Shown here one piece after another: positions 1-51,482 of a DNA stretch of 51,482 nucleotides. Every line of letters starts with the position of its first letter. Position 1 is the stretch's first letter. The notes below the pieces were generated by a model that had not been told where the DNA came from, ran no database searches, and worked only from the letters and a program-made list of their open reading frames with translations. The DNA is from Patescibacteria group bacterium (GTDB lineage: Bacteria; Patescibacteriota; Minisyncoccia; Portnoybacterales; UBA2143), in assembly GCA_018819085.1 (NCBI GenBank), contig JAHJQT010000059.1, forward strand, positions 1 to 51,482, read 5' to 3'. Position numbers and translations under genes: made by a program.

Positions 1-468
1 ATATAGTTCTGATCGTTCTTCTGTTTTTACTTCTTTAGTTTCTATTTTCATTACAATAGAGACTAAAGCCCTATTAGGAAAAGCGCTTTTTCTAACATAA
101 AAACTTCCAGTTAATGTAACATTATCAGAACTTAAGTCTTGCCATGCTCCGCCATTAATACTACGACGCAGTTTATTTGCAAGAAATTGATACTCAACAT
201 CTTCTCCTTTTGAATTAGTAACATCTAAAGAACTTAATCCTGTTCCATTAGCTGAATTAACAACACCCATTCTGATTTCTTTAATCATTGATTCTAAAGT
301 ATAACGACTTGCCTCTTGAACTGTTTGCAAAGAAAAAGCTTTTCTTTGCCCCTTCATAACTGAAAGAGCTGTACTTGTCATGCCTATAACTATAACACTA
401 AAAAGACTTAAAGCGACTAATAGCTCAATTAAAGTAAATCCCTTATTGTTATCTTTTTTTAAAAACAT
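1..468 (-). CDS. Minor pilin / pseudopilin with prepilin-type N-terminal cleavage-methylation motif (PilW/GspJ-like position); 3' end runs off the window
   Basis: Not in the ORF track because it has no stop inside the window. Reading the minus strand from ATG at 466-468, I find no in-frame stop down to base 1. The N-terminus [29 protein letters not shown] is a class III signal (G/FTLIE plus hydrophobic helix). The start overlaps the stop of 468..941 by 1 nt. Confidence 0.6.
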   Translation of the reverse strand, partial: MFLKKDNNKGFTLIELLVALSLFSVIVIGMTSTALSVMKGQRKAFSLQTVQEASRYTLESMIKEIRMGVVNSANGTGLSSLDVTNSKGEDVEYQFLANKLRRSINGGAWQDLSSDNVTLTGSFYVRKSAFPNRALVSIVMKIETKEVKTEERSELY

Positions 469-941
469 TATTTCCAATTCCAAAGCCGGTCTTCAGCTGT
501 TAAATAAGACCATTGGCCTCTTAATTTCCATTTAATTTCAACTGATAATTTTAACTCGTTAGCTGAAAGTTTAGTAAAAGTAACCTTACGTGAAAAAGCA
601 GAGTCATCTCCAGAATCATATTGATAATAACCATTACTATTAATTTTCAAAGGAGTGTCAGAAAAAGAAATAAGACTAGTATTGTTATATTGGACACGAT
701 AATTACCATTTGAAATTGAACTATACCAATCATCCCACTCTACGTTAGCTCTTCGCAAATCTCTTACAACCTCTATTCCTTCCTGAGCTAAACCAGAAGC
801 AATCAATCTCATTTTGCTCGTATTAGAGCTATTTAAAGACATACTAGTTAAACTTATAACACTAGTTAATCCAACAGCAACGATAAATAGAGTTGCTATT
901 ACACCTATTAAACTAAATCCATTTTGTTTACATCTTAACAT
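468..941 (-). CDS. Minor pilin (PilV-like) with degenerate prepilin motif
   Basis: The N-terminus MLRCKQNGFSLIGVIATLFIVAVGLTSVISL has a G/FSLIG cleavage-type motif followed by a hydrophobic helix. It sits in a run of three pseudopilin genes. Confidence 0.55.
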   Translation of the reverse strand: MLRCKQNGFSLIGVIATLFIVAVGLTSVISLTSMSLNSSNTSKMRLIASGLAQEGIEVVRDLRRANVEWDDWYSSISNGNYRVQYNNTSLISFSDTPLKINSNGYYQYDSGDDSAFSRKVTFTKLSANELKLSVEIKWKLRGQWSYLTAEDRLWNWK

Positions 942-958
942 GAATATTATTTATAAAT

Positions 959-1507
959 CTAATTATTTTCTATCAAACCAGCTGTGTTAACATTAATTGT
1001 CTTAGTTAAAGCAGTTCCTTGAATCTGAATAACAATTTCTGCTGAAGCACTAGCTCCACTATCTCCATTAACATAAGTAGTTGGATCTGGCGCCTCAAAA
1101 AAAACATGAGCTTTAGGTGAGGGAGAAACAGATTGAATAATTATATTAGAAGGTAAATTAACCGTTTCAAATCCTTCTCCTCCATTATAAGTTTGATTAC
1201 CATTCCTATCAGCAAAAATAATATAAGAAGAAGGCAAAGTAAGATCAAACTTAATTCCATAACCAAAACAAGCATCAACAGTTGAACAATATCCTTCAAT
1301 TTCTGTTCCATTTATGGCCATATTTTGCACTTTTCTTAAATCAGAAATTATTTTTTGATTTGCTTGAAGAAGTATATATTTTTTATTACTATTCTTATAA
1401 CTAGCTAAAATTGAAACAGCTAATAAAGACATAATAAAGATAACTATTAATGCTTCTATTAGAGTAAAGCCTTTATTATTTTTTTTAGAACAAAAAAATT
1501 TTAACAT
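959..1507 (-). CDS. Minor pilin (GspH/FimT-like) with prepilin-type N-terminal motif
   Basis: The N-terminus contains KKNNKGFTLIEALIVIFIMSLLAVSIL, the canonical G/FTLIE motif plus helix. Confidence 0.65.
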   Translation of the reverse strand: MLKFFCSKKNNKGFTLIEALIVIFIMSLLAVSILASYKNSNKKYILLQANQKIISDLRKVQNMAINGTEIEGYCSTVDACFGYGIKFDLTLPSSYIIFADRNGNQTYNGGEGFETVNLPSNIIIQSVSPSPKAHVFFEAPDPTTYVNGDSGASASAEIVIQIQGTALTKTINVNTAGLIENN

Positions 1508-1517
1508 TATTTAATAA

Positions 1518-4181
1518 TTAAAAAGGCAAAACTTCTTTCCATCCAGGAAGCTTAATATTTACATCAATATTTTTAGTTTTAGAACATGAATAACCACTAG
1601 AATCAGTTACTTGTAATATTATTGCTTTTGTTCCTTGTAAAAGGAATTTAATAAGAGGATTCTGCATCTTAGAACTTAAAGGATTCCCATCTTGGAATAT
1701 CCATGACCAAGAAGATTTAGATGCTCCTCCATAAACAACCGACTGATCAGTAAACTGCACATCTTCGTTTTCGCTAGGTTGATTAGGCGCCCAATTGAAA
1801 TCTACTGTTGGATATTTGTTCTTAGGTGTTGTAAAAAATGAACCATTTACCCAATTAGAACTAGCTGCTTGATTATCATAAACCATAACACGCCAATAAT
1901 ATGTTGTATTATATGCAAGTTGATCTGAACTTGGAGTATCAGGAGAAGTTGAAATAAGCACAGTTTGATTATTAGTTGTTGGACTCGGATTTGAAAGACT
2001 TGTAATATCTCTATTCACTGTAGGAGAACTGAAATTACTATTATTATCTATATGAAATCTAAATCTACTTTGATTGTTATCATCAGGATCAGAATATATC
2101 CATGAGAAATAATAAGACGCATTTGAACAACAATCCCCTTCTGTAGCCAATAAAGAAGACGCTATTGGAGGATTATTAATTGGAACTGGAGATGTAACGG
2201 TATATTGCATAGTATAACTACTAATTGAACCTGTACTATCATGTCCTTTAAAAGCAGAACCATAAAAAGTAAGAGTATGCGTTCCATGAGTGGTTGGCGC
2301 AGTTATATATTTTGTACTATAAATTACTGGTGTCATACTTTGTTCTATAATCTTTGTCCAGTTTCCATTATTATTTACAACCAAATAAGCATTCCAATAA
2401 TTATTAGTACACCAAGAAGCGTTTGCTTTTGCAGTAATTATAATAGTTTCTCCTGGCGAATAAGCACTTTTATTTAAAGATACGGCGTATATAGCATCAG
2501 TAGCATATGCAAATGGATAACCAGGACTAACGTAAAGAGTTTTATTTACACATTGCAATCTTGTTCCTTGATTAATTAAGTTTTGAATTCCTGCACATAA
2601 AATATTCCATGGACCAAGTGGCCATTTTCTATCAAGATAACAAGAGCCTGAATATCCTGGTGATGATAACGACCAACTCGGACATGAATTTAATTCCCAT
2701 TCATAAGCATAAGGATTAGAAGTGCTTATTCCAGGCACTACAAAAGTTCCTGCATTTGCTTCTTCACAAATAAAAAAATTAAAAACAAGCCCAGTACAAA
2801 TAAAAAATAGGAATATAAATATTGATAGATTTGCACTTTTCCCTTTCTTTCTTATTAAGAAAAATATAACAAATAAGAAAATAAATAGAACTAAACCTGC
2901 AATATATTTAATATATTTATTGCTCTGTTCTTCTATTAATTCTTCTTTTACAGATTCTGTTAATATTTGATATTCTTTTTGAGCTAATATATCACCAGAA
3001 GAATTTTCTGCTATAGCAATAATTTTTGGATCGTAACAATCTTTATTAATATTTATTGAAAAAGTTTGAAGTTCTTCAGTTTGTTTATTTATTGATTTCT
3101 CATATTTAGTATTGTCATCTGTGCATAGATTTCCATCGCTATTATAAATAGCAAGCTTTAAATTAAATTCATTTATAGATTCAATATTCGCTCTTGAATC
3201 ATAAAAAATATCAGCAGAAGGAGTTACATAAACAGAAACTTCTGCTATATCTCCTGCTAAATAATAATCTTTATCTAATGATAGGTTTTGAATAGTTGCA
3301 CTTTCTCCTTGTATTACATAATGAAAAACAACAGAATTAGAAATATTATTATTATCTTCCTTTAAAGTTAATTCTGCATCATAAGCTTGTGAAATATCTA
3401 TTTTAGGAATATTAAATGTAAAAATCTTTATTTCATTTGCTTCAATAATGAAATTATTCTGAATAGATTCGTTTTCTTTAATTAATTCTCCAAAAGTAGA
3501 ACGATTATAAGTATTAAAATAAGGAGTAAAATTTATTTCTTTATCATAATTATTAATTAACTCGCAGACTGCTTGAAGATTCTCATCTAGAGAAATATCA
3601 ACACCTTGGCTAATACTATATTTTTCTTCATTACTTTCTCCCTTAATAATTAAATAACAAGATTCTGGAATTATTTTAATAAATTGATTATTTCCTTCCA
3701 AAACGATCTTTCCTAGATTTCCCATTGCTAAAAGCATTCCATTATCATTCTTGACAATAATCCAAACTTCAAATTCTCCATTTAAATAAGAAGGTGCTAC
3801 ATATTCAATTTCTTTATTAATGGTTTCATTATTCCTAATCGTAATAGTTTCTTCATATATTTTTTCATTTAAAATTACTTGCATTTCTGAAGCCTCTTGA
3901 GTTTGATTAAATATATCAATTACAGCTGATGAATTATCTGATTCTTCTATATCTACATAATCTATTAATTGAATGCCATATTTGATCCCTTGTTGAATTT
4001 TTCCACCATTAAATAAATCAAAAGAAAGATTTATCTTATTTCCTTCTTGAGAAATTACTTTAGCATCATATAACTCAATAGAAGCTATCTCAATAGCATC
4101 TTCTATTTCTTGCGCGTTAGAAACATTAATCGCAAGAAATAAAAATAAAACAACGAAACTAAATAATTTTATTTTTTTCAT
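1518..4181 (-). CDS. Large secreted/membrane surface protein with a C-terminal FN3-like module and PKD-like domain
   Basis: The ORF track gives 1518..4217. I prefer the internal ATG at 4179-4181 (MKKIKLFSFVVLFLFLAINVSNAQE, a clear signal peptide), which removes the overlap with the upstream gene. The C-terminal third shares modules with 4193..5287 (YYWRV FN3-like module, PKD-like VQFTDQS...LQVTDSSGY). It ends in LPGWKEVLPF. Confidence 0.6.
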   Translation of the reverse strand: MKKIKLFSFVVLFLFLAINVSNAQEIEDAIEIASIELYDAKVISQEGNKINLSFDLFNGGKIQQGIKYGIQLIDYVDIEESDNSSAVIDIFNQTQEASEMQVILNEKIYEETITIRNNETINKEIEYVAPSYLNGEFEVWIIVKNDNGMLLAMGNLGKIVLEGNNQFIKIIPESCYLIIKGESNEEKYSISQGVDISLDENLQAVCELINNYDKEINFTPYFNTYNRSTFGELIKENESIQNNFIIEANEIKIFTFNIPKIDISQAYDAELTLKEDNNNISNSVVFHYVIQGESATIQNLSLDKDYYLAGDIAEVSVYVTPSADIFYDSRANIESINEFNLKLAIYNSDGNLCTDDNTKYEKSINKQTEELQTFSININKDCYDPKIIAIAENSSGDILAQKEYQILTESVKEELIEEQSNKYIKYIAGLVLFIFLFVIFFLIRKKGKSANLSIFIFLFFICTGLVFNFFICEEANAGTFVVPGISTSNPYAYEWELNSCPSWSLSSPGYSGSCYLDRKWPLGPWNILCAGIQNLINQGTRLQCVNKTLYVSPGYPFAYATDAIYAVSLNKSAYSPGETIIITAKANASWCTNNYWNAYLVVNNNGNWTKIIEQSMTPVIYSTKYITAPTTHGTHTLTFYGSAFKGHDSTGSISSYTMQYTVTSPVPINNPPIASSLLATEGDCCSNASYYFSWIYSDPDDNNQSRFRFHIDNNSNFSSPTVNRDITSLSNPSPTTNNQTVLISTSPDTPSSDQLAYNTTYYWRVMVYDNQAASSNWVNGSFFTTPKNKYPTVDFNWAPNQPSENEDVQFTDQSVVYGGASKSSWSWIFQDGNPLSSKMQNPLIKFLLQGTKAIILQVTDSSGYSCSKTKNIDVNIKLPGWKEVLPF

Positions 4182-4192
4182 AATTTTAATAA

Positions 4193-5287
4193 TTAAAAAG
4201 GTAAAATCTCTTCCCAATCAGGAAGATCAATATTTATATCAACATTTTCAGTTCCAGGGCAAGTATAGCCACTAGAATCAGTTACTTGTAACGTAACTGC
4301 TTTAGAACCAGAAGAAGTAAATTGAATATTAGCAGGATTCTGTACACTTGAACTTGCAGGGTTTCCATCTTGAAATACCCATAACCATGAAGATTTAGAT
4401 GATCCTCCGTAAACAGTTGATTGATCAGTAAATTGAACATCTTCATCTGCACTAGGACCAGAAGGAGCCCAATCAAAATCTACTGTTGGATATCTATGTG
4501 TTTGTGTAGTAAAAGAAGAACCATTTACCCATCCAGAACTAGCTGCTTTACTATCCCAGACACTTACCCTCCAATAATATGTTGTATTATATGCAAGTTG
4601 ATCTGAACTTGGAGTATCAGGAGAAGTTGAAATAAGCACAGTTTGATTATTAGTCGTAGGACTTGGATTTGAAAGTCCAGCATAATCTCTATTTACCGTA
4701 GGAGAACTAAAATCACTATTATTATCTACTTGCAACATAAATCTACTCTCAGTATCGCTATCAGCATCAGAATAAACCCATGAAAAATAATGAGATGCAC
4801 TTGAACAATAATTCCCAGTTACAACAGATAAACTACTAGCTGTTGGAGAACTATTACATGCTCCAGCAGTGATAAAAAGAGTATCAGCACCTTGAGCATA
4901 ACTAGTCCAGCTACCGAAATTATCCATTATTCTCACCCTCCAGTAATATAATGAACTAAAAGATAATCCTGATTTATTAACTGTATAATTTTGAGTAGCT
5001 GAAACAACTTCTCCGCTATCTATTGTAGGAGAAGCATAATTACTATTATTATCAATTTGAACACGATATCTAACCTGGCTAGAGCTGCCAGAGTTAGTCC
5101 AATATAACGTAGGTGTTGGATAAACTCCAGAGTAACAAGCTGGTTGACTAACCCCATTTGTACAAACAGTTATATTAGTTCCTGGATTATAAGCTAAAAC
5201 AAAATAAACACATAAAAAAGATGCAGAAATAAATAAAAACAATAACAAGAATAAATTCTTTTTTAATAAATGTTTAATTTTACTCAT
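4193..5287 (-). CDS. Secreted FN3-like/PKD-domain surface protein, paralogous to the C-terminus of 1518..4181
   Basis: Signal-peptide-like N-terminus (LFLLLFLFISASFLCVYFVLA). Two modules end in YYWRV, followed by a PKD-like domain. The C-terminus is LPDWEEILPF. Confidence 0.65.
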   Translation of the reverse strand: MSKIKHLLKKNLFLLLFLFISASFLCVYFVLAYNPGTNITVCTNGVSQPACYSGVYPTPTLYWTNSGSSSQVRYRVQIDNNSNYASPTIDSGEVVSATQNYTVNKSGLSFSSLYYWRVRIMDNFGSWTSYAQGADTLFITAGACNSSPTASSLSVVTGNYCSSASHYFSWVYSDADSDTESRFMLQVDNNSDFSSPTVNRDYAGLSNPSPTTNNQTVLISTSPDTPSSDQLAYNTTYYWRVSVWDSKAASSGWVNGSSFTTQTHRYPTVDFDWAPSGPSADEDVQFTDQSTVYGGSSKSSWLWVFQDGNPASSSVQNPANIQFTSSGSKAVTLQVTDSSGYTCPGTENVDINIDLPDWEEILPF

Positions 5288-5345
5288 ATACTACTAATAT
5301 TATACAACTTTTAAGAATAATTTACTATTAAAATTATCCACAGCG

Positions 5346-6572
5346 TTAAAATAGATTCCATACCAAATGAAACATAGACCCTTTTAATATTATAGTGATA
5401 ATTACACCAACAAACATCCAAGGAACAAAAGGAAATGGCTTATATATTTTAATTATTTCCATTTCTTCTTTATCATTCTTAAGCCATTTTTTCACTGCTT
5501 CTACTTGTTCTGGTAATAATCCACCCGAATAAAATCTTCCTATGTGTTTATTATAAAATTCCTTATCTTTTTTCATTTTTTCCATAATATCTTCAACTAA
5601 ACTCATTCTTGGCTTAATATCTTCTATTTTTACTTCTTTAATATTAGTTTTAAGAACATGAAAATCAATTAATTTTCTAAATATACTTAAAACAATTATA
5701 AAAATAGTCATCATAATTAAGGTTCTACGAATTGTTTCTATAGTTGAATCATAAGAATTAATCAGCCCATAGCAAACAAGAATAGCAACTAAAATAATAA
5801 CAATTTTAAAAACAATTGGTTTTATAAGAAATTTTATAACCGAATTAGAAAAAATTATGACAACTGCAAAGATAAGAACTTGTATAGAAAAAACATCAAT
5901 AGAAGTATATTTTTGAATTGGAGTTTGAAATAATTTAATAATCAAAAAAAGACCAATAAAAGCAATCATCATTATAGCCATATTTTTAACATTTTCTAAT
6001 ATCTTCTTTTTCCTATCAGCTTTGCTTTCTTGCTTTTTTTCTAAAAGATTATCTTTAGATTTATTTTTTTTACGCAAATAGAGAAATTTCAAATAATATA
6101 AAATAGAAGCAATAAGTAAGTATATGAATATAGGAATAAAAATATTAATCATTAAAACAAATGAAGGGAAAAATAAAAAAAATGACTTCCAGTAAAATGT
6201 TGTTGGCAGAAGAATAGAATAAACAATAAAAAGCTTAGCATCTCCAGCTGCCCAAACATTAAATTTCCACATTAAATAACTAATTATTAAAGCAACGGTC
6301 ATATTAAGAATACATTTCAATAAATAGGAAAGTGAAACGGTAAAAACAACAACTTCATAATCAGCAGGATAATTTAATAGATTAAAATAATAAAAATTAG
6401 TAACTGGCGAAGCAATGAAATGCCATATTAAGAAAAAGAGAATAATCCCTATGCCCCAGCAAGCTCCAAAAATAATCCATTTATTTCTTACCTTGCCACA
6501 TTTAAAATCCTCATAAGTTGTAATTATACCTATAAAAAAAAGTATTGGCAGAGATAATATATTTAAAATCAT
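5346..6572 (-). CDS. Polytopic membrane protein with an N-terminal A24-family (prepilin/preflagellin peptidase-like) aspartyl protease domain and a long C-terminal extension
   Basis: Two A24-type Asp motifs can be read: ITTYEDFKCGKVRNKW (first Asp loop) and VWAAGDAKLFIVY (GxGD-like second Asp). There are many hydrophobic segments and a Lys-rich loop. The start codon overlaps the stop of the upstream radical SAM gene by 1 nt. Confidence 0.55.
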   Translation of the reverse strand: MILNILSLPILFFIGIITTYEDFKCGKVRNKWIIFGACWGIGIILFFLIWHFIASPVTNFYYFNLLNYPADYEVVVFTVSLSYLLKCILNMTVALIISYLMWKFNVWAAGDAKLFIVYSILLPTTFYWKSFFLFFPSFVLMINIFIPIFIYLLIASILYYLKFLYLRKKNKSKDNLLEKKQESKADRKKKILENVKNMAIMMIAFIGLFLIIKLFQTPIQKYTSIDVFSIQVLIFAVVIIFSNSVIKFLIKPIVFKIVIILVAILVCYGLINSYDSTIETIRRTLIMMTIFIIVLSIFRKLIDFHVLKTNIKEVKIEDIKPRMSLVEDIMEKMKKDKEFYNKHIGRFYSGGLLPEQVEAVKKWLKNDKEEMEIIKIYKPFPFVPWMFVGVIITIILKGSMFHLVWNLF

Positions 6573-7498
6573 TATTTTTTATTTATTGTTAAGATAGGAT
6601 GATAAATGTCTTTTGTTTCTTTAATTTTAAAATTATTTTTAATTGGCTTAAACTCCTTAATCCCCATATGTTCTGAATACTCTCTAGGAATGCCTAAACA
6701 ATATTTCTTATATCGACATTGATTACAAGAATTCTTAAATATTACTCCATCTTCAGGTAAAGTTCGCCAAACATAAGACCAAAATTTTTCTGAAATAGTA
6801 CATAAAGGAAAATGGTATAATCTAATTTCCTTAAAACACTTTAATAAATGATAAGTTTTTTCTAAATATGGAGAAACTTGATTATAGGTTATTCTTATTG
6901 CTTTTATATTCTTGACAGCCTGATGTTCAACCTCCCAGAAAATAAGCATTATCCTATCAGTCAAAAGAAATCTTTTTTTCATCATTTTCAGAAACTCTTC
7001 TAAATATTTATAAGAAAGCTTAGTAATCACAAATCTAACATTTATTAACTGCCCTTCTTTTTTATAATTGAGCAAATTTTCTAATCCTTTAATAGTTTGT
7101 TCAAAACTACCTGAAGCTCGAGTAACTGACTCATGAATTTTTTTATTTGGTCCGTAAATAGATAATTCAATGTCTAAATTATTTGTTACATTTAAAACTT
7201 CTTGAGCAAAATCATTGTATAAAAATTTTCTTCCATTAGTTAATAATTTTATTCTTTGTTTTTGGAAACGATCACTAATAAATTTAAGGAACTTTAAAAA
7301 ATCAGGATGCAAGGTTGGTTCTCCTCCGCTTAGATATATTGAATCGTAAGTTTTTATTTTCTCTTCTGATTTTTCTATTCTTTTAATTAAACTTTTATAA
7401 TTATAATCAAAACTACCGTCCCAGGCCGGCCAAGGTCTGTCTGGATTGGTGCACATTAAACACTTATTATTACATTTATCCCAAACACAAATATCCAT
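6572..7498 (-). CDS. Radical SAM protein (short family, C-terminal 4-Cys auxiliary motif)
   Basis: CNNKCLMC triad near the N-terminus. SGGEPTLHPDF SAM-binding-type motif. C-terminal FPLC...CNQCRYKKYCLG motif. Confidence 0.8.
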   Translation of the reverse strand: MDICVWDKCNNKCLMCTNPDRPWPAWDGSFDYNYKSLIKRIEKSEEKIKTYDSIYLSGGEPTLHPDFLKFLKFISDRFQKQRIKLLTNGRKFLYNDFAQEVLNVTNNLDIELSIYGPNKKIHESVTRASGSFEQTIKGLENLLNYKKEGQLINVRFVITKLSYKYLEEFLKMMKKRFLLTDRIMLIFWEVEHQAVKNIKAIRITYNQVSPYLEKTYHLLKCFKEIRLYHFPLCTISEKFWSYVWRTLPEDGVIFKNSCNQCRYKKYCLGIPREYSEHMGIKEFKPIKNNFKIKETKDIYHPILTINKK

Positions 7499-7500
7499 AA

Positions 7501-8424
7501 TTATTTTAACACAGGTTTAAGCTCCTTGTCTCCGTAATGCCGAAGATATTCTTTCCAAATCCCTTCACATAAATCAAATAATTTACATCCTTTACATCTT
7601 TCAGTTTTTTCCCTACCAATTGCTTTTCTTGAATTTTCAACATCAAAATTTTCAAAATCAGGCGCTAAATGTTCTGTTTTAAATGTTGCCACTTCCTGCA
7701 ATTCACTTATTTGATTAAGATAATTCTGAAAATAGCACAAAGGAACATATCTGATATGCCAATGAGGTATCTTATTTTTCCTACCTATATCTAAGCATTT
7801 TTTTACATAAGGAGATATTTCTGAAATTTTTGGAACTATTTCATTGAAATTATCATAAGCAGCTCCATAGCTTGGATCAACGAAAATAAATTCCGAGTTT
7901 CTTATTCCTTGATCAAAAATGAATTTGCCTATCTGAGGCAAATATTTATAATTATCCTTGACTATAGTCGTATTAGAACCAATTTTTTTAAATCCTAATT
8001 TTTTAAAATTATTTAATCCTTCTAACAATTGATCAAAACTACCTTTTGATTGAGTTAAATAATCATGAATTTTAGCATTATGCCCATGAATAGAAAAAAT
8101 AATATCAGTCAGTCCAGCATTAATAACTTTTTTAACATATTCTAAATATGAAAACATTCTGCCATTAGTGGCCATATTAATAGTTTCAAATCCTAATTCT
8201 TTTGCAAATTTTATTAATTCAACAATATCTTGTCTTATGGTCGTTTCTCCACCAATAAATTCTATATAAGTAGTGCCTCTTTTTTTTGCTTCAATCATTT
8301 CCTGTTTAATTTCTTCAGTAGTCTTATTGTGTAATTCTCTTTTACTTTCATCAATGCAAAATCTACAACGATTATTACACGCATAACCAATAATAATAAC
8401 TGTTTTTTTTATTATTTGATTCAT
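7501..8424 (-). CDS. Radical SAM protein (short family, C-terminal 4-Cys auxiliary motif)
   Basis: CNNRCRFC triad. GGETTIRQD, TNGRMFSY and HGHNAKIHD motifs. C-terminal VPLC...CKGCKLFDLCEG. Confidence 0.85.
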   Translation of the reverse strand: MNQIIKKTVIIIGYACNNRCRFCIDESKRELHNKTTEEIKQEMIEAKKRGTTYIEFIGGETTIRQDIVELIKFAKELGFETINMATNGRMFSYLEYVKKVINAGLTDIIFSIHGHNAKIHDYLTQSKGSFDQLLEGLNNFKKLGFKKIGSNTTIVKDNYKYLPQIGKFIFDQGIRNSEFIFVDPSYGAAYDNFNEIVPKISEISPYVKKCLDIGRKNKIPHWHIRYVPLCYFQNYLNQISELQEVATFKTEHLAPDFENFDVENSRKAIGREKTERCKGCKLFDLCEGIWKEYLRHYGDKELKPVLK

Positions 8425-9413
8425 TTATTCGGCTTTACTAATACTGGCACGTATTGATTGTCTTTTTTTATCTTAATAATTCTTTTTTTATCTTTATATA
8501 TTTCAAAATAGCTAGATGTCATTATTAACTTATTTCCTTTTTCAATATTTTTATAAATATTATTTAAATTATTTAAAAATTTAGAATCATTGCTTTGATA
8601 AAATTCTCCAGAACTAATTTCTGAAACAGCTTTATTATATTTAATTTCAGAATTTTTAAAATCTCCATAAAAATCTCCATATAGTAGTATTTTATCAGCG
8701 CAAGTCCAATAAAGAGTAGCTGGTTCTTTAAGAATTAGCTTATTTCGTCTTACTCTTCCAGAATCTACTTCGTTAAATATATCAAATATTTTATCTACAT
8801 ATGAAATGGATTTTTTACAATCCAAATTACAAGGATAGTATGAAAGCAATGGATAAGAAAAAACATTCAATTGCCAAGCAAAATTTTTAGATCTTTTTAA
8901 AGATTCTACTGCAGGATTAGCAAATCCGAAATTATTCGGATCACGTTTTTTATCTCCTTTACTATTTTTACAAAGATAATCACCAAAATCTAAACAACAT
9001 TTAGGATAGCCCATGACTTCACCAAATTTTCTACTATCTTTACTATCAAGTGTTTTTTTATAATACAATTCAACTCCTTCTAACGCTATATTGATATCTT
9101 TTGATACACCTACAGATAATTTCCCCTTTCTTTTATCATTCATATCTACCATTTCAAAAATACCTCTTGGGCTATTTACTATAAATTTATACTTAGAAAC
9201 AGCAAGCTTAAACCCGAGTTTTTTGCATAATTCATTAACTCTGTTTAATTTTTTTATATAAGAATGATCAAAATTATCAAAATTTAACAAATCAGCCAAA
9301 GCAGGCTTAATGTCATACAATACAGCCATTAATTCAATACAAGACAATTCGATAAGTTCTGACATTTCTTGAATCATCTGATAACTCTTTTTAGCTTTTT
9401 CTTTATTAATCAT
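8421..9413 (-). CDS. Hypothetical protein with GYP-x-CC and C-x3-C motifs (function unknown)
   Basis: Long ORF with a 4-nt overlap onto the downstream rSAM gene. It contains GYPKCCLDFGDY and YYPCNLDCKKSIS. A frameshifted paralogue lies at 11863..12555. I do not recognise the family. Confidence 0.5.
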   Translation of the reverse strand: MINKEKAKKSYQMIQEMSELIELSCIELMAVLYDIKPALADLLNFDNFDHSYIKKLNRVNELCKKLGFKLAVSKYKFIVNSPRGIFEMVDMNDKRKGKLSVGVSKDINIALEGVELYYKKTLDSKDSRKFGEVMGYPKCCLDFGDYLCKNSKGDKKRDPNNFGFANPAVESLKRSKNFAWQLNVFSYPLLSYYPCNLDCKKSISYVDKIFDIFNEVDSGRVRRNKLILKEPATLYWTCADKILLYGDFYGDFKNSEIKYNKAVSEISSGEFYQSNDSKFLNNLNNIYKNIEKGNKLIMTSSYFEIYKDKKRIIKIKKDNQYVPVLVKPNK

Positions 9414-9424
9414 TCTTTAAAAAA

Positions 9425-9760
9425 TTATGAATTAACTACAATCTTTCTCACTATATAAACAATATTTTTCTCTTTCTCTTTACCAACAACCAAAGATACA
9501 CAATCTTCATCTTTAACATCATTACGTTTAATCTCTTTTTGAGAAATTATCTTACCAGATTTAGATAAATTCATCTCTATAAAAGATGTTTCAGGAACAA
9601 AGAAAATCTTAATTTGCTTTTTTTCTAACTTAGGCATCAAATTAATAAAATCTTTTTCTTTTTTGACTATTATTCCATCTAATATTTTATCTAATATTAT
9701 TTTTTTATCAGCATTTTCCTGCTTATTTTTATTTTCTTTTTTCCCAGTATTTTTTTTCAT
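9425..9760 (-). CDS. Small Lys-rich hypothetical protein
   Basis: 111-aa ORF in operon context between an rSAM gene and the GYP-x-CC gene. No recognisable motif. Confidence 0.4.
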   Translation of the reverse strand: MKKNTGKKENKNKQENADKKIILDKILDGIIVKKEKDFINLMPKLEKKQIKIFFVPETSFIEMNLSKSGKIISQKEIKRNDVKDEDCVSLVVGKEKEKNIVYIVRKIVVNS

Positions 9761-9824
9761 AATAATGTTGAAAGCTAAAAAATCTATAATTATTAAAATA
9801 AAATTTTAATAAAATATAAAAATT

Positions 9825-10694
9825 TTAAAGCTTAAATTCTTTTTTGCCGTATAAATTTATATAAAAACCAGAAACACCAGCGCATTGATTTTTATAATCG
9901 CACTTTTCGCAAATTTTTAATCTAATCTTTTCAGGATTCTCTTCTAAACAAGGAAAAGCCATGTCTCTATATTTTTTAGGAAAAGCGCAAGCAGGATACT
10001 CAACAAACAAAAATTTTATTTCTGGACTATGTTTAGTATAACATTTAATTAATAATGGCGTCACTTCGCTCATTTTGGCTATAATTTTCTTTGAATCAAT
10101 AATCATTTTATTTAAAGGCATAATATGTCCAATATTCATTTCTTTTATCCCAATATTTGCGTAAAAATCTACCATTTCTTGAAGATAGTTAAAATTCATA
10201 TTAGTAATCATAATATTAAGAACTAAACTAAAATATTTATCTCTTAAAGCAATTATATTTTTAAGTCCCTTAAGTGTTTGTTTAAAGCTTCCAGGAACTA
10301 AAGTATGAGAATCATGAATTTTAGCATTATGTCCTGCTACTGTAACAACTATTTGATTCAGGCCGGCATCTAATAAGCTTTTTGTAAAATTTTTGTAAGA
10401 AAACATTCGTCCATTAGTAGTTATACTAACATGTTTAAAATTTTTACTTTTAGCATAAGAAATAATATCTAAAATATCCTTTCTTAATGTTGGCTCTTGC
10501 CCCATTATGTTTATAAAATCAAAATAACTTCTAATTATATCTATTTCATCTTTTATTGTTTTTAAGCTTTTAACTGGAAAATCATAATTTAATTCAAAAC
10601 AAAAAATGCATCTATTATTGCAATGATCTCCAGCGTAAAGTAAAGGGCTTTTCCCTACTGTGTAATGTTCTGTTTTCTTATAATTATTTTTCAT
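9825..10694 (-). CDS. Radical SAM protein (short family, C-terminal 4-Cys auxiliary motif)
   Basis: CNNRCIFC triad. MGQEPTLRKD, TNGRMFSY and GHNAKIHD motifs. C-terminal YPAC...CEKCDYKNQCAG. Confidence 0.85.
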   Translation of the reverse strand: MKNNYKKTEHYTVGKSPLLYAGDHCNNRCIFCFELNYDFPVKSLKTIKDEIDIIRSYFDFINIMGQEPTLRKDILDIISYAKSKNFKHVSITTNGRMFSYKNFTKSLLDAGLNQIVVTVAGHNAKIHDSHTLVPGSFKQTLKGLKNIIALRDKYFSLVLNIMITNMNFNYLQEMVDFYANIGIKEMNIGHIMPLNKMIIDSKKIIAKMSEVTPLLIKCYTKHSPEIKFLFVEYPACAFPKKYRDMAFPCLEENPEKIRLKICEKCDYKNQCAGVSGFYINLYGKKEFKL

Positions 10695-11659
10695 GTTTCT
10701 AATCCTATATTTATTCTACTTAATTCTTTTATCTCTTTAATTCCATATTTTTTAAAATATTGTTTGGTTATTCCTTGGCATTTATTAAAATATAAACATT
10801 TTTTGCAAAAATCTGTTTTTATTCTGTATTTGTCTTGATATATTATTTTGGAATCCTTACTAATTTTATCAACTCTATGAGAAAAACCATATCCAACTTG
10901 TTTCATAGAATGCCTATATCTTGTTTCTGGAGTAAAAAAAAGAATATGTTCGTTATTAAAAAACTTATTTTCAAAAAGACAAAGCGGAAAATCATAAATA
11001 GTAATATTTATTTTATTTGTTAAATTATAAATTTTATTGATATAAGGAGAAATTTTTTTATAATTTACCATTAATATATCATAATTTTCAGCTCCTTTTC
11101 CATCAGGAATTAAATCAAATATATTCCAACGGCTAGAGCCTAATTTATGCACAAACGATCCAATTTCATAAAGATATTTATAATTAATTTTACTTACCAC
11201 TGTACTGGTTAATAAATTTAATCCTTTTATTTTTTTAATATTTTTTATTCCAGCTATACATTGTTCAAATGATCCTGGCGATCTTGTTGCTCCTTCATGT
11301 AGTTTCTTATTATGCCCATATATTGAAACAGTAATATCTTTTAATCCGGCTTTAACTGCTTTTTTACTAAATTCTGGATAAGAAAACATCCTACCATTGG
11401 TAGTGATTCTAATTTTTTTAAAACCTAATTGATTAGCATAACTAATTAGTTTAAAAAAATCTGATCTTATAGTGACTTCACCGCCAAGAAATTCTATTGT
11501 ATTGTATTTCTTTTGATTATGCGCAGTTTTAATGTCTTCCAATATTTCTGAAGTAGATCTATCTTGCGCCCTGTCATTAATATTAGAACAAAAAATGCAA
11601 TTATTATTGCAAGAAAAACCAGTTAATATTAAAAATGCAATTTCTTCATTTTTATTCAT
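10691..11659 (-). CDS. Radical SAM protein (short family, C-terminal 4-Cys auxiliary motif)
   Basis: CNNNCIFC triad. GGEVTIRSD, TNGRMFSY and GHNKKLHE motifs. C-terminal FPLC...CKKCLYFNKCQG. Confidence 0.85.
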   Translation of the reverse strand: MNKNEEIAFLILTGFSCNNNCIFCSNINDRAQDRSTSEILEDIKTAHNQKKYNTIEFLGGEVTIRSDFFKLISYANQLGFKKIRITTNGRMFSYPEFSKKAVKAGLKDITVSIYGHNKKLHEGATRSPGSFEQCIAGIKNIKKIKGLNLLTSTVVSKINYKYLYEIGSFVHKLGSSRWNIFDLIPDGKGAENYDILMVNYKKISPYINKIYNLTNKINITIYDFPLCLFENKFFNNEHILFFTPETRYRHSMKQVGYGFSHRVDKISKDSKIIYQDKYRIKTDFCKKCLYFNKCQGITKQYFKKYGIKEIKELSRINIGLET

Positions 11660-11862
11660 AATAATTTATTGATTTACTAGTTTAAATTCATCCTAAATAG
11701 ATTTTATTAATTCAAAAGAATATTCTTCATCTGGGGCAAAAATTCAAACAAATCAAAATAGCCATAAGCATAGCCACGATCATTTTCTAACTTTTTCAAA
11801 AATTCTTTAAATACAATAAAAGATTTTTTTGCATTAACATCCATATTTTTTCATTTATTTAA

Positions 11863-12555
11863 TTATTTAAAATAAATAATATTATCTTTTTTATTAAATT
11901 TACTATATTCTTCTAATTTAATAATCTTGTTTTTACAAACCTTAAACTTACATTTTAGATATTCCTGGTATTCTAAAAAATAATTCCTATTATATTCTTT
12001 TAGAATCATTAAATTCTCCTTACCAGCACTTATTGATTTCTTGCAATTAAAAGAATGTGGCAGATGAAATAAGGGATTATTATTTTGACAAATATTAACA
12101 GCTTTATTAAATGAATTCCCGCTAGAATTAGCTAAAATTTTCAAATTTATTAAATCTTGACTCGGCTCAATAAAACCTATCTGCTTTTTTTATTTTCGGC
12201 AAACCAATCAATTAAAAAATCCACAAACCAATCAATACAACAATCAGGATAACCATATATTCTACCTGCTTCTCTATTTGTTTTAATAAGTGCTTCGTCA
12301 TTATGATTCTCACTTCGATATAATTCAATTAATCTATTTATTTTTTTCTTGTTTTTTTTTATTTTTTGAAAAATAAATATGAGCTTTTACTTCTTTACTT
12401 CTCACATCATCTGACTCATTAACTATTTTATAATATAAAGAAAAACTTTTTATTTTTTTGACAAAAAAATCTATTTTCTTTTGAGAAAAACACTCTATCC
12501 TGCCAACAGGTCTAATATCTTTCTTAATAGATAATATATTAATTATTAATTTCAT
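11863..12555 (-). pseudogene. Paralogue of the GYP-x-CC protein (8421..9413), broken into three frame segments by two homopolymer frameshifts
   Basis: Segment 1 is 12334..12555 and segment 3 is 11863..12189 (includes the TTG-start ORF 11863..12144); they share a frame. The middle segment (~12180..12386, other frame) reads ...INRLIELYRSENHNDEALIKTNREAGRIYGYPDCCIDWFVDFLIDWFAENKK. Segment 3 contains HSFNCKKSIS, matching YPCNLDCKKSIS of the intact paralogue. The frame switches coincide with T9/T7 runs at 12341-12360 and a T7 run at 12185-12191. Confidence 0.5.
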
Positions 12556-12563
12556 TTTTTATA

Positions 12564-13460
12564 TTATTTTTTAATCGGTTTAAATTCATCCCAGCCATAA
12601 ATTTCCGGATATTCTCTCCAAGGACCTTCGCAAATTTTGAAATATTTACATTTTGGACAGTTAGGACCTTTTAATTTACCTTTATCTTTACGATACTGAT
12701 GATAATCATTAATCACGAAGCCAGCATCATAAACAATTGAAGGCGGGATAATTCTTTCAGCAATACAATCTTCATATCCCTGCATTAAACAATAAGGAAT
12801 TGCTTCTGTCATTACTCTTTTTTTTGCTTTTATTCCTATATCTAATCCTTTCTTAATATATTTCATTATTTCACTTTTTTTTGGAATAATCCAATCTTTA
12901 TTTTTAGCAGCTGTACCACTAGCATGAATAAAAGCAAATTGAAATTGATTAACATTCAAAGCTACTAATAATTGAGCTATTTTAGGTAAAAATTTAGCAT
13001 TGGTTGAGGTAATAACTGTATTAGTTAAAACATATTGATTTAATTTTTTTAAATTTTTAATTCCTTGAATAGTTTGTTTAAAACTTCCTTCGGCACAAGT
13101 CAAAAAATCATGAATTTTAGCATTATGACCGTGAAGAGCTGGAGAAAATTGAGTGACTCCAGCTTTAATTGTTTTAATACAAAAATCATTATATGCAAAT
13201 AAACGACCGTTTGTTTGAATCTGAATTTCTTTAAATCCTGTCTTTTTAGCATATTTTATCAAATCAAAAAAATCAGGATGAAGACATGGTTCTCCTCCTG
13301 TAAAAACAACTTCTTTTTTTCCTTGTTTAAAGGAATCTTCTAAAGATTTATAAATTTCTTTTTTAGATTTGGCAACACAAAAATTTCTTTTGTCACCTTG
13401 AACACAAAAAAGACAATGATTATTACATCCAAATCCAATTTTTATATCAGCTCTTTGCAT
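12564..13460 (-). CDS. Radical SAM protein (short family, C-terminal 4-Cys auxiliary motif)
   Basis: CNNHCLFC triad. TGGEPCLHPDF, TNGRLFAY and HGHNAKIHD motifs. C-terminal IPYC...CPKCKYFKICEG. Confidence 0.85.
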   Translation of the reverse strand: MQRADIKIGFGCNNHCLFCVQGDKRNFCVAKSKKEIYKSLEDSFKQGKKEVVFTGGEPCLHPDFFDLIKYAKKTGFKEIQIQTNGRLFAYNDFCIKTIKAGVTQFSPALHGHNAKIHDFLTCAEGSFKQTIQGIKNLKKLNQYVLTNTVITSTNAKFLPKIAQLLVALNVNQFQFAFIHASGTAAKNKDWIIPKKSEIMKYIKKGLDIGIKAKKRVMTEAIPYCLMQGYEDCIAERIIPPSIVYDAGFVINDYHQYRKDKGKLKGPNCPKCKYFKICEGPWREYPEIYGWDEFKPIKK

Positions 13461-14811
13461 AATTTTTAATATTAGCTAATGGATCTAATTTATTATAATC
13501 TCCAAAAGCCATTTTGGCTATTTGACGACTTCCTCCTCGACATTTATAAATAAAATTACAATTCTTACATTCTTTAGGTAAATATTCTAAATTTCTCATT
13601 TTTTTCATAAAAGAATTTTGCCAAGCATTCAAAATATTAAGAGGATCTCCAATATTCTCATCCATAAAATAATGCGGTTTAACAAAATTTCTTGGATCAA
13701 TAGCTAATCTTGTATGTCCATCATCAAACAAAGCTCCTTTACTAACACTATTAATTTTATTTAAATTTTTAATAGAGCAAAATGGCAAAGCATTAGCAAT
13801 AAAAACTGGTTTATTTATCTTTTTCCTTAAATTAATTATTTTATCTACTAATATTTTTATAAGTTTTGAATTTAAATTATCTTTTTTTGAAACTAAAATT
13901 GGACGATATAATTCCCATTCATCTATAGGTAAATTAAAAACAAATTTAGCTAATTTATCAAAATTTAAAATATTATCTTTAGTTGCTACCGTACCAATTC
14001 TAATTTTAGGAATTCCAATATCTTTTAATAAATTAATAGCTTCAACTTTTTTCTTTAAAGAAAAATTATAACCAGTTATTTTTGCTTCTTTCTTCTCACT
14101 ATTACTTTCAATGGGAATTAATATGTTATCAACTATATCTTTAAATTTATCGATATTTTTAGAATTAATTAAAGAACAATTAGTGTTTAATCTTGTCTCT
14201 AACCCTTTATCTTTAGCATATTTTATTAATTCAAAAATATCTTTTCTTAAAAGAGGCTCTCCACCAGTAAATCTTATTATTTTTATATTTGCTTTAACAA
14301 TATTATCAATAATTTTCTTAACATAATTAGTACTAAATCTTTTTATATCCCGATTTTCTTTAGAAAAAGAAATATTATTAAAACAGAACTTACATTTAAA
14401 ATTGCATTTTGGTTCAACCTCAATCATAACCTCCCATGGCACATCAGGCAAACAGCAAACTTCTTTAGAATCATATTTATTAAAATATCCTTTAGGAAAT
14501 CCAGAGCACTTATTAGACCAAAAACATTTTTTACAAACTTTATCTTTCTCGCCTTTATATTTATTATCAATAAATATATGATCAATTGATTCTGAATTCA
14601 AAACACAAAAAGGGAAATTTTTTAACCAAACCTGAAAAAAAATCTCCTGATCTAATAAATTATACACAAAGAACATTATCTCCGAAAAACGTGGTAGATT
14701 ATCTATATTCTCAGTTAATTCTATTTCAATTTTTTCTGTTTTATTTTTTTTTAAAACATCAATAAGCCCTGGAAGTGAATTATAATTAAATTTGTCTATT
14801 TTAAATTTCAT
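13447..14811 (-). CDS. Two-module radical SAM/SPASM protein (N-terminal Cys-rich domain related to the tail of the short family, plus an rSAM core and SPASM-type C-terminus)
   Basis: The N-terminal ~115 aa carry FPFC...CKKCFWSNKCSG but no CX3CX2C. The core has CNFKCKFC and TGGEPLLRKD. The C-terminus has CKNCNFIYKCRGG. Confidence 0.8.
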   Translation of the reverse strand: MKFKIDKFNYNSLPGLIDVLKKNKTEKIEIELTENIDNLPRFSEIMFFVYNLLDQEIFFQVWLKNFPFCVLNSESIDHIFIDNKYKGEKDKVCKKCFWSNKCSGFPKGYFNKYDSKEVCCLPDVPWEVMIEVEPKCNFKCKFCFNNISFSKENRDIKRFSTNYVKKIIDNIVKANIKIIRFTGGEPLLRKDIFELIKYAKDKGLETRLNTNCSLINSKNIDKFKDIVDNILIPIESNSEKKEAKITGYNFSLKKKVEAINLLKDIGIPKIRIGTVATKDNILNFDKLAKFVFNLPIDEWELYRPILVSKKDNLNSKLIKILVDKIINLRKKINKPVFIANALPFCSIKNLNKINSVSKGALFDDGHTRLAIDPRNFVKPHYFMDENIGDPLNILNAWQNSFMKKMRNLEYLPKECKNCNFIYKCRGGSRQIAKMAFGDYNKLDPLANIKNYAKS

Positions 14812-14817
14812 AAAAAA

Positions 14818-16170
14818 CTAATCTGACATTAAAGGATCTTTGGCGTTGAAACTGTTAAAAATAAATTTAGCTGAAAAACGACTTCCACCTCGACATTTTT
14901 TAATATACTTACAACCTTTACATTTATTAGGTATATATTTCAAATTTCTCATTCTTTTCATAAAAGGATGATTCCAACAAGCATTAATGTCTAATGGATC
15001 ACCTATATTTTTATTAATATAATAATCTGGCTTTGCAAAACCACGAGGATCAATAGCGTATCTTATATGTCCATCAACTGAAAGAGCGCCATTTGAAACT
15101 TTATTAACTTTTTCAGGGCTATAAGCACAAAAAGGAACAGCATTAACAATATTAAAAACACGACCAGTTGATTCTTGAAACTTAATTAATTTATTAACTA
15201 AATTTTTTAAATCTTTTCTATCCATTGGAAATTTATTTTCTTTCGTAGGAATTGGCCTATATAATTCCCAGTCATCTAAGTCTAATTTCTTAATAACTAA
15301 ATTAAAAATCTTTTCTAGATCATTAATACTTTCTTTAGTAGCTACTGTTCCTGCTCTAATTGTCATTTTACCATAATCCTTAAGAAGATTAATCGCTTTT
15401 ATTTTCTTTTTTAATGAATCTTTATATCCAGTCAAAGAAGATTCTATTTTATTGTTATAGCTTTCGATTGGTAAGAGAATGCTAGAAATATATTCATTTA
15501 ATTTTTTTACTATATTTTTATCACTTATTAATGAACCATTAGTATTTAGACGTATTTTTAATCCATTTGATTTTGCATAATCCATTAATTCCCAAATATC
15601 TTTTCTTAACATTGGCTCGCCACCAGTAAAACGGATTATTTTTACTTTACTTAAAGCAATCGCTTTGATAATTTTTTTAACATAATCTTTACTAAGTCCA
15701 TTAATTTTATCACGACCATCAACAGCAAAAGAATCTTTATTAAAACAAAAAGCACAATTAAAATTACATTTCGTCTCAAGTTCAATCATTATTTCTCTAG
15801 GCAAATCTTCAACTGATTTTATTTGATCCTTATAATATTTAACTTGTGTCTTTAAAATACCACCACAACGTCTTTTATAACGACATTCTTTGCAAATCTT
15901 TAAATGAATTTTATCTTTTGAAAATTCATTTAAAATTAATCTATCTTCTGTTTCATTTATTAAACAATATGGTAGATCCTTGATTTTAATCTGAAAAAAA
16001 ATTTCATAAGTCGTTAATAAATTAACAATTTTGTTAATTTTTTTATAATTAAAACCTTTATCAACAAAAGATAAAAAAAGCTCAATAGATTTTTTATTAT
16101 TAGCTTTTATTTTATTTAAAATCTCAGATAGATTTTTATAATTATTTTCATTTATAATAATTCTTTTCAT
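14818..16170 (-). CDS. Two-module radical SAM/SPASM protein, paralogue of 13447..14811
   Basis: N-terminal LPYC...CKECRYKRRCGG. Core CNFNCAFC and TGGEPMLRKD. C-terminal CKGCKYIKKCRGG. Confidence 0.8.
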   Translation of the reverse strand: MKRIIINENNYKNLSEILNKIKANNKKSIELFLSFVDKGFNYKKINKIVNLLTTYEIFFQIKIKDLPYCLINETEDRLILNEFSKDKIHLKICKECRYKRRCGGILKTQVKYYKDQIKSVEDLPREIMIELETKCNFNCAFCFNKDSFAVDGRDKINGLSKDYVKKIIKAIALSKVKIIRFTGGEPMLRKDIWELMDYAKSNGLKIRLNTNGSLISDKNIVKKLNEYISSILLPIESYNNKIESSLTGYKDSLKKKIKAINLLKDYGKMTIRAGTVATKESINDLEKIFNLVIKKLDLDDWELYRPIPTKENKFPMDRKDLKNLVNKLIKFQESTGRVFNIVNAVPFCAYSPEKVNKVSNGALSVDGHIRYAIDPRGFAKPDYYINKNIGDPLDINACWNHPFMKRMRNLKYIPNKCKGCKYIKKCRGGSRFSAKFIFNSFNAKDPLMSD

Positions 16171-16916
16171 TTATCGAAAATATTTTTATTTCTAATTCTG
16201 TTAATTGGACGCACAACAACTTCTGTTATGTTGCTATTTTTGCTTTGATTAATAATCATTTGAACTATATGAACGATATCGCTAGTTTTTAATGCATATT
16301 TTTTTAAATCTTCATAATTTCTCATACCTCTATTAATAATTGAATCTGTCAAGACAAGTCCTGGATAAATAGTAGCAACTTTAATATTACCTTTCCTTTC
16401 TTGAATCTCTGCTTGCACACTATCAGAAAGAGCACTAAGGGCGGCTTTTGTACTACAATATAAATTCCTCATAGGAAATAAAGAAGGTGTTTTAGAAACT
16501 ATTGAGCCAATATTTATAATTTGTCCATAATTTGATTTTTCTTCCATTTGTTTGATATATTCTCTCATGCAATAAAATACTCCTCCAATATTAGTTCCAA
16601 TAATTTTATTAAAATCAGTTCTAGTCATTTTTTTAATTTCTTTAAATATTAAAAGACCTGCACTATTTATTAAAACATCAATACTTTTAAATTTATCTAT
16701 AACTTTTTCAAACATTAAAATAACATCTTTTTCCTTAGAAACATCAGCTTTTATAATCATTGCATTTTTACTAAAGTCTTTTAAGGCTTTTTTAAGATTT
16801 TCTTGATTATGGCTGACTAAAATTACTATAAATCCTTTTTTATCTAAATTTAAAGCAATTGCTTTGCCAATACCTCGACTTGCACCAGTAATAATAGCTA
16901 TTTTTTTATTTTTCAT
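16167..16916 (-). CDS. Short-chain dehydrogenase/reductase (SDR)
   Basis: TGASRGIGKAIA Rossmann motif and catalytic YCSTKAAL (YxxxK). 4-nt overlap with the upstream gene. Confidence 0.85.
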   Translation of the reverse strand: MKNKKIAIITGASRGIGKAIALNLDKKGFIVILVSHNQENLKKALKDFSKNAMIIKADVSKEKDVILMFEKVIDKFKSIDVLINSAGLLIFKEIKKMTRTDFNKIIGTNIGGVFYCMREYIKQMEEKSNYGQIINIGSIVSKTPSLFPMRNLYCSTKAALSALSDSVQAEIQERKGNIKVATIYPGLVLTDSIINRGMRNYEDLKKYALKTSDIVHIVQMIINQSKNSNITEVVVRPINRIRNKNIFDK

Positions 16917-16934
16917 ATTAATTTCTTTAATTAC

Positions 16935-17918
16935 TTATTTACTAAAAGGTTTTAATTTAGGATATTTAAATTTTTTAATATATCTTATGTCTATACCATT
17001 ACACTTATCTTTTAAATAACAATTATTACATTCTTTTTGAAGTGACCAACAATTATCATTATAGCTATTAATCATTGCTTTGTTTAATTGATGATGTTTA
17101 TCAATTCTTACTACTGTTCTTGTAACATTTGTTTTTTTATATATCGTATCTAAATTTTTTATATGTTTTTTATTTAAATAACACAACGGTATATTTCTTA
17201 ATGTGAATGGTATGTTCTTTTTAAAAAATAAGTTGCATATATTATTGAAAGTTTTAAAAAAATAATCTGGATGGGAAACAAATAACTTATTATTTATATT
17301 TTTAGTATTATTAGGCAAGAAAGGAAGTCTAGGCTCTATGGCGAAAATATCAAAGGATGAATTTAGATAATATTTAGAAAAAACTTTAGTTAAAAATTCT
17401 ATTCCATCATTAATTGCTTTTAAATTAGTTTTAGTAAAAACTGGAATAAAACGAACACGAAATTTATTCCTTGCTAAATTTAATATTGCTTTCTTCCTTT
17501 GTTTAAAAAACTTATCTTCTGGATAAAAATTATTTAATGAAATTTGAAAAGCTGAATAAAAATCTAAATCAGAATTAAAAAATTTTGATAAGTAATTAAT
17601 AAATTCATCAGAAGAACACCTTAAGGCTTCACTAGCTATAATAAATGATTTTATCTTAGAATTCTGAAAATAATTATTCCCTAAAAAATCCATAAGTGGA
17701 ATAATGTTTTTATAAATAAGCGGCTCTCCACCTACTAAAACTAAATCTTTTATTAAATATTTTCTAAAAAAATAAGAAACATTATTTTTTATTTCATTAA
17801 GTGTTAAATCATTTTTACTAATTCTTAGTTTTGGATCAATAAAACAAAATTTACAATTACCCAAACATACATATGTTGGATAAATAAATAAACTAATTTG
17901 TTTGTCTTTGCTAATCAT
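16935..17918 (-). CDS. Radical SAM protein (327-aa subfamily, C-terminal 4-Cys motif)
   Basis: CLGNCKFC triad and VGGEPLIYKN motif. C-terminal IPLC...CNNCYLKDKCNG. Tandem paralogue of 17911..18894. Confidence 0.75.
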   Translation of the reverse strand: MISKDKQISLFIYPTYVCLGNCKFCFIDPKLRISKNDLTLNEIKNNVSYFFRKYLIKDLVLVGGEPLIYKNIIPLMDFLGNNYFQNSKIKSFIIASEALRCSSDEFINYLSKFFNSDLDFYSAFQISLNNFYPEDKFFKQRKKAILNLARNKFRVRFIPVFTKTNLKAINDGIEFLTKVFSKYYLNSSFDIFAIEPRLPFLPNNTKNINNKLFVSHPDYFFKTFNNICNLFFKKNIPFTLRNIPLCYLNKKHIKNLDTIYKKTNVTRTVVRIDKHHQLNKAMINSYNDNCWSLQKECNNCYLKDKCNGIDIRYIKKFKYPKLKPFSK

Positions 17919-18894
17919 TAGATATAAAAGGGTTTAATTTGGGATATTTAAATTTTTTAATATATGTCTTAGTGATACCATTGCACATGTCCTTTAAATT
18001 GCACAACAAGCATTCTTTCTGAAGTTTCCATTTTTCATCACTATAAGTACTAATTTCAGCATATTTTAATTGATGTTGCTTATCAATTCTCACTATTTTC
18101 TTATTTACATCAACTTTTTTATAAGTTTTACTTATTTTATCTAAAATTTTTACACTATCTTTCTTTAAATAACATAATGGTATATTTCTTAATGTAAATG
18201 GTATGTTTTTTTTAAAAAATAAGTTACATATATTATTGAAGGTTTTAAAAAAATAATCTGGATGGGAAACAAATAATTCATTTTCATCTCCTTTTAAGTT
18301 AAAAGGTAATCTTAACTCCACAATAAAATTATGAAACGTTGAATTCGAATAATATCTTAAAAAAAGATCGTTTATGAATTTAGAAATACTTTCTATTTTA
18401 TTAATATTATTTTTAGTAAAGATAATAACAAAACGAACATTAAATTTATTCTTAGCTAAATTTAATATTGCTTGTTTCCTTTTTTTAAAAAATCTGTCTT
18501 CTGGATAGAAATTATTAAGAGAAATATGGATGCATGAATTTAAATCTGAAATAAAAAATTTACTTAAATAATTAACTAATTTTTTAGAAGAGCAATTTAA
18601 TCCTTCTGTACACAGAACAAAAGATTTTATCTTTAAATTCCAGAAATAATTATCACCTAGATAATCCATTAAGGGAATAAAGTCTTTATAAAGAAGAGGA
18701 TCACCGCCCACTAACGCTAATTGATTTATTATATATATTTTTTCTAAATAAAGAATGTTATTTTTTATTTCATCCAAGCTTAGATCATTGCTTCTTTTTC
18801 TTAATTTAGGATCAATAAAACAAAAATTGCAGTTACTTGAACATACATATGTTGGATAAAGAAACAGGATGGATTCTTTTTTTTTATTATTCAT
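17911..18894 (-). CDS. Radical SAM protein (327-aa subfamily, C-terminal 4-Cys motif)
   Basis: CSSNCNFC triad and VGGDPLLYKD motif. C-terminal IPLC...CLLCNLKDMCNG. 8-nt overlaps at both ends. Confidence 0.75.
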   Translation of the reverse strand: MNNKKKESILFLYPTYVCSSNCNFCFIDPKLRKRSNDLSLDEIKNNILYLEKIYIINQLALVGGDPLLYKDFIPLMDYLGDNYFWNLKIKSFVLCTEGLNCSSKKLVNYLSKFFISDLNSCIHISLNNFYPEDRFFKKRKQAILNLAKNKFNVRFVIIFTKNNINKIESISKFINDLFLRYYSNSTFHNFIVELRLPFNLKGDENELFVSHPDYFFKTFNNICNLFFKKNIPFTLRNIPLCYLKKDSVKILDKISKTYKKVDVNKKIVRIDKQHQLKYAEISTYSDEKWKLQKECLLCNLKDMCNGITKTYIKKFKYPKLNPFISND

Positions 18895-20161
18895 TTATTG
18901 TTTTGCTTTTTAAAATTTTAGGAATACGTTGATATGAAATAATATCATCATGATTACTTCTTTTTCTAATTAATTCTAATCTATTATTAATCATTAAAAA
19001 TTCAGCTATAATTGAACGACTACCAAATAATGATAATGCCTGTGTTAGTCCATAAGCTCCGACTCCTTTAATTATGACAAAATCACCAGGTTTTGATTTG
19101 GGTAAAGAGAATTTTGAATTGAAACCACGACCAAAAGCATCAATTGTAGAAGACATTTGTCCACGTATAACTGTAGAATATGTCTTTTGCTTAGATTGTT
19201 GAATGATTTCAATCGCAAAATCATCTTTATTCTCGCCCTCTCTTGATAAGGTTTTTAATAAACAATTAAGCAATCCTTTTACTGTTAAAAAAATAGAATC
19301 TCTTTTTTTTTCTACGTCTATTATTTTAGTAATATATACTCCTGATTTATTGATAAAATATCGTCCTAACTCTAATATTATATTTCTATTATTTAAATTA
19401 TATTTTTTTATTAAATTTTTTAATTTTTTACAAAAAATTAACACATCTAATTCTTTGAGCATACTAGATTCAAAACCACCACCTATGTTTATGATTTTAA
19501 AGTTTATATCAAATTTTTTTTCTAAATTACAGATAATTGAAAAAAGGTTATCTATCCCTTTTATTAAAACATCCGAATTGCAAATACGACTCATGCCATA
19601 AAAATGAACTCCTTTAAGATTAATATTTGAAAAATTATTTGAAAAATTATGTAATATTTTTTCAAAATCTTTTATTTCAATACCAAAATCAGAAACTCTT
19701 GAATATTTATAAATTTTCATTTCTTGATCATTTCCTAAATTTAATCTAATAATTATATCTATTTTTCTATTAAAATTCCTGGCTACTTTATTTAATCTCT
19801 GTAATTCAGAAATAGATTCTATGCTAAATAATCTAACACCTTTATTAAATGAGTGTATAAATTCATTATCAGTCTTAGTAGAACCAGCAAAGAATATTTC
19901 CTTTGATTTAAAATTAGCCTTTTTAACAGCAGATAATTCACCTAAAGAAATTATTTCTGCGCTTAGATTAAAATTATTCATTATTTTTAAAATAGCTAAA
20001 TTAGGATTAGCTTTAGCAGAATAAAAAAGCTCTACATTACTAGGTAGATTATTTTTCAATTTTAAAATTTGACCTTTGATTATATCGTAATCATAAACAT
20101 AAAAAGGCAAATAATCCTTTTTCTCTAGTATTTGTTTATAAGTAATTGGTTTATTTTTCAT
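18887..20161 (-). CDS. PLP-dependent decarboxylase, fold type III (Orn/DAP/Arg decarboxylase family)
   Basis: PFYVYDYD...FYSAKANPN (PLP-lysine context), NIGGGF motif, and family-typical length of 424 aa. Confidence 0.75.
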   Translation of the reverse strand: MKNKPITYKQILEKKDYLPFYVYDYDIIKGQILKLKNNLPSNVELFYSAKANPNLAILKIMNNFNLSAEIISLGELSAVKKANFKSKEIFFAGSTKTDNEFIHSFNKGVRLFSIESISELQRLNKVARNFNRKIDIIIRLNLGNDQEMKIYKYSRVSDFGIEIKDFEKILHNFSNNFSNINLKGVHFYGMSRICNSDVLIKGIDNLFSIICNLEKKFDINFKIINIGGGFESSMLKELDVLIFCKKLKNLIKKYNLNNRNIILELGRYFINKSGVYITKIIDVEKKRDSIFLTVKGLLNCLLKTLSREGENKDDFAIEIIQQSKQKTYSTVIRGQMSSTIDAFGRGFNSKFSLPKSKPGDFVIIKGVGAYGLTQALSLFGSRSIIAEFLMINNRLELIRKRSNHDDIISYQRIPKILKSKTINE

Positions 20162-21392
20162 TTTGAATTTTCTTTTTAAATTTTTTCTCTAATATATTTA
20201 TCTCTTTAAAATTTTTGCCTACGACCATAAATTGACCTTCTCCTAATAATTGCAATAAATCAACGCCTATGGGGAAAATACCTGATTGACCTTTTTCAGT
20301 AATAAGAATATCTGAAAAACTATTAAACATATCTTCAAATGATAAAAAACAATTATTAATACTAAATGATTTCCAAAAAATATCATCAGAAGATTTAAAC
20401 AAGCAATCAGCAATTAAAGCATTAAAAGTGCTTGCATTAAAACGAACATTAGCTTCAGTTGAATATATTTTCTTCTCTTTAGTTATTATATAATCAATTC
20501 CAACAAAACCGTAACATTTTTGTTTCTGAAGATAATTACAAAAATCCAAAGATAAGCTTCTAATTTTTTCCAACAAACGAAGACTTCTATTAAGACGTGA
20601 TGGGAAAATACTTCCTTGATAAGAAACCCTATCTTTTGCTAAAATCTGATCTGAAATAAGAACAGGAATAATCTTTTTTGCTTCTACCCAATATTGAACA
20701 TTAGATGTAAATTCTACATCTGGAATGAATCCCTCTAAGAGAAGGCTTTTTGAATCTGAAAAGCTTTTTTTAACCCGTTCTTCTAATTCTTTTTCAGTAT
20801 TTAAAATAAAATCTCCAAAACCAGCCACAGATCTTTCTCTCTTTAAAATAATCTCTTTAAATCCTTGCTCTTTTAAAAATCTAAAAGCCCTTTTAGTATC
20901 ATCGAGACTACTAACAGTGAGGCCTGATATACAAGGAAATCCTATGTTTTTAATCACTTGGCGATAATTTGATTTATTATTTATCCAATCTAAAAATGAT
21001 GCTTCTCTTATAACCCTGCTATTAATTTTCTGAGCTAAAAACTGGCTGTCATAACTTTCAATATAAGGAACAAGCTGACTTATTTTTTTTTGCTTAATTT
21101 TATTTATTAATGAATCATTATTTAAAACCGCTTTAGTTAAAGAAGGATAATTCAGATAATCTGGAGCATAAAAAATATTCTCAGAATTTATCCTAGCCAG
21201 ACCCAAATTTTTATAATAATCCCATAAAAAATTATCAATTGGATCGCCAAAAACAGCATAATCATTTTCTTTTAATAAAGGCAGGATTCTCTTGTCATAT
21301 AATTTTCTTCTGTCTTCCTTATCTGTATCAGCTTCTTCATGCCTATCATTGATATAAAGTTTTTTTTCACTTGATAAAAATTTATTTAACAT
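20151..21392 (-). CDS. ATP-grasp fold ligase-like protein
   Basis: ILKRERSVAGFGDFIL and GFVGIDYII...STEANVRFNAST resemble ATP-grasp phosphate-binding and Mg-binding segments. This is a weaker motif reading than for the other enzymes. Confidence 0.5.
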   Translation of the reverse strand: MLNKFLSSEKKLYINDRHEEADTDKEDRRKLYDKRILPLLKENDYAVFGDPIDNFLWDYYKNLGLARINSENIFYAPDYLNYPSLTKAVLNNDSLINKIKQKKISQLVPYIESYDSQFLAQKINSRVIREASFLDWINNKSNYRQVIKNIGFPCISGLTVSSLDDTKRAFRFLKEQGFKEIILKRERSVAGFGDFILNTEKELEERVKKSFSDSKSLLLEGFIPDVEFTSNVQYWVEAKKIIPVLISDQILAKDRVSYQGSIFPSRLNRSLRLLEKIRSLSLDFCNYLQKQKCYGFVGIDYIITKEKKIYSTEANVRFNASTFNALIADCLFKSSDDIFWKSFSINNCFLSFEDMFNSFSDILITEKGQSGIFPIGVDLLQLLGEGQFMVVGKNFKEINILEKKFKKKIQNEK

Positions 21393-22488
21393 TATTTTTC
21401 CTTTGATTTAATGCCATTTGTTCTAATTTAAGATTAGAATTTATTTTAATCTCATGGTTTTTTAATAATTCTTTTTTCTCTCGAACAGACAATAATTTAT
21501 ATTTATAATAACCAAGAGATGCAATCATAGCAGCATTATCAGTACAATAAGATTTTTTAACAGGATATTTAAATTCAAGATTTTGTGCTAAACAATCTTT
21601 ACTTAAAATATTTCTTAAATTGTCATTAGCTGAAATTCCTCCAACAAGATGGACTTCTTTAACTTTTTCTTTCTCTGCTAATTTTAATAGACCATTAGAA
21701 ATTAATTCACCCATAGTTTGTTCAAAACTAGCACATAAATCTGAAATAAACTTTTGTGATAAATTTTTTTTCTTTTTTCTTTTTTCAGAAATAGTTTTAC
21801 TAATTATTTTTTCTATTTTTGAAAAATCAAGTTTTGTTATATCAAAACTACCTATTTCTTTTGTTAAATTAAATTTATTTTTATCCCCCTTTTTAGCATA
21901 ATCAGAAATAACAGGACCACTACTAATAGGTCCACCTATTTTTAAAGCATCCGCTAAATAACTATAAACAGCTCCTATCCCTCTAAAGTTTGGCTTATTT
22001 TTTGATTTTCTTTTCATCGCGTCAATTCTAAAAAGCTCTTTAAATTCAAATTTGTTATTTAATATTTTAATAATGCCACTATGTCCACCCGAAGAACTTA
22101 AAACTAAAATAGGAAAATTAAAATCACTTTGCTCTCTTTCTAGCCAATTAGAAAAATAATGAGCCTCTTGATGATAAACTTGGATTAATGGCTTGTTTAA
22201 AACACTAGCCAAAACTTCTGCCGCTGTTAACCCAATTGAAACATTTGAAAAAAAACTACCAAAATTATTAACCGATATCAAAGAAATATCTTCCATTTTA
22301 CACTTTGATTTTGTCAACGCTCTTTTTATAACTGGCCCAATTTGATTTAAATGTGAATCTACTAAATTATATAATTTATCTGATTTCATTACAGTATGTT
22401 CGTTCACATTAGACAAAACAAATCTACCGTCTTCAACAACAGCTACGCAAACATCATGTAAGATTGTATCTATACCTAAAATTTTCAT
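21382..22488 (-). CDS. Kae1/TsaD (ASKHA-fold, N6-threonylcarbamoyl/carbamoyl transferase) family protein, divergent
   Basis: ILGIDT start, HQEAH metal-binding His pair, SSGGHSG, VGGISAN and CTDNAAMIA motifs in the TsaD order. The usual SCDET segment is replaced. Confidence 0.7.
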   Translation of the reverse strand: MKILGIDTILHDVCVAVVEDGRFVLSNVNEHTVMKSDKLYNLVDSHLNQIGPVIKRALTKSKCKMEDISLISVNNFGSFFSNVSIGLTAAEVLASVLNKPLIQVYHQEAHYFSNWLEREQSDFNFPILVLSSSGGHSGIIKILNNKFEFKELFRIDAMKRKSKNKPNFRGIGAVYSYLADALKIGGPISSGPVISDYAKKGDKNKFNLTKEIGSFDITKLDFSKIEKIISKTISEKRKKKKNLSQKFISDLCASFEQTMGELISNGLLKLAEKEKVKEVHLVGGISANDNLRNILSKDCLAQNLEFKYPVKKSYCTDNAAMIASLGYYKYKLLSVREKKELLKNHEIKINSNLKLEQMALNQRKNNVK

Positions 22489-22494
22489 AAAGAA

Positions 22495-24105
22495 TTATTT
22501 TTCAATTAAATAATCACCAATAGCCAAATAATCCATACTGGAATCATAAAAAGTTTTTAATGCATCTTTAGGACTACAAATAATTGGCTCATCAGCTAAA
22601 TTATAACTTGTGTTTAATAATGCCGGGATGCCTGTTATTTTTTTAAATTCACTAATTAACTTCCAATACTTAAGATTATTCTTTTTATTTACTGTTTGCA
22701 AACGAACTGTATTGTCTACATGAACCGTAGCTAATAAATCTTTTATTTTATTTGGCTTAATATCAAAAGCTAAAATCATAAAAGGTGATTTATAATAATC
22801 TTTAACATATTTTGAGGCATATTCTTCTAATATAGAAGGAGCAAAAGGTCTCCAAGATTCTCTTTTTTTAATACTATTAATCATATCTTTTATCTTTACC
22901 AACGAAGGATTAGCTAATATAGAACGATTACCCAATGCCCTAGGACCAACTTCCATTCTTCCTTGAAACCAGCCAATTATTTTGTTCTGTGCAATTTTTT
23001 CAGCTGTTTCTTTAAAAATATTATTTGAAAAATGATATTTATTAATTTTATATTTCCCTATAGCTTTTTCTATTTCTTGATTATTAAATTCTGGACCCCA
23101 ATAGACATGGTCAAAAATAAAATCTGGACTCTTGTTTGTTTTTTTCACATGAACATATACTGCCGCGCCTAAAGCACTTCCAGTATCATTAGAAGCTGGC
23201 TGAATATAAATATCATGCACATATTTAGATTTTAACAGTATCCCATTCATAGCACAATTAAGTGCTACTCCACCAGATAAACATAAATTACGTGAGCCTG
23301 TTTGATTATATAAATATTTAACAATTTTTAAACCAGCTTTTTCTAAAACAAATTGAACGGTTGCGGCTAAATCTTTATGTTTTTGCGTAATTTTATCAAA
23401 ACAATTTCTTTTTTTTATAGTTGCTAAAAACTTTTTCTTTTTCTCGTAATCAATTTTGGGAATTGGTTTAGCATTCCAATCTATAAAGTTAAATTTTTCC
23501 AAACAGGGTTTACCATAGCTTGATAATCCCATTGTTTTGCCTTCTTGACTATGACCTTTAAAACCTAATAAATTAGTAATCTCTTCATAAAGACAACCCC
23601 AACTTTCTTGATGATTTATTCTATGGAAAATATCTAAATTTAAACCATTCCCATAGCCAATTAAGCCTGATTCTGATTCTCCTGCTTTGTCTAATGAAAT
23701 AATATTTGATTCTTTAAATCCTGATAAATAAAAAGAAGAAGAAATATGTGCTATATGATGATTAACATTTATTACTCTTGGATCATAGAAATCAAACGGC
23801 TGATTCCATTCAAATGATTTGAGTCGAGGTGTTTTTTGTTTAATTTCGTGATTATTAAAATCTATAGACTGATTTATAGCATGATATTTATCATCAAATC
23901 CTACAGCAATATAATCTAAATCTTTCATGCTTAACCCAGCATATTCTAGACAATATTTGGTTGCCTGACAAGCTCCTATGCGTGGCGCATGCTTTTTTCT
24001 AATAAATCGCTCTTCTTCAGCAAATGCCACTAATTTACCATCAATTAACAAACAAGCTGCATTGTTCCAAGAATAGCATGAATGAGTAATACCTAATATT
24101 TTCAT
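22495..24105 (-). CDS. NodU/CmcH-family carbamoyltransferase
   Basis: MKILGITHSCYSWNNAACLLIDGKLVAFAEEERFIRKKH is a family-typical N-terminus. LSGGVALNC motif. 536 aa. Confidence 0.85.
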   Translation of the reverse strand: MKILGITHSCYSWNNAACLLIDGKLVAFAEEERFIRKKHAPRIGACQATKYCLEYAGLSMKDLDYIAVGFDDKYHAINQSIDFNNHEIKQKTPRLKSFEWNQPFDFYDPRVINVNHHIAHISSSFYLSGFKESNIISLDKAGESESGLIGYGNGLNLDIFHRINHQESWGCLYEEITNLLGFKGHSQEGKTMGLSSYGKPCLEKFNFIDWNAKPIPKIDYEKKKKFLATIKKRNCFDKITQKHKDLAATVQFVLEKAGLKIVKYLYNQTGSRNLCLSGGVALNCAMNGILLKSKYVHDIYIQPASNDTGSALGAAVYVHVKKTNKSPDFIFDHVYWGPEFNNQEIEKAIGKYKINKYHFSNNIFKETAEKIAQNKIIGWFQGRMEVGPRALGNRSILANPSLVKIKDMINSIKKRESWRPFAPSILEEYASKYVKDYYKSPFMILAFDIKPNKIKDLLATVHVDNTVRLQTVNKKNNLKYWKLISEFKKITGIPALLNTSYNLADEPIICSPKDALKTFYDSSMDYLAIGDYLIEK

Positions 24106-24791
24106 TTATTTAATTTTTCTTTATTTAAATAATCTTCAACTAATTTAGCTATTTCTTCACTTAAAACACCTGATTGAATCTCACCTTCTCTGATTAATTT
24201 CACTTTATTATTAACTATTTCAATAACTGTTGAAGGTCGACGTTCAGGTAATTTTCCTGCATCCAAGACTATATCAGGTTTTACTTCATGTCCAAAAATC
24301 CCTCTAAAATACTCCATTAACTCTTCTACAGAATAAATATTTTTCAATTCAGAAATATTAGCACTTGTACCAATAACCGGTGTTCTATGAAATTTTGATA
24401 AAGTAGAAGTTACTTTATTAAAAGGAACTCGAAAACCAAGTGTTTTATATCCTAAGTTTAAAAACTCTGGAACTGTTTTATTATTTCTTGGCACTGCGAA
24501 AGTAAATGGTTCTTCAGGAAATTTTTCGGCAATTTTTTTAATTAAAGGATTAAATTTGCCATATTTTGCAATATCGTCAAGACAATAAAGCCCAAGATTA
24601 AATGCTTTTTTTCTATCTCTGTGTTTTGCTTTTTGTACTTTTTTTATTGACTTTAAATTAAAAGCATCACCCACCATTGTGTAAACAGCATCGCCAGGCA
24701 CAATAGCTATTTTACCTTTATTAATCGCATCAGCAACTTTTTTAACAGCTTTAGGATCTGGATTTTTATAATCTATTTTTACAATTTTCAT
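24102..24791 (-). CDS. YrdC/Sua5 (TsaC)-family L-threonylcarbamoyladenylate-synthase-like protein
   Basis: IAIVPGDAVYTMVGDA (PTDTVYGL-type) and IGTSANISE (SAN motif). Single YrdC domain of 229 aa. 4-nt overlap with the carbamoyltransferase gene. Confidence 0.75.
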   Translation of the reverse strand: MKIVKIDYKNPDPKAVKKVADAINKGKIAIVPGDAVYTMVGDAFNLKSIKKVQKAKHRDRKKAFNLGLYCLDDIAKYGKFNPLIKKIAEKFPEEPFTFAVPRNNKTVPEFLNLGYKTLGFRVPFNKVTSTLSKFHRTPVIGTSANISELKNIYSVEELMEYFRGIFGHEVKPDIVLDAGKLPERRPSTVIEIVNNKVKLIREGEIQSGVLSEEIAKLVEDYLNKEKLNK

Positions 24792-24793
24792 AA

Positions 24794-25744
24794 TTATTTT
24801 TTAACTTTTAATAAAGGAAAGTTATATTTATCAAGATAATCATTTTCTATACCACTACAACAATTATTATATTCACAGTTTACGCAATCATCGTTTTTAA
24901 TAAAACATTCTTTAAAATCTCTAATCTGTATTTTTTTTAATTGAAAATCCTTACTAACTTTTAATAATCTTCTTTGTCTTCTTTTTTCGATAGCTGAATC
25001 TTGAAATCTAGGCAAATTATCAATGTAACAAAGAGGAAAATTCCAAAATATTATATTAACACCCAATAAGTTAGCTGTTTTAACTGCTTTTTGTATATAT
25101 TCTTTTATTTTTTTAAAATCAGTTGGTAATGATTTCTTAAGTAAAGATTTTAATGTATCGCCAATATATATTAATCTAAATTCTATATTAATCTTTTTAT
25201 AATCATATTTCTTAAATAATTTATGTAAATATATAATTAAATCAGATAATGATTCTAAGTTATTTTTATTAATAACTAAAATAAGCATTATTGGCAATTT
25301 ATATTTTAAAAAATTTTCTAAGCCAGACATTCTCTTTATTTCGATTTCACTAATAGGTAAATTATTAATAGAGCCAATAATTTTATTATTTCTATCAGAT
25401 GGAAAATAATTTAATGTCTTCTCTAAAAAACTCTTATTATTAAAATGCAAAAGATTTGTTATAATTCTGAATTCTATCTTTTCTTTGTAAAAATAATCAA
25501 GAATTTTAAAAAAATTCTTATGAATAGTAGGCTCTCCTCCTGTAATAATAACATAATCAAGATTAAAATTATTTCTTAAATAATTAAAATTATCTTTTAT
25601 TTCTTTCAATGAAAGATCTTTTAATCCTTTTTTTGTATATTTTCTTTCAATACAAAAATTGCAATCATCATTACAGTTAGCAGTTATTTTAAACAATGCA
25701 GCAACATTTTCTTTTTGGTATTTTATAATCTTTTTTTTATTCAT
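24794..25744 (-). CDS. Radical SAM protein (short family variant, C-terminal 4-Cys motif)
   Basis: CNDDCNFC triad and TGGEPTIHKNF motif. C-terminal FPLC...CVNCEYNNCCSG. Confidence 0.75.
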   Translation of the reverse strand: MNKKKIIKYQKENVAALFKITANCNDDCNFCIERKYTKKGLKDLSLKEIKDNFNYLRNNFNLDYVIITGGEPTIHKNFFKILDYFYKEKIEFRIITNLLHFNNKSFLEKTLNYFPSDRNNKIIGSINNLPISEIEIKRMSGLENFLKYKLPIMLILVINKNNLESLSDLIIYLHKLFKKYDYKKINIEFRLIYIGDTLKSLLKKSLPTDFKKIKEYIQKAVKTANLLGVNIIFWNFPLCYIDNLPRFQDSAIEKRRQRRLLKVSKDFQLKKIQIRDFKECFIKNDDCVNCEYNNCCSGIENDYLDKYNFPLLKVKK

Positions 25745-25750
25745 AAATAC

Positions 25751-27313
25751 TCACCAAATATAATTTTTAACTTTTGAAGAATTCATTAGCGGATCATTAG
25801 CCTTATAACTACCATTAAAAAAATATGCTGAATACCTATCTCCTCCTTTACATTTTTCTAAAAAAGCACATTTCTTACATTCTTTTGGTATATTATTATA
25901 ATTTCTTAATGATTTCATGAAAGAATGATTCCAGCAAGCATTAATATCTAATGGGTCTCCGATATTTTTTTCAATATAATACATCGGTTTGGCAAAACCA
26001 CGTGGATCAATAACAAATCTTTCATGACCATCAACTGATTTAGCCCCTCCACAAACAGCATTTATTTTAATAGGATCATAAGCACAAAAAGGAACAGCAT
26101 TAATTATATGAACTTTTAAAGAATAATTATTCCTAACTATATCTTTTTTAATTTTAATTAATTTTTCTATTAAAAGTGGAATTTCTTTCTTTCCCCAAAT
26201 TATTTTTTCTCCAGGATTGGGTATCACCCGATTAATCATCCATTTATTAATTTTTAACTCTTTGAACAGTTTGTAAAATTTTTCTGAATTCTTAATATTC
26301 TCCATAGTTGCAACTGTACTAACATTAACAATTTTTACTCCTGCTTTTCTGAACCATTTTATAGCTCTTATTTTCTTTTCAAAAGAATTTTCAAATCCAG
26401 TTATTTTCTCATCTTCTTTAGAATTACAAGTATGCATTGAAAAAAGAATATAATCTAAATACTTAGCTATTTCTTTTACTTGTTTATAATCCTTAATTAA
26501 AGAACCATTTGTATTTAATTTAACCTGCAATCCTTTTTCTTTAGCATATTTTATTAAACTAAAAATATTTTTCCTTAATATTGGCTCTCCACCAGTGAAT
26601 CTTACTGCTGATACGCCTGTTTTTTTTAAATTGTCAATTATTTTTTTAATATACAGACTGCTTAGCTCCTTGCCTAATCTGTCTTTTTTAGCAAAACTAA
26701 CACGATTAAAACAAAAATCACATTTAAAATTACATTTATGAGTTACTTCAATTATAACTTCTCGAGGTAATAATTTTGGTTTAATTTTACTTTTGTTTAA
26801 ATTTTTAAGATACCCTTTTAAAATGCCATTGCATTTTTGATTATAAGCGCATAATTTACACTTTTTCAATTTCACAAAATCTTTAAAATTATTACTTTTT
26901 AAAATAAGGCCTTCAGGTTCAGGAATTAAACAATAAGGAAGACCTTCAACTTTAATTATCAAATCAAATAAAAAGACATAACGAGCTTTTGAGATGTAAG
27001 AAGCTACAACATCTAAAGAATCTATTAATTTATCTTTGCTTGGATTAATTAGGTTAAACTGTACTTTTTTGATTCTAAATTTTTTTGCTATTTTTAAAAT
27101 ACCATTTAGTCTAAAATAATTAGAATTTTTGACTTGATTCCCAGTATAAATATCTACACTAAGAACAATATTATCTTTTTTACCTTCTTTAATTAATTCT
27201 TCTATTTTCTGAATAGACTTTTTAAACGTAAAATTATTCTTAACAAAACGCTCATGGATTTCTGAACGATGACCGTATAAATAAATTTTAGAATAATTAT
27301 TTCTTTTTATCAT
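25751..27313 (-). CDS. Two-module radical SAM/SPASM protein (longest of three paralogues)
   Basis: The N-terminal ~180 aa lack a CX3CX2C triad but carry LPYC...CKLCAYNQKCNG. The core has CNFKCDFC and TGGEPILRKN. C-terminal CKKCAFLEKCKGG. The C-terminal half is close to 14818..16170 (DPRGFAKP.YYI.KNIGDPLDINACWNH). Confidence 0.8.
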   Translation of the reverse strand: MIKRNNYSKIYLYGHRSEIHERFVKNNFTFKKSIQKIEELIKEGKKDNIVLSVDIYTGNQVKNSNYFRLNGILKIAKKFRIKKVQFNLINPSKDKLIDSLDVVASYISKARYVFLFDLIIKVEGLPYCLIPEPEGLILKSNNFKDFVKLKKCKLCAYNQKCNGILKGYLKNLNKSKIKPKLLPREVIIEVTHKCNFKCDFCFNRVSFAKKDRLGKELSSLYIKKIIDNLKKTGVSAVRFTGGEPILRKNIFSLIKYAKEKGLQVKLNTNGSLIKDYKQVKEIAKYLDYILFSMHTCNSKEDEKITGFENSFEKKIRAIKWFRKAGVKIVNVSTVATMENIKNSEKFYKLFKELKINKWMINRVIPNPGEKIIWGKKEIPLLIEKLIKIKKDIVRNNYSLKVHIINAVPFCAYDPIKINAVCGGAKSVDGHERFVIDPRGFAKPMYYIEKNIGDPLDINACWNHSFMKSLRNYNNIPKECKKCAFLEKCKGGDRYSAYFFNGSYKANDPLMNSSKVKNYIW

Positions 27314-27319
27314 AAAAAA

Positions 27320-28426
27320 TTATTTTATAATTCTTTTAATAAAATTTATAATATTATTTTTATTACTTGAGAATCCATTATATCTTTCTGAAAAAAGTTT
27401 TATTAAAACATTAATAAGTTTATTAATAATTTTGAACTCGTCTTTTTTGTTAACGCCCAAATAAACAAATTGACCATGTAAATTTTTAATAAATCTTTTT
27501 AGAATCCTGCCTCTACTAGAATTATCTAATTCCTGTCCATCAAAAATTATAAAACTTATTGTTCTGATATGATCGATAATAATATTTAGGTTCTCTTCAA
27601 ATAAATTAATTGAATTATCGTTTATAGATTTAAAATAATCTAATAAAATCTTTTTCAAAGGAAATATTAAAGAAATATCATAAATATTATCCTTATTTTC
27701 TAAAGCCATTAAAAGTCTCTCGAAGCCGAAACCCTCTAAAACAGCTTGATTTCTTGTTCTTTTAAGCTGACCAGTGAATTTGAATTTATAATTAACATGA
27801 GAACCAATTTCAATGTATTTATTTCCAATCTTATAATATATTTCACAACCGGTTGATCCTGGATTATCAATTATACGAGAATAAAATAAATTTCTCTGTC
27901 CAATAGTCCTAAAAATTCTATCTTTACCCAAATGATTAATATAAGTATTATAAAAAATTTCATCTTCTTCTTCTGTTAATTTAATACCTTCAGCCTCACA
28001 AGAATGTAATATAGTCACAAGAATTTTGTTTTTATCTAGTCCAAGAACATTGAACATAAGATTACATAACAATTCAACTGATTTTTCTTTAGATAAATTT
28101 TCAGCTGCTCCAACAGAGCCAAACACTAATAATTCGAAAAAACTAAGATGACGGCTACTAATACCTACATTCTTCGCGTCATTCACTCTTATGCTTCTAT
28201 CTGGCAAAATATAGAAATTATCAATTGGCAAATGAGATTCTTTTTTAAAAACAATAATATCATCAATAATATGATGCGCAGCACTAGGAGAATAAGTATA
28301 ATTAAATCTTGGCTGAATTAAACCAGAAGAAAATTCATTCCTAAAATTTTCTTTTTCTAAAAAATTTTTTATTTTTATCAATAATTTATTATGTTTTAGA
28401 ACTATTTTATCTATATTCATAATCAA
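27320..28426 (-). CDS. Alanyl-tRNA synthetase catalytic-core homologue (class IIc), truncated stand-alone form
   Basis: Co-linear matches to AlaRS core motifs. RVNDAKNVGISSRHLSFFELLVFGSVG matches R.GGKHNDLENVG.T.RHHTFFEMLGNFSFG. STGCEIYY...YIEIGSHVNYKF matches GPCTEIFYD...IEIWNIVFMQF. LEGFGFERLLMALENKDNIYDISLIF matches DTGMGLERIAAVLQ...NYDIDLF. At 368 aa there is no room for tRNA-recognition, editing or C-Ala domains. Confidence 0.6.
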   Translation of the reverse strand: MIMNIDKIVLKHNKLLIKIKNFLEKENFRNEFSSGLIQPRFNYTYSPSAAHHIIDDIIVFKKESHLPIDNFYILPDRSIRVNDAKNVGISSRHLSFFELLVFGSVGAAENLSKEKSVELLCNLMFNVLGLDKNKILVTILHSCEAEGIKLTEEEDEIFYNTYINHLGKDRIFRTIGQRNLFYSRIIDNPGSTGCEIYYKIGNKYIEIGSHVNYKFKFTGQLKRTRNQAVLEGFGFERLLMALENKDNIYDISLIFPLKKILLDYFKSINDNSINLFEENLNIIIDHIRTISFIIFDGQELDNSSRGRILKRFIKNLHGQFVYLGVNKKDEFKIINKLINVLIKLFSERYNGFSSNKNNIINFIKRIIK

Positions 28427-28434
28427 AAATATAA

Positions 28435-29700
28435 TTACTTTTTAAAATAATAGGCAGATTTCATATAATTTTCAAGTAAATAAAGACATTTTGAAAATTG
28501 CGCTTTAGGAATTTTTAATTCATCTCCATCGTAAGTATAATTAATATAATTTTTTTTAAAAAGACTAAATACTGATTCCAATTCTTTTTCTTCTGCCTTA
28601 GTCAGAGGATTATTATCTAAAAATCGACCTAAATTAAATCTACTTAATCTTTTTATACCAGTATATATATTAAAAACAGGATAAATATTAGTTTTTTTAA
28701 AATTATGAAAAATTCTCATCGGAATCATATTTGCGTCTAATAAGAACTTATAAAGTCTCAATCTTTTAAAATTCATTCCTAATCCAAAACGCAAATGACT
28801 TTTAGCCATCAACCCTAAACCCAAAATACTTGGAAAAGCACCTGAGTAACCATTATAGCAAACACTTATTTTAGCATGTTCTATATTTTTCCCTAAACAC
28901 CATTCATCATAAACTTTTTGATATCCTCTTTTTCTTAAAATCTTTTCAAAATATAATAGATCTATTTTTTTCTGATAAGTGCTATAACGATGAATTTTTT
29001 TTCCATAATAATTATTTTCTTGCTGCGCCCTTAATTTATAAAAATGCATTCCATTAGGATGAAAATCAAGCACCTGCTTAAATTCATTCAGTCTATTATT
29101 ACAATATAATAATTCATTTCTAAAGCCATACATTAAGTCAACGGACCAAATAAAATCACTTTCTGCTAAAGTTTTAAGGCAATCAAGAATAACTTTTCTA
29201 GAAGTTCTTCTATTTTCTTGCTTCAAAATATTATCATTAAGCGTTTGAACACCTAATTGAATTTTAGTTACATTATATTTTTTTAACTCTTCTAAATATG
29301 ATTCAAAATCATCACAAGGTAAAATTTCTACAATAAATCTTTCTAAATTATTAAAATCTACTAATTTTTCTAAAGGTTTAATTAATAATTCAGGAGAAAC
29401 CAAATTAGGAGTGCCTCCACCAATATGAACATTCTTAAATTTAAAACCATTTAAAATATCAGCATACAATAAAATTTCTTTATTATAATATTTTAAAAAT
29501 TCATCTGAATTAAATTGATTATATAAACAAGGCTTATAAATGCAAAAATTACAAAAATTTGAACAGAAAGGATAATTAATGTATAAAAGACTATCTTTTC
29601 TTATTTTTTTTAATTCGAGTCTTAATATTTTTTCAATACCCCTACTCTGCTTAAATATGTTTTTAAAATCTTTATCTCTTTTATTAATATTGTTTTTCAT
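28435..29700 (-). CDS. HemN/HemW-like (class C type) radical SAM protein
   Basis: YPFCSNFCNFCIY triad context and HIGGGTPNL motif. 421 aa. Confidence 0.8.
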   Translation of the reverse strand: MKNNINKRDKDFKNIFKQSRGIEKILRLELKKIRKDSLLYINYPFCSNFCNFCIYKPCLYNQFNSDEFLKYYNKEILLYADILNGFKFKNVHIGGGTPNLVSPELLIKPLEKLVDFNNLERFIVEILPCDDFESYLEELKKYNVTKIQLGVQTLNDNILKQENRRTSRKVILDCLKTLAESDFIWSVDLMYGFRNELLYCNNRLNEFKQVLDFHPNGMHFYKLRAQQENNYYGKKIHRYSTYQKKIDLLYFEKILRKRGYQKVYDEWCLGKNIEHAKISVCYNGYSGAFPSILGLGLMAKSHLRFGLGMNFKRLRLYKFLLDANMIPMRIFHNFKKTNIYPVFNIYTGIKRLSRFNLGRFLDNNPLTKAEEKELESVFSLFKKNYINYTYDGDELKIPKAQFSKCLYLLENYMKSAYYFKK

Positions 29701-29709
29701 AAAATGAAA

Positions 29710-30807
29710 CTATAAAATTTTACTTTCTGGAGATCTACGACAGCATCTTTGACAGACATAAAACAATCCATTATTTTTTATTTCATTGAAAAGTTTTTTT
29801 GCTCTCTGACCATTTAATATTTCTTCTAATGGCATTTTTTTTATATTACCAAGATAATAAAAAGAAATACTACATCCAGGGAATACATCTCCATTTTGAT
29901 CTATCCTTATTTGTTTAAAAACATTAGGACAACTATTAATTTTATGGCAACCATCAGAAAACCATTTTTTATACTTTTTGTCTGAATCAAAATCAGGAAA
30001 AAATAATACACGCATTCTAGATTTTTCAGATAATTTTCTTTTTATTAAATTAATTTTTCTTACAACTTCATTTATTTCTTTTTTATTAAGCTTGCCTAAT
30101 TTATTATCTAATCCCTCTATTAATTTTGCTCGCTCTTCATAAACATTAAATCTTTCATGAAATTCATTAACGCATTTATCTATAATTAAAGAATTTGACC
30201 ATTGTGCCAACGAAAAAGAAAGTACATCGCATTTAACATCTTCAGCTAAAGACAAAACACTATCAAAAGATCCTACATTTAATTTATTTATTACAGTATT
30301 AATAGCTAATAAGGGAAGGTAAAAATTAATATTTTCTTTCATTATTTGTAATTTTTTAATGCTTTCTAATGTTCTATTAAAGTTTCCATTACCTCTATTG
30401 GCATCGTGATCAACAGAATTTCCATCTATGGAAAACATTAAAGCAGAAGTTTGATTTTTAATTAATTCCGAAAAAATCTTTTTGTCATTATGTGTTCCAT
30501 TTGTAAATATCATTAATTTAACTTTTTGTTTTTTTGCATGTTTCAATATATTAAAAATATTAGGATTTAAAAATGGCTCCCCACCAGATAAATTAATCGT
30601 AATATCATTATAATCTTCAAATCGCTTCAATTGTTCTACCAGCTTTTTAAAAAGTTCAAAAGTGAAATTACAACTCTTATTATTAAAAAAAGATATCTTT
30701 TTTTCTTTAATGCCTGTTAAAAAACATGTCTTACATTTTAAATTACATAAGTTTGTTGTTTCAATAGTAATTTTTTCTAAATAATTATTCAAAAATTTTA
30801 ATTTCAT
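29710..30807 (-). CDS. Radical SAM/SPASM-domain protein (possible HxsC counterpart)
   Basis: CNLKCKTC triad and SGGEPFLNPN motif. C-terminal Cys-rich region CPNVFKQIRIDQNGDVFPGC...CQRCC. The HxsC idea rests only on size and context. Confidence 0.75.
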   Translation of the reverse strand: MKLKFLNNYLEKITIETTNLCNLKCKTCFLTGIKEKKISFFNNKSCNFTFELFKKLVEQLKRFEDYNDITINLSGGEPFLNPNIFNILKHAKKQKVKLMIFTNGTHNDKKIFSELIKNQTSALMFSIDGNSVDHDANRGNGNFNRTLESIKKLQIMKENINFYLPLLAINTVINKLNVGSFDSVLSLAEDVKCDVLSFSLAQWSNSLIIDKCVNEFHERFNVYEERAKLIEGLDNKLGKLNKKEINEVVRKINLIKRKLSEKSRMRVLFFPDFDSDKKYKKWFSDGCHKINSCPNVFKQIRIDQNGDVFPGCSISFYYLGNIKKMPLEEILNGQRAKKLFNEIKNNGLFYVCQRCCRRSPESKIL

Positions 30808-30813
30808 ATTTTT

Positions 30814-31872
30814 TTATTTTTCACTTAAAATATTATTACAATAGTGTTTATAATACCAGAAACTAGGCAATACAGAGATAAATTTCTGTTGTTTTGTAAA
30901 AATACTTTTATATTTTCCTCTTACTGCAACCATAGCAGCATTATCTCCACAAAACTCTTTTTTTAATGGTGCTTTGAAAACAATTTTATTTTTAACAGCA
31001 ATATTTTTTATTTTATCTTTAAAAATAGAATTAGCAGAAACACCACCAACTAAATGCATTTCTTTAACCTTATAATCTTTAGCAATTTTTAAGAATTCTT
31101 GTCCTAATAAATTAAAGATATAATCTAAAAAACTAAAAGATAAATTTCTTTGAAAATTCTCATTTAATAAATTTTTTCTATATTTTGAGTAAATTTTTTC
31201 AATTGCCTTATTTGTATCTAAAATTATTAACGTATTTTTATTTCGTTTAATTCTTATTTCGTTTAATTCAGGAATTTCTATTTTTTTTCCTCTTTTAGCA
31301 AGATCAGAAAGCATATTTCCACCATCACCAGTTTTTATAATCTTAATTCTCATTCCATGGCAAAATACATCAAAAAGTGCTGCAATTCCATTAAAAGAAT
31401 TTTTTTTAGAATCCCATACTATGGAAATTAACTTATTAATTTTTTTGTGACTTTCCTGATAATATATAGCTGTATGAGCACCAGAGACGCTTAAACCAAG
31501 AATAGGAAATTTGAATTCTTTTTCTTGTCTTTCGAGCCAATTTGAATAAAGATGTGCAATTTCATGATCAATGCCTATGATTTTCTTTTTTTTAGAATAA
31601 CCTAAAATACAAGCAGCTGTAACACCTATTGGAAGAGATTGAAATGTACCCTTTTTATTAATAACTGAGATTAATTTAATTTTGTTCCATGTGTTATCAG
31701 GCAATAAATTTAAAAGATCTACCAAATTTTTTATATGAGCACTAAAAAATCTATCAGCATCTTGATCATAAAGATCTATACTTATAGATTTGTTAAATTT
31801 AACTTTATTATTATTATCAATTAAAGCTAATCCAGTAGTATGAAATGTTGTGTCAATACCTAAAAATAACAT
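30814..31872 (-). CDS. Second divergent Kae1/TsaD-family protein
   Basis: FLGIDTT start, DHEIAH His pair, SVSGAHT, VGGVSAN and CGDNAAMVA motifs. It is the first gene after the hairpin at 31913-31940. Confidence 0.65.
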   Translation of the reverse strand: MLFLGIDTTFHTTGLALIDNNNKVKFNKSISIDLYDQDADRFFSAHIKNLVDLLNLLPDNTWNKIKLISVINKKGTFQSLPIGVTAACILGYSKKKKIIGIDHEIAHLYSNWLERQEKEFKFPILGLSVSGAHTAIYYQESHKKINKLISIVWDSKKNSFNGIAALFDVFCHGMRIKIIKTGDGGNMLSDLAKRGKKIEIPELNEIRIKRNKNTLIILDTNKAIEKIYSKYRKNLLNENFQRNLSFSFLDYIFNLLGQEFLKIAKDYKVKEMHLVGGVSANSIFKDKIKNIAVKNKIVFKAPLKKEFCGDNAAMVAVRGKYKSIFTKQQKFISVLPSFWYYKHYCNNILSEK

Positions 31873-31910
31873 ATAAAATCATTATATCAAATTATTTACT
31901 TTATTTACAT

Positions 31911-31942
31911 ACAAAAACAACCTATCAATAGGTTGTTTTTTG
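31911..31942 (-). terminator. Intrinsic-terminator-like hairpin between the repeat-protein operon and the enzyme operon
   Basis: Arms aaaaacaacctat (31913-31925) and ataggttgttttt (31928-31940) are perfectly complementary. They are flanked by A/T runs, so a U-tract follows on either strand. The hairpin lies 22 nt downstream of the stop of 31962..32954. Confidence 0.55.
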
Positions 31943-31961
31943 AAAATAAATATTAAAAAAA

Positions 31962-32954
31962 TTATTTATTATATTCTTCAGAATAAAATTCACACATTAA
32001 ATTTTTAGCTTGATTATGAAATATTTCACAATCTTCATATTTTTTCAGTTCACATTCTTTTGTTCCATTAAACCCAAAATCTTTACAATTTATATAATCC
32101 AAACTCATCACATAATGTTTACATTTTTCTTTTGAATCTAAATCTGGAATAGAATCACATAATTCTAAAGCTAATTCTTTATCACCAACACGAAAAGCCA
32201 AAGATGATCTCATCAAAAATTGAACACTTAATAAATCAACATCGTTTGACCATGGAAACTCTATATTATCTTTCTCAAAATTAGACCAATCATTGCTATA
32301 TCTAATAATATTTTCGCATAGACTATTACATCTACGTTCTGCTTCATTAAACACTTCTTTAGAAAGTTTATTTCTTCTTTCTGGTAATAATGCTCCTGAA
32401 TTTAAACAAATTTCTAAAAAATAATCTGTTATTTTATTATTTGGACATATTTTTTCTATAGGCATTAAAGCAATGCCATTAGCATATTCATATTGAACAC
32501 TTAATAATCCTATCTTATTATTATTTTCATCATATCTATTAAGTATTGCACCTAATGAATCTATGCTTAGAATATATTCCTTTGTATAATCTGAAATTTT
32601 TAATTCTTGAATTAAAGATGTTGTTCTTTTATATAATTCATTAAATATATGTTTATCAAAATCTTCTCTATAATTAATTAATTCACATGATAAATACCGT
32701 ACCATTTCAAAATTAATCATTTCTAATTCCTTATCTGTAAAAAAATTTGAATTATTTATTTCTTTTATAAATTTCTCATCACTCATTTTATTAACTTTTT
32801 CTAAGCAATTTGATTTAATTTCTAATTTTGTTGTGTCTGAAGAATTATTAAAAAAATTATATTTTTCTTGCGAATATAAAAAACTGGCCAATAAACCAAC
32901 CATTAATAAAACAACTATTAATATAAATAATAATATTTTATTTTTTAAATTCAT
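31962..32954 (-). CDS. Membrane-anchored Cys-rich hypothetical protein
   Basis: N-terminal hydrophobic helix ILLFILIVVLLMVGLLASFLY followed by a ~300-aa domain with many Cys residues. It starts 11 nt after the stop of the His-Xaa-Ser ORF. Confidence 0.6.
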   Translation of the reverse strand: MNLKNKILLFILIVVLLMVGLLASFLYSQEKYNFFNNSSDTTKLEIKSNCLEKVNKMSDEKFIKEINNSNFFTDKELEMINFEMVRYLSCELINYREDFDKHIFNELYKRTTSLIQELKISDYTKEYILSIDSLGAILNRYDENNNKIGLLSVQYEYANGIALMPIEKICPNNKITDYFLEICLNSGALLPERRNKLSKEVFNEAERRCNSLCENIIRYSNDWSNFEKDNIEFPWSNDVDLLSVQFLMRSSLAFRVGDKELALELCDSIPDLDSKEKCKHYVMSLDYINCKDFGFNGTKECELKKYEDCEIFHNQAKNLMCEFYSEEYNK

Positions 32955-32965
32955 AAATTTTATAT

Positions 32966-33406
32966 TTAATATGACGAATGAGAGCCATGGGATCCGTGTG
33001 AACTATGTGAGCCATGGGATCCGTGTGAGCCATGTGAACCATGGGAACCATGTGAACCGTGGGAACCATGTGAACCGTGGGAACCATGTGAGCCGTGGGA
33101 ACCATGTGAGCCGTGGGAACCATGTGAGCCGTGGGAACCATGTGAGCCGTGAGAGCTATGGGAACCATGAGAAGAATGGGAACCATGAGAACTGTGAGAG
33201 CTATGGGATCCATGAGAGCTGTGAGAGGCATGAGTACAAGCTGCTGAAGCTGGATCTGCTTTCATTGCTCCAGCTAGACCAACACCTAAGGCCACAAAAG
33301 TTAATGCTATTTTAGCAACACTTTTTTTATTGATTCTTCCTTCTTCACTCGTTAAAAAAGCCTTGATATCTTTTTTAATCTGAGGTATTTTTATTTTTTT
33401 TATCAT
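32966..33406 (-). CDS. His-Xaa-Ser repeat protein (HxsA-like candidate radical SAM substrate)
   Basis: The 58-aa N-terminal part has a hydrophobic stretch and an ASA site. It is followed by ~29 consecutive H-[GSA]-S triplets and a terminal Tyr. It is the longest of three frames open across the repeat, and the only one with a plausible N-terminal domain and operon fit. Confidence 0.75.
   Translation of the reverse strand: MIKKIKIPQIKKDIKAFLTSEEGRINKKSVAKIALTFVALGVGLAGAMKADPASAACTHASHSSHGSHSSHSSHGSHSSHGSHSSHGSHGSHGSHGSHGSHGSHGSHGSHGSHGSHGSHGSHGSHGSHGSHGSHSSHGSHGSHSSY
32972..33232. repeat. Coding tandem repeat (9-nt His-Xaa-Ser unit, with a core of near-perfect 18-nt units)
   Basis: Visible units ccatgtgaaccgtgggaa and ccatgtgagccgtgggaa repeat head-to-tail between ~33030 and ~33150. 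Degenerate copies flank this core. Confidence 0.9.
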
Positions 33407-33456
33407 TGAATGATTAATCTAATATTACAAAACAGAAGCAGTTTTTACTTTTTTTA

Positions 33457-33465
33457 ATTATAACA
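33457..33465 (-). promoter_or_regulatory. Candidate extended -10 element (TGTTATAAT) upstream of the His-Xaa-Ser ORF
   Basis: The reverse complement of 33457-33465 reads TGTTATAAT, ~50 nt upstream of the ATG at 33406. No convincing -35 was found. TATAAT-like strings are common in DNA this AT-rich. Confidence 0.25.
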
Positions 33466-33520
33466 AATAAAATAGATAAAGGATAGATTGCATGTGGATA
33501 ATTATTATTGAAAATTTAAA

Positions 33521-33560
33521 CAGCCAGAGGAAAATTTTCTCCTGGCTGTTATTTTTTTTG
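33521..33560 (-). terminator. Hairpin downstream of the lipoprotein gene
   Basis: cagccag (33521-33527) pairs with ctggctg (33542-33548), with further imperfect pairing. T/A runs lie on both sides, and the T-run is actually stronger on the plus strand. Confidence 0.35.
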
Positions 33561-33571
33561 CTTGAAAATAT

Positions 33572-34225
33572 TTAAGATGGGGTATCTCCTCCTGAACGTG
33601 GCCGAGACCTATCTCGCGGATCAACGTCTCCCTTGAAATAAATGTTAAACGTCGACTCAATTATGAGCCACTTCCCATTTTGATTTACTAAATGAAGTTC
33701 TTTAGTTAACCAAAGGAGATCCCCTCCTTCAGCAGAGATTGATGCTACAGCATCAACCTCTGCTGTTAACCCGTTAACTTCGATTTCGAAAGATTCGTAT
33801 TTTACAAATCCTGCCGCCTCAAATGCGGCTGGAAACATCTTCGTGTAAACCATCTTTGTCACAATTCGTTGTTCTCGCCCAACCATAATTTTCGCTTCTG
33901 AGTGGAATAATGAAAGATATCCCACCACGTCCCTCTTATTCCATGTCTGCTCAGACTTAAACAAAACTTCTCTAACTAAGTCTTTCGCTCCTGTTGTGAT
34001 AGAAGAAGTGGGAGTAGTTACAATGATGGGCCCAGAATCACGAGCTGGATTATAGACAGCGTTAGAACTAATGTTTCCAGCACCTCCAGAAGAAGGACCT
34101 CCGCTCCTAATTTGAATATTCATTCCGGCTACTGAATAGCCACCAATGAGATGTTCACCACCACATGCCGTAAGAAACGTTCCTACAGCTACTATTGTCA
34201 TTACTATCATTAGATTCTTTCTCAT
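33572..34225 (-). CDS. Lipoprotein with NTF2/SnoaL-like C-terminal domain; compositionally foreign
   Basis: Lipobox in MRKNLMIVMTIVAVGTFLTAC-GG. Strong SD (AGGAGGAAAAATC before the ATG). Clearly higher G+C than both neighbours. The NTF2-like call is a weak impression from the C-terminal half. Confidence 0.7.
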   Translation of the reverse strand: MRKNLMIVMTIVAVGTFLTACGGEHLIGGYSVAGMNIQIRSGGPSSGGAGNISSNAVYNPARDSGPIIVTTPTSSITTGAKDLVREVLFKSEQTWNKRDVVGYLSLFHSEAKIMVGREQRIVTKMVYTKMFPAAFEAAGFVKYESFEIEVNGLTAEVDAVASISAEGGDLLWLTKELHLVNQNGKWLIIESTFNIYFKGDVDPRDRSRPRSGGDTPS

Positions 34226-34321
34226 GATTTTTCCTCCTTGATTTACAGATTTCAGTTAACTAAAAATATATAAAAATTGTGAAAAAACTATACTTATGTT
34301 GATAAAATAGCATACTGGCTA

Positions 34322-35770
34322 TCACTTGTCAAGCCATTTTTTGAAAATTTCTTTTATTTTTGGATCTTGCAATTTTTCAAATAAGAAAGAAATCATAGCT
34401 TTATTGATCTTACATCTTTCATTGGTTGGCATTTGTCCAAAAATATTTCCTTGTTCAGCATAATTATAAATAGGACAGATTCCACAATATGGCTTATAAG
34501 CACAATCATCACATCCAGCTAAACCATCAAGACAAGAAGCAGTACATAAAGTTCTCACTATTGGATTTCCAACTATTTCCTGATATGTATTTTCTTTAAC
34601 ATTTCCTAAACAAAAACTTTCATCGTTCATCATACTCATCATTCTTCCCTCATCGCAAGTATAGACATTACCGTTATAATTATAAGCTAATTGACCTATT
34701 CCTGCTCCACAAGGAGATCTAAAATCTAAATGGTTAGGATCTTTTTCAGTTAAAATTTTCTTTAAAAAAGTTACAGCTGCTTTTTCTCTAACTTTTTTTC
34801 CTTTAAGATTTAATCCTATAATATACGAAAGAGCATTTTTGTAAAAATTAATATATTCATCAGCTGTATAGCCTATTTTTTTAAAACTTTCTTTAAGAAG
34901 TCCAAAAGGATTTAATGGTCTTCCTAAATAAAAATCATCAAAACCTAATTTTATATACTCATCAACTATTTCCTTATAATAAGACAGAGAGAAACGACTT
35001 ATGGTTACAGATAGTCCTATTTTGAAAATATACCCTTTTTTTCTTAATTGCGGATATAATTTAAAAAATTTCTTAGACCATTTAGTTGCATAATAATAGC
35101 TATTACCCTTAACCATTGGACGATTCTTATTATGAACTTTTTCAGGACCATCTATAGAAACACAAAAACTGACATTTTTATCAAGCAAATACTTAAATTT
35201 TTCCTCGGTCATTAATGAAAAGTTGGAAACTAGTCTAATCTCTAAATCTTTTTTAGCCTTTTTATTCTTTTTATAAGCTTCTTCTATGATAAATTTAACT
35301 ATTGGCCAATTTACTAATGGCTCGCCTCCTTGAAATTCAATAGCAACAAAAGGACTTGTTGTTTGAAATATTTTTTCAACAACATTTTTAGCTGTTTCTT
35401 TATCCATATCTAAATCAGTCCTGTCCATTGCTTGAGCGCTAGCATGACAATAAACACATTTATGATTACATCTTAAGGTGACAACAACAATATGCAAACT
35501 TGGACCATTGAATAAAAAAGAATTTTTTAAACGATATTTATCTATTGATTCTGTTAAATCTAAATCTTTTTTAATAAAACTCTTTTTATTTAAGGATAAA
35601 TATGGTTCTTTGTCTTTTTCTAAATTATCAGATAAAAAATCTTTAAATTCTTTTTTTGTTAAAAATAAAAAACCACCAACATCATTTGTTAAAAGATATT
35701 TATCTTTTATTTTTTTAAAACGAAAAAATCCAAGCTTATTATATTTAATTTTTTTTAAGTCAGATAACAT
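34322..35770 (-). CDS. Radical SAM/SPASM maturase, anSME-like architecture (HxsB-like)
   Basis: CNHKCVYC triad and FQGGEPLVNW motif. SPASM region CGAGIGQLAYNYNGNVYTCDEGR...CDDCAYKPYCGICP. N-terminal FRFKKIKDKYLLTNDVGGFLFLTKKEFKDFL extension. 482 aa. Confidence 0.85.
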   Translation of the reverse strand: MLSDLKKIKYNKLGFFRFKKIKDKYLLTNDVGGFLFLTKKEFKDFLSDNLEKDKEPYLSLNKKSFIKKDLDLTESIDKYRLKNSFLFNGPSLHIVVVTLRCNHKCVYCHASAQAMDRTDLDMDKETAKNVVEKIFQTTSPFVAIEFQGGEPLVNWPIVKFIIEEAYKKNKKAKKDLEIRLVSNFSLMTEEKFKYLLDKNVSFCVSIDGPEKVHNKNRPMVKGNSYYYATKWSKKFFKLYPQLRKKGYIFKIGLSVTISRFSLSYYKEIVDEYIKLGFDDFYLGRPLNPFGLLKESFKKIGYTADEYINFYKNALSYIIGLNLKGKKVREKAAVTFLKKILTEKDPNHLDFRSPCGAGIGQLAYNYNGNVYTCDEGRMMSMMNDESFCLGNVKENTYQEIVGNPIVRTLCTASCLDGLAGCDDCAYKPYCGICPIYNYAEQGNIFGQMPTNERCKINKAMISFLFEKLQDPKIKEIFKKWLDK

Positions 35771-35777
35771 TTTTAAT

Positions 35778-36044
35778 TTATGACCTCATTAAAAAAAAGA
35801 CGTAATTACAAAACTCGTCTTTAATTATTTTTTCAACGCTTTTGTCAATATTGCTCAATTCTACCTGAATATATTTTTTTGTTTTCTTAAAGCTAAAATC
35901 AGCTAAATTATTATATTCTTTTATAGCTGATTTTATTGATTTAAGATTATATAAGTTTTTATTAAAACTAATCAGTATTCTCTCTTTTTTGTTACGCTGT
36001 TTTCCTGTTTTGTTTTTTGATTGTTTTTTCTGTTTTTTCACCAT
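35778..36044 (-). CDS. Small HxsD-like domain protein (second copy)
   Basis: The ORF track gives a TTG start at 36068. I prefer the ATG at 36042-36044 (MVKKQKK...). The C-terminal part ILISFNKNLYNLKSIKSAIKEY...IIKDEFCNYVFFLMR is co-linear with the upstream HxsD-like ORF. It overlaps that ORF by ~50 nt. Confidence 0.4.
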   Translation of the reverse strand: MVKKQKKQSKNKTGKQRNKKERILISFNKNLYNLKSIKSAIKEYNNLADFSFKKTKKYIQVELSNIDKSVEKIIKDEFCNYVFFLMRS

Positions 36045-36429
36045 ATTTGTCTTCCCATGGTATAGCAATACCTAAAGGATCATCTTCGTATTTTACTTCA
36101 TCCTCCTTATTAACTTGATCATCTCCAAAAGCTGAAAACAATGCCTGACTAATAATATACTCCCTTATTTTCCTATTATTCTTAGATAAATTAATTCTGA
36201 CAGTATAATTTAAAAGTTCATTCAAAAACTCGCCTTTAAGATTTTTTAATTGCTTTTCGTTTAATTTATTTTTTCCTTTTAAAGATACCTCTATTTTTCT
36301 AGATGATTTATTATCTAAAAATAAATATGCTTTATCAAGAAAAACATAAGCTGCTCCATAAAGAGCTTCCTTAGGATAATTCTGAAGATCAAAAACAAAC
36401 CTTATAGTATTATTTCTTAAATCTACCAT
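35992..36429 (-). CDS. HxsD-like protein
   Basis: EFLNELLNYTVRINL resembles the LLNDYxLRE signature that, as I recall, names the HxsD family model. It lies immediately upstream of the HxsB-like rSAM. Confidence 0.5.
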   Translation of the reverse strand: MVDLRNNTIRFVFDLQNYPKEALYGAAYVFLDKAYLFLDNKSSRKIEVSLKGKNKLNEKQLKNLKGEFLNELLNYTVRINLSKNNRKIREYIISQALFSAFGDDQVNKEDEVKYEDDPLGIAIPWEDKYGEKTEKTIKKQNRKTA

Positions 36430-36432
36430 ATA

Positions 36433-37203
36433 TTAATTGTTCTCTCCGAGCACTACTATGCGCAATAATTTAGAAACTATTTCTTCATTCACATCGTCAA
36501 AGCCAATAAAAACAGAAATTGAATCTCCATCATTAAAATCTGTTAAACTAATACTCTTTTCTCCAACATTTTCAAAACTTTCAGAAAGAGTTATCTCTAT
36601 TGGAATTATTCCATCTACCATCTTAATGGACCTTATATTGTCTTTATCATTTGACTTAAAATATAATAAGCCGCTTTCTATTTTCTGAAAAACACCGTCA
36701 ATAATCTCTTTGTTTTGAATGATACTAGGATTGTCAGCACTAACAACCGCTCCTTTTACTATTATGCGAGATATTCCAACAACATCTTCTTCTTCAGTAG
36801 AACTATTAGATCTCACAACAACTGAAATCTGATCTCCATTATTAAAATCTGTTAAACTAATACTCTTTTCTCCAATATTTTCAAAACTTACCGAAAAAGT
36901 TACTTCTGCAAAAACTGCATCATCTGCTATTTTAATTGACGTTACTTCATCTTTATCTTTAGGTTGAAAGTATAATAAACTATTTTCAGTTTTCTGAAAA
37001 ACACCATCAATAATATTATTAGTCTCTACTATACATTGATCACCTTCACATTCTCCATTAATTGGTTCATCTGTTTTCTGTGAAGTATTATTATTTTGAT
37101 AATTATTATCTATAGGATTTTTATAAAAATAATAACCACCAGCAATAACAATTGCCACGACAAAAATCGCTATTGATAAAAATATAAATATTTTTTTGTT
37201 CAT
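36433..37203 (-). CDS. Membrane-anchored protein made of two ~103-aa tandem repeats
   Basis: N-terminal helix IFIFLSIAIFVVAIVIAGGYYF. The two repeats are IIDGVFQKTENSLLYFQPKDKD...GEKSISLTDFNNGDQISV and IIDGVFQKIESGLLYFKSNDKD...GEKSISLTDFNDGDSISV. Confidence 0.6.
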   Translation of the reverse strand: MNKKIFIFLSIAIFVVAIVIAGGYYFYKNPIDNNYQNNNTSQKTDEPINGECEGDQCIVETNNIIDGVFQKTENSLLYFQPKDKDEVTSIKIADDAVFAEVTFSVSFENIGEKSISLTDFNNGDQISVVVRSNSSTEEEDVVGISRIIVKGAVVSADNPSIIQNKEIIDGVFQKIESGLLYFKSNDKDNIRSIKMVDGIIPIEITLSESFENVGEKSISLTDFNDGDSISVFIGFDDVNEEIVSKLLRIVVLGENN

Positions 37204-37254
37204 AATTTAAATTCTCCTTTTTTTATTTTATATTAACTTAATTTTAACAACAAA

Positions 37255-38091
37255 TTATAAAAAAAGCAAAGCTTCAAACCAATAGAATAACTTTGAACCA
37301 AAAAACATAACTAAAATCGTTGCACCTGATAAAAATGGGCCAAATGGAATCTGAGATTTAAATCCTTTTTTGCCAAATAAAATTAAAAATATACCAACAA
37401 TTGCTCCAGAGAAAAAAGCAATTAAAAAAGCAATTAAAATATTAGGCCAGCCTAGTATTAACCCCATTAAAAAAGCTAATTTAACATCACCTAAACCCAT
37501 CCACTTACCTTTAGAAATAAGGATTAAACTTAGGAAAAAAATAGCAGGAATAAAAGCAGATAAAATATAGCTTCCAATTTCTGATATATAGATTAAACGA
37601 TATGCTAATCCAATGATTATTGCTGGAAAAACAATTTTATCAGGAATTATATAATGCCGGAGGTCATAAACAAAAATAATTATTAAAAAACAAATTATAA
37701 TTAAATAAAATGTCATCCTGAACGTTAGTGAAGGATCTAAAAGATAAAGATTCTTCGTCTGCTGACTCAGAATGACAAAGAGAAATAATAACGCAGTTAT
37801 TATTTCTACTACTGGATACTGCCAACTTATTTTCTTACTACAATATCGACACTTACCTTTTTGAATTAAAAAACTTAAAACTGGAATCAAATCATTGCAT
37901 TTTAAAACAGCCCCGCATTTGGGGCATTCAGAACGAGCAAAAAAAATAGATTTCTCTGTTTCTAACCGAAAAATTACTACATTGAGAAAACTACCAATTA
38001 TTAGACCGAAAATAAAAATAAGAAGATAAATTGAAAATATCATGAATCTAAGACAAGGAACGTCCTTAAATAAAGGACGTTCCTTAATCAA
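37255..38091 (-). CDS. pilD: Prepilin peptidase (A24 family)
   Basis: CPKCGAVLKCNDLIPVLSFL...GKCRYCSKKISWQYPVVE zinc-finger/N-methyltransferase-type region. The catalytic region has DLRHYIIPD and GLGDVKL. Confidence 0.9.
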   Translation of the reverse strand: MIKERPLFKDVPCLRFMIFSIYLLIFIFGLIIGSFLNVVIFRLETEKSIFFARSECPKCGAVLKCNDLIPVLSFLIQKGKCRYCSKKISWQYPVVEIITALLFLFVILSQQTKNLYLLDPSLTFRMTFYLIIICFLIIIFVYDLRHYIIPDKIVFPAIIIGLAYRLIYISEIGSYILSAFIPAIFFLSLILISKGKWMGLGDVKLAFLMGLILGWPNILIAFLIAFFSGAIVGIFLILFGKKGFKSQIPFGPFLSGATILVMFFGSKLFYWFEALLFL

Positions 38092-38103
38092 CTCTAAAAA
38101 CTA

Positions 38104-38553
38104 TTATGGCTGAATACAGTATGCTGGATCAGCACAAGCACATCCTTGAACTGTTCCGTCAATATCATCATCTAAAGCTTGATTACTAGTATTTTCTAAT
38201 GTAGCTGCTAGAACATAACCAGCTGTTGCATCAGTTGTACAATAATAATAAGTATTATTCCCTGGATCTGTTGGTACTGAAGTCATATAACCACCAGCTT
38301 CTAAAGCAGTATCCATTGCCGCCCAAGTTGTGGCTGGATATGAAGGAGTACTCTGGTTATCATAATACATTTCATTTGCTAATGCTACTTGTCTTAAATC
38401 AGCAATTCTGCGTGTATCACGAGCTTTTTCTCTAGCAGTATTCAATGATACTAATACGATAGTAGCTAAAATTCCAATAATAGCAATAACTACTAATAAT
38501 TCAATTAAAGTAAAACCTTTTTCACCTTTTTTTCTACTAAAAAACTTTAACAT
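38104..38553 (-). CDS. Type IV pilin (likely major pilin)
   Basis: I prefer the ATG at 38551-38553, which is preceded by AAGGGGGTG at SD distance. The ORF track extends to 38595. The N-terminus is [37 protein letters not shown]. Confidence 0.85.
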
Positions 38554-38611
38554 CTTTTTCACCCCCTTTCGTTTAAATATAATTTTAATATTCAATACTT
38601 AATTCCGACCT

Positions 38612-39817
38612 TTAAAATGCTCCTGCTAAATTATAAATAGGCATAAATACAGCAAATACTAAAACAGCTACTCCTATTGCAAGAACAACAATCAAAACCG
38701 GTTCTATTAACTGACTTAAATTATTTACTATATTCTCAACCTCTTTATTATAAAAATCGCTTAATTTTTCTAAAACCATATTTAATTTTCCTGTTTTTTC
38801 TCCAGTTCTAATCATTTGGCAAAATAATGGTGGGAATTGTTTATGTTTATCTAATTCAGAACTAATACTTTTCCCTGCCTTTACTCCTTCTTTTGCTTTC
38901 TCAAGAATCTTTCTAAAAATAATATTACCAACAACATTACCTGAAATAGTTAGTCCTTCAATAATAGGAACGCCTCCTTTTATTAAGGCATATAAAGTAT
39001 CAGCTAATCTTGCTAAATAAGTTTTTTGGAGAATTTTTCCAAAAATAGGAATTCTTAATACCAACCTATCCCAGAAAAATTTACCTTTACTTGTCTTTAA
39101 ATATCTCCATAAAAATCCTCCTCCAATTAAAAGTGCAATTACAACAATCCAACCAAAACCTCTTACGAAATCACTCGCAGCGATAATTATTTTAGTCGGT
39201 ATTGGTAAATCTTGTCCGCTTTCAATTAGAATAGAAGTTAATTGAGGGATTACCATAACTAAAACTAAAACACCAACAATCATAAATGTAGCAAAAATAA
39301 AAGCAGGATAAATCATTGCCCCTCTAACTCTAGAAACTAGGTAATATTCTTTTTCAAGATAATTAGACAAATAAATTAATGACTCTTGGAGACGACCAGA
39401 TACCTCTCCTGTTTTAATTAGATTTACACAGAAATTTGAAAAAACTTTTGGATATTTAGCTAATGCTTTTGAAAAAGAAGTTCCTCCATCAACATCGTTT
39501 GCAATATTAAAAAGAGTTTCTTCAAATGCAGGATTATCTGTTTGTTGGCCAAGAGCTCTTAAAGACTCAATTAAAGGAACATCAGCTTCAATTAAAATAG
39601 CCAACTGTCTAAAAAAAATAAAAACTTCTTTCCTTTTAACTTTTTCAAAAAATTTTATACGTTTTGTTAATAAAAACGCTTTTTCGGAAGATTTTAACTT
39701 TAAAATAACTAAATCATTACCGTGAAGCACTTTTAAAGCAGCTGTTTGATCAGGAGCTTTTATAGTTCCTGTTTGTGTTTCTCCATCTTTTGTACGTGCC
39801 AAATAATTAAATTTCAT
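38612..39817 (-). CDS. pilC: Type IV pilus platform protein (GspF/PilC family)
   Basis: 401 aa with the duplicated T2SS-F architecture, three hydrophobic segments, and context between pilT and a pilin. Confidence 0.85.
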   Translation of the reverse strand: MKFNYLARTKDGETQTGTIKAPDQTAALKVLHGNDLVILKLKSSEKAFLLTKRIKFFEKVKRKEVFIFFRQLAILIEADVPLIESLRALGQQTDNPAFEETLFNIANDVDGGTSFSKALAKYPKVFSNFCVNLIKTGEVSGRLQESLIYLSNYLEKEYYLVSRVRGAMIYPAFIFATFMIVGVLVLVMVIPQLTSILIESGQDLPIPTKIIIAASDFVRGFGWIVVIALLIGGGFLWRYLKTSKGKFFWDRLVLRIPIFGKILQKTYLARLADTLYALIKGGVPIIEGLTISGNVVGNIIFRKILEKAKEGVKAGKSISSELDKHKQFPPLFCQMIRTGEKTGKLNMVLEKLSDFYNKEVENIVNNLSQLIEPVLIVVLAIGVAVLVFAVFMPIYNLAGAF

Positions 39818-39832
39818 ATTATATTAATTAAT

Positions 39833-40903
39833 TTATTTATTGAGTAATATTTTTAATTCGGAAATATTATTTGAATTTAATTCAGCATTTTCTCTAGAAA
39901 TAAGTCCTCGTTCAACTAAATCAACTAATGAACGATTTAATGAAATCATTCCTTGATCTGAACTAGTCTCAATAACTATATCTATTTGATGTGTTTTCCC
40001 TTCACGAATCAAATTCCTAACAGCTGAATTAGCTACCATTACTTCAACAGCGTTAATTACACTTCCTTCTGTAGATGGGATAAGACGTCTAGAAATAATA
40101 CCAAGAATATTTGAAGATAATTGCATTCTAATTTGACTTTGTTGGTGTGGTGGAAAACTATCAATAATTCTCTCTATTGTTTGTGCAGCATTATTAGTAT
40201 GTAAAGTAGTAAAAACTAAATGACCAGTTTCAGCTGCTGTTACAGCACTGCTAATTGTTTCAGGATCACGCATCTCTCCAATCATAATAACATCAGGATC
40301 TTGTCTAAAAACTTCTCTAAGTCCACGATGAAAATTTTGAACATCTTGTCCAACTTCTCTCTGATCAATAAGACATTTATCTTGCTTAAAAATATATTCA
40401 ACAGGATCTTCAATAGTCACAATATGATCATAACGATTATGATTTATTTCATCAATCATAGCTGCTAAGGCAGCAGATTTTCCATGACCTGAAGGTCCAA
40501 CCATTAAAAAGAATCCTTGTGTAGCTTTAGCAAATTGATAACAAATTTGCGGTAAACTTAACTCTTCAATCGTCCTTATTTTTTTAGGAATTAATCTTAA
40601 GCTTACGCTGATATTACCCATTTGATGATAGGCATTAACCCTAAAACGAGCTTTATCTTTATATCCAAAAGATAAATCAATATCCCTCTGACTTAAAAAT
40701 TTTTCTTTATTTTCTTCTGAAAGAATACTAAATGCAAAACCTTTAGTATCTTCTTCCATTAAATCAGAACCTTTCCCTAAATGAGTTAATGAACCGTTTA
40801 TTCTATAAAATGGTTGTTTGCCAGGAGAAAGATGTATATCTGTAGCGTCATTTTCTATTGCTATATCAAGTATTTTTTCAAGTTCTTTTTTATAATCATT
40901 CAT
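39833..40903 (-). CDS. pilT: Twitching-motility retraction ATPase
   Basis: Walker A GPSGHGKS, Asp box, His box TGHLVFTTLHT, and the PilT signature AVRNLIREGKTHQI. Confidence 0.9.
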   Translation of the reverse strand: MNDYKKELEKILDIAIENDATDIHLSPGKQPFYRINGSLTHLGKGSDLMEEDTKGFAFSILSEENKEKFLSQRDIDLSFGYKDKARFRVNAYHQMGNISVSLRLIPKKIRTIEELSLPQICYQFAKATQGFFLMVGPSGHGKSAALAAMIDEINHNRYDHIVTIEDPVEYIFKQDKCLIDQREVGQDVQNFHRGLREVFRQDPDVIMIGEMRDPETISSAVTAAETGHLVFTTLHTNNAAQTIERIIDSFPPHQQSQIRMQLSSNILGIISRRLIPSTEGSVINAVEVMVANSAVRNLIREGKTHQIDIVIETSSDQGMISLNRSLVDLVERGLISRENAELNSNNISELKILLNK

Positions 40904-41276
40904 TATTTTTTGATTTTAAGACCTCTTTTACCTTGGCTACAACAGCTGTTGGTGTAAAATGAGCTTTTATAATATATTCATCAGCTCCCAAAGAAAGACC
41001 TTTTTCTATTTCATTTTTTTGACCAAGATTTGTCAAAAGAATTATTGGAATATCTTGCAGTTCTTTATCTTTTTTAGTATTTTCTAATATTTCAAATCCA
41101 TCCATCTTAGGTAACACAATATCCAAAAGAACTAAATCGGGTTTAATATTTTTAATTTTATCCATACCTTGCTTTCCATCAACAGCTACCTCTACTTCAA
41201 ACCCATCTTGAGTTAATTTAGTTGAGTACATTTCACTAAGAAATGAATCATCTTCAATAATTAATATTTTTTTCAT
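40896..41276 (-). CDS. Single-domain response regulator (CheY-like receiver)
   Basis: MKKILIIEDD, phospho-acceptor context DLVLLDIVLPKMDG, and conserved LTN...K. 126 aa with no output domain. It overlaps the pilT start by 8 nt. Confidence 0.85.
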   Translation of the reverse strand: MKKILIIEDDSFLSEMYSTKLTQDGFEVEVAVDGKQGMDKIKNIKPDLVLLDIVLPKMDGFEILENTKKDKELQDIPIILLTNLGQKNEIEKGLSLGADEYIIKAHFTPTAVVAKVKEVLKSKNNE

Positions 41277-41296
41277 AATCTATAATAATTTAATAT

Positions 41297-41713
41297 TTAT
41301 GGTCCTACTGAATTAAGACCTGCTGGATGTCCTTGAATTGAATCTGTCTCTAAATAGTATTGTATCACATAATCACTACCTTGTGTAGATTGATAATAAT
41401 ATTTATAGGTTACTCCACCCATTACATCATTAATAGGATCAGCTGGAACTCCATTGATACCACCATCACTTTCCAAATCTGTTGACATTGAATCACTTCC
41501 AGTAATATATCCATCGAAAATAGGAAATACTTGATTATTATTATTATACATTGCTAATCCTTCTTGAATAGATTTTATATCAGTAACTCTGCGCGTATCT
41601 CGGCTTTTTGATTTAATACCATCAACGCTAAATAAAACTATCGCAGCTAAAAGACCAAGAATAGCTACTACAACAAGAAGTTCAATTAATGTAAATCCCT
41701 TATTTTTTATCAT
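41297..41713 (-). CDS. Type IV pilin-like protein
   Basis: N-terminus [30 protein letters not shown]. Confidence 0.85.
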   Translation of the reverse strand: MIKNKGFTLIELLVVVAILGLLAAIVLFSVDGIKSKSRDTRRVTDIKSIQEGLAMYNNNNQVFPIFDGYITGSDSMSTDLESDGGINGVPADPINDVMGGVTYKYYYQSTQGSDYVIQYYLETDSIQGHPAGLNSVGP

Positions 41714-41719
41714 ATTTTA

Positions 41720-43345
41720 TTATTCCTCAACAACCCTAATAACTTCTTCAAAAGAAACAACGCCTTGTAAAATCTTATAAATTCCGTCTTGCTTCATTGT
41801 TATCATACCTTGTCTTAGAGCTTCTTCTTTTAGACTAGCATCGCTTAATTCTTTATTTATTATTATTTTTTCTAATTGAGGAGTCATAATTATTATTTCA
41901 TAAATTGCTATTCGACCTTTTACCCCTTTATTTCCACAAAGACTACATCCTTTTTTCTTATAAATTTTAAATGGTCTTTTCCATTCAAATTCTTTTTTTC
42001 TTTCTATACTTAATTTTTCTATTTCTTTTTCTATTACTTCAGATATTTCAGGAGGAGCTTCTATTTCTTCTTTACATTTATCACAAAGACGCCTTACTAA
42101 TCGCTGTGCAATAGATAAATTTAAAGCATTAGGCAAAAGAAAAGAATTTATATTTAAATCTATCAAGCGTGGAACAACTCCAGATGCGTCATTAGTATGC
42201 AAAGTAGAAAGAAGAATATGTCCTGTTAAGGAAGCATGTATTGCTAAGCTAGCTGTTTCTTCATCTCTTATTTCTCCTACCATTATAATATCAGGATCCT
42301 GTCTAAGAATATGCCTTAACCCTGAAGCAAAACTATAATCTATTTCTGGTCTAATTTGAGATTGATTAATTCCTTCAATAAAATATTCAACAGGATCTTC
42401 TAAGCTTACAATATTAACCGCTTCTTGATTTAATTTGTTTAAAATAGAATAAAGTGTTGTTGTTTTCCCAGACCCAGTAGGACCAGTTATTAAAATCATC
42501 CCAAAAGGTTTTTTAATAGTACTTTCTAATGTTTTTAAATTATATCCATGTAATCCTAACTCAGGAAAAGTTTTTAAACCAACATTAGGATCTAAAACTC
42601 TTAAAACAACTTTTTCTCCATTAGCTGTAGGTAAAGTTGAAACACGAAAATCAATCTTAATTCCGCCAACCATTGTATGAAAACGTCCATCTTGAGGTAT
42701 TCTTGTTTCATCAATTTTTAAATTAGAAAGTATTTTAATTCTTGAAACTATAGATGAATGGACATCTTTTGGAAGAATAAGACTGTTGTAAAGAATACCA
42801 TCAACTCTAAAACGAATTTTAAGACTATCTTTTGCAGCCTCAATATGAATATCAGACGCTCTGCCTTCAACAGCATGCTTCAACATAACAGCCACTATTT
42901 TAGTAATCGGAGCATCAGCAACAATACTACTGACTCTATCTTCTACTTTCTCCTTTTTATAACCAACCTCTTTGTCTGATTCTAATTCTTTATCTAATTC
43001 TTTAAGAGCTTTCTTGACTTCTCCTCCAAGAGTTCGATATTGCTTTAAAACTTTATTAATATCCTCTTCTGAAATAACAAATATTTTACTTTCTATCTTA
43101 TTCCTTCGCGTAATAAATCTTAAAGCTTCTTTTGCTTTAAGATCACTCGGATCAACCATTCCAACTTCAAGTAAATTTCCTTTTTTTGCTATAGGAACAA
43201 ATCTATAAAAAACAGCCGCTTCCTCAGGAATTTCTTTTAAAACCTCCTTAGGAATTTCTTTCCCTAGTAAATTTATAAAAGGAAACTTTATTTCTTCTTC
43301 GGTTATTTTAATTTCTTTTTTTATATTTTTTTTATTAGCAACCAT
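41720..43345 (-). CDS. pilB: Type IV pilus assembly ATPase (GspE/PilB family)
   Basis: Walker A GPTGSGKTTT, His box TGHILLSTLHT, and tetracysteine CDKC...CSLC. I prefer the ATG at 43343-43345 (MVANKK). The track start at 43411 would overlap the upstream gene by 53 nt. Confidence 0.9.
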   Translation of the reverse strand: MVANKKNIKKEIKITEEEIKFPFINLLGKEIPKEVLKEIPEEAAVFYRFVPIAKKGNLLEVGMVDPSDLKAKEALRFITRRNKIESKIFVISEEDINKVLKQYRTLGGEVKKALKELDKELESDKEVGYKKEKVEDRVSSIVADAPITKIVAVMLKHAVEGRASDIHIEAAKDSLKIRFRVDGILYNSLILPKDVHSSIVSRIKILSNLKIDETRIPQDGRFHTMVGGIKIDFRVSTLPTANGEKVVLRVLDPNVGLKTFPELGLHGYNLKTLESTIKKPFGMILITGPTGSGKTTTLYSILNKLNQEAVNIVSLEDPVEYFIEGINQSQIRPEIDYSFASGLRHILRQDPDIIMVGEIRDEETASLAIHASLTGHILLSTLHTNDASGVVPRLIDLNINSFLLPNALNLSIAQRLVRRLCDKCKEEIEAPPEISEVIEKEIEKLSIERKKEFEWKRPFKIYKKKGCSLCGNKGVKGRIAIYEIIIMTPQLEKIIINKELSDASLKEEALRQGMITMKQDGIYKILQGVVSFEEVIRVVEE

Positions 43346-43358
43346 AACTTTAATTTTA

Positions 43359-43667
43359 CTAAAAAGGATTAGTTGTGCCTTTTTCAATTTCTCCAGAAGG
43401 CCGTACTCCATAAATATTAAGATCTTCCAAATAATCTAAAAAATTAACATCAAAACTTATTTCATTTATAGTTTTATCAAGTAGATATAATCTATTTTCT
43501 TCTGAAACAGAATTTGAAGGACTATTGTATTTTGAAGAATTAGAAATGCCAAAATAAACAACAAAAATAATGATGATGATTATAAGGAATAAAATAATTA
43601 TCATGATTTTTTGTTTTTTTTCTTTAAAAAGAGATAAACTGTCTTTGAGAAAATTATTAAAATTCAT
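43359..43667 (-). CDS. Small single-pass membrane protein in the pilMNO operon (PilP-position; function unverified)
   Basis: One hydrophobic helix (IMIIILFLIIIIIIFVVYF). The call rests on operon position only. Confidence 0.4.
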   Translation of the reverse strand: MNFNNFLKDSLSLFKEKKQKIMIIILFLIIIIIIFVVYFGISNSSKYNSPSNSVSEENRLYLLDKTINEISFDVNFLDYLEDLNIYGVRPSGEIEKGTTNPF

Positions 43668-43669
43668 AT

Positions 43670-44269
43670 TTATTTATAATAAACGTTTATACCTAAATTA
43701 AATTCAAAAATTCCTGAATCACCAAATAAATTTCGCATTGCATTATCGCTGTCAAATTTGATTGAATAAATATCCATAGAACGTACATTTTTTTCTAATG
43801 CATCAATATAATTAGTAAAAGCACTGTAAGAACCGACTATCTTGATTGAAATAAATGAATTTGGAAATGTAAAAAGTATTTTCTTCGATTCATTTAATTC
43901 ATTATAATCCTCAATATTTCTAATAAAATCCTTTTTTTCTTTTTTACTAATTTCTCCAAATTCTATTGATTCCAATAAAAGACCGTTATTTAATGCTAGT
44001 TTTTCAAATTGGACCAGTAACTGAGGAAGATCTTTTTCTTCAGGTAAGGCCAAAAGAATTTTTTCAACCTCTTCAGATACATTATTATAATTTTGACTTA
44101 TTTTTTCAACTTTATCTAAAAGTTCTTTTAATTTCTCTATTTCCTGGCGCTTTTGACTTAAATCTAAATACATCACCTTTACTGAAGAGAATAAGGGGAA
44201 AATAAAAACAAACATTAAAGCCAGACTAATAATGAAACTAATTGCAGCGATGATATTTTTTTTACTCAT
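43670..44269 (-). CDS. pilO: PilO-like pilus assembly protein
   Basis: N-terminal TM helix, then a coiled-coil-like region (DLSQKRQEIEKLKELLDKVEK). Located after the pilN-like gene. Confidence 0.45.
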   Translation of the reverse strand: MSKKNIIAAISFIISLALMFVFIFPLFSSVKVMYLDLSQKRQEIEKLKELLDKVEKISQNYNNVSEEVEKILLALPEEKDLPQLLVQFEKLALNNGLLLESIEFGEISKKEKKDFIRNIEDYNELNESKKILFTFPNSFISIKIVGSYSAFTNYIDALEKNVRSMDIYSIKFDSDNAMRNLFGDSGIFEFNLGINVYYK

Positions 44270-44271
44270 AA

Positions 44272-44838
44272 TTATTCAGAATACAAAAAATCAGAATCTA
44301 TTTTTATTTTTAAATTAGAATTGACCTTTCCAGAATCATCTAAATTTACTCCAGAAAGATCTACATTTTTTATACGAGAATCATCTTCTAAAACAACAAT
44401 CTGCTTCGCTAAAGTATTATAATCAATTGATTCTGTTTCAAGAACTAATTCTGCTTCTAATAAGTTAACATCTAGTCCAATAAATTTAATCTGTGGAATT
44501 GTTAATTCTTCCAATATTTTAAAAATCTTAGAAGGATAAACATGAACCTTTGCAATCTGTTTAAAATCTTCTATTTTTATTTTTAAGTTTGCAAAACTAG
44601 CTTCTAATTCAAAATTTCTTTGACTTTGCAATTCTTCTATTTCTGTAATTGATGTATCTATATCACGAGATAAATATATCTTATATCCCCACAATCCTAA
44701 ACAAAGAATAATTATTAACAATAATAATGATAAAGAAAATAACAATAAATGATCAGAATCAATAGTAAAACCATCTCTAAAAAGACTTACCTTTTTAGAA
44801 CTTTTATGATATTTTTCTGGCATTAACTTGATGTCCAT
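44272..44838 (-). CDS. pilN: PilN-like pilus assembly protein
   Basis: MDIKLMPEKY resembles the INLLP start of PilN. It has a single TM helix and follows pilM. Confidence 0.5.
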   Translation of the reverse strand: MDIKLMPEKYHKSSKKVSLFRDGFTIDSDHLLLFSLSLLLLIIILCLGLWGYKIYLSRDIDTSITEIEELQSQRNFELEASFANLKIKIEDFKQIAKVHVYPSKIFKILEELTIPQIKFIGLDVNLLEAELVLETESIDYNTLAKQIVVLEDDSRIKNVDLSGVNLDDSGKVNSNLKIKIDSDFLYSE

Positions 44839-44860
44839 AAAATGAAATAAAAAATTAAAA

Positions 44861-45985
44861 CTATTCTTCTCTCATAGCAAGTCCAACTGCTACTGACAAC
44901 GAAGGACCTAATTCTTTTATAGCCGGTTTTAGTGAAGAGGGATAAATTATTCTCGCAAACGGATCACCTAAAGAAGTATCTAAAGATAATTCGCTGTTAA
45001 AATAGTCAATAAATCCAACTAACTCAAAACCACCTCCAGTTAAAATACATTTCTCTATTTTCTTATTATACTTAACTTGATATGTATTAATTATTTTCCT
45101 TATCTCTATAATAATAATTTTTAAAACTGAATTAATAATTTCCCTTAATCTAGCACTATGCGCATCAGTTAATTCATTGTTTGATAATTTAATTTTAATC
45201 TCTTCCGCTTCTTCTAAACTTAAATTCATGTGTTTCGCAATAGCTTCATTAATTTTTATACCACCCATTTCCAAATTATGAGTTAATTTAATGTATCCAT
45301 TATCAATAATACTAACATTAATAGAGCGAAAACCAGCATCAACTAAAAGAGTAAGAGTCTTATCATTACCCATTAAAGAACGACTCAAACTAAAAGTTTC
45401 CTCTTCTATCGCTTTTAATTCTAACCCTGCTAAATTAATTATCTTATTATAATTATTAATAATCTCTTTCGGAACAGCAATAAGTAAAATTTCTTGTTTA
45501 GAAACTTGTTTTGGAATTTTACTTCCAGAAGAATCCAAAAGTTTATGTTTTGATTCTTTATCTGAATTCGACTTTTGCGAACTAACAACACTCCAATCTA
45601 AAACAACTTCAGAAATAGGGACAGGAATATACTTTCTTGCTTCAAAAGCAATTGAAGAAGCAATTTCTTTTTCAGACATAATTGGAAAATCAACCAAAGT
45701 AGAGAAACTAGAATATACAGGAACAGAAAGATAGGCATTACGAGATTCAATCTTTGCAGAATTAATAGCCCTTTTTATTATTTCAGCTACTTCTTCATTA
45801 GGAAGATTAGCGAGCTTAAGATTATCTTTTTTATCCTTTTTTTTAAAATATTCTTTTAAAGAAAAAACTGCGTAATTCTTCAAACTATATCTTTCATCTT
45901 TTTTTTCTAATTCAACTAATTTTATTGCTGAAGCACTGATGTCAATTCCTAAATAATTTTTTTGCTTTTTTTTAAATAAAAACAC
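44861..45985 (-). CDS. pilM: Type IV pilus assembly protein PilM (actin-like ATPase fold)
   Basis: YLGIDISASAIKLVELEK start, GFRSINVSIIDNG, and ILTGGG near the C-terminus. It is the first gene of the pil operon. Confidence 0.8.
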   Translation of the reverse strand: MFLFKKKQKNYLGIDISASAIKLVELEKKDERYSLKNYAVFSLKEYFKKKDKKDNLKLANLPNEEVAEIIKRAINSAKIESRNAYLSVPVYSSFSTLVDFPIMSEKEIASSIAFEARKYIPVPISEVVLDWSVVSSQKSNSDKESKHKLLDSSGSKIPKQVSKQEILLIAVPKEIINNYNKIINLAGLELKAIEEETFSLSRSLMGNDKTLTLLVDAGFRSINVSIIDNGYIKLTHNLEMGGIKINEAIAKHMNLSLEEAEEIKIKLSNNELTDAHSARLREIINSVLKIIIIEIRKIINTYQVKYNKKIEKCILTGGGFELVGFIDYFNSELSLDTSLGDPFARIIYPSSLKPAIKELGPSLSVAVGLAMREE

Positions 45986-46059
45986 TTTAGTAATTATATT
46001 TACCTTGCCTTTGCTTATTTCAAATTATATCATAAATTAAGAAGAAAAAGAATCGTCAT

Positions 46060-46770
46060 ATGTGGAAAACTATTATTAATTTATTATTCCCTATTTATTG
46101 CCTTGGTTGCAGACAAGAAGGTAAATTTATCTGTTCTTCTTGTTTTGAGAAAATAAAGATGAATGAAAAATATTATTTTGATAAAGCTGATATTTTAAAG
46201 AAAACATTAGTTGTTGGTTGTAATGACGATGAATTGCTCAAACAGATGATATATAGGTATAAATATAATTTTATAAAAGACCTATCTAAACCACTTGGAC
46301 AATTAATGATCAATAAATTAATTAAAGATATTAAAAAAAATAATTTAAAAAAAATTATTCTTATTCCAATTCCATTACATCCTAAGCGTCTCCGTTGGAG
46401 AGGTTTTAATCAAGCAGAGCTTTTGGCTGAAGAAATTAGTAAAGAATTAAATATTCCTGTAATAAATAATCTTTTAATAAGAACTAAAAATAACCTACCT
46501 CAAGCTAAAATTCAAAAAGCTTTTCAAAGAAGACAAAACGTTTATAATATTTTTGATTTAAGAGGCCGTGCGTCGAAAGCTACATCCCTTACGCTCGGAG
46601 GGCGGAAGGGTGTGCTTGAGAGGCACGGCCTCGATAATGATTTTAAAAACAAAACCCTCATCCTCGTTGACGACATCTCCACAACAAGTGCAACTTTAAA
46701 AGAAGCTGCTAGGACATTAAATATTCTTAAACCAAAACAAATCTGGGGATTGGTTTTAATAAAAGATTGA
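46060..46770 (+). CDS. comF: ComF-family phosphoribosyltransferase-domain protein
   Basis: N-terminal CLGC...CSSC zinc-finger pattern. PRTase motif LILVDDISTTSATL. A GC-rich insert lies between NIFDL and KNKTLILVDD. Confidence 0.85.
   Translation: MWKTIINLLFPIYCLGCRQEGKFICSSCFEKIKMNEKYYFDKADILKKTLVVGCNDDELLKQMIYRYKYNFIKDLSKPLGQLMINKLIKDIKKNNLKKIILIPIPLHPKRLRWRGFNQAELLAEEISKELNIPVINNLLIRTKNNLPQAKIQKAFQRRQNVYNIFDLRGRASKATSLTLGGRKGVLERHGLDNDFKNKTLILVDDISTTSATLKEAARTLNILKPKQIWGLVLIKD
46562..46632. repeat. GC-rich palindromic element, copy 1 (inside the comF reading frame)
   Basis: Perfect 10-bp terminal inverted repeats GAGGCCGTGC (46562-46571) and GCACGGCCTC (46623-46632). It shares the internal AGCTACATCC core with copy 2. 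It stands out against AT-rich flanks. Confidence 0.6.
46729..46759 (+). repeat. 31-bp direct repeat, copy 1 (true 3' end of comF)
   Basis: aaaccaaaacaaatctggggattggttttaa is identical to 47791-47821. Confidence 0.85.
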
Positions 46771-46778
46771 AAAAGCTC

Positions 46779-46880
46779 GTGTCTTAGAAAGATGGACAGG
46801 CACGGCCTTACAGAGCTACATCCTTGCGAAGCAAGGTTGTGCGAATAAGGCCGTGCCTTTTCAGATTTCTTTTAAGACAC
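46779..46880. repeat. GC-rich palindromic element, copy 2, nested in a longer hairpin just after the comF stop
   Basis: Perfect 13-bp arms AGGCACGGCCTTA (46798-46810) and TAAGGCCGTGCCT (46846-46858). Outer arms gtgtctta (46779-46786) and taagacac (46873-46880). Core AGCTACATCC is present. Confidence 0.6.
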
Positions 46881-46895
46881 TTAAACGAACTAAAA

Positions 46896-46926
46896 CAAAA
46901 AACCTGCTAATTAAAACAGGTTTTTA
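46896..46926 (-). terminator. Bidirectional intrinsic-terminator-like hairpin
   Basis: aaaaacctg (46897-46905) pairs with caggttttt (46917-46925). It lies 24 nt downstream of the stop of 46950..47738 on the minus strand. Confidence 0.55.
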
Positions 46927-46949
46927 TTATCTAAAATACTGTTTATTTT

Positions 46950-47738
46950 TCAATCAATAAATTTGAAAGTGGAGAGAATTTGGTCAAATGTATCTGAACA
47001 TTCGACATAAAACTCGTCTCCCGGCATAACGACATTGACATTATCTTCATTGGTTATTACCTTTTGGACAGAGATACCGATATCAAAAGAATAATATTTT
47101 TCATCTTTTCTTTCAACCCAATAATTATACATGAAATATTCGGGACGAGTTGGTACTCTAATAGCAGAAATTCCATTTATATCTACTTTAGTTCCTTGAG
47201 ACAAAAGAGTTTCGTATTCTTGGTACCAACTTTTTAAACTATTTTCAAATTTTTCAGTGCTATACGAACTTATGTCCAATCCACAAATTTTTTCGCCATT
47301 TTTAAAAAACGATCCTACAAAAACTTCGTATCCAATACCATAAACCGGCATTTCATTACTATGGCTCCAATCTTTGGGATATTTTATTTCAAATTTCGCA
47401 GATTCATTCCTATAGGTCTGCCAGTCAGCTGTAGGATCAACAACCTCCGAACATTCTGCAAATTCACAATTTGGAGCGATTCTACCAACAGAAGAACCAT
47501 CTGGACATACTCTAGCTTCTTCTGTACAAGCAACTGGTTCTTCAGAATTAAAATAATAACTATATACAAAATAACCACCTATCCCTATGATAGCTATGAC
47601 TAAAACTGTAATTAGAATAGTAAGCCATTTAGGCAAACCTGTTTTATTAGGTATTTCTGGAAAATCTTTCTGAATGTCTGACTTGATACCATCTTGATTC
47701 AGGAAATTTATTTTATTAGGTTGGTTTTGTTCATCCAT
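46950..47738 (-). CDS. Membrane-anchored/secreted hypothetical protein
   Basis: TM helix WLTILITVLVIAIIGIGGYFVYSYYF followed by a Cys-containing segment ACTEEARVCPDGSSVGRIAPNCEFAEC. No recognisable catalytic motif. Confidence 0.6.
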   Translation of the reverse strand: MDEQNQPNKINFLNQDGIKSDIQKDFPEIPNKTGLPKWLTILITVLVIAIIGIGGYFVYSYYFNSEEPVACTEEARVCPDGSSVGRIAPNCEFAECSEVVDPTADWQTYRNESAKFEIKYPKDWSHSNEMPVYGIGYEVFVGSFFKNGEKICGLDISSYSTEKFENSLKSWYQEYETLLSQGTKVDINGISAIRVPTRPEYFMYNYWVERKDEKYYSFDIGISVQKVITNEDNVNVVMPGDEFYVECSDTFDQILSTFKFID

Positions 47739-47790
47739 AATATATATTTTATCATATATATATTAATTAGCAACTATGTGCACTATGGAT

Positions 47791-47821
47791 AAACCAAAAC
47801 AAATCTGGGGATTGGTTTTAA
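47791..47821 (+). repeat. 31-bp direct repeat, copy 2 (orphan duplicate of the comF 3' end)
   Basis: Identical to 46729-46759. In the same frame it would read KPKQIWGLVLTKG-stop, against KPKQIWGLVLIKD-stop in comF. Confidence 0.85.
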
Positions 47822-47900
47822 CAAAAGGATGATTGACTAATCTGGATTATATCGTTAGGATTAATGCATCATTAACAATAAAATAATGGAGGTACGGACA

Positions 47901-48137
47901 ATGGCAGATATTGAAGGGAAAATAAAGAAAATTATCTGCGAACAATTGGAAGTAGAGGAAGAAGAGGTCGTCCCAGAGGCTTCATTTTTGGACGATTTAG
48001 GCGCAGATTCGCTAGATCAAGTAGAACTGATTATGGCCATGGAGGAAGAATTTGACATATCAATCAGAGATGAAGACGCAGAAGCAATTGTTACAGTACA
48101 AGACGCTATAGATCGTGTAAAAACAATCTTGGCATAA
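47901..48137 (+). CDS. acpP: Acyl carrier protein
   Basis: [19 protein letters not shown] carries the DSL phosphopantetheine-attachment serine. I prefer the ATG at 47901, preceded by GGAGGT at 47888-47893. The track start is 47886. Confidence 0.9.
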
Positions 48138-48149
48138 CAAAAGATGAAA

Positions 48150-48183
48150 CAGACCAACTCAACGCAGTTGGCCTGTTTTTTTT
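48150..48183 (+). terminator. Intrinsic terminator after the ACP gene
   Basis: cagaccaact (48150-48159) pairs with agttggcctg (48166-48175) with one mismatch, followed by a T8 run. Confidence 0.6.
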
Positions 48184-48221
48184 ATTGACTATGATTTTTG
48201 AGAATGGTAAAGTAGAAACAA

Positions 48222-48308
48222 GGAGGAGTGCGGCGAATTGGTAAGCCAGCACCCTGCTAAGGTGTAACCCTTCGGGGTTTGTGGGTTCGAGTCCCACCTC
48301 CTCCGCCA
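48222..48308 (+). tRNA. tRNA-Ser (anticodon GCU), class II with long variable arm, CCA encoded
   Basis: Folded by hand. Acceptor GGAGGAG/CTCCTCC. Anticodon stem GCACC/GGTGT with loop CTGCTAA. Variable arm AACCCTTCGGGGTTTG. T-arm GTGGG-TTCGAGT-CCCAC. Discriminator G, then CCA. Confidence 0.85.
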
Positions 48309-48332
48309 ATTAAAAACTAAATATTTTATTAT

Positions 48333-48419
48333 GGAGAGGTACGAAAGTGGCTTAATCGGATAGTCTTGAAAACTATTGTGGCAGCAATGTCACCGTGGGT
48401 TCGAATCCCACCCTCTCCG
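48333..48419 (+). tRNA. tRNA-Ser (anticodon UGA), class II with long variable arm, CCA not encoded
   Basis: Folded by hand. Acceptor GGAGAGG/CCTCTCC. Anticodon stem ATAGT/ACTAT with loop CTTGAAA. Long variable arm. T-arm GTGGG-TTCGAAT-CCCAC. Discriminator G is followed by CCC. Confidence 0.85.
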
Positions 48420-48610
48420 CCCGCACGCAGAAGCGACCCTTTCGGATTGAAAAACTGCCAAAGAACCTGAAAAAATATCGTCTCGAACTTCATTTTGGGC
48501 CAAAAGCGGGCTTCCCTCATTTTTAATTGGACTACTTTCATTTTATTTGTTATCATATTTATGAAGGGTTAGATAAGCACCCATACTTATACTATCATAC
48601 TTAGGAAACT

Positions 48611-48826
48611 ATGAAAAGTCAAAACAATAACGAAACAATTGGGAATAAGATAAAACAGCTTAGGAATAAGCAAGGATTAACGCAGGACGAGTTAGCAAGA
48701 AAAGCTGATCTTCCCTATACAACACTGACCAAAATTGAAACAAATGTTATTACAAAGCCCTCTATTCAAACGGTTATGAAGATTGCCAAGGGTTTGGGCA
48801 TTGGTATCGATGATTTAATGAAATAA
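48611..48826 (+). CDS. XRE-family helix-turn-helix transcriptional regulator
   Basis: IGNKIKQLRNKQGLTQDELARKADLPYTTLTKIE is a typical HTH_3 pattern. 71 aa. Confidence 0.85.
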   Translation: MKSQNNNETIGNKIKQLRNKQGLTQDELARKADLPYTTLTKIETNVITKPSIQTVMKIAKGLGIGIDDLMK

Positions 48827-48831
48827 ACTTT

Positions 48832-50010
48832 ATGAAAAATAAATTTGGTATTTCTAAAAATGTTTTTGTTTTGGGACTGGTGAGTTTTTTTAATGATGTG
48901 GCCTCAAAGATGATTTATCCCATTGTTCCGATTTTTCTCACCAGTGTTTTAGGTGCGCCAGTAGCTATTGTCGGTTTAATAGAAGGCATTGCGGAATCAA
49001 CCGCCAGTATTCTAAAAGTTATCTCTGGCTGGCTCTCTGATAAATTTCAAAAGAGAAAACCTTTTATTGTTGCGGGTTACTCATTTTCAGCAATTTCTAA
49101 AATACTTTTAAGCTTGGCTTTTAGTTGGCCGTTTGTTTTGATTGCTCGATTTATTGACAGGTTTGGGAAAGAAACGCGAAATTTAGCTAGAGATGCTTTG
49201 ATTGCCGAAAACTCTGAAAACTCAGTTCGAGGAAGATCATTTGGTTTTCATCGGACACTTGATACTTTGGGAGCAGTGGTCGGGCCAATGATTGCTATTT
49301 TGGCGATTCATTTTTTGGATAATAATTTTCGCTTAATCTTCTTTCTCGCCTTTATCCCAGCTTTTATTGGAATTCTCTTGTTGCTCTTTTTTGTGAAAGA
49401 AAGGAAAAAAGAAGCAAATTCTTCCCCTACCTTTCATTTTAATTGGCATAACCTTGACCCTTCTTTTAAGATTTTTTTATTGATCAGTTTCATTTTTGCC
49501 CTGGGCAATAGTTCAGACGCTTTTTTAATTTTGCGAGCGCAAAATTTGGGTTTATCGGTGGTCTTAGTTGTAGCTTTGTATGTTCTTTTCAATTTTACTT
49601 ACGCCATTTTTTCAATGCCTGCCGGAATTATTGCTGATAAAATCGGACCTAAAAAAGTGCTTTTAACTGGCTTTTTGCTTTTTTCCGCTGTATATCTTTT
49701 TTTCGGTCTGGCACATTCCAGTCTTTTCCTTTGGCTTCTTTTCCCGGCTTACGGAATGTATATGGCACTCACCGAAAGAGTGGGGAAAGCCTACATTTCT
49801 AATTTAGTTCCCCAAGAAAAGACAGGTACGGCCTTTGGTGTTTATCAGACCACAATCGGTCTGTACATTTTTTTTGCTTCTCTTATCGCCGGGTTGCTTT
49901 GGACTTATATTGGCGTTAGCGTGCCATTTATCTTTGGAAGTATCATGGCAGTAATCTCGGCCTTTTTGTTTGTTGTTTTGGAAAAAAGAGTAGAGCTTGT
50001 TAAAATATAA
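48832..50010 (+). CDS. MFS transporter
   Basis: ~12 hydrophobic segments. MFS loop motif in GWLSDKFQKRKP. 392 aa. Confidence 0.8.
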   Translation: MKNKFGISKNVFVLGLVSFFNDVASKMIYPIVPIFLTSVLGAPVAIVGLIEGIAESTASILKVISGWLSDKFQKRKPFIVAGYSFSAISKILLSLAFSWPFVLIARFIDRFGKETRNLARDALIAENSENSVRGRSFGFHRTLDTLGAVVGPMIAILAIHFLDNNFRLIFFLAFIPAFIGILLLLFFVKERKKEANSSPTFHFNWHNLDPSFKIFLLISFIFALGNSSDAFLILRAQNLGLSVVLVVALYVLFNFTYAIFSMPAGIIADKIGPKKVLLTGFLLFSAVYLFFGLAHSSLFLWLLFPAYGMYMALTERVGKAYISNLVPQEKTGTAFGVYQTTIGLYIFFASLIAGLLWTYIGVSVPFIFGSIMAVISAFLFVVLEKRVELVKI

Positions 50011-50058
50011 AGGAATTTGCCGCCAAATCAGAAAAAATTTTCATTACTAATTATTAAA

Positions 50059-50087
50059 TTAACATTAAATATGTTAACATTAAATAT
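50059..50087 (+). promoter_or_regulatory. Tandem 14-nt direct repeat abutting the arsM-like start codon (candidate operator)
   Basis: ttaacattaaatat (50059-50072), g, ttaacattaaatat (50074-50087), then ATG at 50088. No SD is visible. Confidence 0.3.
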
Positions 50088-51005
50088 ATGAACACAGCGA
50101 AAAAATCATGTTGTGGCGGAGAGCCGGAAAAAACGGCTTCTCCAAAAAACGCAGTTTTCATTAAGAAACTCAGCGAAAAAGAAATCAAGCAACAAGTTAA
50201 AACACGCTATGATGAATTTGCCAAAGAAGGCGGCTCAGCTGAGGGTTGTTGTCCCTTAGTAGGGAAAAGCACTGAAAGCTTTGCTTTAGAACATGGACTT
50301 TACAGCCAAGAAGATCTTGCTTTAAGTTCCAAGTTGGCTATTAACCTCTCTCGAGGTTGTGGGAATCCTGTTAGCTTTGCTAATCTCCAGCCAGGCGAGG
50401 TGGTTGCTGATTTTGGTTCAGGTGGCGGCATTGATCTTGTTTTGGCAGCTCACAAAGTGGGGCCAACTGGGAAGGTAATTGGAATAGACTTTGCCCCCCA
50501 TATGATTGAAAGAGCAAAACAGGTAATGAAGGAAGCTGGTTTATCTGGTGGAGCCGAGTTTATTCTGCTGGATATAGAAAATCCTCAGGTTCCAGACAAT
50601 ATTGCTGATGTGGTGATATCTAATTGCGTGATTAACCTTTGCCCTTGCAAGCCCTGTGTCTACAAGCAGGTCTTTGATATTCTAAAACCTGGCGGCCGTC
50701 TGGCTATTTCTGACATCGTTACCATAGGAGATGTCGACCCTAAAATTCGTGAGTACTTTCAGTCAATTTGGGCAGGATGTACTGGAGGAGCAATGCCAGA
50801 AGACGAATATTTTAAAATAGTTCAGGATGCAGGCTTTAGCCGGCTTAAAGTTGTAGCTCATCATATTCTTGGACCAAAAGAATTAGATGAAATGGCAAGT
50901 TGTCCTGGTAAAAAATTTTCTCCCATTTTCTCAGAGGAAAAACTAGCTCAAATGCAAGGGAAAATAGTCAGCACTAAATTTACAGCCGTCAAAGCAAAAG
51001 AATAG
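50088..51005 (+). CDS. arsM: Arsenite S-adenosylmethionine methyltransferase-like (ArsM family) class I methyltransferase
   Basis: SRGCGNP, PGEVVADFGSGGGIDL (SAM motif I), SNCVINLCP and LKPGGRLAISDI are co-linear with ArsM. N-terminal Cys pairs (CCGG, GCCP) are present. Confidence 0.8.
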   Translation: MNTAKKSCCGGEPEKTASPKNAVFIKKLSEKEIKQQVKTRYDEFAKEGGSAEGCCPLVGKSTESFALEHGLYSQEDLALSSKLAINLSRGCGNPVSFANLQPGEVVADFGSGGGIDLVLAAHKVGPTGKVIGIDFAPHMIERAKQVMKEAGLSGGAEFILLDIENPQVPDNIADVVISNCVINLCPCKPCVYKQVFDILKPGGRLAISDIVTIGDVDPKIREYFQSIWAGCTGGAMPEDEYFKIVQDAGFSRLKVVAHHILGPKELDEMASCPGKKFSPIFSEEKLAQMQGKIVSTKFTAVKAKE

Positions 51006-51149
51006 GAGGGATACAATAAATTTTTAATGATGGCTCAACTACTTGACTTTTTTTAGGTACACATGTTAGTCTTTAATACTACCAAAATAGATTGGTAATC
51101 CCTGCCATGAGGGTGTCGTGGTAAACGCACATTGACAAGGAGGTGGAAT

Positions 51150-51482
51150 ATGAGACCTGTAACGAACGTTCTTGTTTTGGAGCGGGAAATAAAAAAGGCC
51201 AAACGCCAGCTAGAAAGACTGATTCAGCTTGAAGGTCGCTCGAGAAAGGTCTGGACGAAGGCCTATCAGCTCTTTTTAAAAGCAGCGAACCAACTGACTA
51301 AAATCAAAGTCCATGGCACGAAAAAGGAAATCGGTCTGATAAAGAAAATCCGAGACTGGCCGGCAGAGACCGTTAGACTGACGAAGGAAAGGGACGATCT
51401 TCGAGCACAGATCAAACAGACGGAGCAGACGCTGGTCAAATTGGGAATTGAACAGGCCAAACTCGTCGAGCAGCAAATCAAC
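51150..51482 (+). CDS. Hypothetical coiled-coil-like protein, 3' end runs off the window
   Basis: Not in the ORF track because it has no stop in the window. The ATG at 51150 is preceded by AAGGAGGTG. I translated 111 codons with no stop (MRPVTNVLVLEREIKKAKRQLERLIQLEG...). The two minus-strand track ORFs here are antisense to it. Confidence 0.5.
   Translation, partial: MRPVTNVLVLEREIKKAKRQLERLIQLEGRSRKVWTKAYQLFLKAANQLTKIKVHGTKKEIGLIKKIRDWPAETVRLTKERDDLRAQIKQTEQTLVKLGIEQAKLVEQQIN

What the first reader, a model, noticed from the sequence alone, without database searches (positions are those of the whole stretch)
34322..36429. Recognisable Hxs core: two HxsD-like ORFs (overlapping, or one frameshifted gene) followed by an HxsB-like rSAM/SPASM maturase
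Seen in sequence: ORF 35992..36429 contains EFLNELLNYTVRINL. As I recall, the HxsD family model is nicknamed for an LLNDYxLRE signature. ORF 35778..36044/36068 repeats the same layout (x-F-x3-Y ... EF-x-NY). It overlaps the first ORF by 50-77 nt in an A-rich tract. The pair could therefore be two coupled genes or one gene split by a frameshift.

The next gene (482 aa) has a CNHKCVYC triad plus a full SPASM region, and an N-terminal FRFKK..YLLTN..GGFLFL extension.

Inference: this is the ancestral core onto which the larger enzyme block was added. A duplicated HxsD-like domain could be a substrate-recognition element.
Basis: partly seen in the sequence, partly recalled or inferred. Interest (0 to 1): 0.7.

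Follow-up and report, generated by a model that had tools for sequence, protein, structure and literature searches.

The report
Hxs core with two HxsD genes
This stretch holds three real, separate genes of the known His-Xaa-Ser peptide-maturation system (two small related helper proteins and a radical-SAM enzyme) in a candidate-phyla-radiation-type bacterium; curated models already recognise all three, so the core is ordinary, though the cluster around it is unusually large.

Summary
All three ORFs pass curated NCBIfam cut-offs. 35992-36429(-) is HxsD (63.5 bits, cut-off 50). 35778-36044/36068(-) is the "HxsD-like protein" NF038315 (65.5, cut-off 41). 34322-35770(-) is HxsB (531.7, cut-off 370). 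A His-Xaa-Ser precursor of type HxsA4, with 29 HxS repeats, lies two genes downstream.

The two small ORFs are separate genes, not one frameshifted gene. The order HxsD, HxsD-like, HxsB recurs in at least 15 independent loci from Patescibacteria and DPANN archaea. The junction there ranges from a 73-nt gap to a 53-nt overlap. No fused protein appears among the best 120 HxsD or 150 HxsD-like relatives listed. An independent assembly has the same 53-nt overlap with substitutions but no indels.

Both small proteins are predicted with the same beta-alpha-beta-beta-alpha fold, which is not like a PqqD-type recognition element. The "substrate-recognition element" idea therefore has no support.

The "conserved core plus added enzyme block" idea is broadly supported. 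HxsC-like radical-SAM genes sit next to HxsB in relatives but about 21 kb away here.

Verdict: a new member of a known, curated but uncharacterised Hxs subtype.

The parts
35992..36429 (-). hxsD (145 aa). HxsD domain at residues 13-99, then an acidic linker, an invariant tail motif Y-x-D-D-P-L-G-I-A-x-P-W-E-x-K-Y (residues 114-129) and a variable Lys-rich end.
   Evidence: TIGR03976 scores 63.5 bits against a cut-off of 50. There are 554 homologs; those listed are 114-162 aa, and some are named HxsD in Portnoybacteria or Parcubacteria. Tail motif. AF2 gives pLDDT above 90 for residues 1-80, with beta-alpha-beta-beta-long alpha.
35778..36044 (-). hxsD-like paralog (88 aa from the ATG at 36044; the ORF opens at a TTG at 36068). 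Disordered Lys-rich N-terminus of about 22 aa, a core of about 66 aa, and an invariant C-terminal I-K-D-E-F-C-N-Y-V.
   Evidence: NF038315 HxsD_rel scores 65.5 bits against a cut-off of 41. 40 homologs of 65-94 aa. 792 clusters at E<=1e-3, and the best 150 are all 47-101 aa. AF2 pLDDT 81, same topology as HxsD. The closest relatives keep the ATG and the Lys-rich extension and have no internal Met.
34322..35770 (-). hxsB, a radical SAM/SPASM maturase (482 aa). CNHKCVYC at residues 101-108, a SPASM Cys cluster at 354-453, and a family-typical N-terminal domain at about residues 1-95.
   Evidence: TIGR03978 scores 531.7 bits against a cut-off of 370, covering model positions 3-466 of 466. Pfam finds Radical_SAM, Fer4_12 and SPASM. 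The closest solved structure is CteB, 5wgg.
33572..34225 (-). Lipoprotein-like protein with a weak DUF4440/SnoaL-like match (217 aa). An accessory gene between hxsB and hxsA4.
   Evidence: Weak DUF4440 hit, E 0.004. A homolog is found only in the nearest relative, L001/L002.
32966..33406 (-). hxsA4 precursor (146 aa). Conserved leader ...IKAFLTSEEGRINKK, a hydrophobic stretch, ASAAC, then 29 H-x-S repeats (HGS or HSS) ending in SHSSY.
   Evidence: NF038313 HxsA4 scores 108.8 bits against a cut-off of 55. DNA repeat of 9-nt period with 28.6 copies. Relatives carry 9-48 repeats and share the leader residues F, E and G.
31962..32954 (-). Membrane-anchored Cys-rich protein (330 aa) that follows hxsA4. 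Function unknown.
   Evidence: No family hit. Homologs occupy the same position in L001/L002 and L010.
13447..31872 (-). Variable 'larger enzyme block' that separates the core from the HxsC-like genes. It holds 8 radical-SAM genes, two Kae1/TsaD-like genes, a Sua5-like gene, a NodU/TobZ-type carbamoyltransferase, an AlaRS catalytic-domain paralog, an ATP-grasp enzyme, a PLP decarboxylase and an SDR.
   Evidence: Subsets recur beside the core in L004 and L010 but not in L001, L006 or L007.
6572..13460 (-). Five HxsC-like radical-SAM paralogs (12564-13460, 10691-11659, 9825-10694, 7501-8424, 6572-7498), two short ORFs without a family hit (11863-12144, 93 aa; 9425-9760, 111 aa) and a conserved unknown gene (8421-9413).
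   Evidence: Their best hits are HxsC4 (NF038332, at most 170.5 bits against a cut-off of 500) or HxsC (TIGR03977, at most 175.3 against 267.9), all below cut-off. Homologs lie next to HxsB in L007, L011, L015, L021, L026 and L028. All have an intact CxxxCxxC.
5346..6572 (-). Polytopic membrane protein (408 aa), probably an A24-family (prepilin/preflagellin-type) aspartyl peptidase. Candidate leader peptidase for HxsA4.
   Evidence: Peptidase_A24 E 9e-5, 23.3 bits, just under the gathering score of 26.5. Homologs next to HxsD in L023 and L025 pass it (31.3 and 28.1 bits) and also carry Arc_PepC.

Best explanation
The flagged span is the 5' end of a His-Xaa-Ser (Hxs) peptide-maturation operon in a Patescibacteria-type (CPR) genome. 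It holds three separate, translationally coupled genes: hxsD, a shorter hxsD-like paralog, and hxsB.

Shown:
- Each gene belongs to its curated family.
- The two small genes are distinct and conserved as a pair directly upstream of hxsB in CPR and DPANN genomes.
- Both are predicted to share one beta-alpha-beta-beta-alpha fold.
- A cognate HxsA4 precursor with 29 HxS repeats lies two genes downstream.

Inferred:
- HxsB is a SPASM radical-SAM enzyme. I propose that its N-terminal domain binds the conserved HxsA4 leader (F-L-x-S-E-E-G-x-I), and that it modifies the HxS repeats by radical chemistry. A His-to-Ser side-chain cross-link, as in three-residue cyclophane RiPPs, is one plausible chemistry.
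- HxsD and HxsD-like are not enzymes. I propose they form a small adaptor pair, probably a heterodimer, that docks onto the HxsC-like radical-SAM partners. E. coli HxsD binds HxsC in this way.
- The invariant C-terminal DPLGIAxPWExKY peptide of HxsD would serve as a tethered docking motif.
- The modified precursor is then cleaved, possibly by the cluster's A24-type peptidase, and exposed outside the membrane.
For: Family membership. HxsD scores 63.5 bits (cut-off 50), HxsD_rel 65.5 (41), HxsB 531.7 (370) and HxsA4 108.8 (55). As a positive control, the canonical Aeromonas HxsD and HxsC score 78.8 and 395.9.

Separate genes.
- The HxsD to HxsD-like junction varies widely between loci: +73, +16, about +12, 0, -1, -7, -23, -29, -38 and -53 nt.
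- L004 has a clean 16-nt gap.
- All 120 listed HxsD homologs are 114-162 aa.
- All 150 best HxsD-like representatives are 47-101 aa, out of 792 clusters.
- The window and L001 (88% and 74% protein identity for HxsD and HxsD-like, from a different sample) share the same 53-nt overlap. There are substitutions inside the A-runs but no indels.

Conservation. The triad recurs in L001-L015 (CPR) and in L021, L022, L026 and L027 (DPANN). Elusimicrobia loci have HxsD, then HxsB, then a second HxsD-like gene.

Paralogy. The profile-profile alignment is collinear over 64 columns, and the AF2 topology is identical.

Adaptor idea. E. coli HxsD pulls down with HxsC and is needed for HxsA processing (PMC13128918). 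Foldseek returns weak but recurrent matches to small dimerising adaptor subunits: Pcc1, Pcc2, Gon7 and Rpb11/AC19.

Tail motif. It is invariant across 30 HxsD sequences, and in the loci held here it occurs only in HxsD.

Leader. F17, E21 and G23 are conserved from CPR to DPANN.
Against: - No ORF in the window reaches the HxsC or HxsC4 curated cut-offs. The partner of the HxsD pair is therefore only HxsC-like, and it lies at least 21 kb away.
- The sequence relationship between HxsD and HxsD-like is weak on its own (hhalign E 3e-3, probability 9.9%).
- No Foldseek hit reaches E<1e-3, so the Pcc1-like adaptor analogy is only a lead.
- Heterodimer formation, the role of the tail motif, the HxsB chemistry and the role of the peptidase were not tested.
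- HxsA4 lacks the peptidoglycan-binding domain and the basic H-R-S repeats of characterised HxsA. The published antiphage mechanism may therefore not transfer.
- The true start codon of the HxsD-like gene (ATG 36044 or another) has not been shown experimentally.
Confidence: 0.85

Rival explanations
1. The two small ORFs are one HxsD-family gene split by a frameshift. The cause would be a homopolymer sequencing error in the A-rich tract or programmed +1 frameshifting.
For: The ORFs overlap by 53-77 nt in a stretch that is 56% A and has several A6 runs. ORF2 lies in the +1 frame relative to ORF1.
Against: - No fused form appears among the 120 listed HxsD homologs (114-162 aa) or the best 150 HxsD-like representatives (47-101 aa).
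- In relatives the junction ranges from a 73-nt gap to a 53-nt overlap, in differing frames.
- L004 has a 16-nt intergenic spacer.
- An independent assembly, L001, keeps the same frame relationship with substitutions but no indels.
- The NF038315 model begins at residue 33 of ORF2, so the family is a free-standing protein of about 62 aa.
Confidence: 0.02
2. ORF2 (35778-36068) is a spurious ORF that arises by chance in AT-rich DNA between hxsD and hxsB.
For: It is short, starts inside another gene and has no Pfam hit in the local Pfam copy.
Against: - It exceeds the curated NF038315 cut-off.
- It has 40 close and 792 distant homolog clusters with an invariant IKDEFCNYV motif.
- It keeps its position between hxsD and hxsB across phyla.
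- AF2 gives a confident fold, with pLDDT of about 90 or more for the core.
Confidence: 0.01
3. The HxsD/HxsD-like pair is the substrate-recognition element of the system. It would bind the HxsA4 leader and present it to HxsB, like a stand-alone PqqD-type RRE.
For: - Small accessory proteins in rSAM RiPP clusters are often RREs (general knowledge).
- The HxsA4 leader is strongly conserved.
- HxsD is required for HxsA processing in E. coli (PMC13128918).
Against: - The predicted fold is beta-alpha-beta-beta-alpha, not a winged-helix RRE. There is no PqqD/RRE entry in the top 50 Foldseek hits of either model and none by Pfam at E<=10.
- The only interaction reported for HxsD is with HxsC, not HxsA (PMC13128918).
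- HxsB has its own family-conserved N-terminal domain of about 95 aa, at the position where SPASM maturases such as CteB carry their RRE (inference).
Confidence: 0.12
4. The region is a generic rSAM/SPASM RiPP cluster that only resembles Hxs superficially. The HxS repeats would be low-complexity coincidence.
For: - No HxsC equivalog is present and the gene order is non-canonical.
- The precursor also hits collagen-like repeat models.
- PADLOC (2023) has no Hxs model, and only generic viperin-like rSAM hits appear.
Against: - Four different Hxs-specific curated models pass their cut-offs in one operon.
- HxsB matches its equivalog model end to end.
- The same four-gene association recurs in at least 15 loci.
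Confidence: 0.02

Closest known systems
Canonical HXS/Hxs system: HxsD-HxsB-HxsC-HxsA. Defined in silico (NCBIfam TIGR03976-03978 for HxsD, HxsC and HxsB; attributed to Haft and Basu, as cited in PMC9062424) and characterised as an antiphage system in E. coli (PMC13128918). Comparator used here: Aeromonas plasmid NC_009349 (L034).
   Same: - HxsB and HxsD are equivalog-level members.
- The precursor carries His-Xaa-Ser repeats.
- hxsD lies directly upstream of hxsB.
- The HxsD motifs needed in E. coli (LYW-like and LLNDYxLRE-like) are recognisable, as LYG at residue 23 and EFLNELLNYTVRINL at residue 67.
   Different: - A second HxsD paralog sits between hxsD and hxsB.
- HxsD carries a tail of about 45 aa with the invariant DPLGIAxPWExKY motif, which is absent from the 96-aa canonical HxsD.
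- There is no HxsC equivalog. Several HxsC-like rSAMs of about 300 aa lie more than 21 kb away, whereas a 401-aa HxsC is adjacent in canonical systems.
- The precursor has 29 uncharged HGS/HSS repeats, a conserved cytoplasmic-type leader plus a hydrophobic stretch, and no peptidoglycan-binding domain. The Aeromonas comparator here has about 6 basic HRS repeats plus that domain, and the E. coli HxsA is described with five HxS repeats.
- The host is CPR rather than Pseudomonadota, where 99.7% of canonical systems were reported.
NCBIfam Hxs subtype models: NF038313 (HxsA4), NF038315 (HxsD-like protein) and NF038332 (HxsC4).
   Same: The window's precursor and second small protein pass the HxsA4 and HxsD_rel cut-offs. 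Curators have therefore already modelled this subtype with paired HxsD genes.
   Different: No rSAM in the window or in the tested relatives reaches the HxsC4 cut-off (at most 170.5 bits against 500). No paper in the searched library mentions HxsA4, HxsC4 or HxsD-like.
SPASM-domain RiPP maturases with an N-terminal peptide-binding domain, such as the SCIFF maturase CteB (PDB 5wgg), and His-cross-linking three-residue cyclophane synthases (HaaB, HtkB; PMC11499958).
   Same: HxsB has a CxxxCxxC motif plus a full SPASM Cys set and a domain of about 95 aa ahead of the rSAM core. H-x-S has the form of a three-residue aromatic-x-x cross-linking motif (inference).
   Different: HxsB scores far below the cut-offs of all those families (for example PapB 110.6 against 340, and GrrM/OscB 55.2 against 310). 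Its chemistry is unknown. The only reported modification in an Hxs system is +8 Da on SHRSS in E. coli (PMC13128918).
Pcc1/Pcc2/Gon7 of the KEOPS complex and Rpb11/AC19 of RNA polymerases. These are small alpha/beta subunits that homo- or heterodimerise and dock onto a larger enzyme.
   Same: The size and predicted topology are similar. These proteins recur among the best Foldseek hits for both HxsD and HxsD-like (TM normalised to the target about 0.5-0.65, Foldseek probability up to 0.99). A paralog pair (Pcc1-Pcc2) is a precedent for an HxsD/HxsD-like heterodimer.
   Different: No hit reaches E<1e-3 and sequence identity is 8-19%. There is no sequence-level relationship. This is a resemblance in how it might work, not evidence of membership.

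Membership tests
His-Xaa-Ser (Hxs/HXS) system | HxsB radical SAM/SPASM maturase (TIGR03978, cut-off 370 bits) | tested here: met
   531.7 bits, E 1.5e-159, model positions 3-466 of 466. CNHKCVYC at residues 101-108 and a SPASM Cys cluster.
His-Xaa-Ser (Hxs/HXS) system | HxsD small protein (TIGR03976, cut-off 50 bits) with LYW-like and LLNDYxLRE-like motifs | tested here: met
   63.5 bits, residues 13-99. LYG at residue 23 and EFLNELLNYTVRINL at residue 67.
His-Xaa-Ser (Hxs/HXS) system | Precursor or effector with tandem His-Xaa-Ser repeats (HxsA family models) | tested here: met
   NF038313 HxsA4 scores 108.8 bits against a cut-off of 55. 29 H-x-S units.
His-Xaa-Ser (Hxs/HXS) system | HxsC radical SAM partner (TIGR03977, cut-off 267.9 bits) adjacent to HxsB | tested here: not met
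   The best hit in the window is 175.3 bits (6572-7498), about 27 kb from hxsB. The other HxsC-like genes score 46-106 bits. The control, Aeromonas HxsC, scores 395.9 bits. HxsC-like paralogs do exist and are adjacent to HxsB in relatives.
His-Xaa-Ser (Hxs/HXS) system | Gene order HxsD-HxsB-HxsC-HxsA (99.6% of described systems; PMC13128918) | tested here: not met
   The order here is HxsD, HxsD-like, HxsB, a DUF4440-like gene, HxsA4, about 19 kb of other enzymes, then the HxsC-like paralogs.
His-Xaa-Ser (Hxs/HXS) system | [quoted passage not shown] | tested here: not met
   HxsA4 has no domain hit other than repeat artefacts, and its x residue is G or S. Canonical Aeromonas HxsA has HRS repeats and a C-terminal domain that I read as peptidoglycan-binding (read by eye, not scanned).
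His-Xaa-Ser (Hxs/HXS) system | Antiphage activity through a block of phage DNA entry | not testable with these tools
   This needs phage challenge of a host that expresses the cluster. PADLOC 2.0 has no Hxs model.
HxsD-like protein (NF038315) | Score of at least 41 bits; a free-standing protein of about 62-70 aa encoded next to hxsD | tested here: met
   65.5 bits, model positions 1-61 of 62 at residues 33-94. It lies between hxsD and hxsB here and in at least 15 loci. The window's copy has an extra Lys-rich N-terminus of about 22 aa, shared only with its closest relatives.
HxsC4 (NF038332) | Score of at least 500 bits | tested here: not met
   The highest score in the window is 170.5 bits (12564-13460). 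Relatives score 120-156 bits.
RiPP recognition element (PqqD-like RRE), as a reading of HxsD and HxsD-like | Winged-helix PqqD-like fold or a Pfam PqqD match | tested here: not met
   The predicted topology is beta-alpha-beta-beta-alpha. No PqqD/RRE structure appears in the top 50 Foldseek hits. There is no Pfam hit at E<=10. Caveat: no Foldseek hit of any kind was significant.
Pcc1/Gon7-type dimerising adaptor | Significant structural or sequence similarity to Pcc1 | tested here: inconclusive
   Foldseek E 0.04-0.3 and TM to target 0.5-0.65. No sequence hit in the PDB.

The most novel reading that the evidence does not exclude
CPR, DPANN and Elusimicrobia genomes may share a distinct, expanded kind of Hxs system with three features:
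- A heterodimeric HxsD/HxsD-like adaptor (Pcc1/Pcc2-like, with an invariant DPLGIAxPWExKY docking peptide) organises many radical-SAM enzymes (14 in this window) and Kae1/Sua5/carbamoyltransferase-type enzymes into an assembly line.
- That assembly line decorates a long poly-(His-x-Ser) chain.
- The precursor behaves like a class-III (prepilin-like) signal-peptide protein. A dedicated A24 peptidase of the cluster cleaves it, and it is displayed on the cell surface, possibly together with the type IV pilus locus that surrounds the cluster.
Probability: 0.1. Interest if true: 0.75.

Novelty: new member of a known kind. Interest (0 to 1): 0.35.

Why it matters
For the flagged span the result is mainly a clean annotation: three genes, correctly delimited, and no frameshift.

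It matters somewhat more widely because the only characterised Hxs system (E. coli, 2026) has one HxsD. That system's family was reported as 99.7% Pseudomonadota. This window and its relatives show a curated but unpublished subtype in ultra-small CPR bacteria and DPANN archaea. This subtype always has two HxsD paralogs, a conserved docking-like tail on HxsD, a very different precursor and multiple HxsC-like enzymes.

That gives a natural experiment for working out what HxsD proteins do. It also shows that genome-reduced organisms devote about 31 kb to this chemistry.

Tried and rejected
- **Frameshift or fusion hypothesis:** rejected.
- **Spurious-ORF hypothesis for ORF2:** rejected.
- **RRE/PqqD reading of the small proteins and of the HxsB N-terminus by sequence:** no Pfam hit even at E<=10. 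A profile search of PDB sequences with HxsD returned only chance-level hits.
- **Structural homology search:** no significant PDB match for either model. The Pcc1/Rpb11-like resemblance is kept only as a lead.
- **Promoter and terminator scan of 31800-38700:** counts were no higher than in shuffles, so it says nothing about operon boundaries.
- **PADLOC:** no Hxs models, only generic viperin-like rSAM hits.
- **Cluster look-up for source names of the HxsD-like proteins and HxsB:** no names on record.
- **Direct BLASTP of the 408-aa membrane protein against the window's PilD:** nothing. Only the Pfam A24 profile on its N-terminal part and on its homologs gave a signal.
- **Literature search for HxsA4, HxsC4 or HxsD-like:** nothing.
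- **Not done:** multimer structure prediction (no tool and no jobs left), read-level checks, and a structure model of the HxsB N-terminal domain.
Full report
**Observation.** All genes from 468 to 45985 lie on the minus strand of a window with 22-32% GC over that stretch.

- 35992-36429 (145 aa).
- 35778-36068 (96 aa from a TTG; 88 aa from the ATG at 36044).
- 34322-35770 (482 aa).

The quoted motifs are present:
- EFLNELLNYTVRINL at residue 67 of ORF1.
- DEFCNYV at residue 84 of ORF2.
- CNHKCVYC at residues 101-108 of the 482-aa protein, with a SPASM-type cysteine cluster.
- FRFKK, YLLTN and GGFLFL at residues 16-37 of that protein.

The overlap is 53 nt from the ATG, 50 nt from the GTG and 77 nt from the TTG. 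It lies in a stretch that is 56% A with several A6 runs.

**Identity.** A scan against NCBIfam gave equivalog-level hits above the curated cut-offs for all three:
- HxsD, TIGR03976: 63.5 bits against 50.
- 'HxsD-like protein', NF038315: 65.5 bits against 41.
- HxsB, TIGR03978: 531.7 bits against 370, covering the whole model.

The N-terminal 'extension' of the 482-aa protein is therefore a family feature, not a peculiarity of this protein.

Two genes downstream, 32966-33406 is a His-Xaa-Ser repeat precursor of the HxsA4 type (NF038313, 108.8 bits against 55). It has 29 H-x-S units, encoded by a 9-nt DNA repeat. As positive controls, the canonical Aeromonas plasmid HxsD and HxsC score 78.8 and 395.9 bits.

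**One gene or two.** Four lines of evidence say two.
1. The HxsD-like ORF has 40 close homologs of 65-94 aa. A profile search of 1.84 billion representatives found 792 clusters, and the best 150 are all 47-101 aa. The 120 listed HxsD homologs are 114-162 aa. No fusion protein of about 200 aa was seen.
2. The order HxsD, HxsD-like, HxsB recurs in independent contigs. The junction differs between them: +73, +16, about +12, 0, -1, -7, -23, -29, -38 and -53 nt. L004 has a clean 16-nt spacer.
3. L001 comes from a different sample and is 88% (HxsD) and 74% (HxsD-like) identical in protein. It has the same 53-nt overlap, and its DNA aligns to the window without indels but with substitutions inside the A-runs. 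This argues against a homopolymer error.
4. The closest relatives keep an ATG followed by a Lys-rich segment and have no Met at the start of the core. More distant relatives start directly at the core. The ATG at 36044 is therefore the likely start. AF2 predicts the first 30 residues of the 96-aa ORF as disordered.

**Relationship of the two small proteins.** The profile-profile comparison is collinear over 64 columns but weak (E 3e-3).

AF2 models built on family alignments give the same topology for both:
- HxsD: beta 8-14, alpha 20-29, beta 34-40, beta 45-52, long alpha 58-100. pLDDT is above 90 for residues 1-80.
- HxsD-like: beta 31-36, alpha 42-52, beta 57-62, beta 66-72, alpha 82-95. 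pLDDT is 81.

The HxsD-like protein ends inside the region that corresponds to the LLNDYxLRE motif. It shares only E-F-x-N with HxsD there.

In this clade HxsD carries an additional tail. After an acidic linker comes Y-x-D-D-P-L-G-I-A-x-P-W-E-x-K-Y, which is invariant in 30 aligned sequences. In the loci held here this motif occurs only in HxsD. It is absent from the 96-aa canonical HxsD.

Foldseek against the PDB found no match at E<1e-3 for either model. Weak hits recur to Pcc1, Pcc2, Gon7 and LAGE3 of KEOPS, to Rpb11/AC19, to KH domains and to designed ferredoxin-like folds. No PqqD/RRE structure appeared, and Pfam found nothing at E<=10. I therefore do not support the 'substrate-recognition element' suggestion. 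The only experimental datum is that E. coli HxsD binds HxsC and is needed for HxsA processing (PMC13128918).

**Context and the 'core plus added block' idea.** HxsB relatives at 69-75% identity come from Patescibacteria MAGs. Those at 43-47% come from Elusimicrobia, and those at 37-42% from DPANN archaea. HxsD homologs are named from Portnoybacteria and Parcubacteria.

Mapping every window gene onto these loci shows three things:
- The triad plus an HxsA4-like precursor is constant.
- The genes after it differ between loci. L001 has an aldehyde dehydrogenase and B12-type rSAMs. L004 has an ATP-grasp enzyme, a TsaD-like gene, a Sua5-like gene, a decarboxylase and rSAMs, as in this window. L007 has three HxsC-like rSAMs directly after HxsB.
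- The window's HxsC-like rSAMs (12564-13460, 10691-11659, 9825-10694, 7501-8424, 6572-7498) and their neighbours (8421-9413, 5346-6572) have homologs directly beside the core in L007, L011, L015, L021, L025, L026 and L028.

In this window, then, a block of about 18 kb (13447-31872) separates the core from its HxsC-like partners, which lie about 21 kb from hxsB.

None of the HxsC-like proteins reaches the HxsC cut-off (best 175.3 against 267.9) or the HxsC4 cut-off (best 170.5 against 500). Membership of the canonical four-gene system therefore fails on that feature and on gene order. The published survey says HxsB and HxsC are always adjacent and that 99.6% of systems have the order D-B-C-A.

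**Precursor.** HxsA4 relatives share a leader with invariant F, E and G (F-L-x-S-E-E-G-x-I). This is followed by a hydrophobic stretch, a short A-S-A-A-C-like segment, and 9 to 48 HGS/HSS repeats.

Canonical HxsA is different. The Aeromonas comparator has an ordinary signal peptide, about six basic H-R-S repeats and a C-terminal domain that I read as peptidoglycan-binding.

The electrostatic DNA-trapping mechanism proposed for E. coli therefore cannot simply be transferred.

**Mechanism (inferred).** HxsB, through its N-terminal domain, binds the conserved leader and modifies the repeats. A His-to-Ser cross-link analogous to the known His-containing three-residue cyclophanes (PMC11499958) is a reasonable guess, but it is untested.

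HxsD and HxsD-like would act as a small adaptor pair for the HxsC-like enzymes, with the HxsD tail as a docking peptide.

A polytopic membrane protein at 5346-6572 resembles A24 prepilin/preflagellin peptidases. Its Peptidase_A24 score is 23.3 bits, just under the gathering score. Its homologs beside HxsD in L023 and L025 pass it and also carry Arc_PepC. It is a candidate leader peptidase.

**Novelty.** All parts of the flagged span are recognised by existing curated models, including the second HxsD paralog. The finding is therefore a new member of a known, curated subtype.

That subtype is absent from the searched literature. It also differs in several respects from the one characterised system. 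I score the core itself as modestly interesting and list the surrounding cluster separately.

Noticed in passing
window 6572-35770 (minus strand): The window holds fourteen radical-SAM genes, each with an intact CxxxCxxC: HxsB, five HxsC/HxsC4-like genes, three weaker HxsC-like genes, four SPASM or NirJ-like genes and one HemN-like gene. That is a very large investment for a CPR-type genome.
   Followed up: partly
window 18887-31872: The enzyme block contains two divergent Kae1/TsaD-like proteins (30814-31872 and 21382-22488, both below the TsaD cut-off). It also has a Sua5/TsaC-like protein (24102-24791; 122.5 bits against a cut-off of 123.2) and a NodU/TobZ-type carbamoyltransferase (22495-24105). 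The rest are an AlaRS catalytic-domain-only paralog (27320-28426), an ATP-grasp enzyme and a LysA-like PLP decarboxylase; an SDR lies just outside these coordinates at 16167-16916. This suggests carbamoyl- or aminoacyl-type decoration of the peptide. Part of the set recurs next to the Hxs core in L004.
   Followed up: partly
window 5346-6572 (-); L021 2965-4080; L023 8158-9306; L025 8036-9244: A polytopic membrane protein resembling A24 (prepilin/preflagellin) aspartyl peptidases, with an archaeal PepC-like C-terminal domain in homologs, recurs in this Hxs clade, often directly upstream of hxsD. It may be the leader peptidase for HxsA4, whose charged leader plus hydrophobic stretch resembles a class III signal peptide.
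   Followed up: partly
window 468-1507 and 37255-45985: The whole Hxs cluster of about 31 kb is embedded in a type IV pilus locus. Prepilin peptidase, pilin, PilC, PilT, PilB and PilM/N/O-like genes lie upstream, and minor pilins lie downstream. Prepilin peptidase also sits just upstream of hxsD in L001, L009, L010, L012 and L013. This could be inherited synteny or a functional link.
   Followed up: no
window 35992-36090 (HxsD residues 114-129); same motif in L001-L016: The motif Y-x-D-D-P-L-G-I-A-x-P-W-E-x-K-Y is invariant in the otherwise disordered C-terminal tail of HxsD in CPR and Elusimicrobia. It is degenerate in a DPANN copy (GINMPW) and absent from canonical proteobacterial HxsD.
   Followed up: partly
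window 32833-33315 (+) and 32938-33231 (-): Long ORFs that overlap hxsA4 on the opposite strand and in another frame are by-products of the 9-nt tandem repeat (28.6 copies), not genes. The same antisense ORF appears in L001 and L002.
   Followed up: yes
L001, L004, L009-L020 (HxsA4-like precursors): The number of HxS repeats varies from 9 to 48 between close relatives. Elusimicrobia precursors end in RGGWC and have N-Y-F before the repeats. In Elusimicrobia the second HxsD-like gene follows hxsB instead of preceding it.
   Followed up: partly
window 36433-37203 (-): A 256-aa membrane-anchored protein with an internal duplication (two units of about 100 aa, ...IIDGVFQK...LLYF...SISLTDFN.GD.ISV...) ends 3 nt before the hxsD start. 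It is conserved only in the nearest relatives (L001, L012), and its function is unknown.
   Followed up: no
window 1518-5287 (-): Two large proteins (899 aa and 364 aa) with PKD and Rha78A-like Ig domains lie between the Hxs cluster and the minor pilin genes. A homolog of the 364-aa protein sits upstream of hxsD in L010.
   Followed up: no
window 46000-51482: Strand and composition change at about 46 kb: genes are on the plus strand and GC rises to 0.32-0.38. Two tRNA-Ser genes (GCT, TGA) lie at 48222-48308 and 48332-48422 (+).
   Followed up: no
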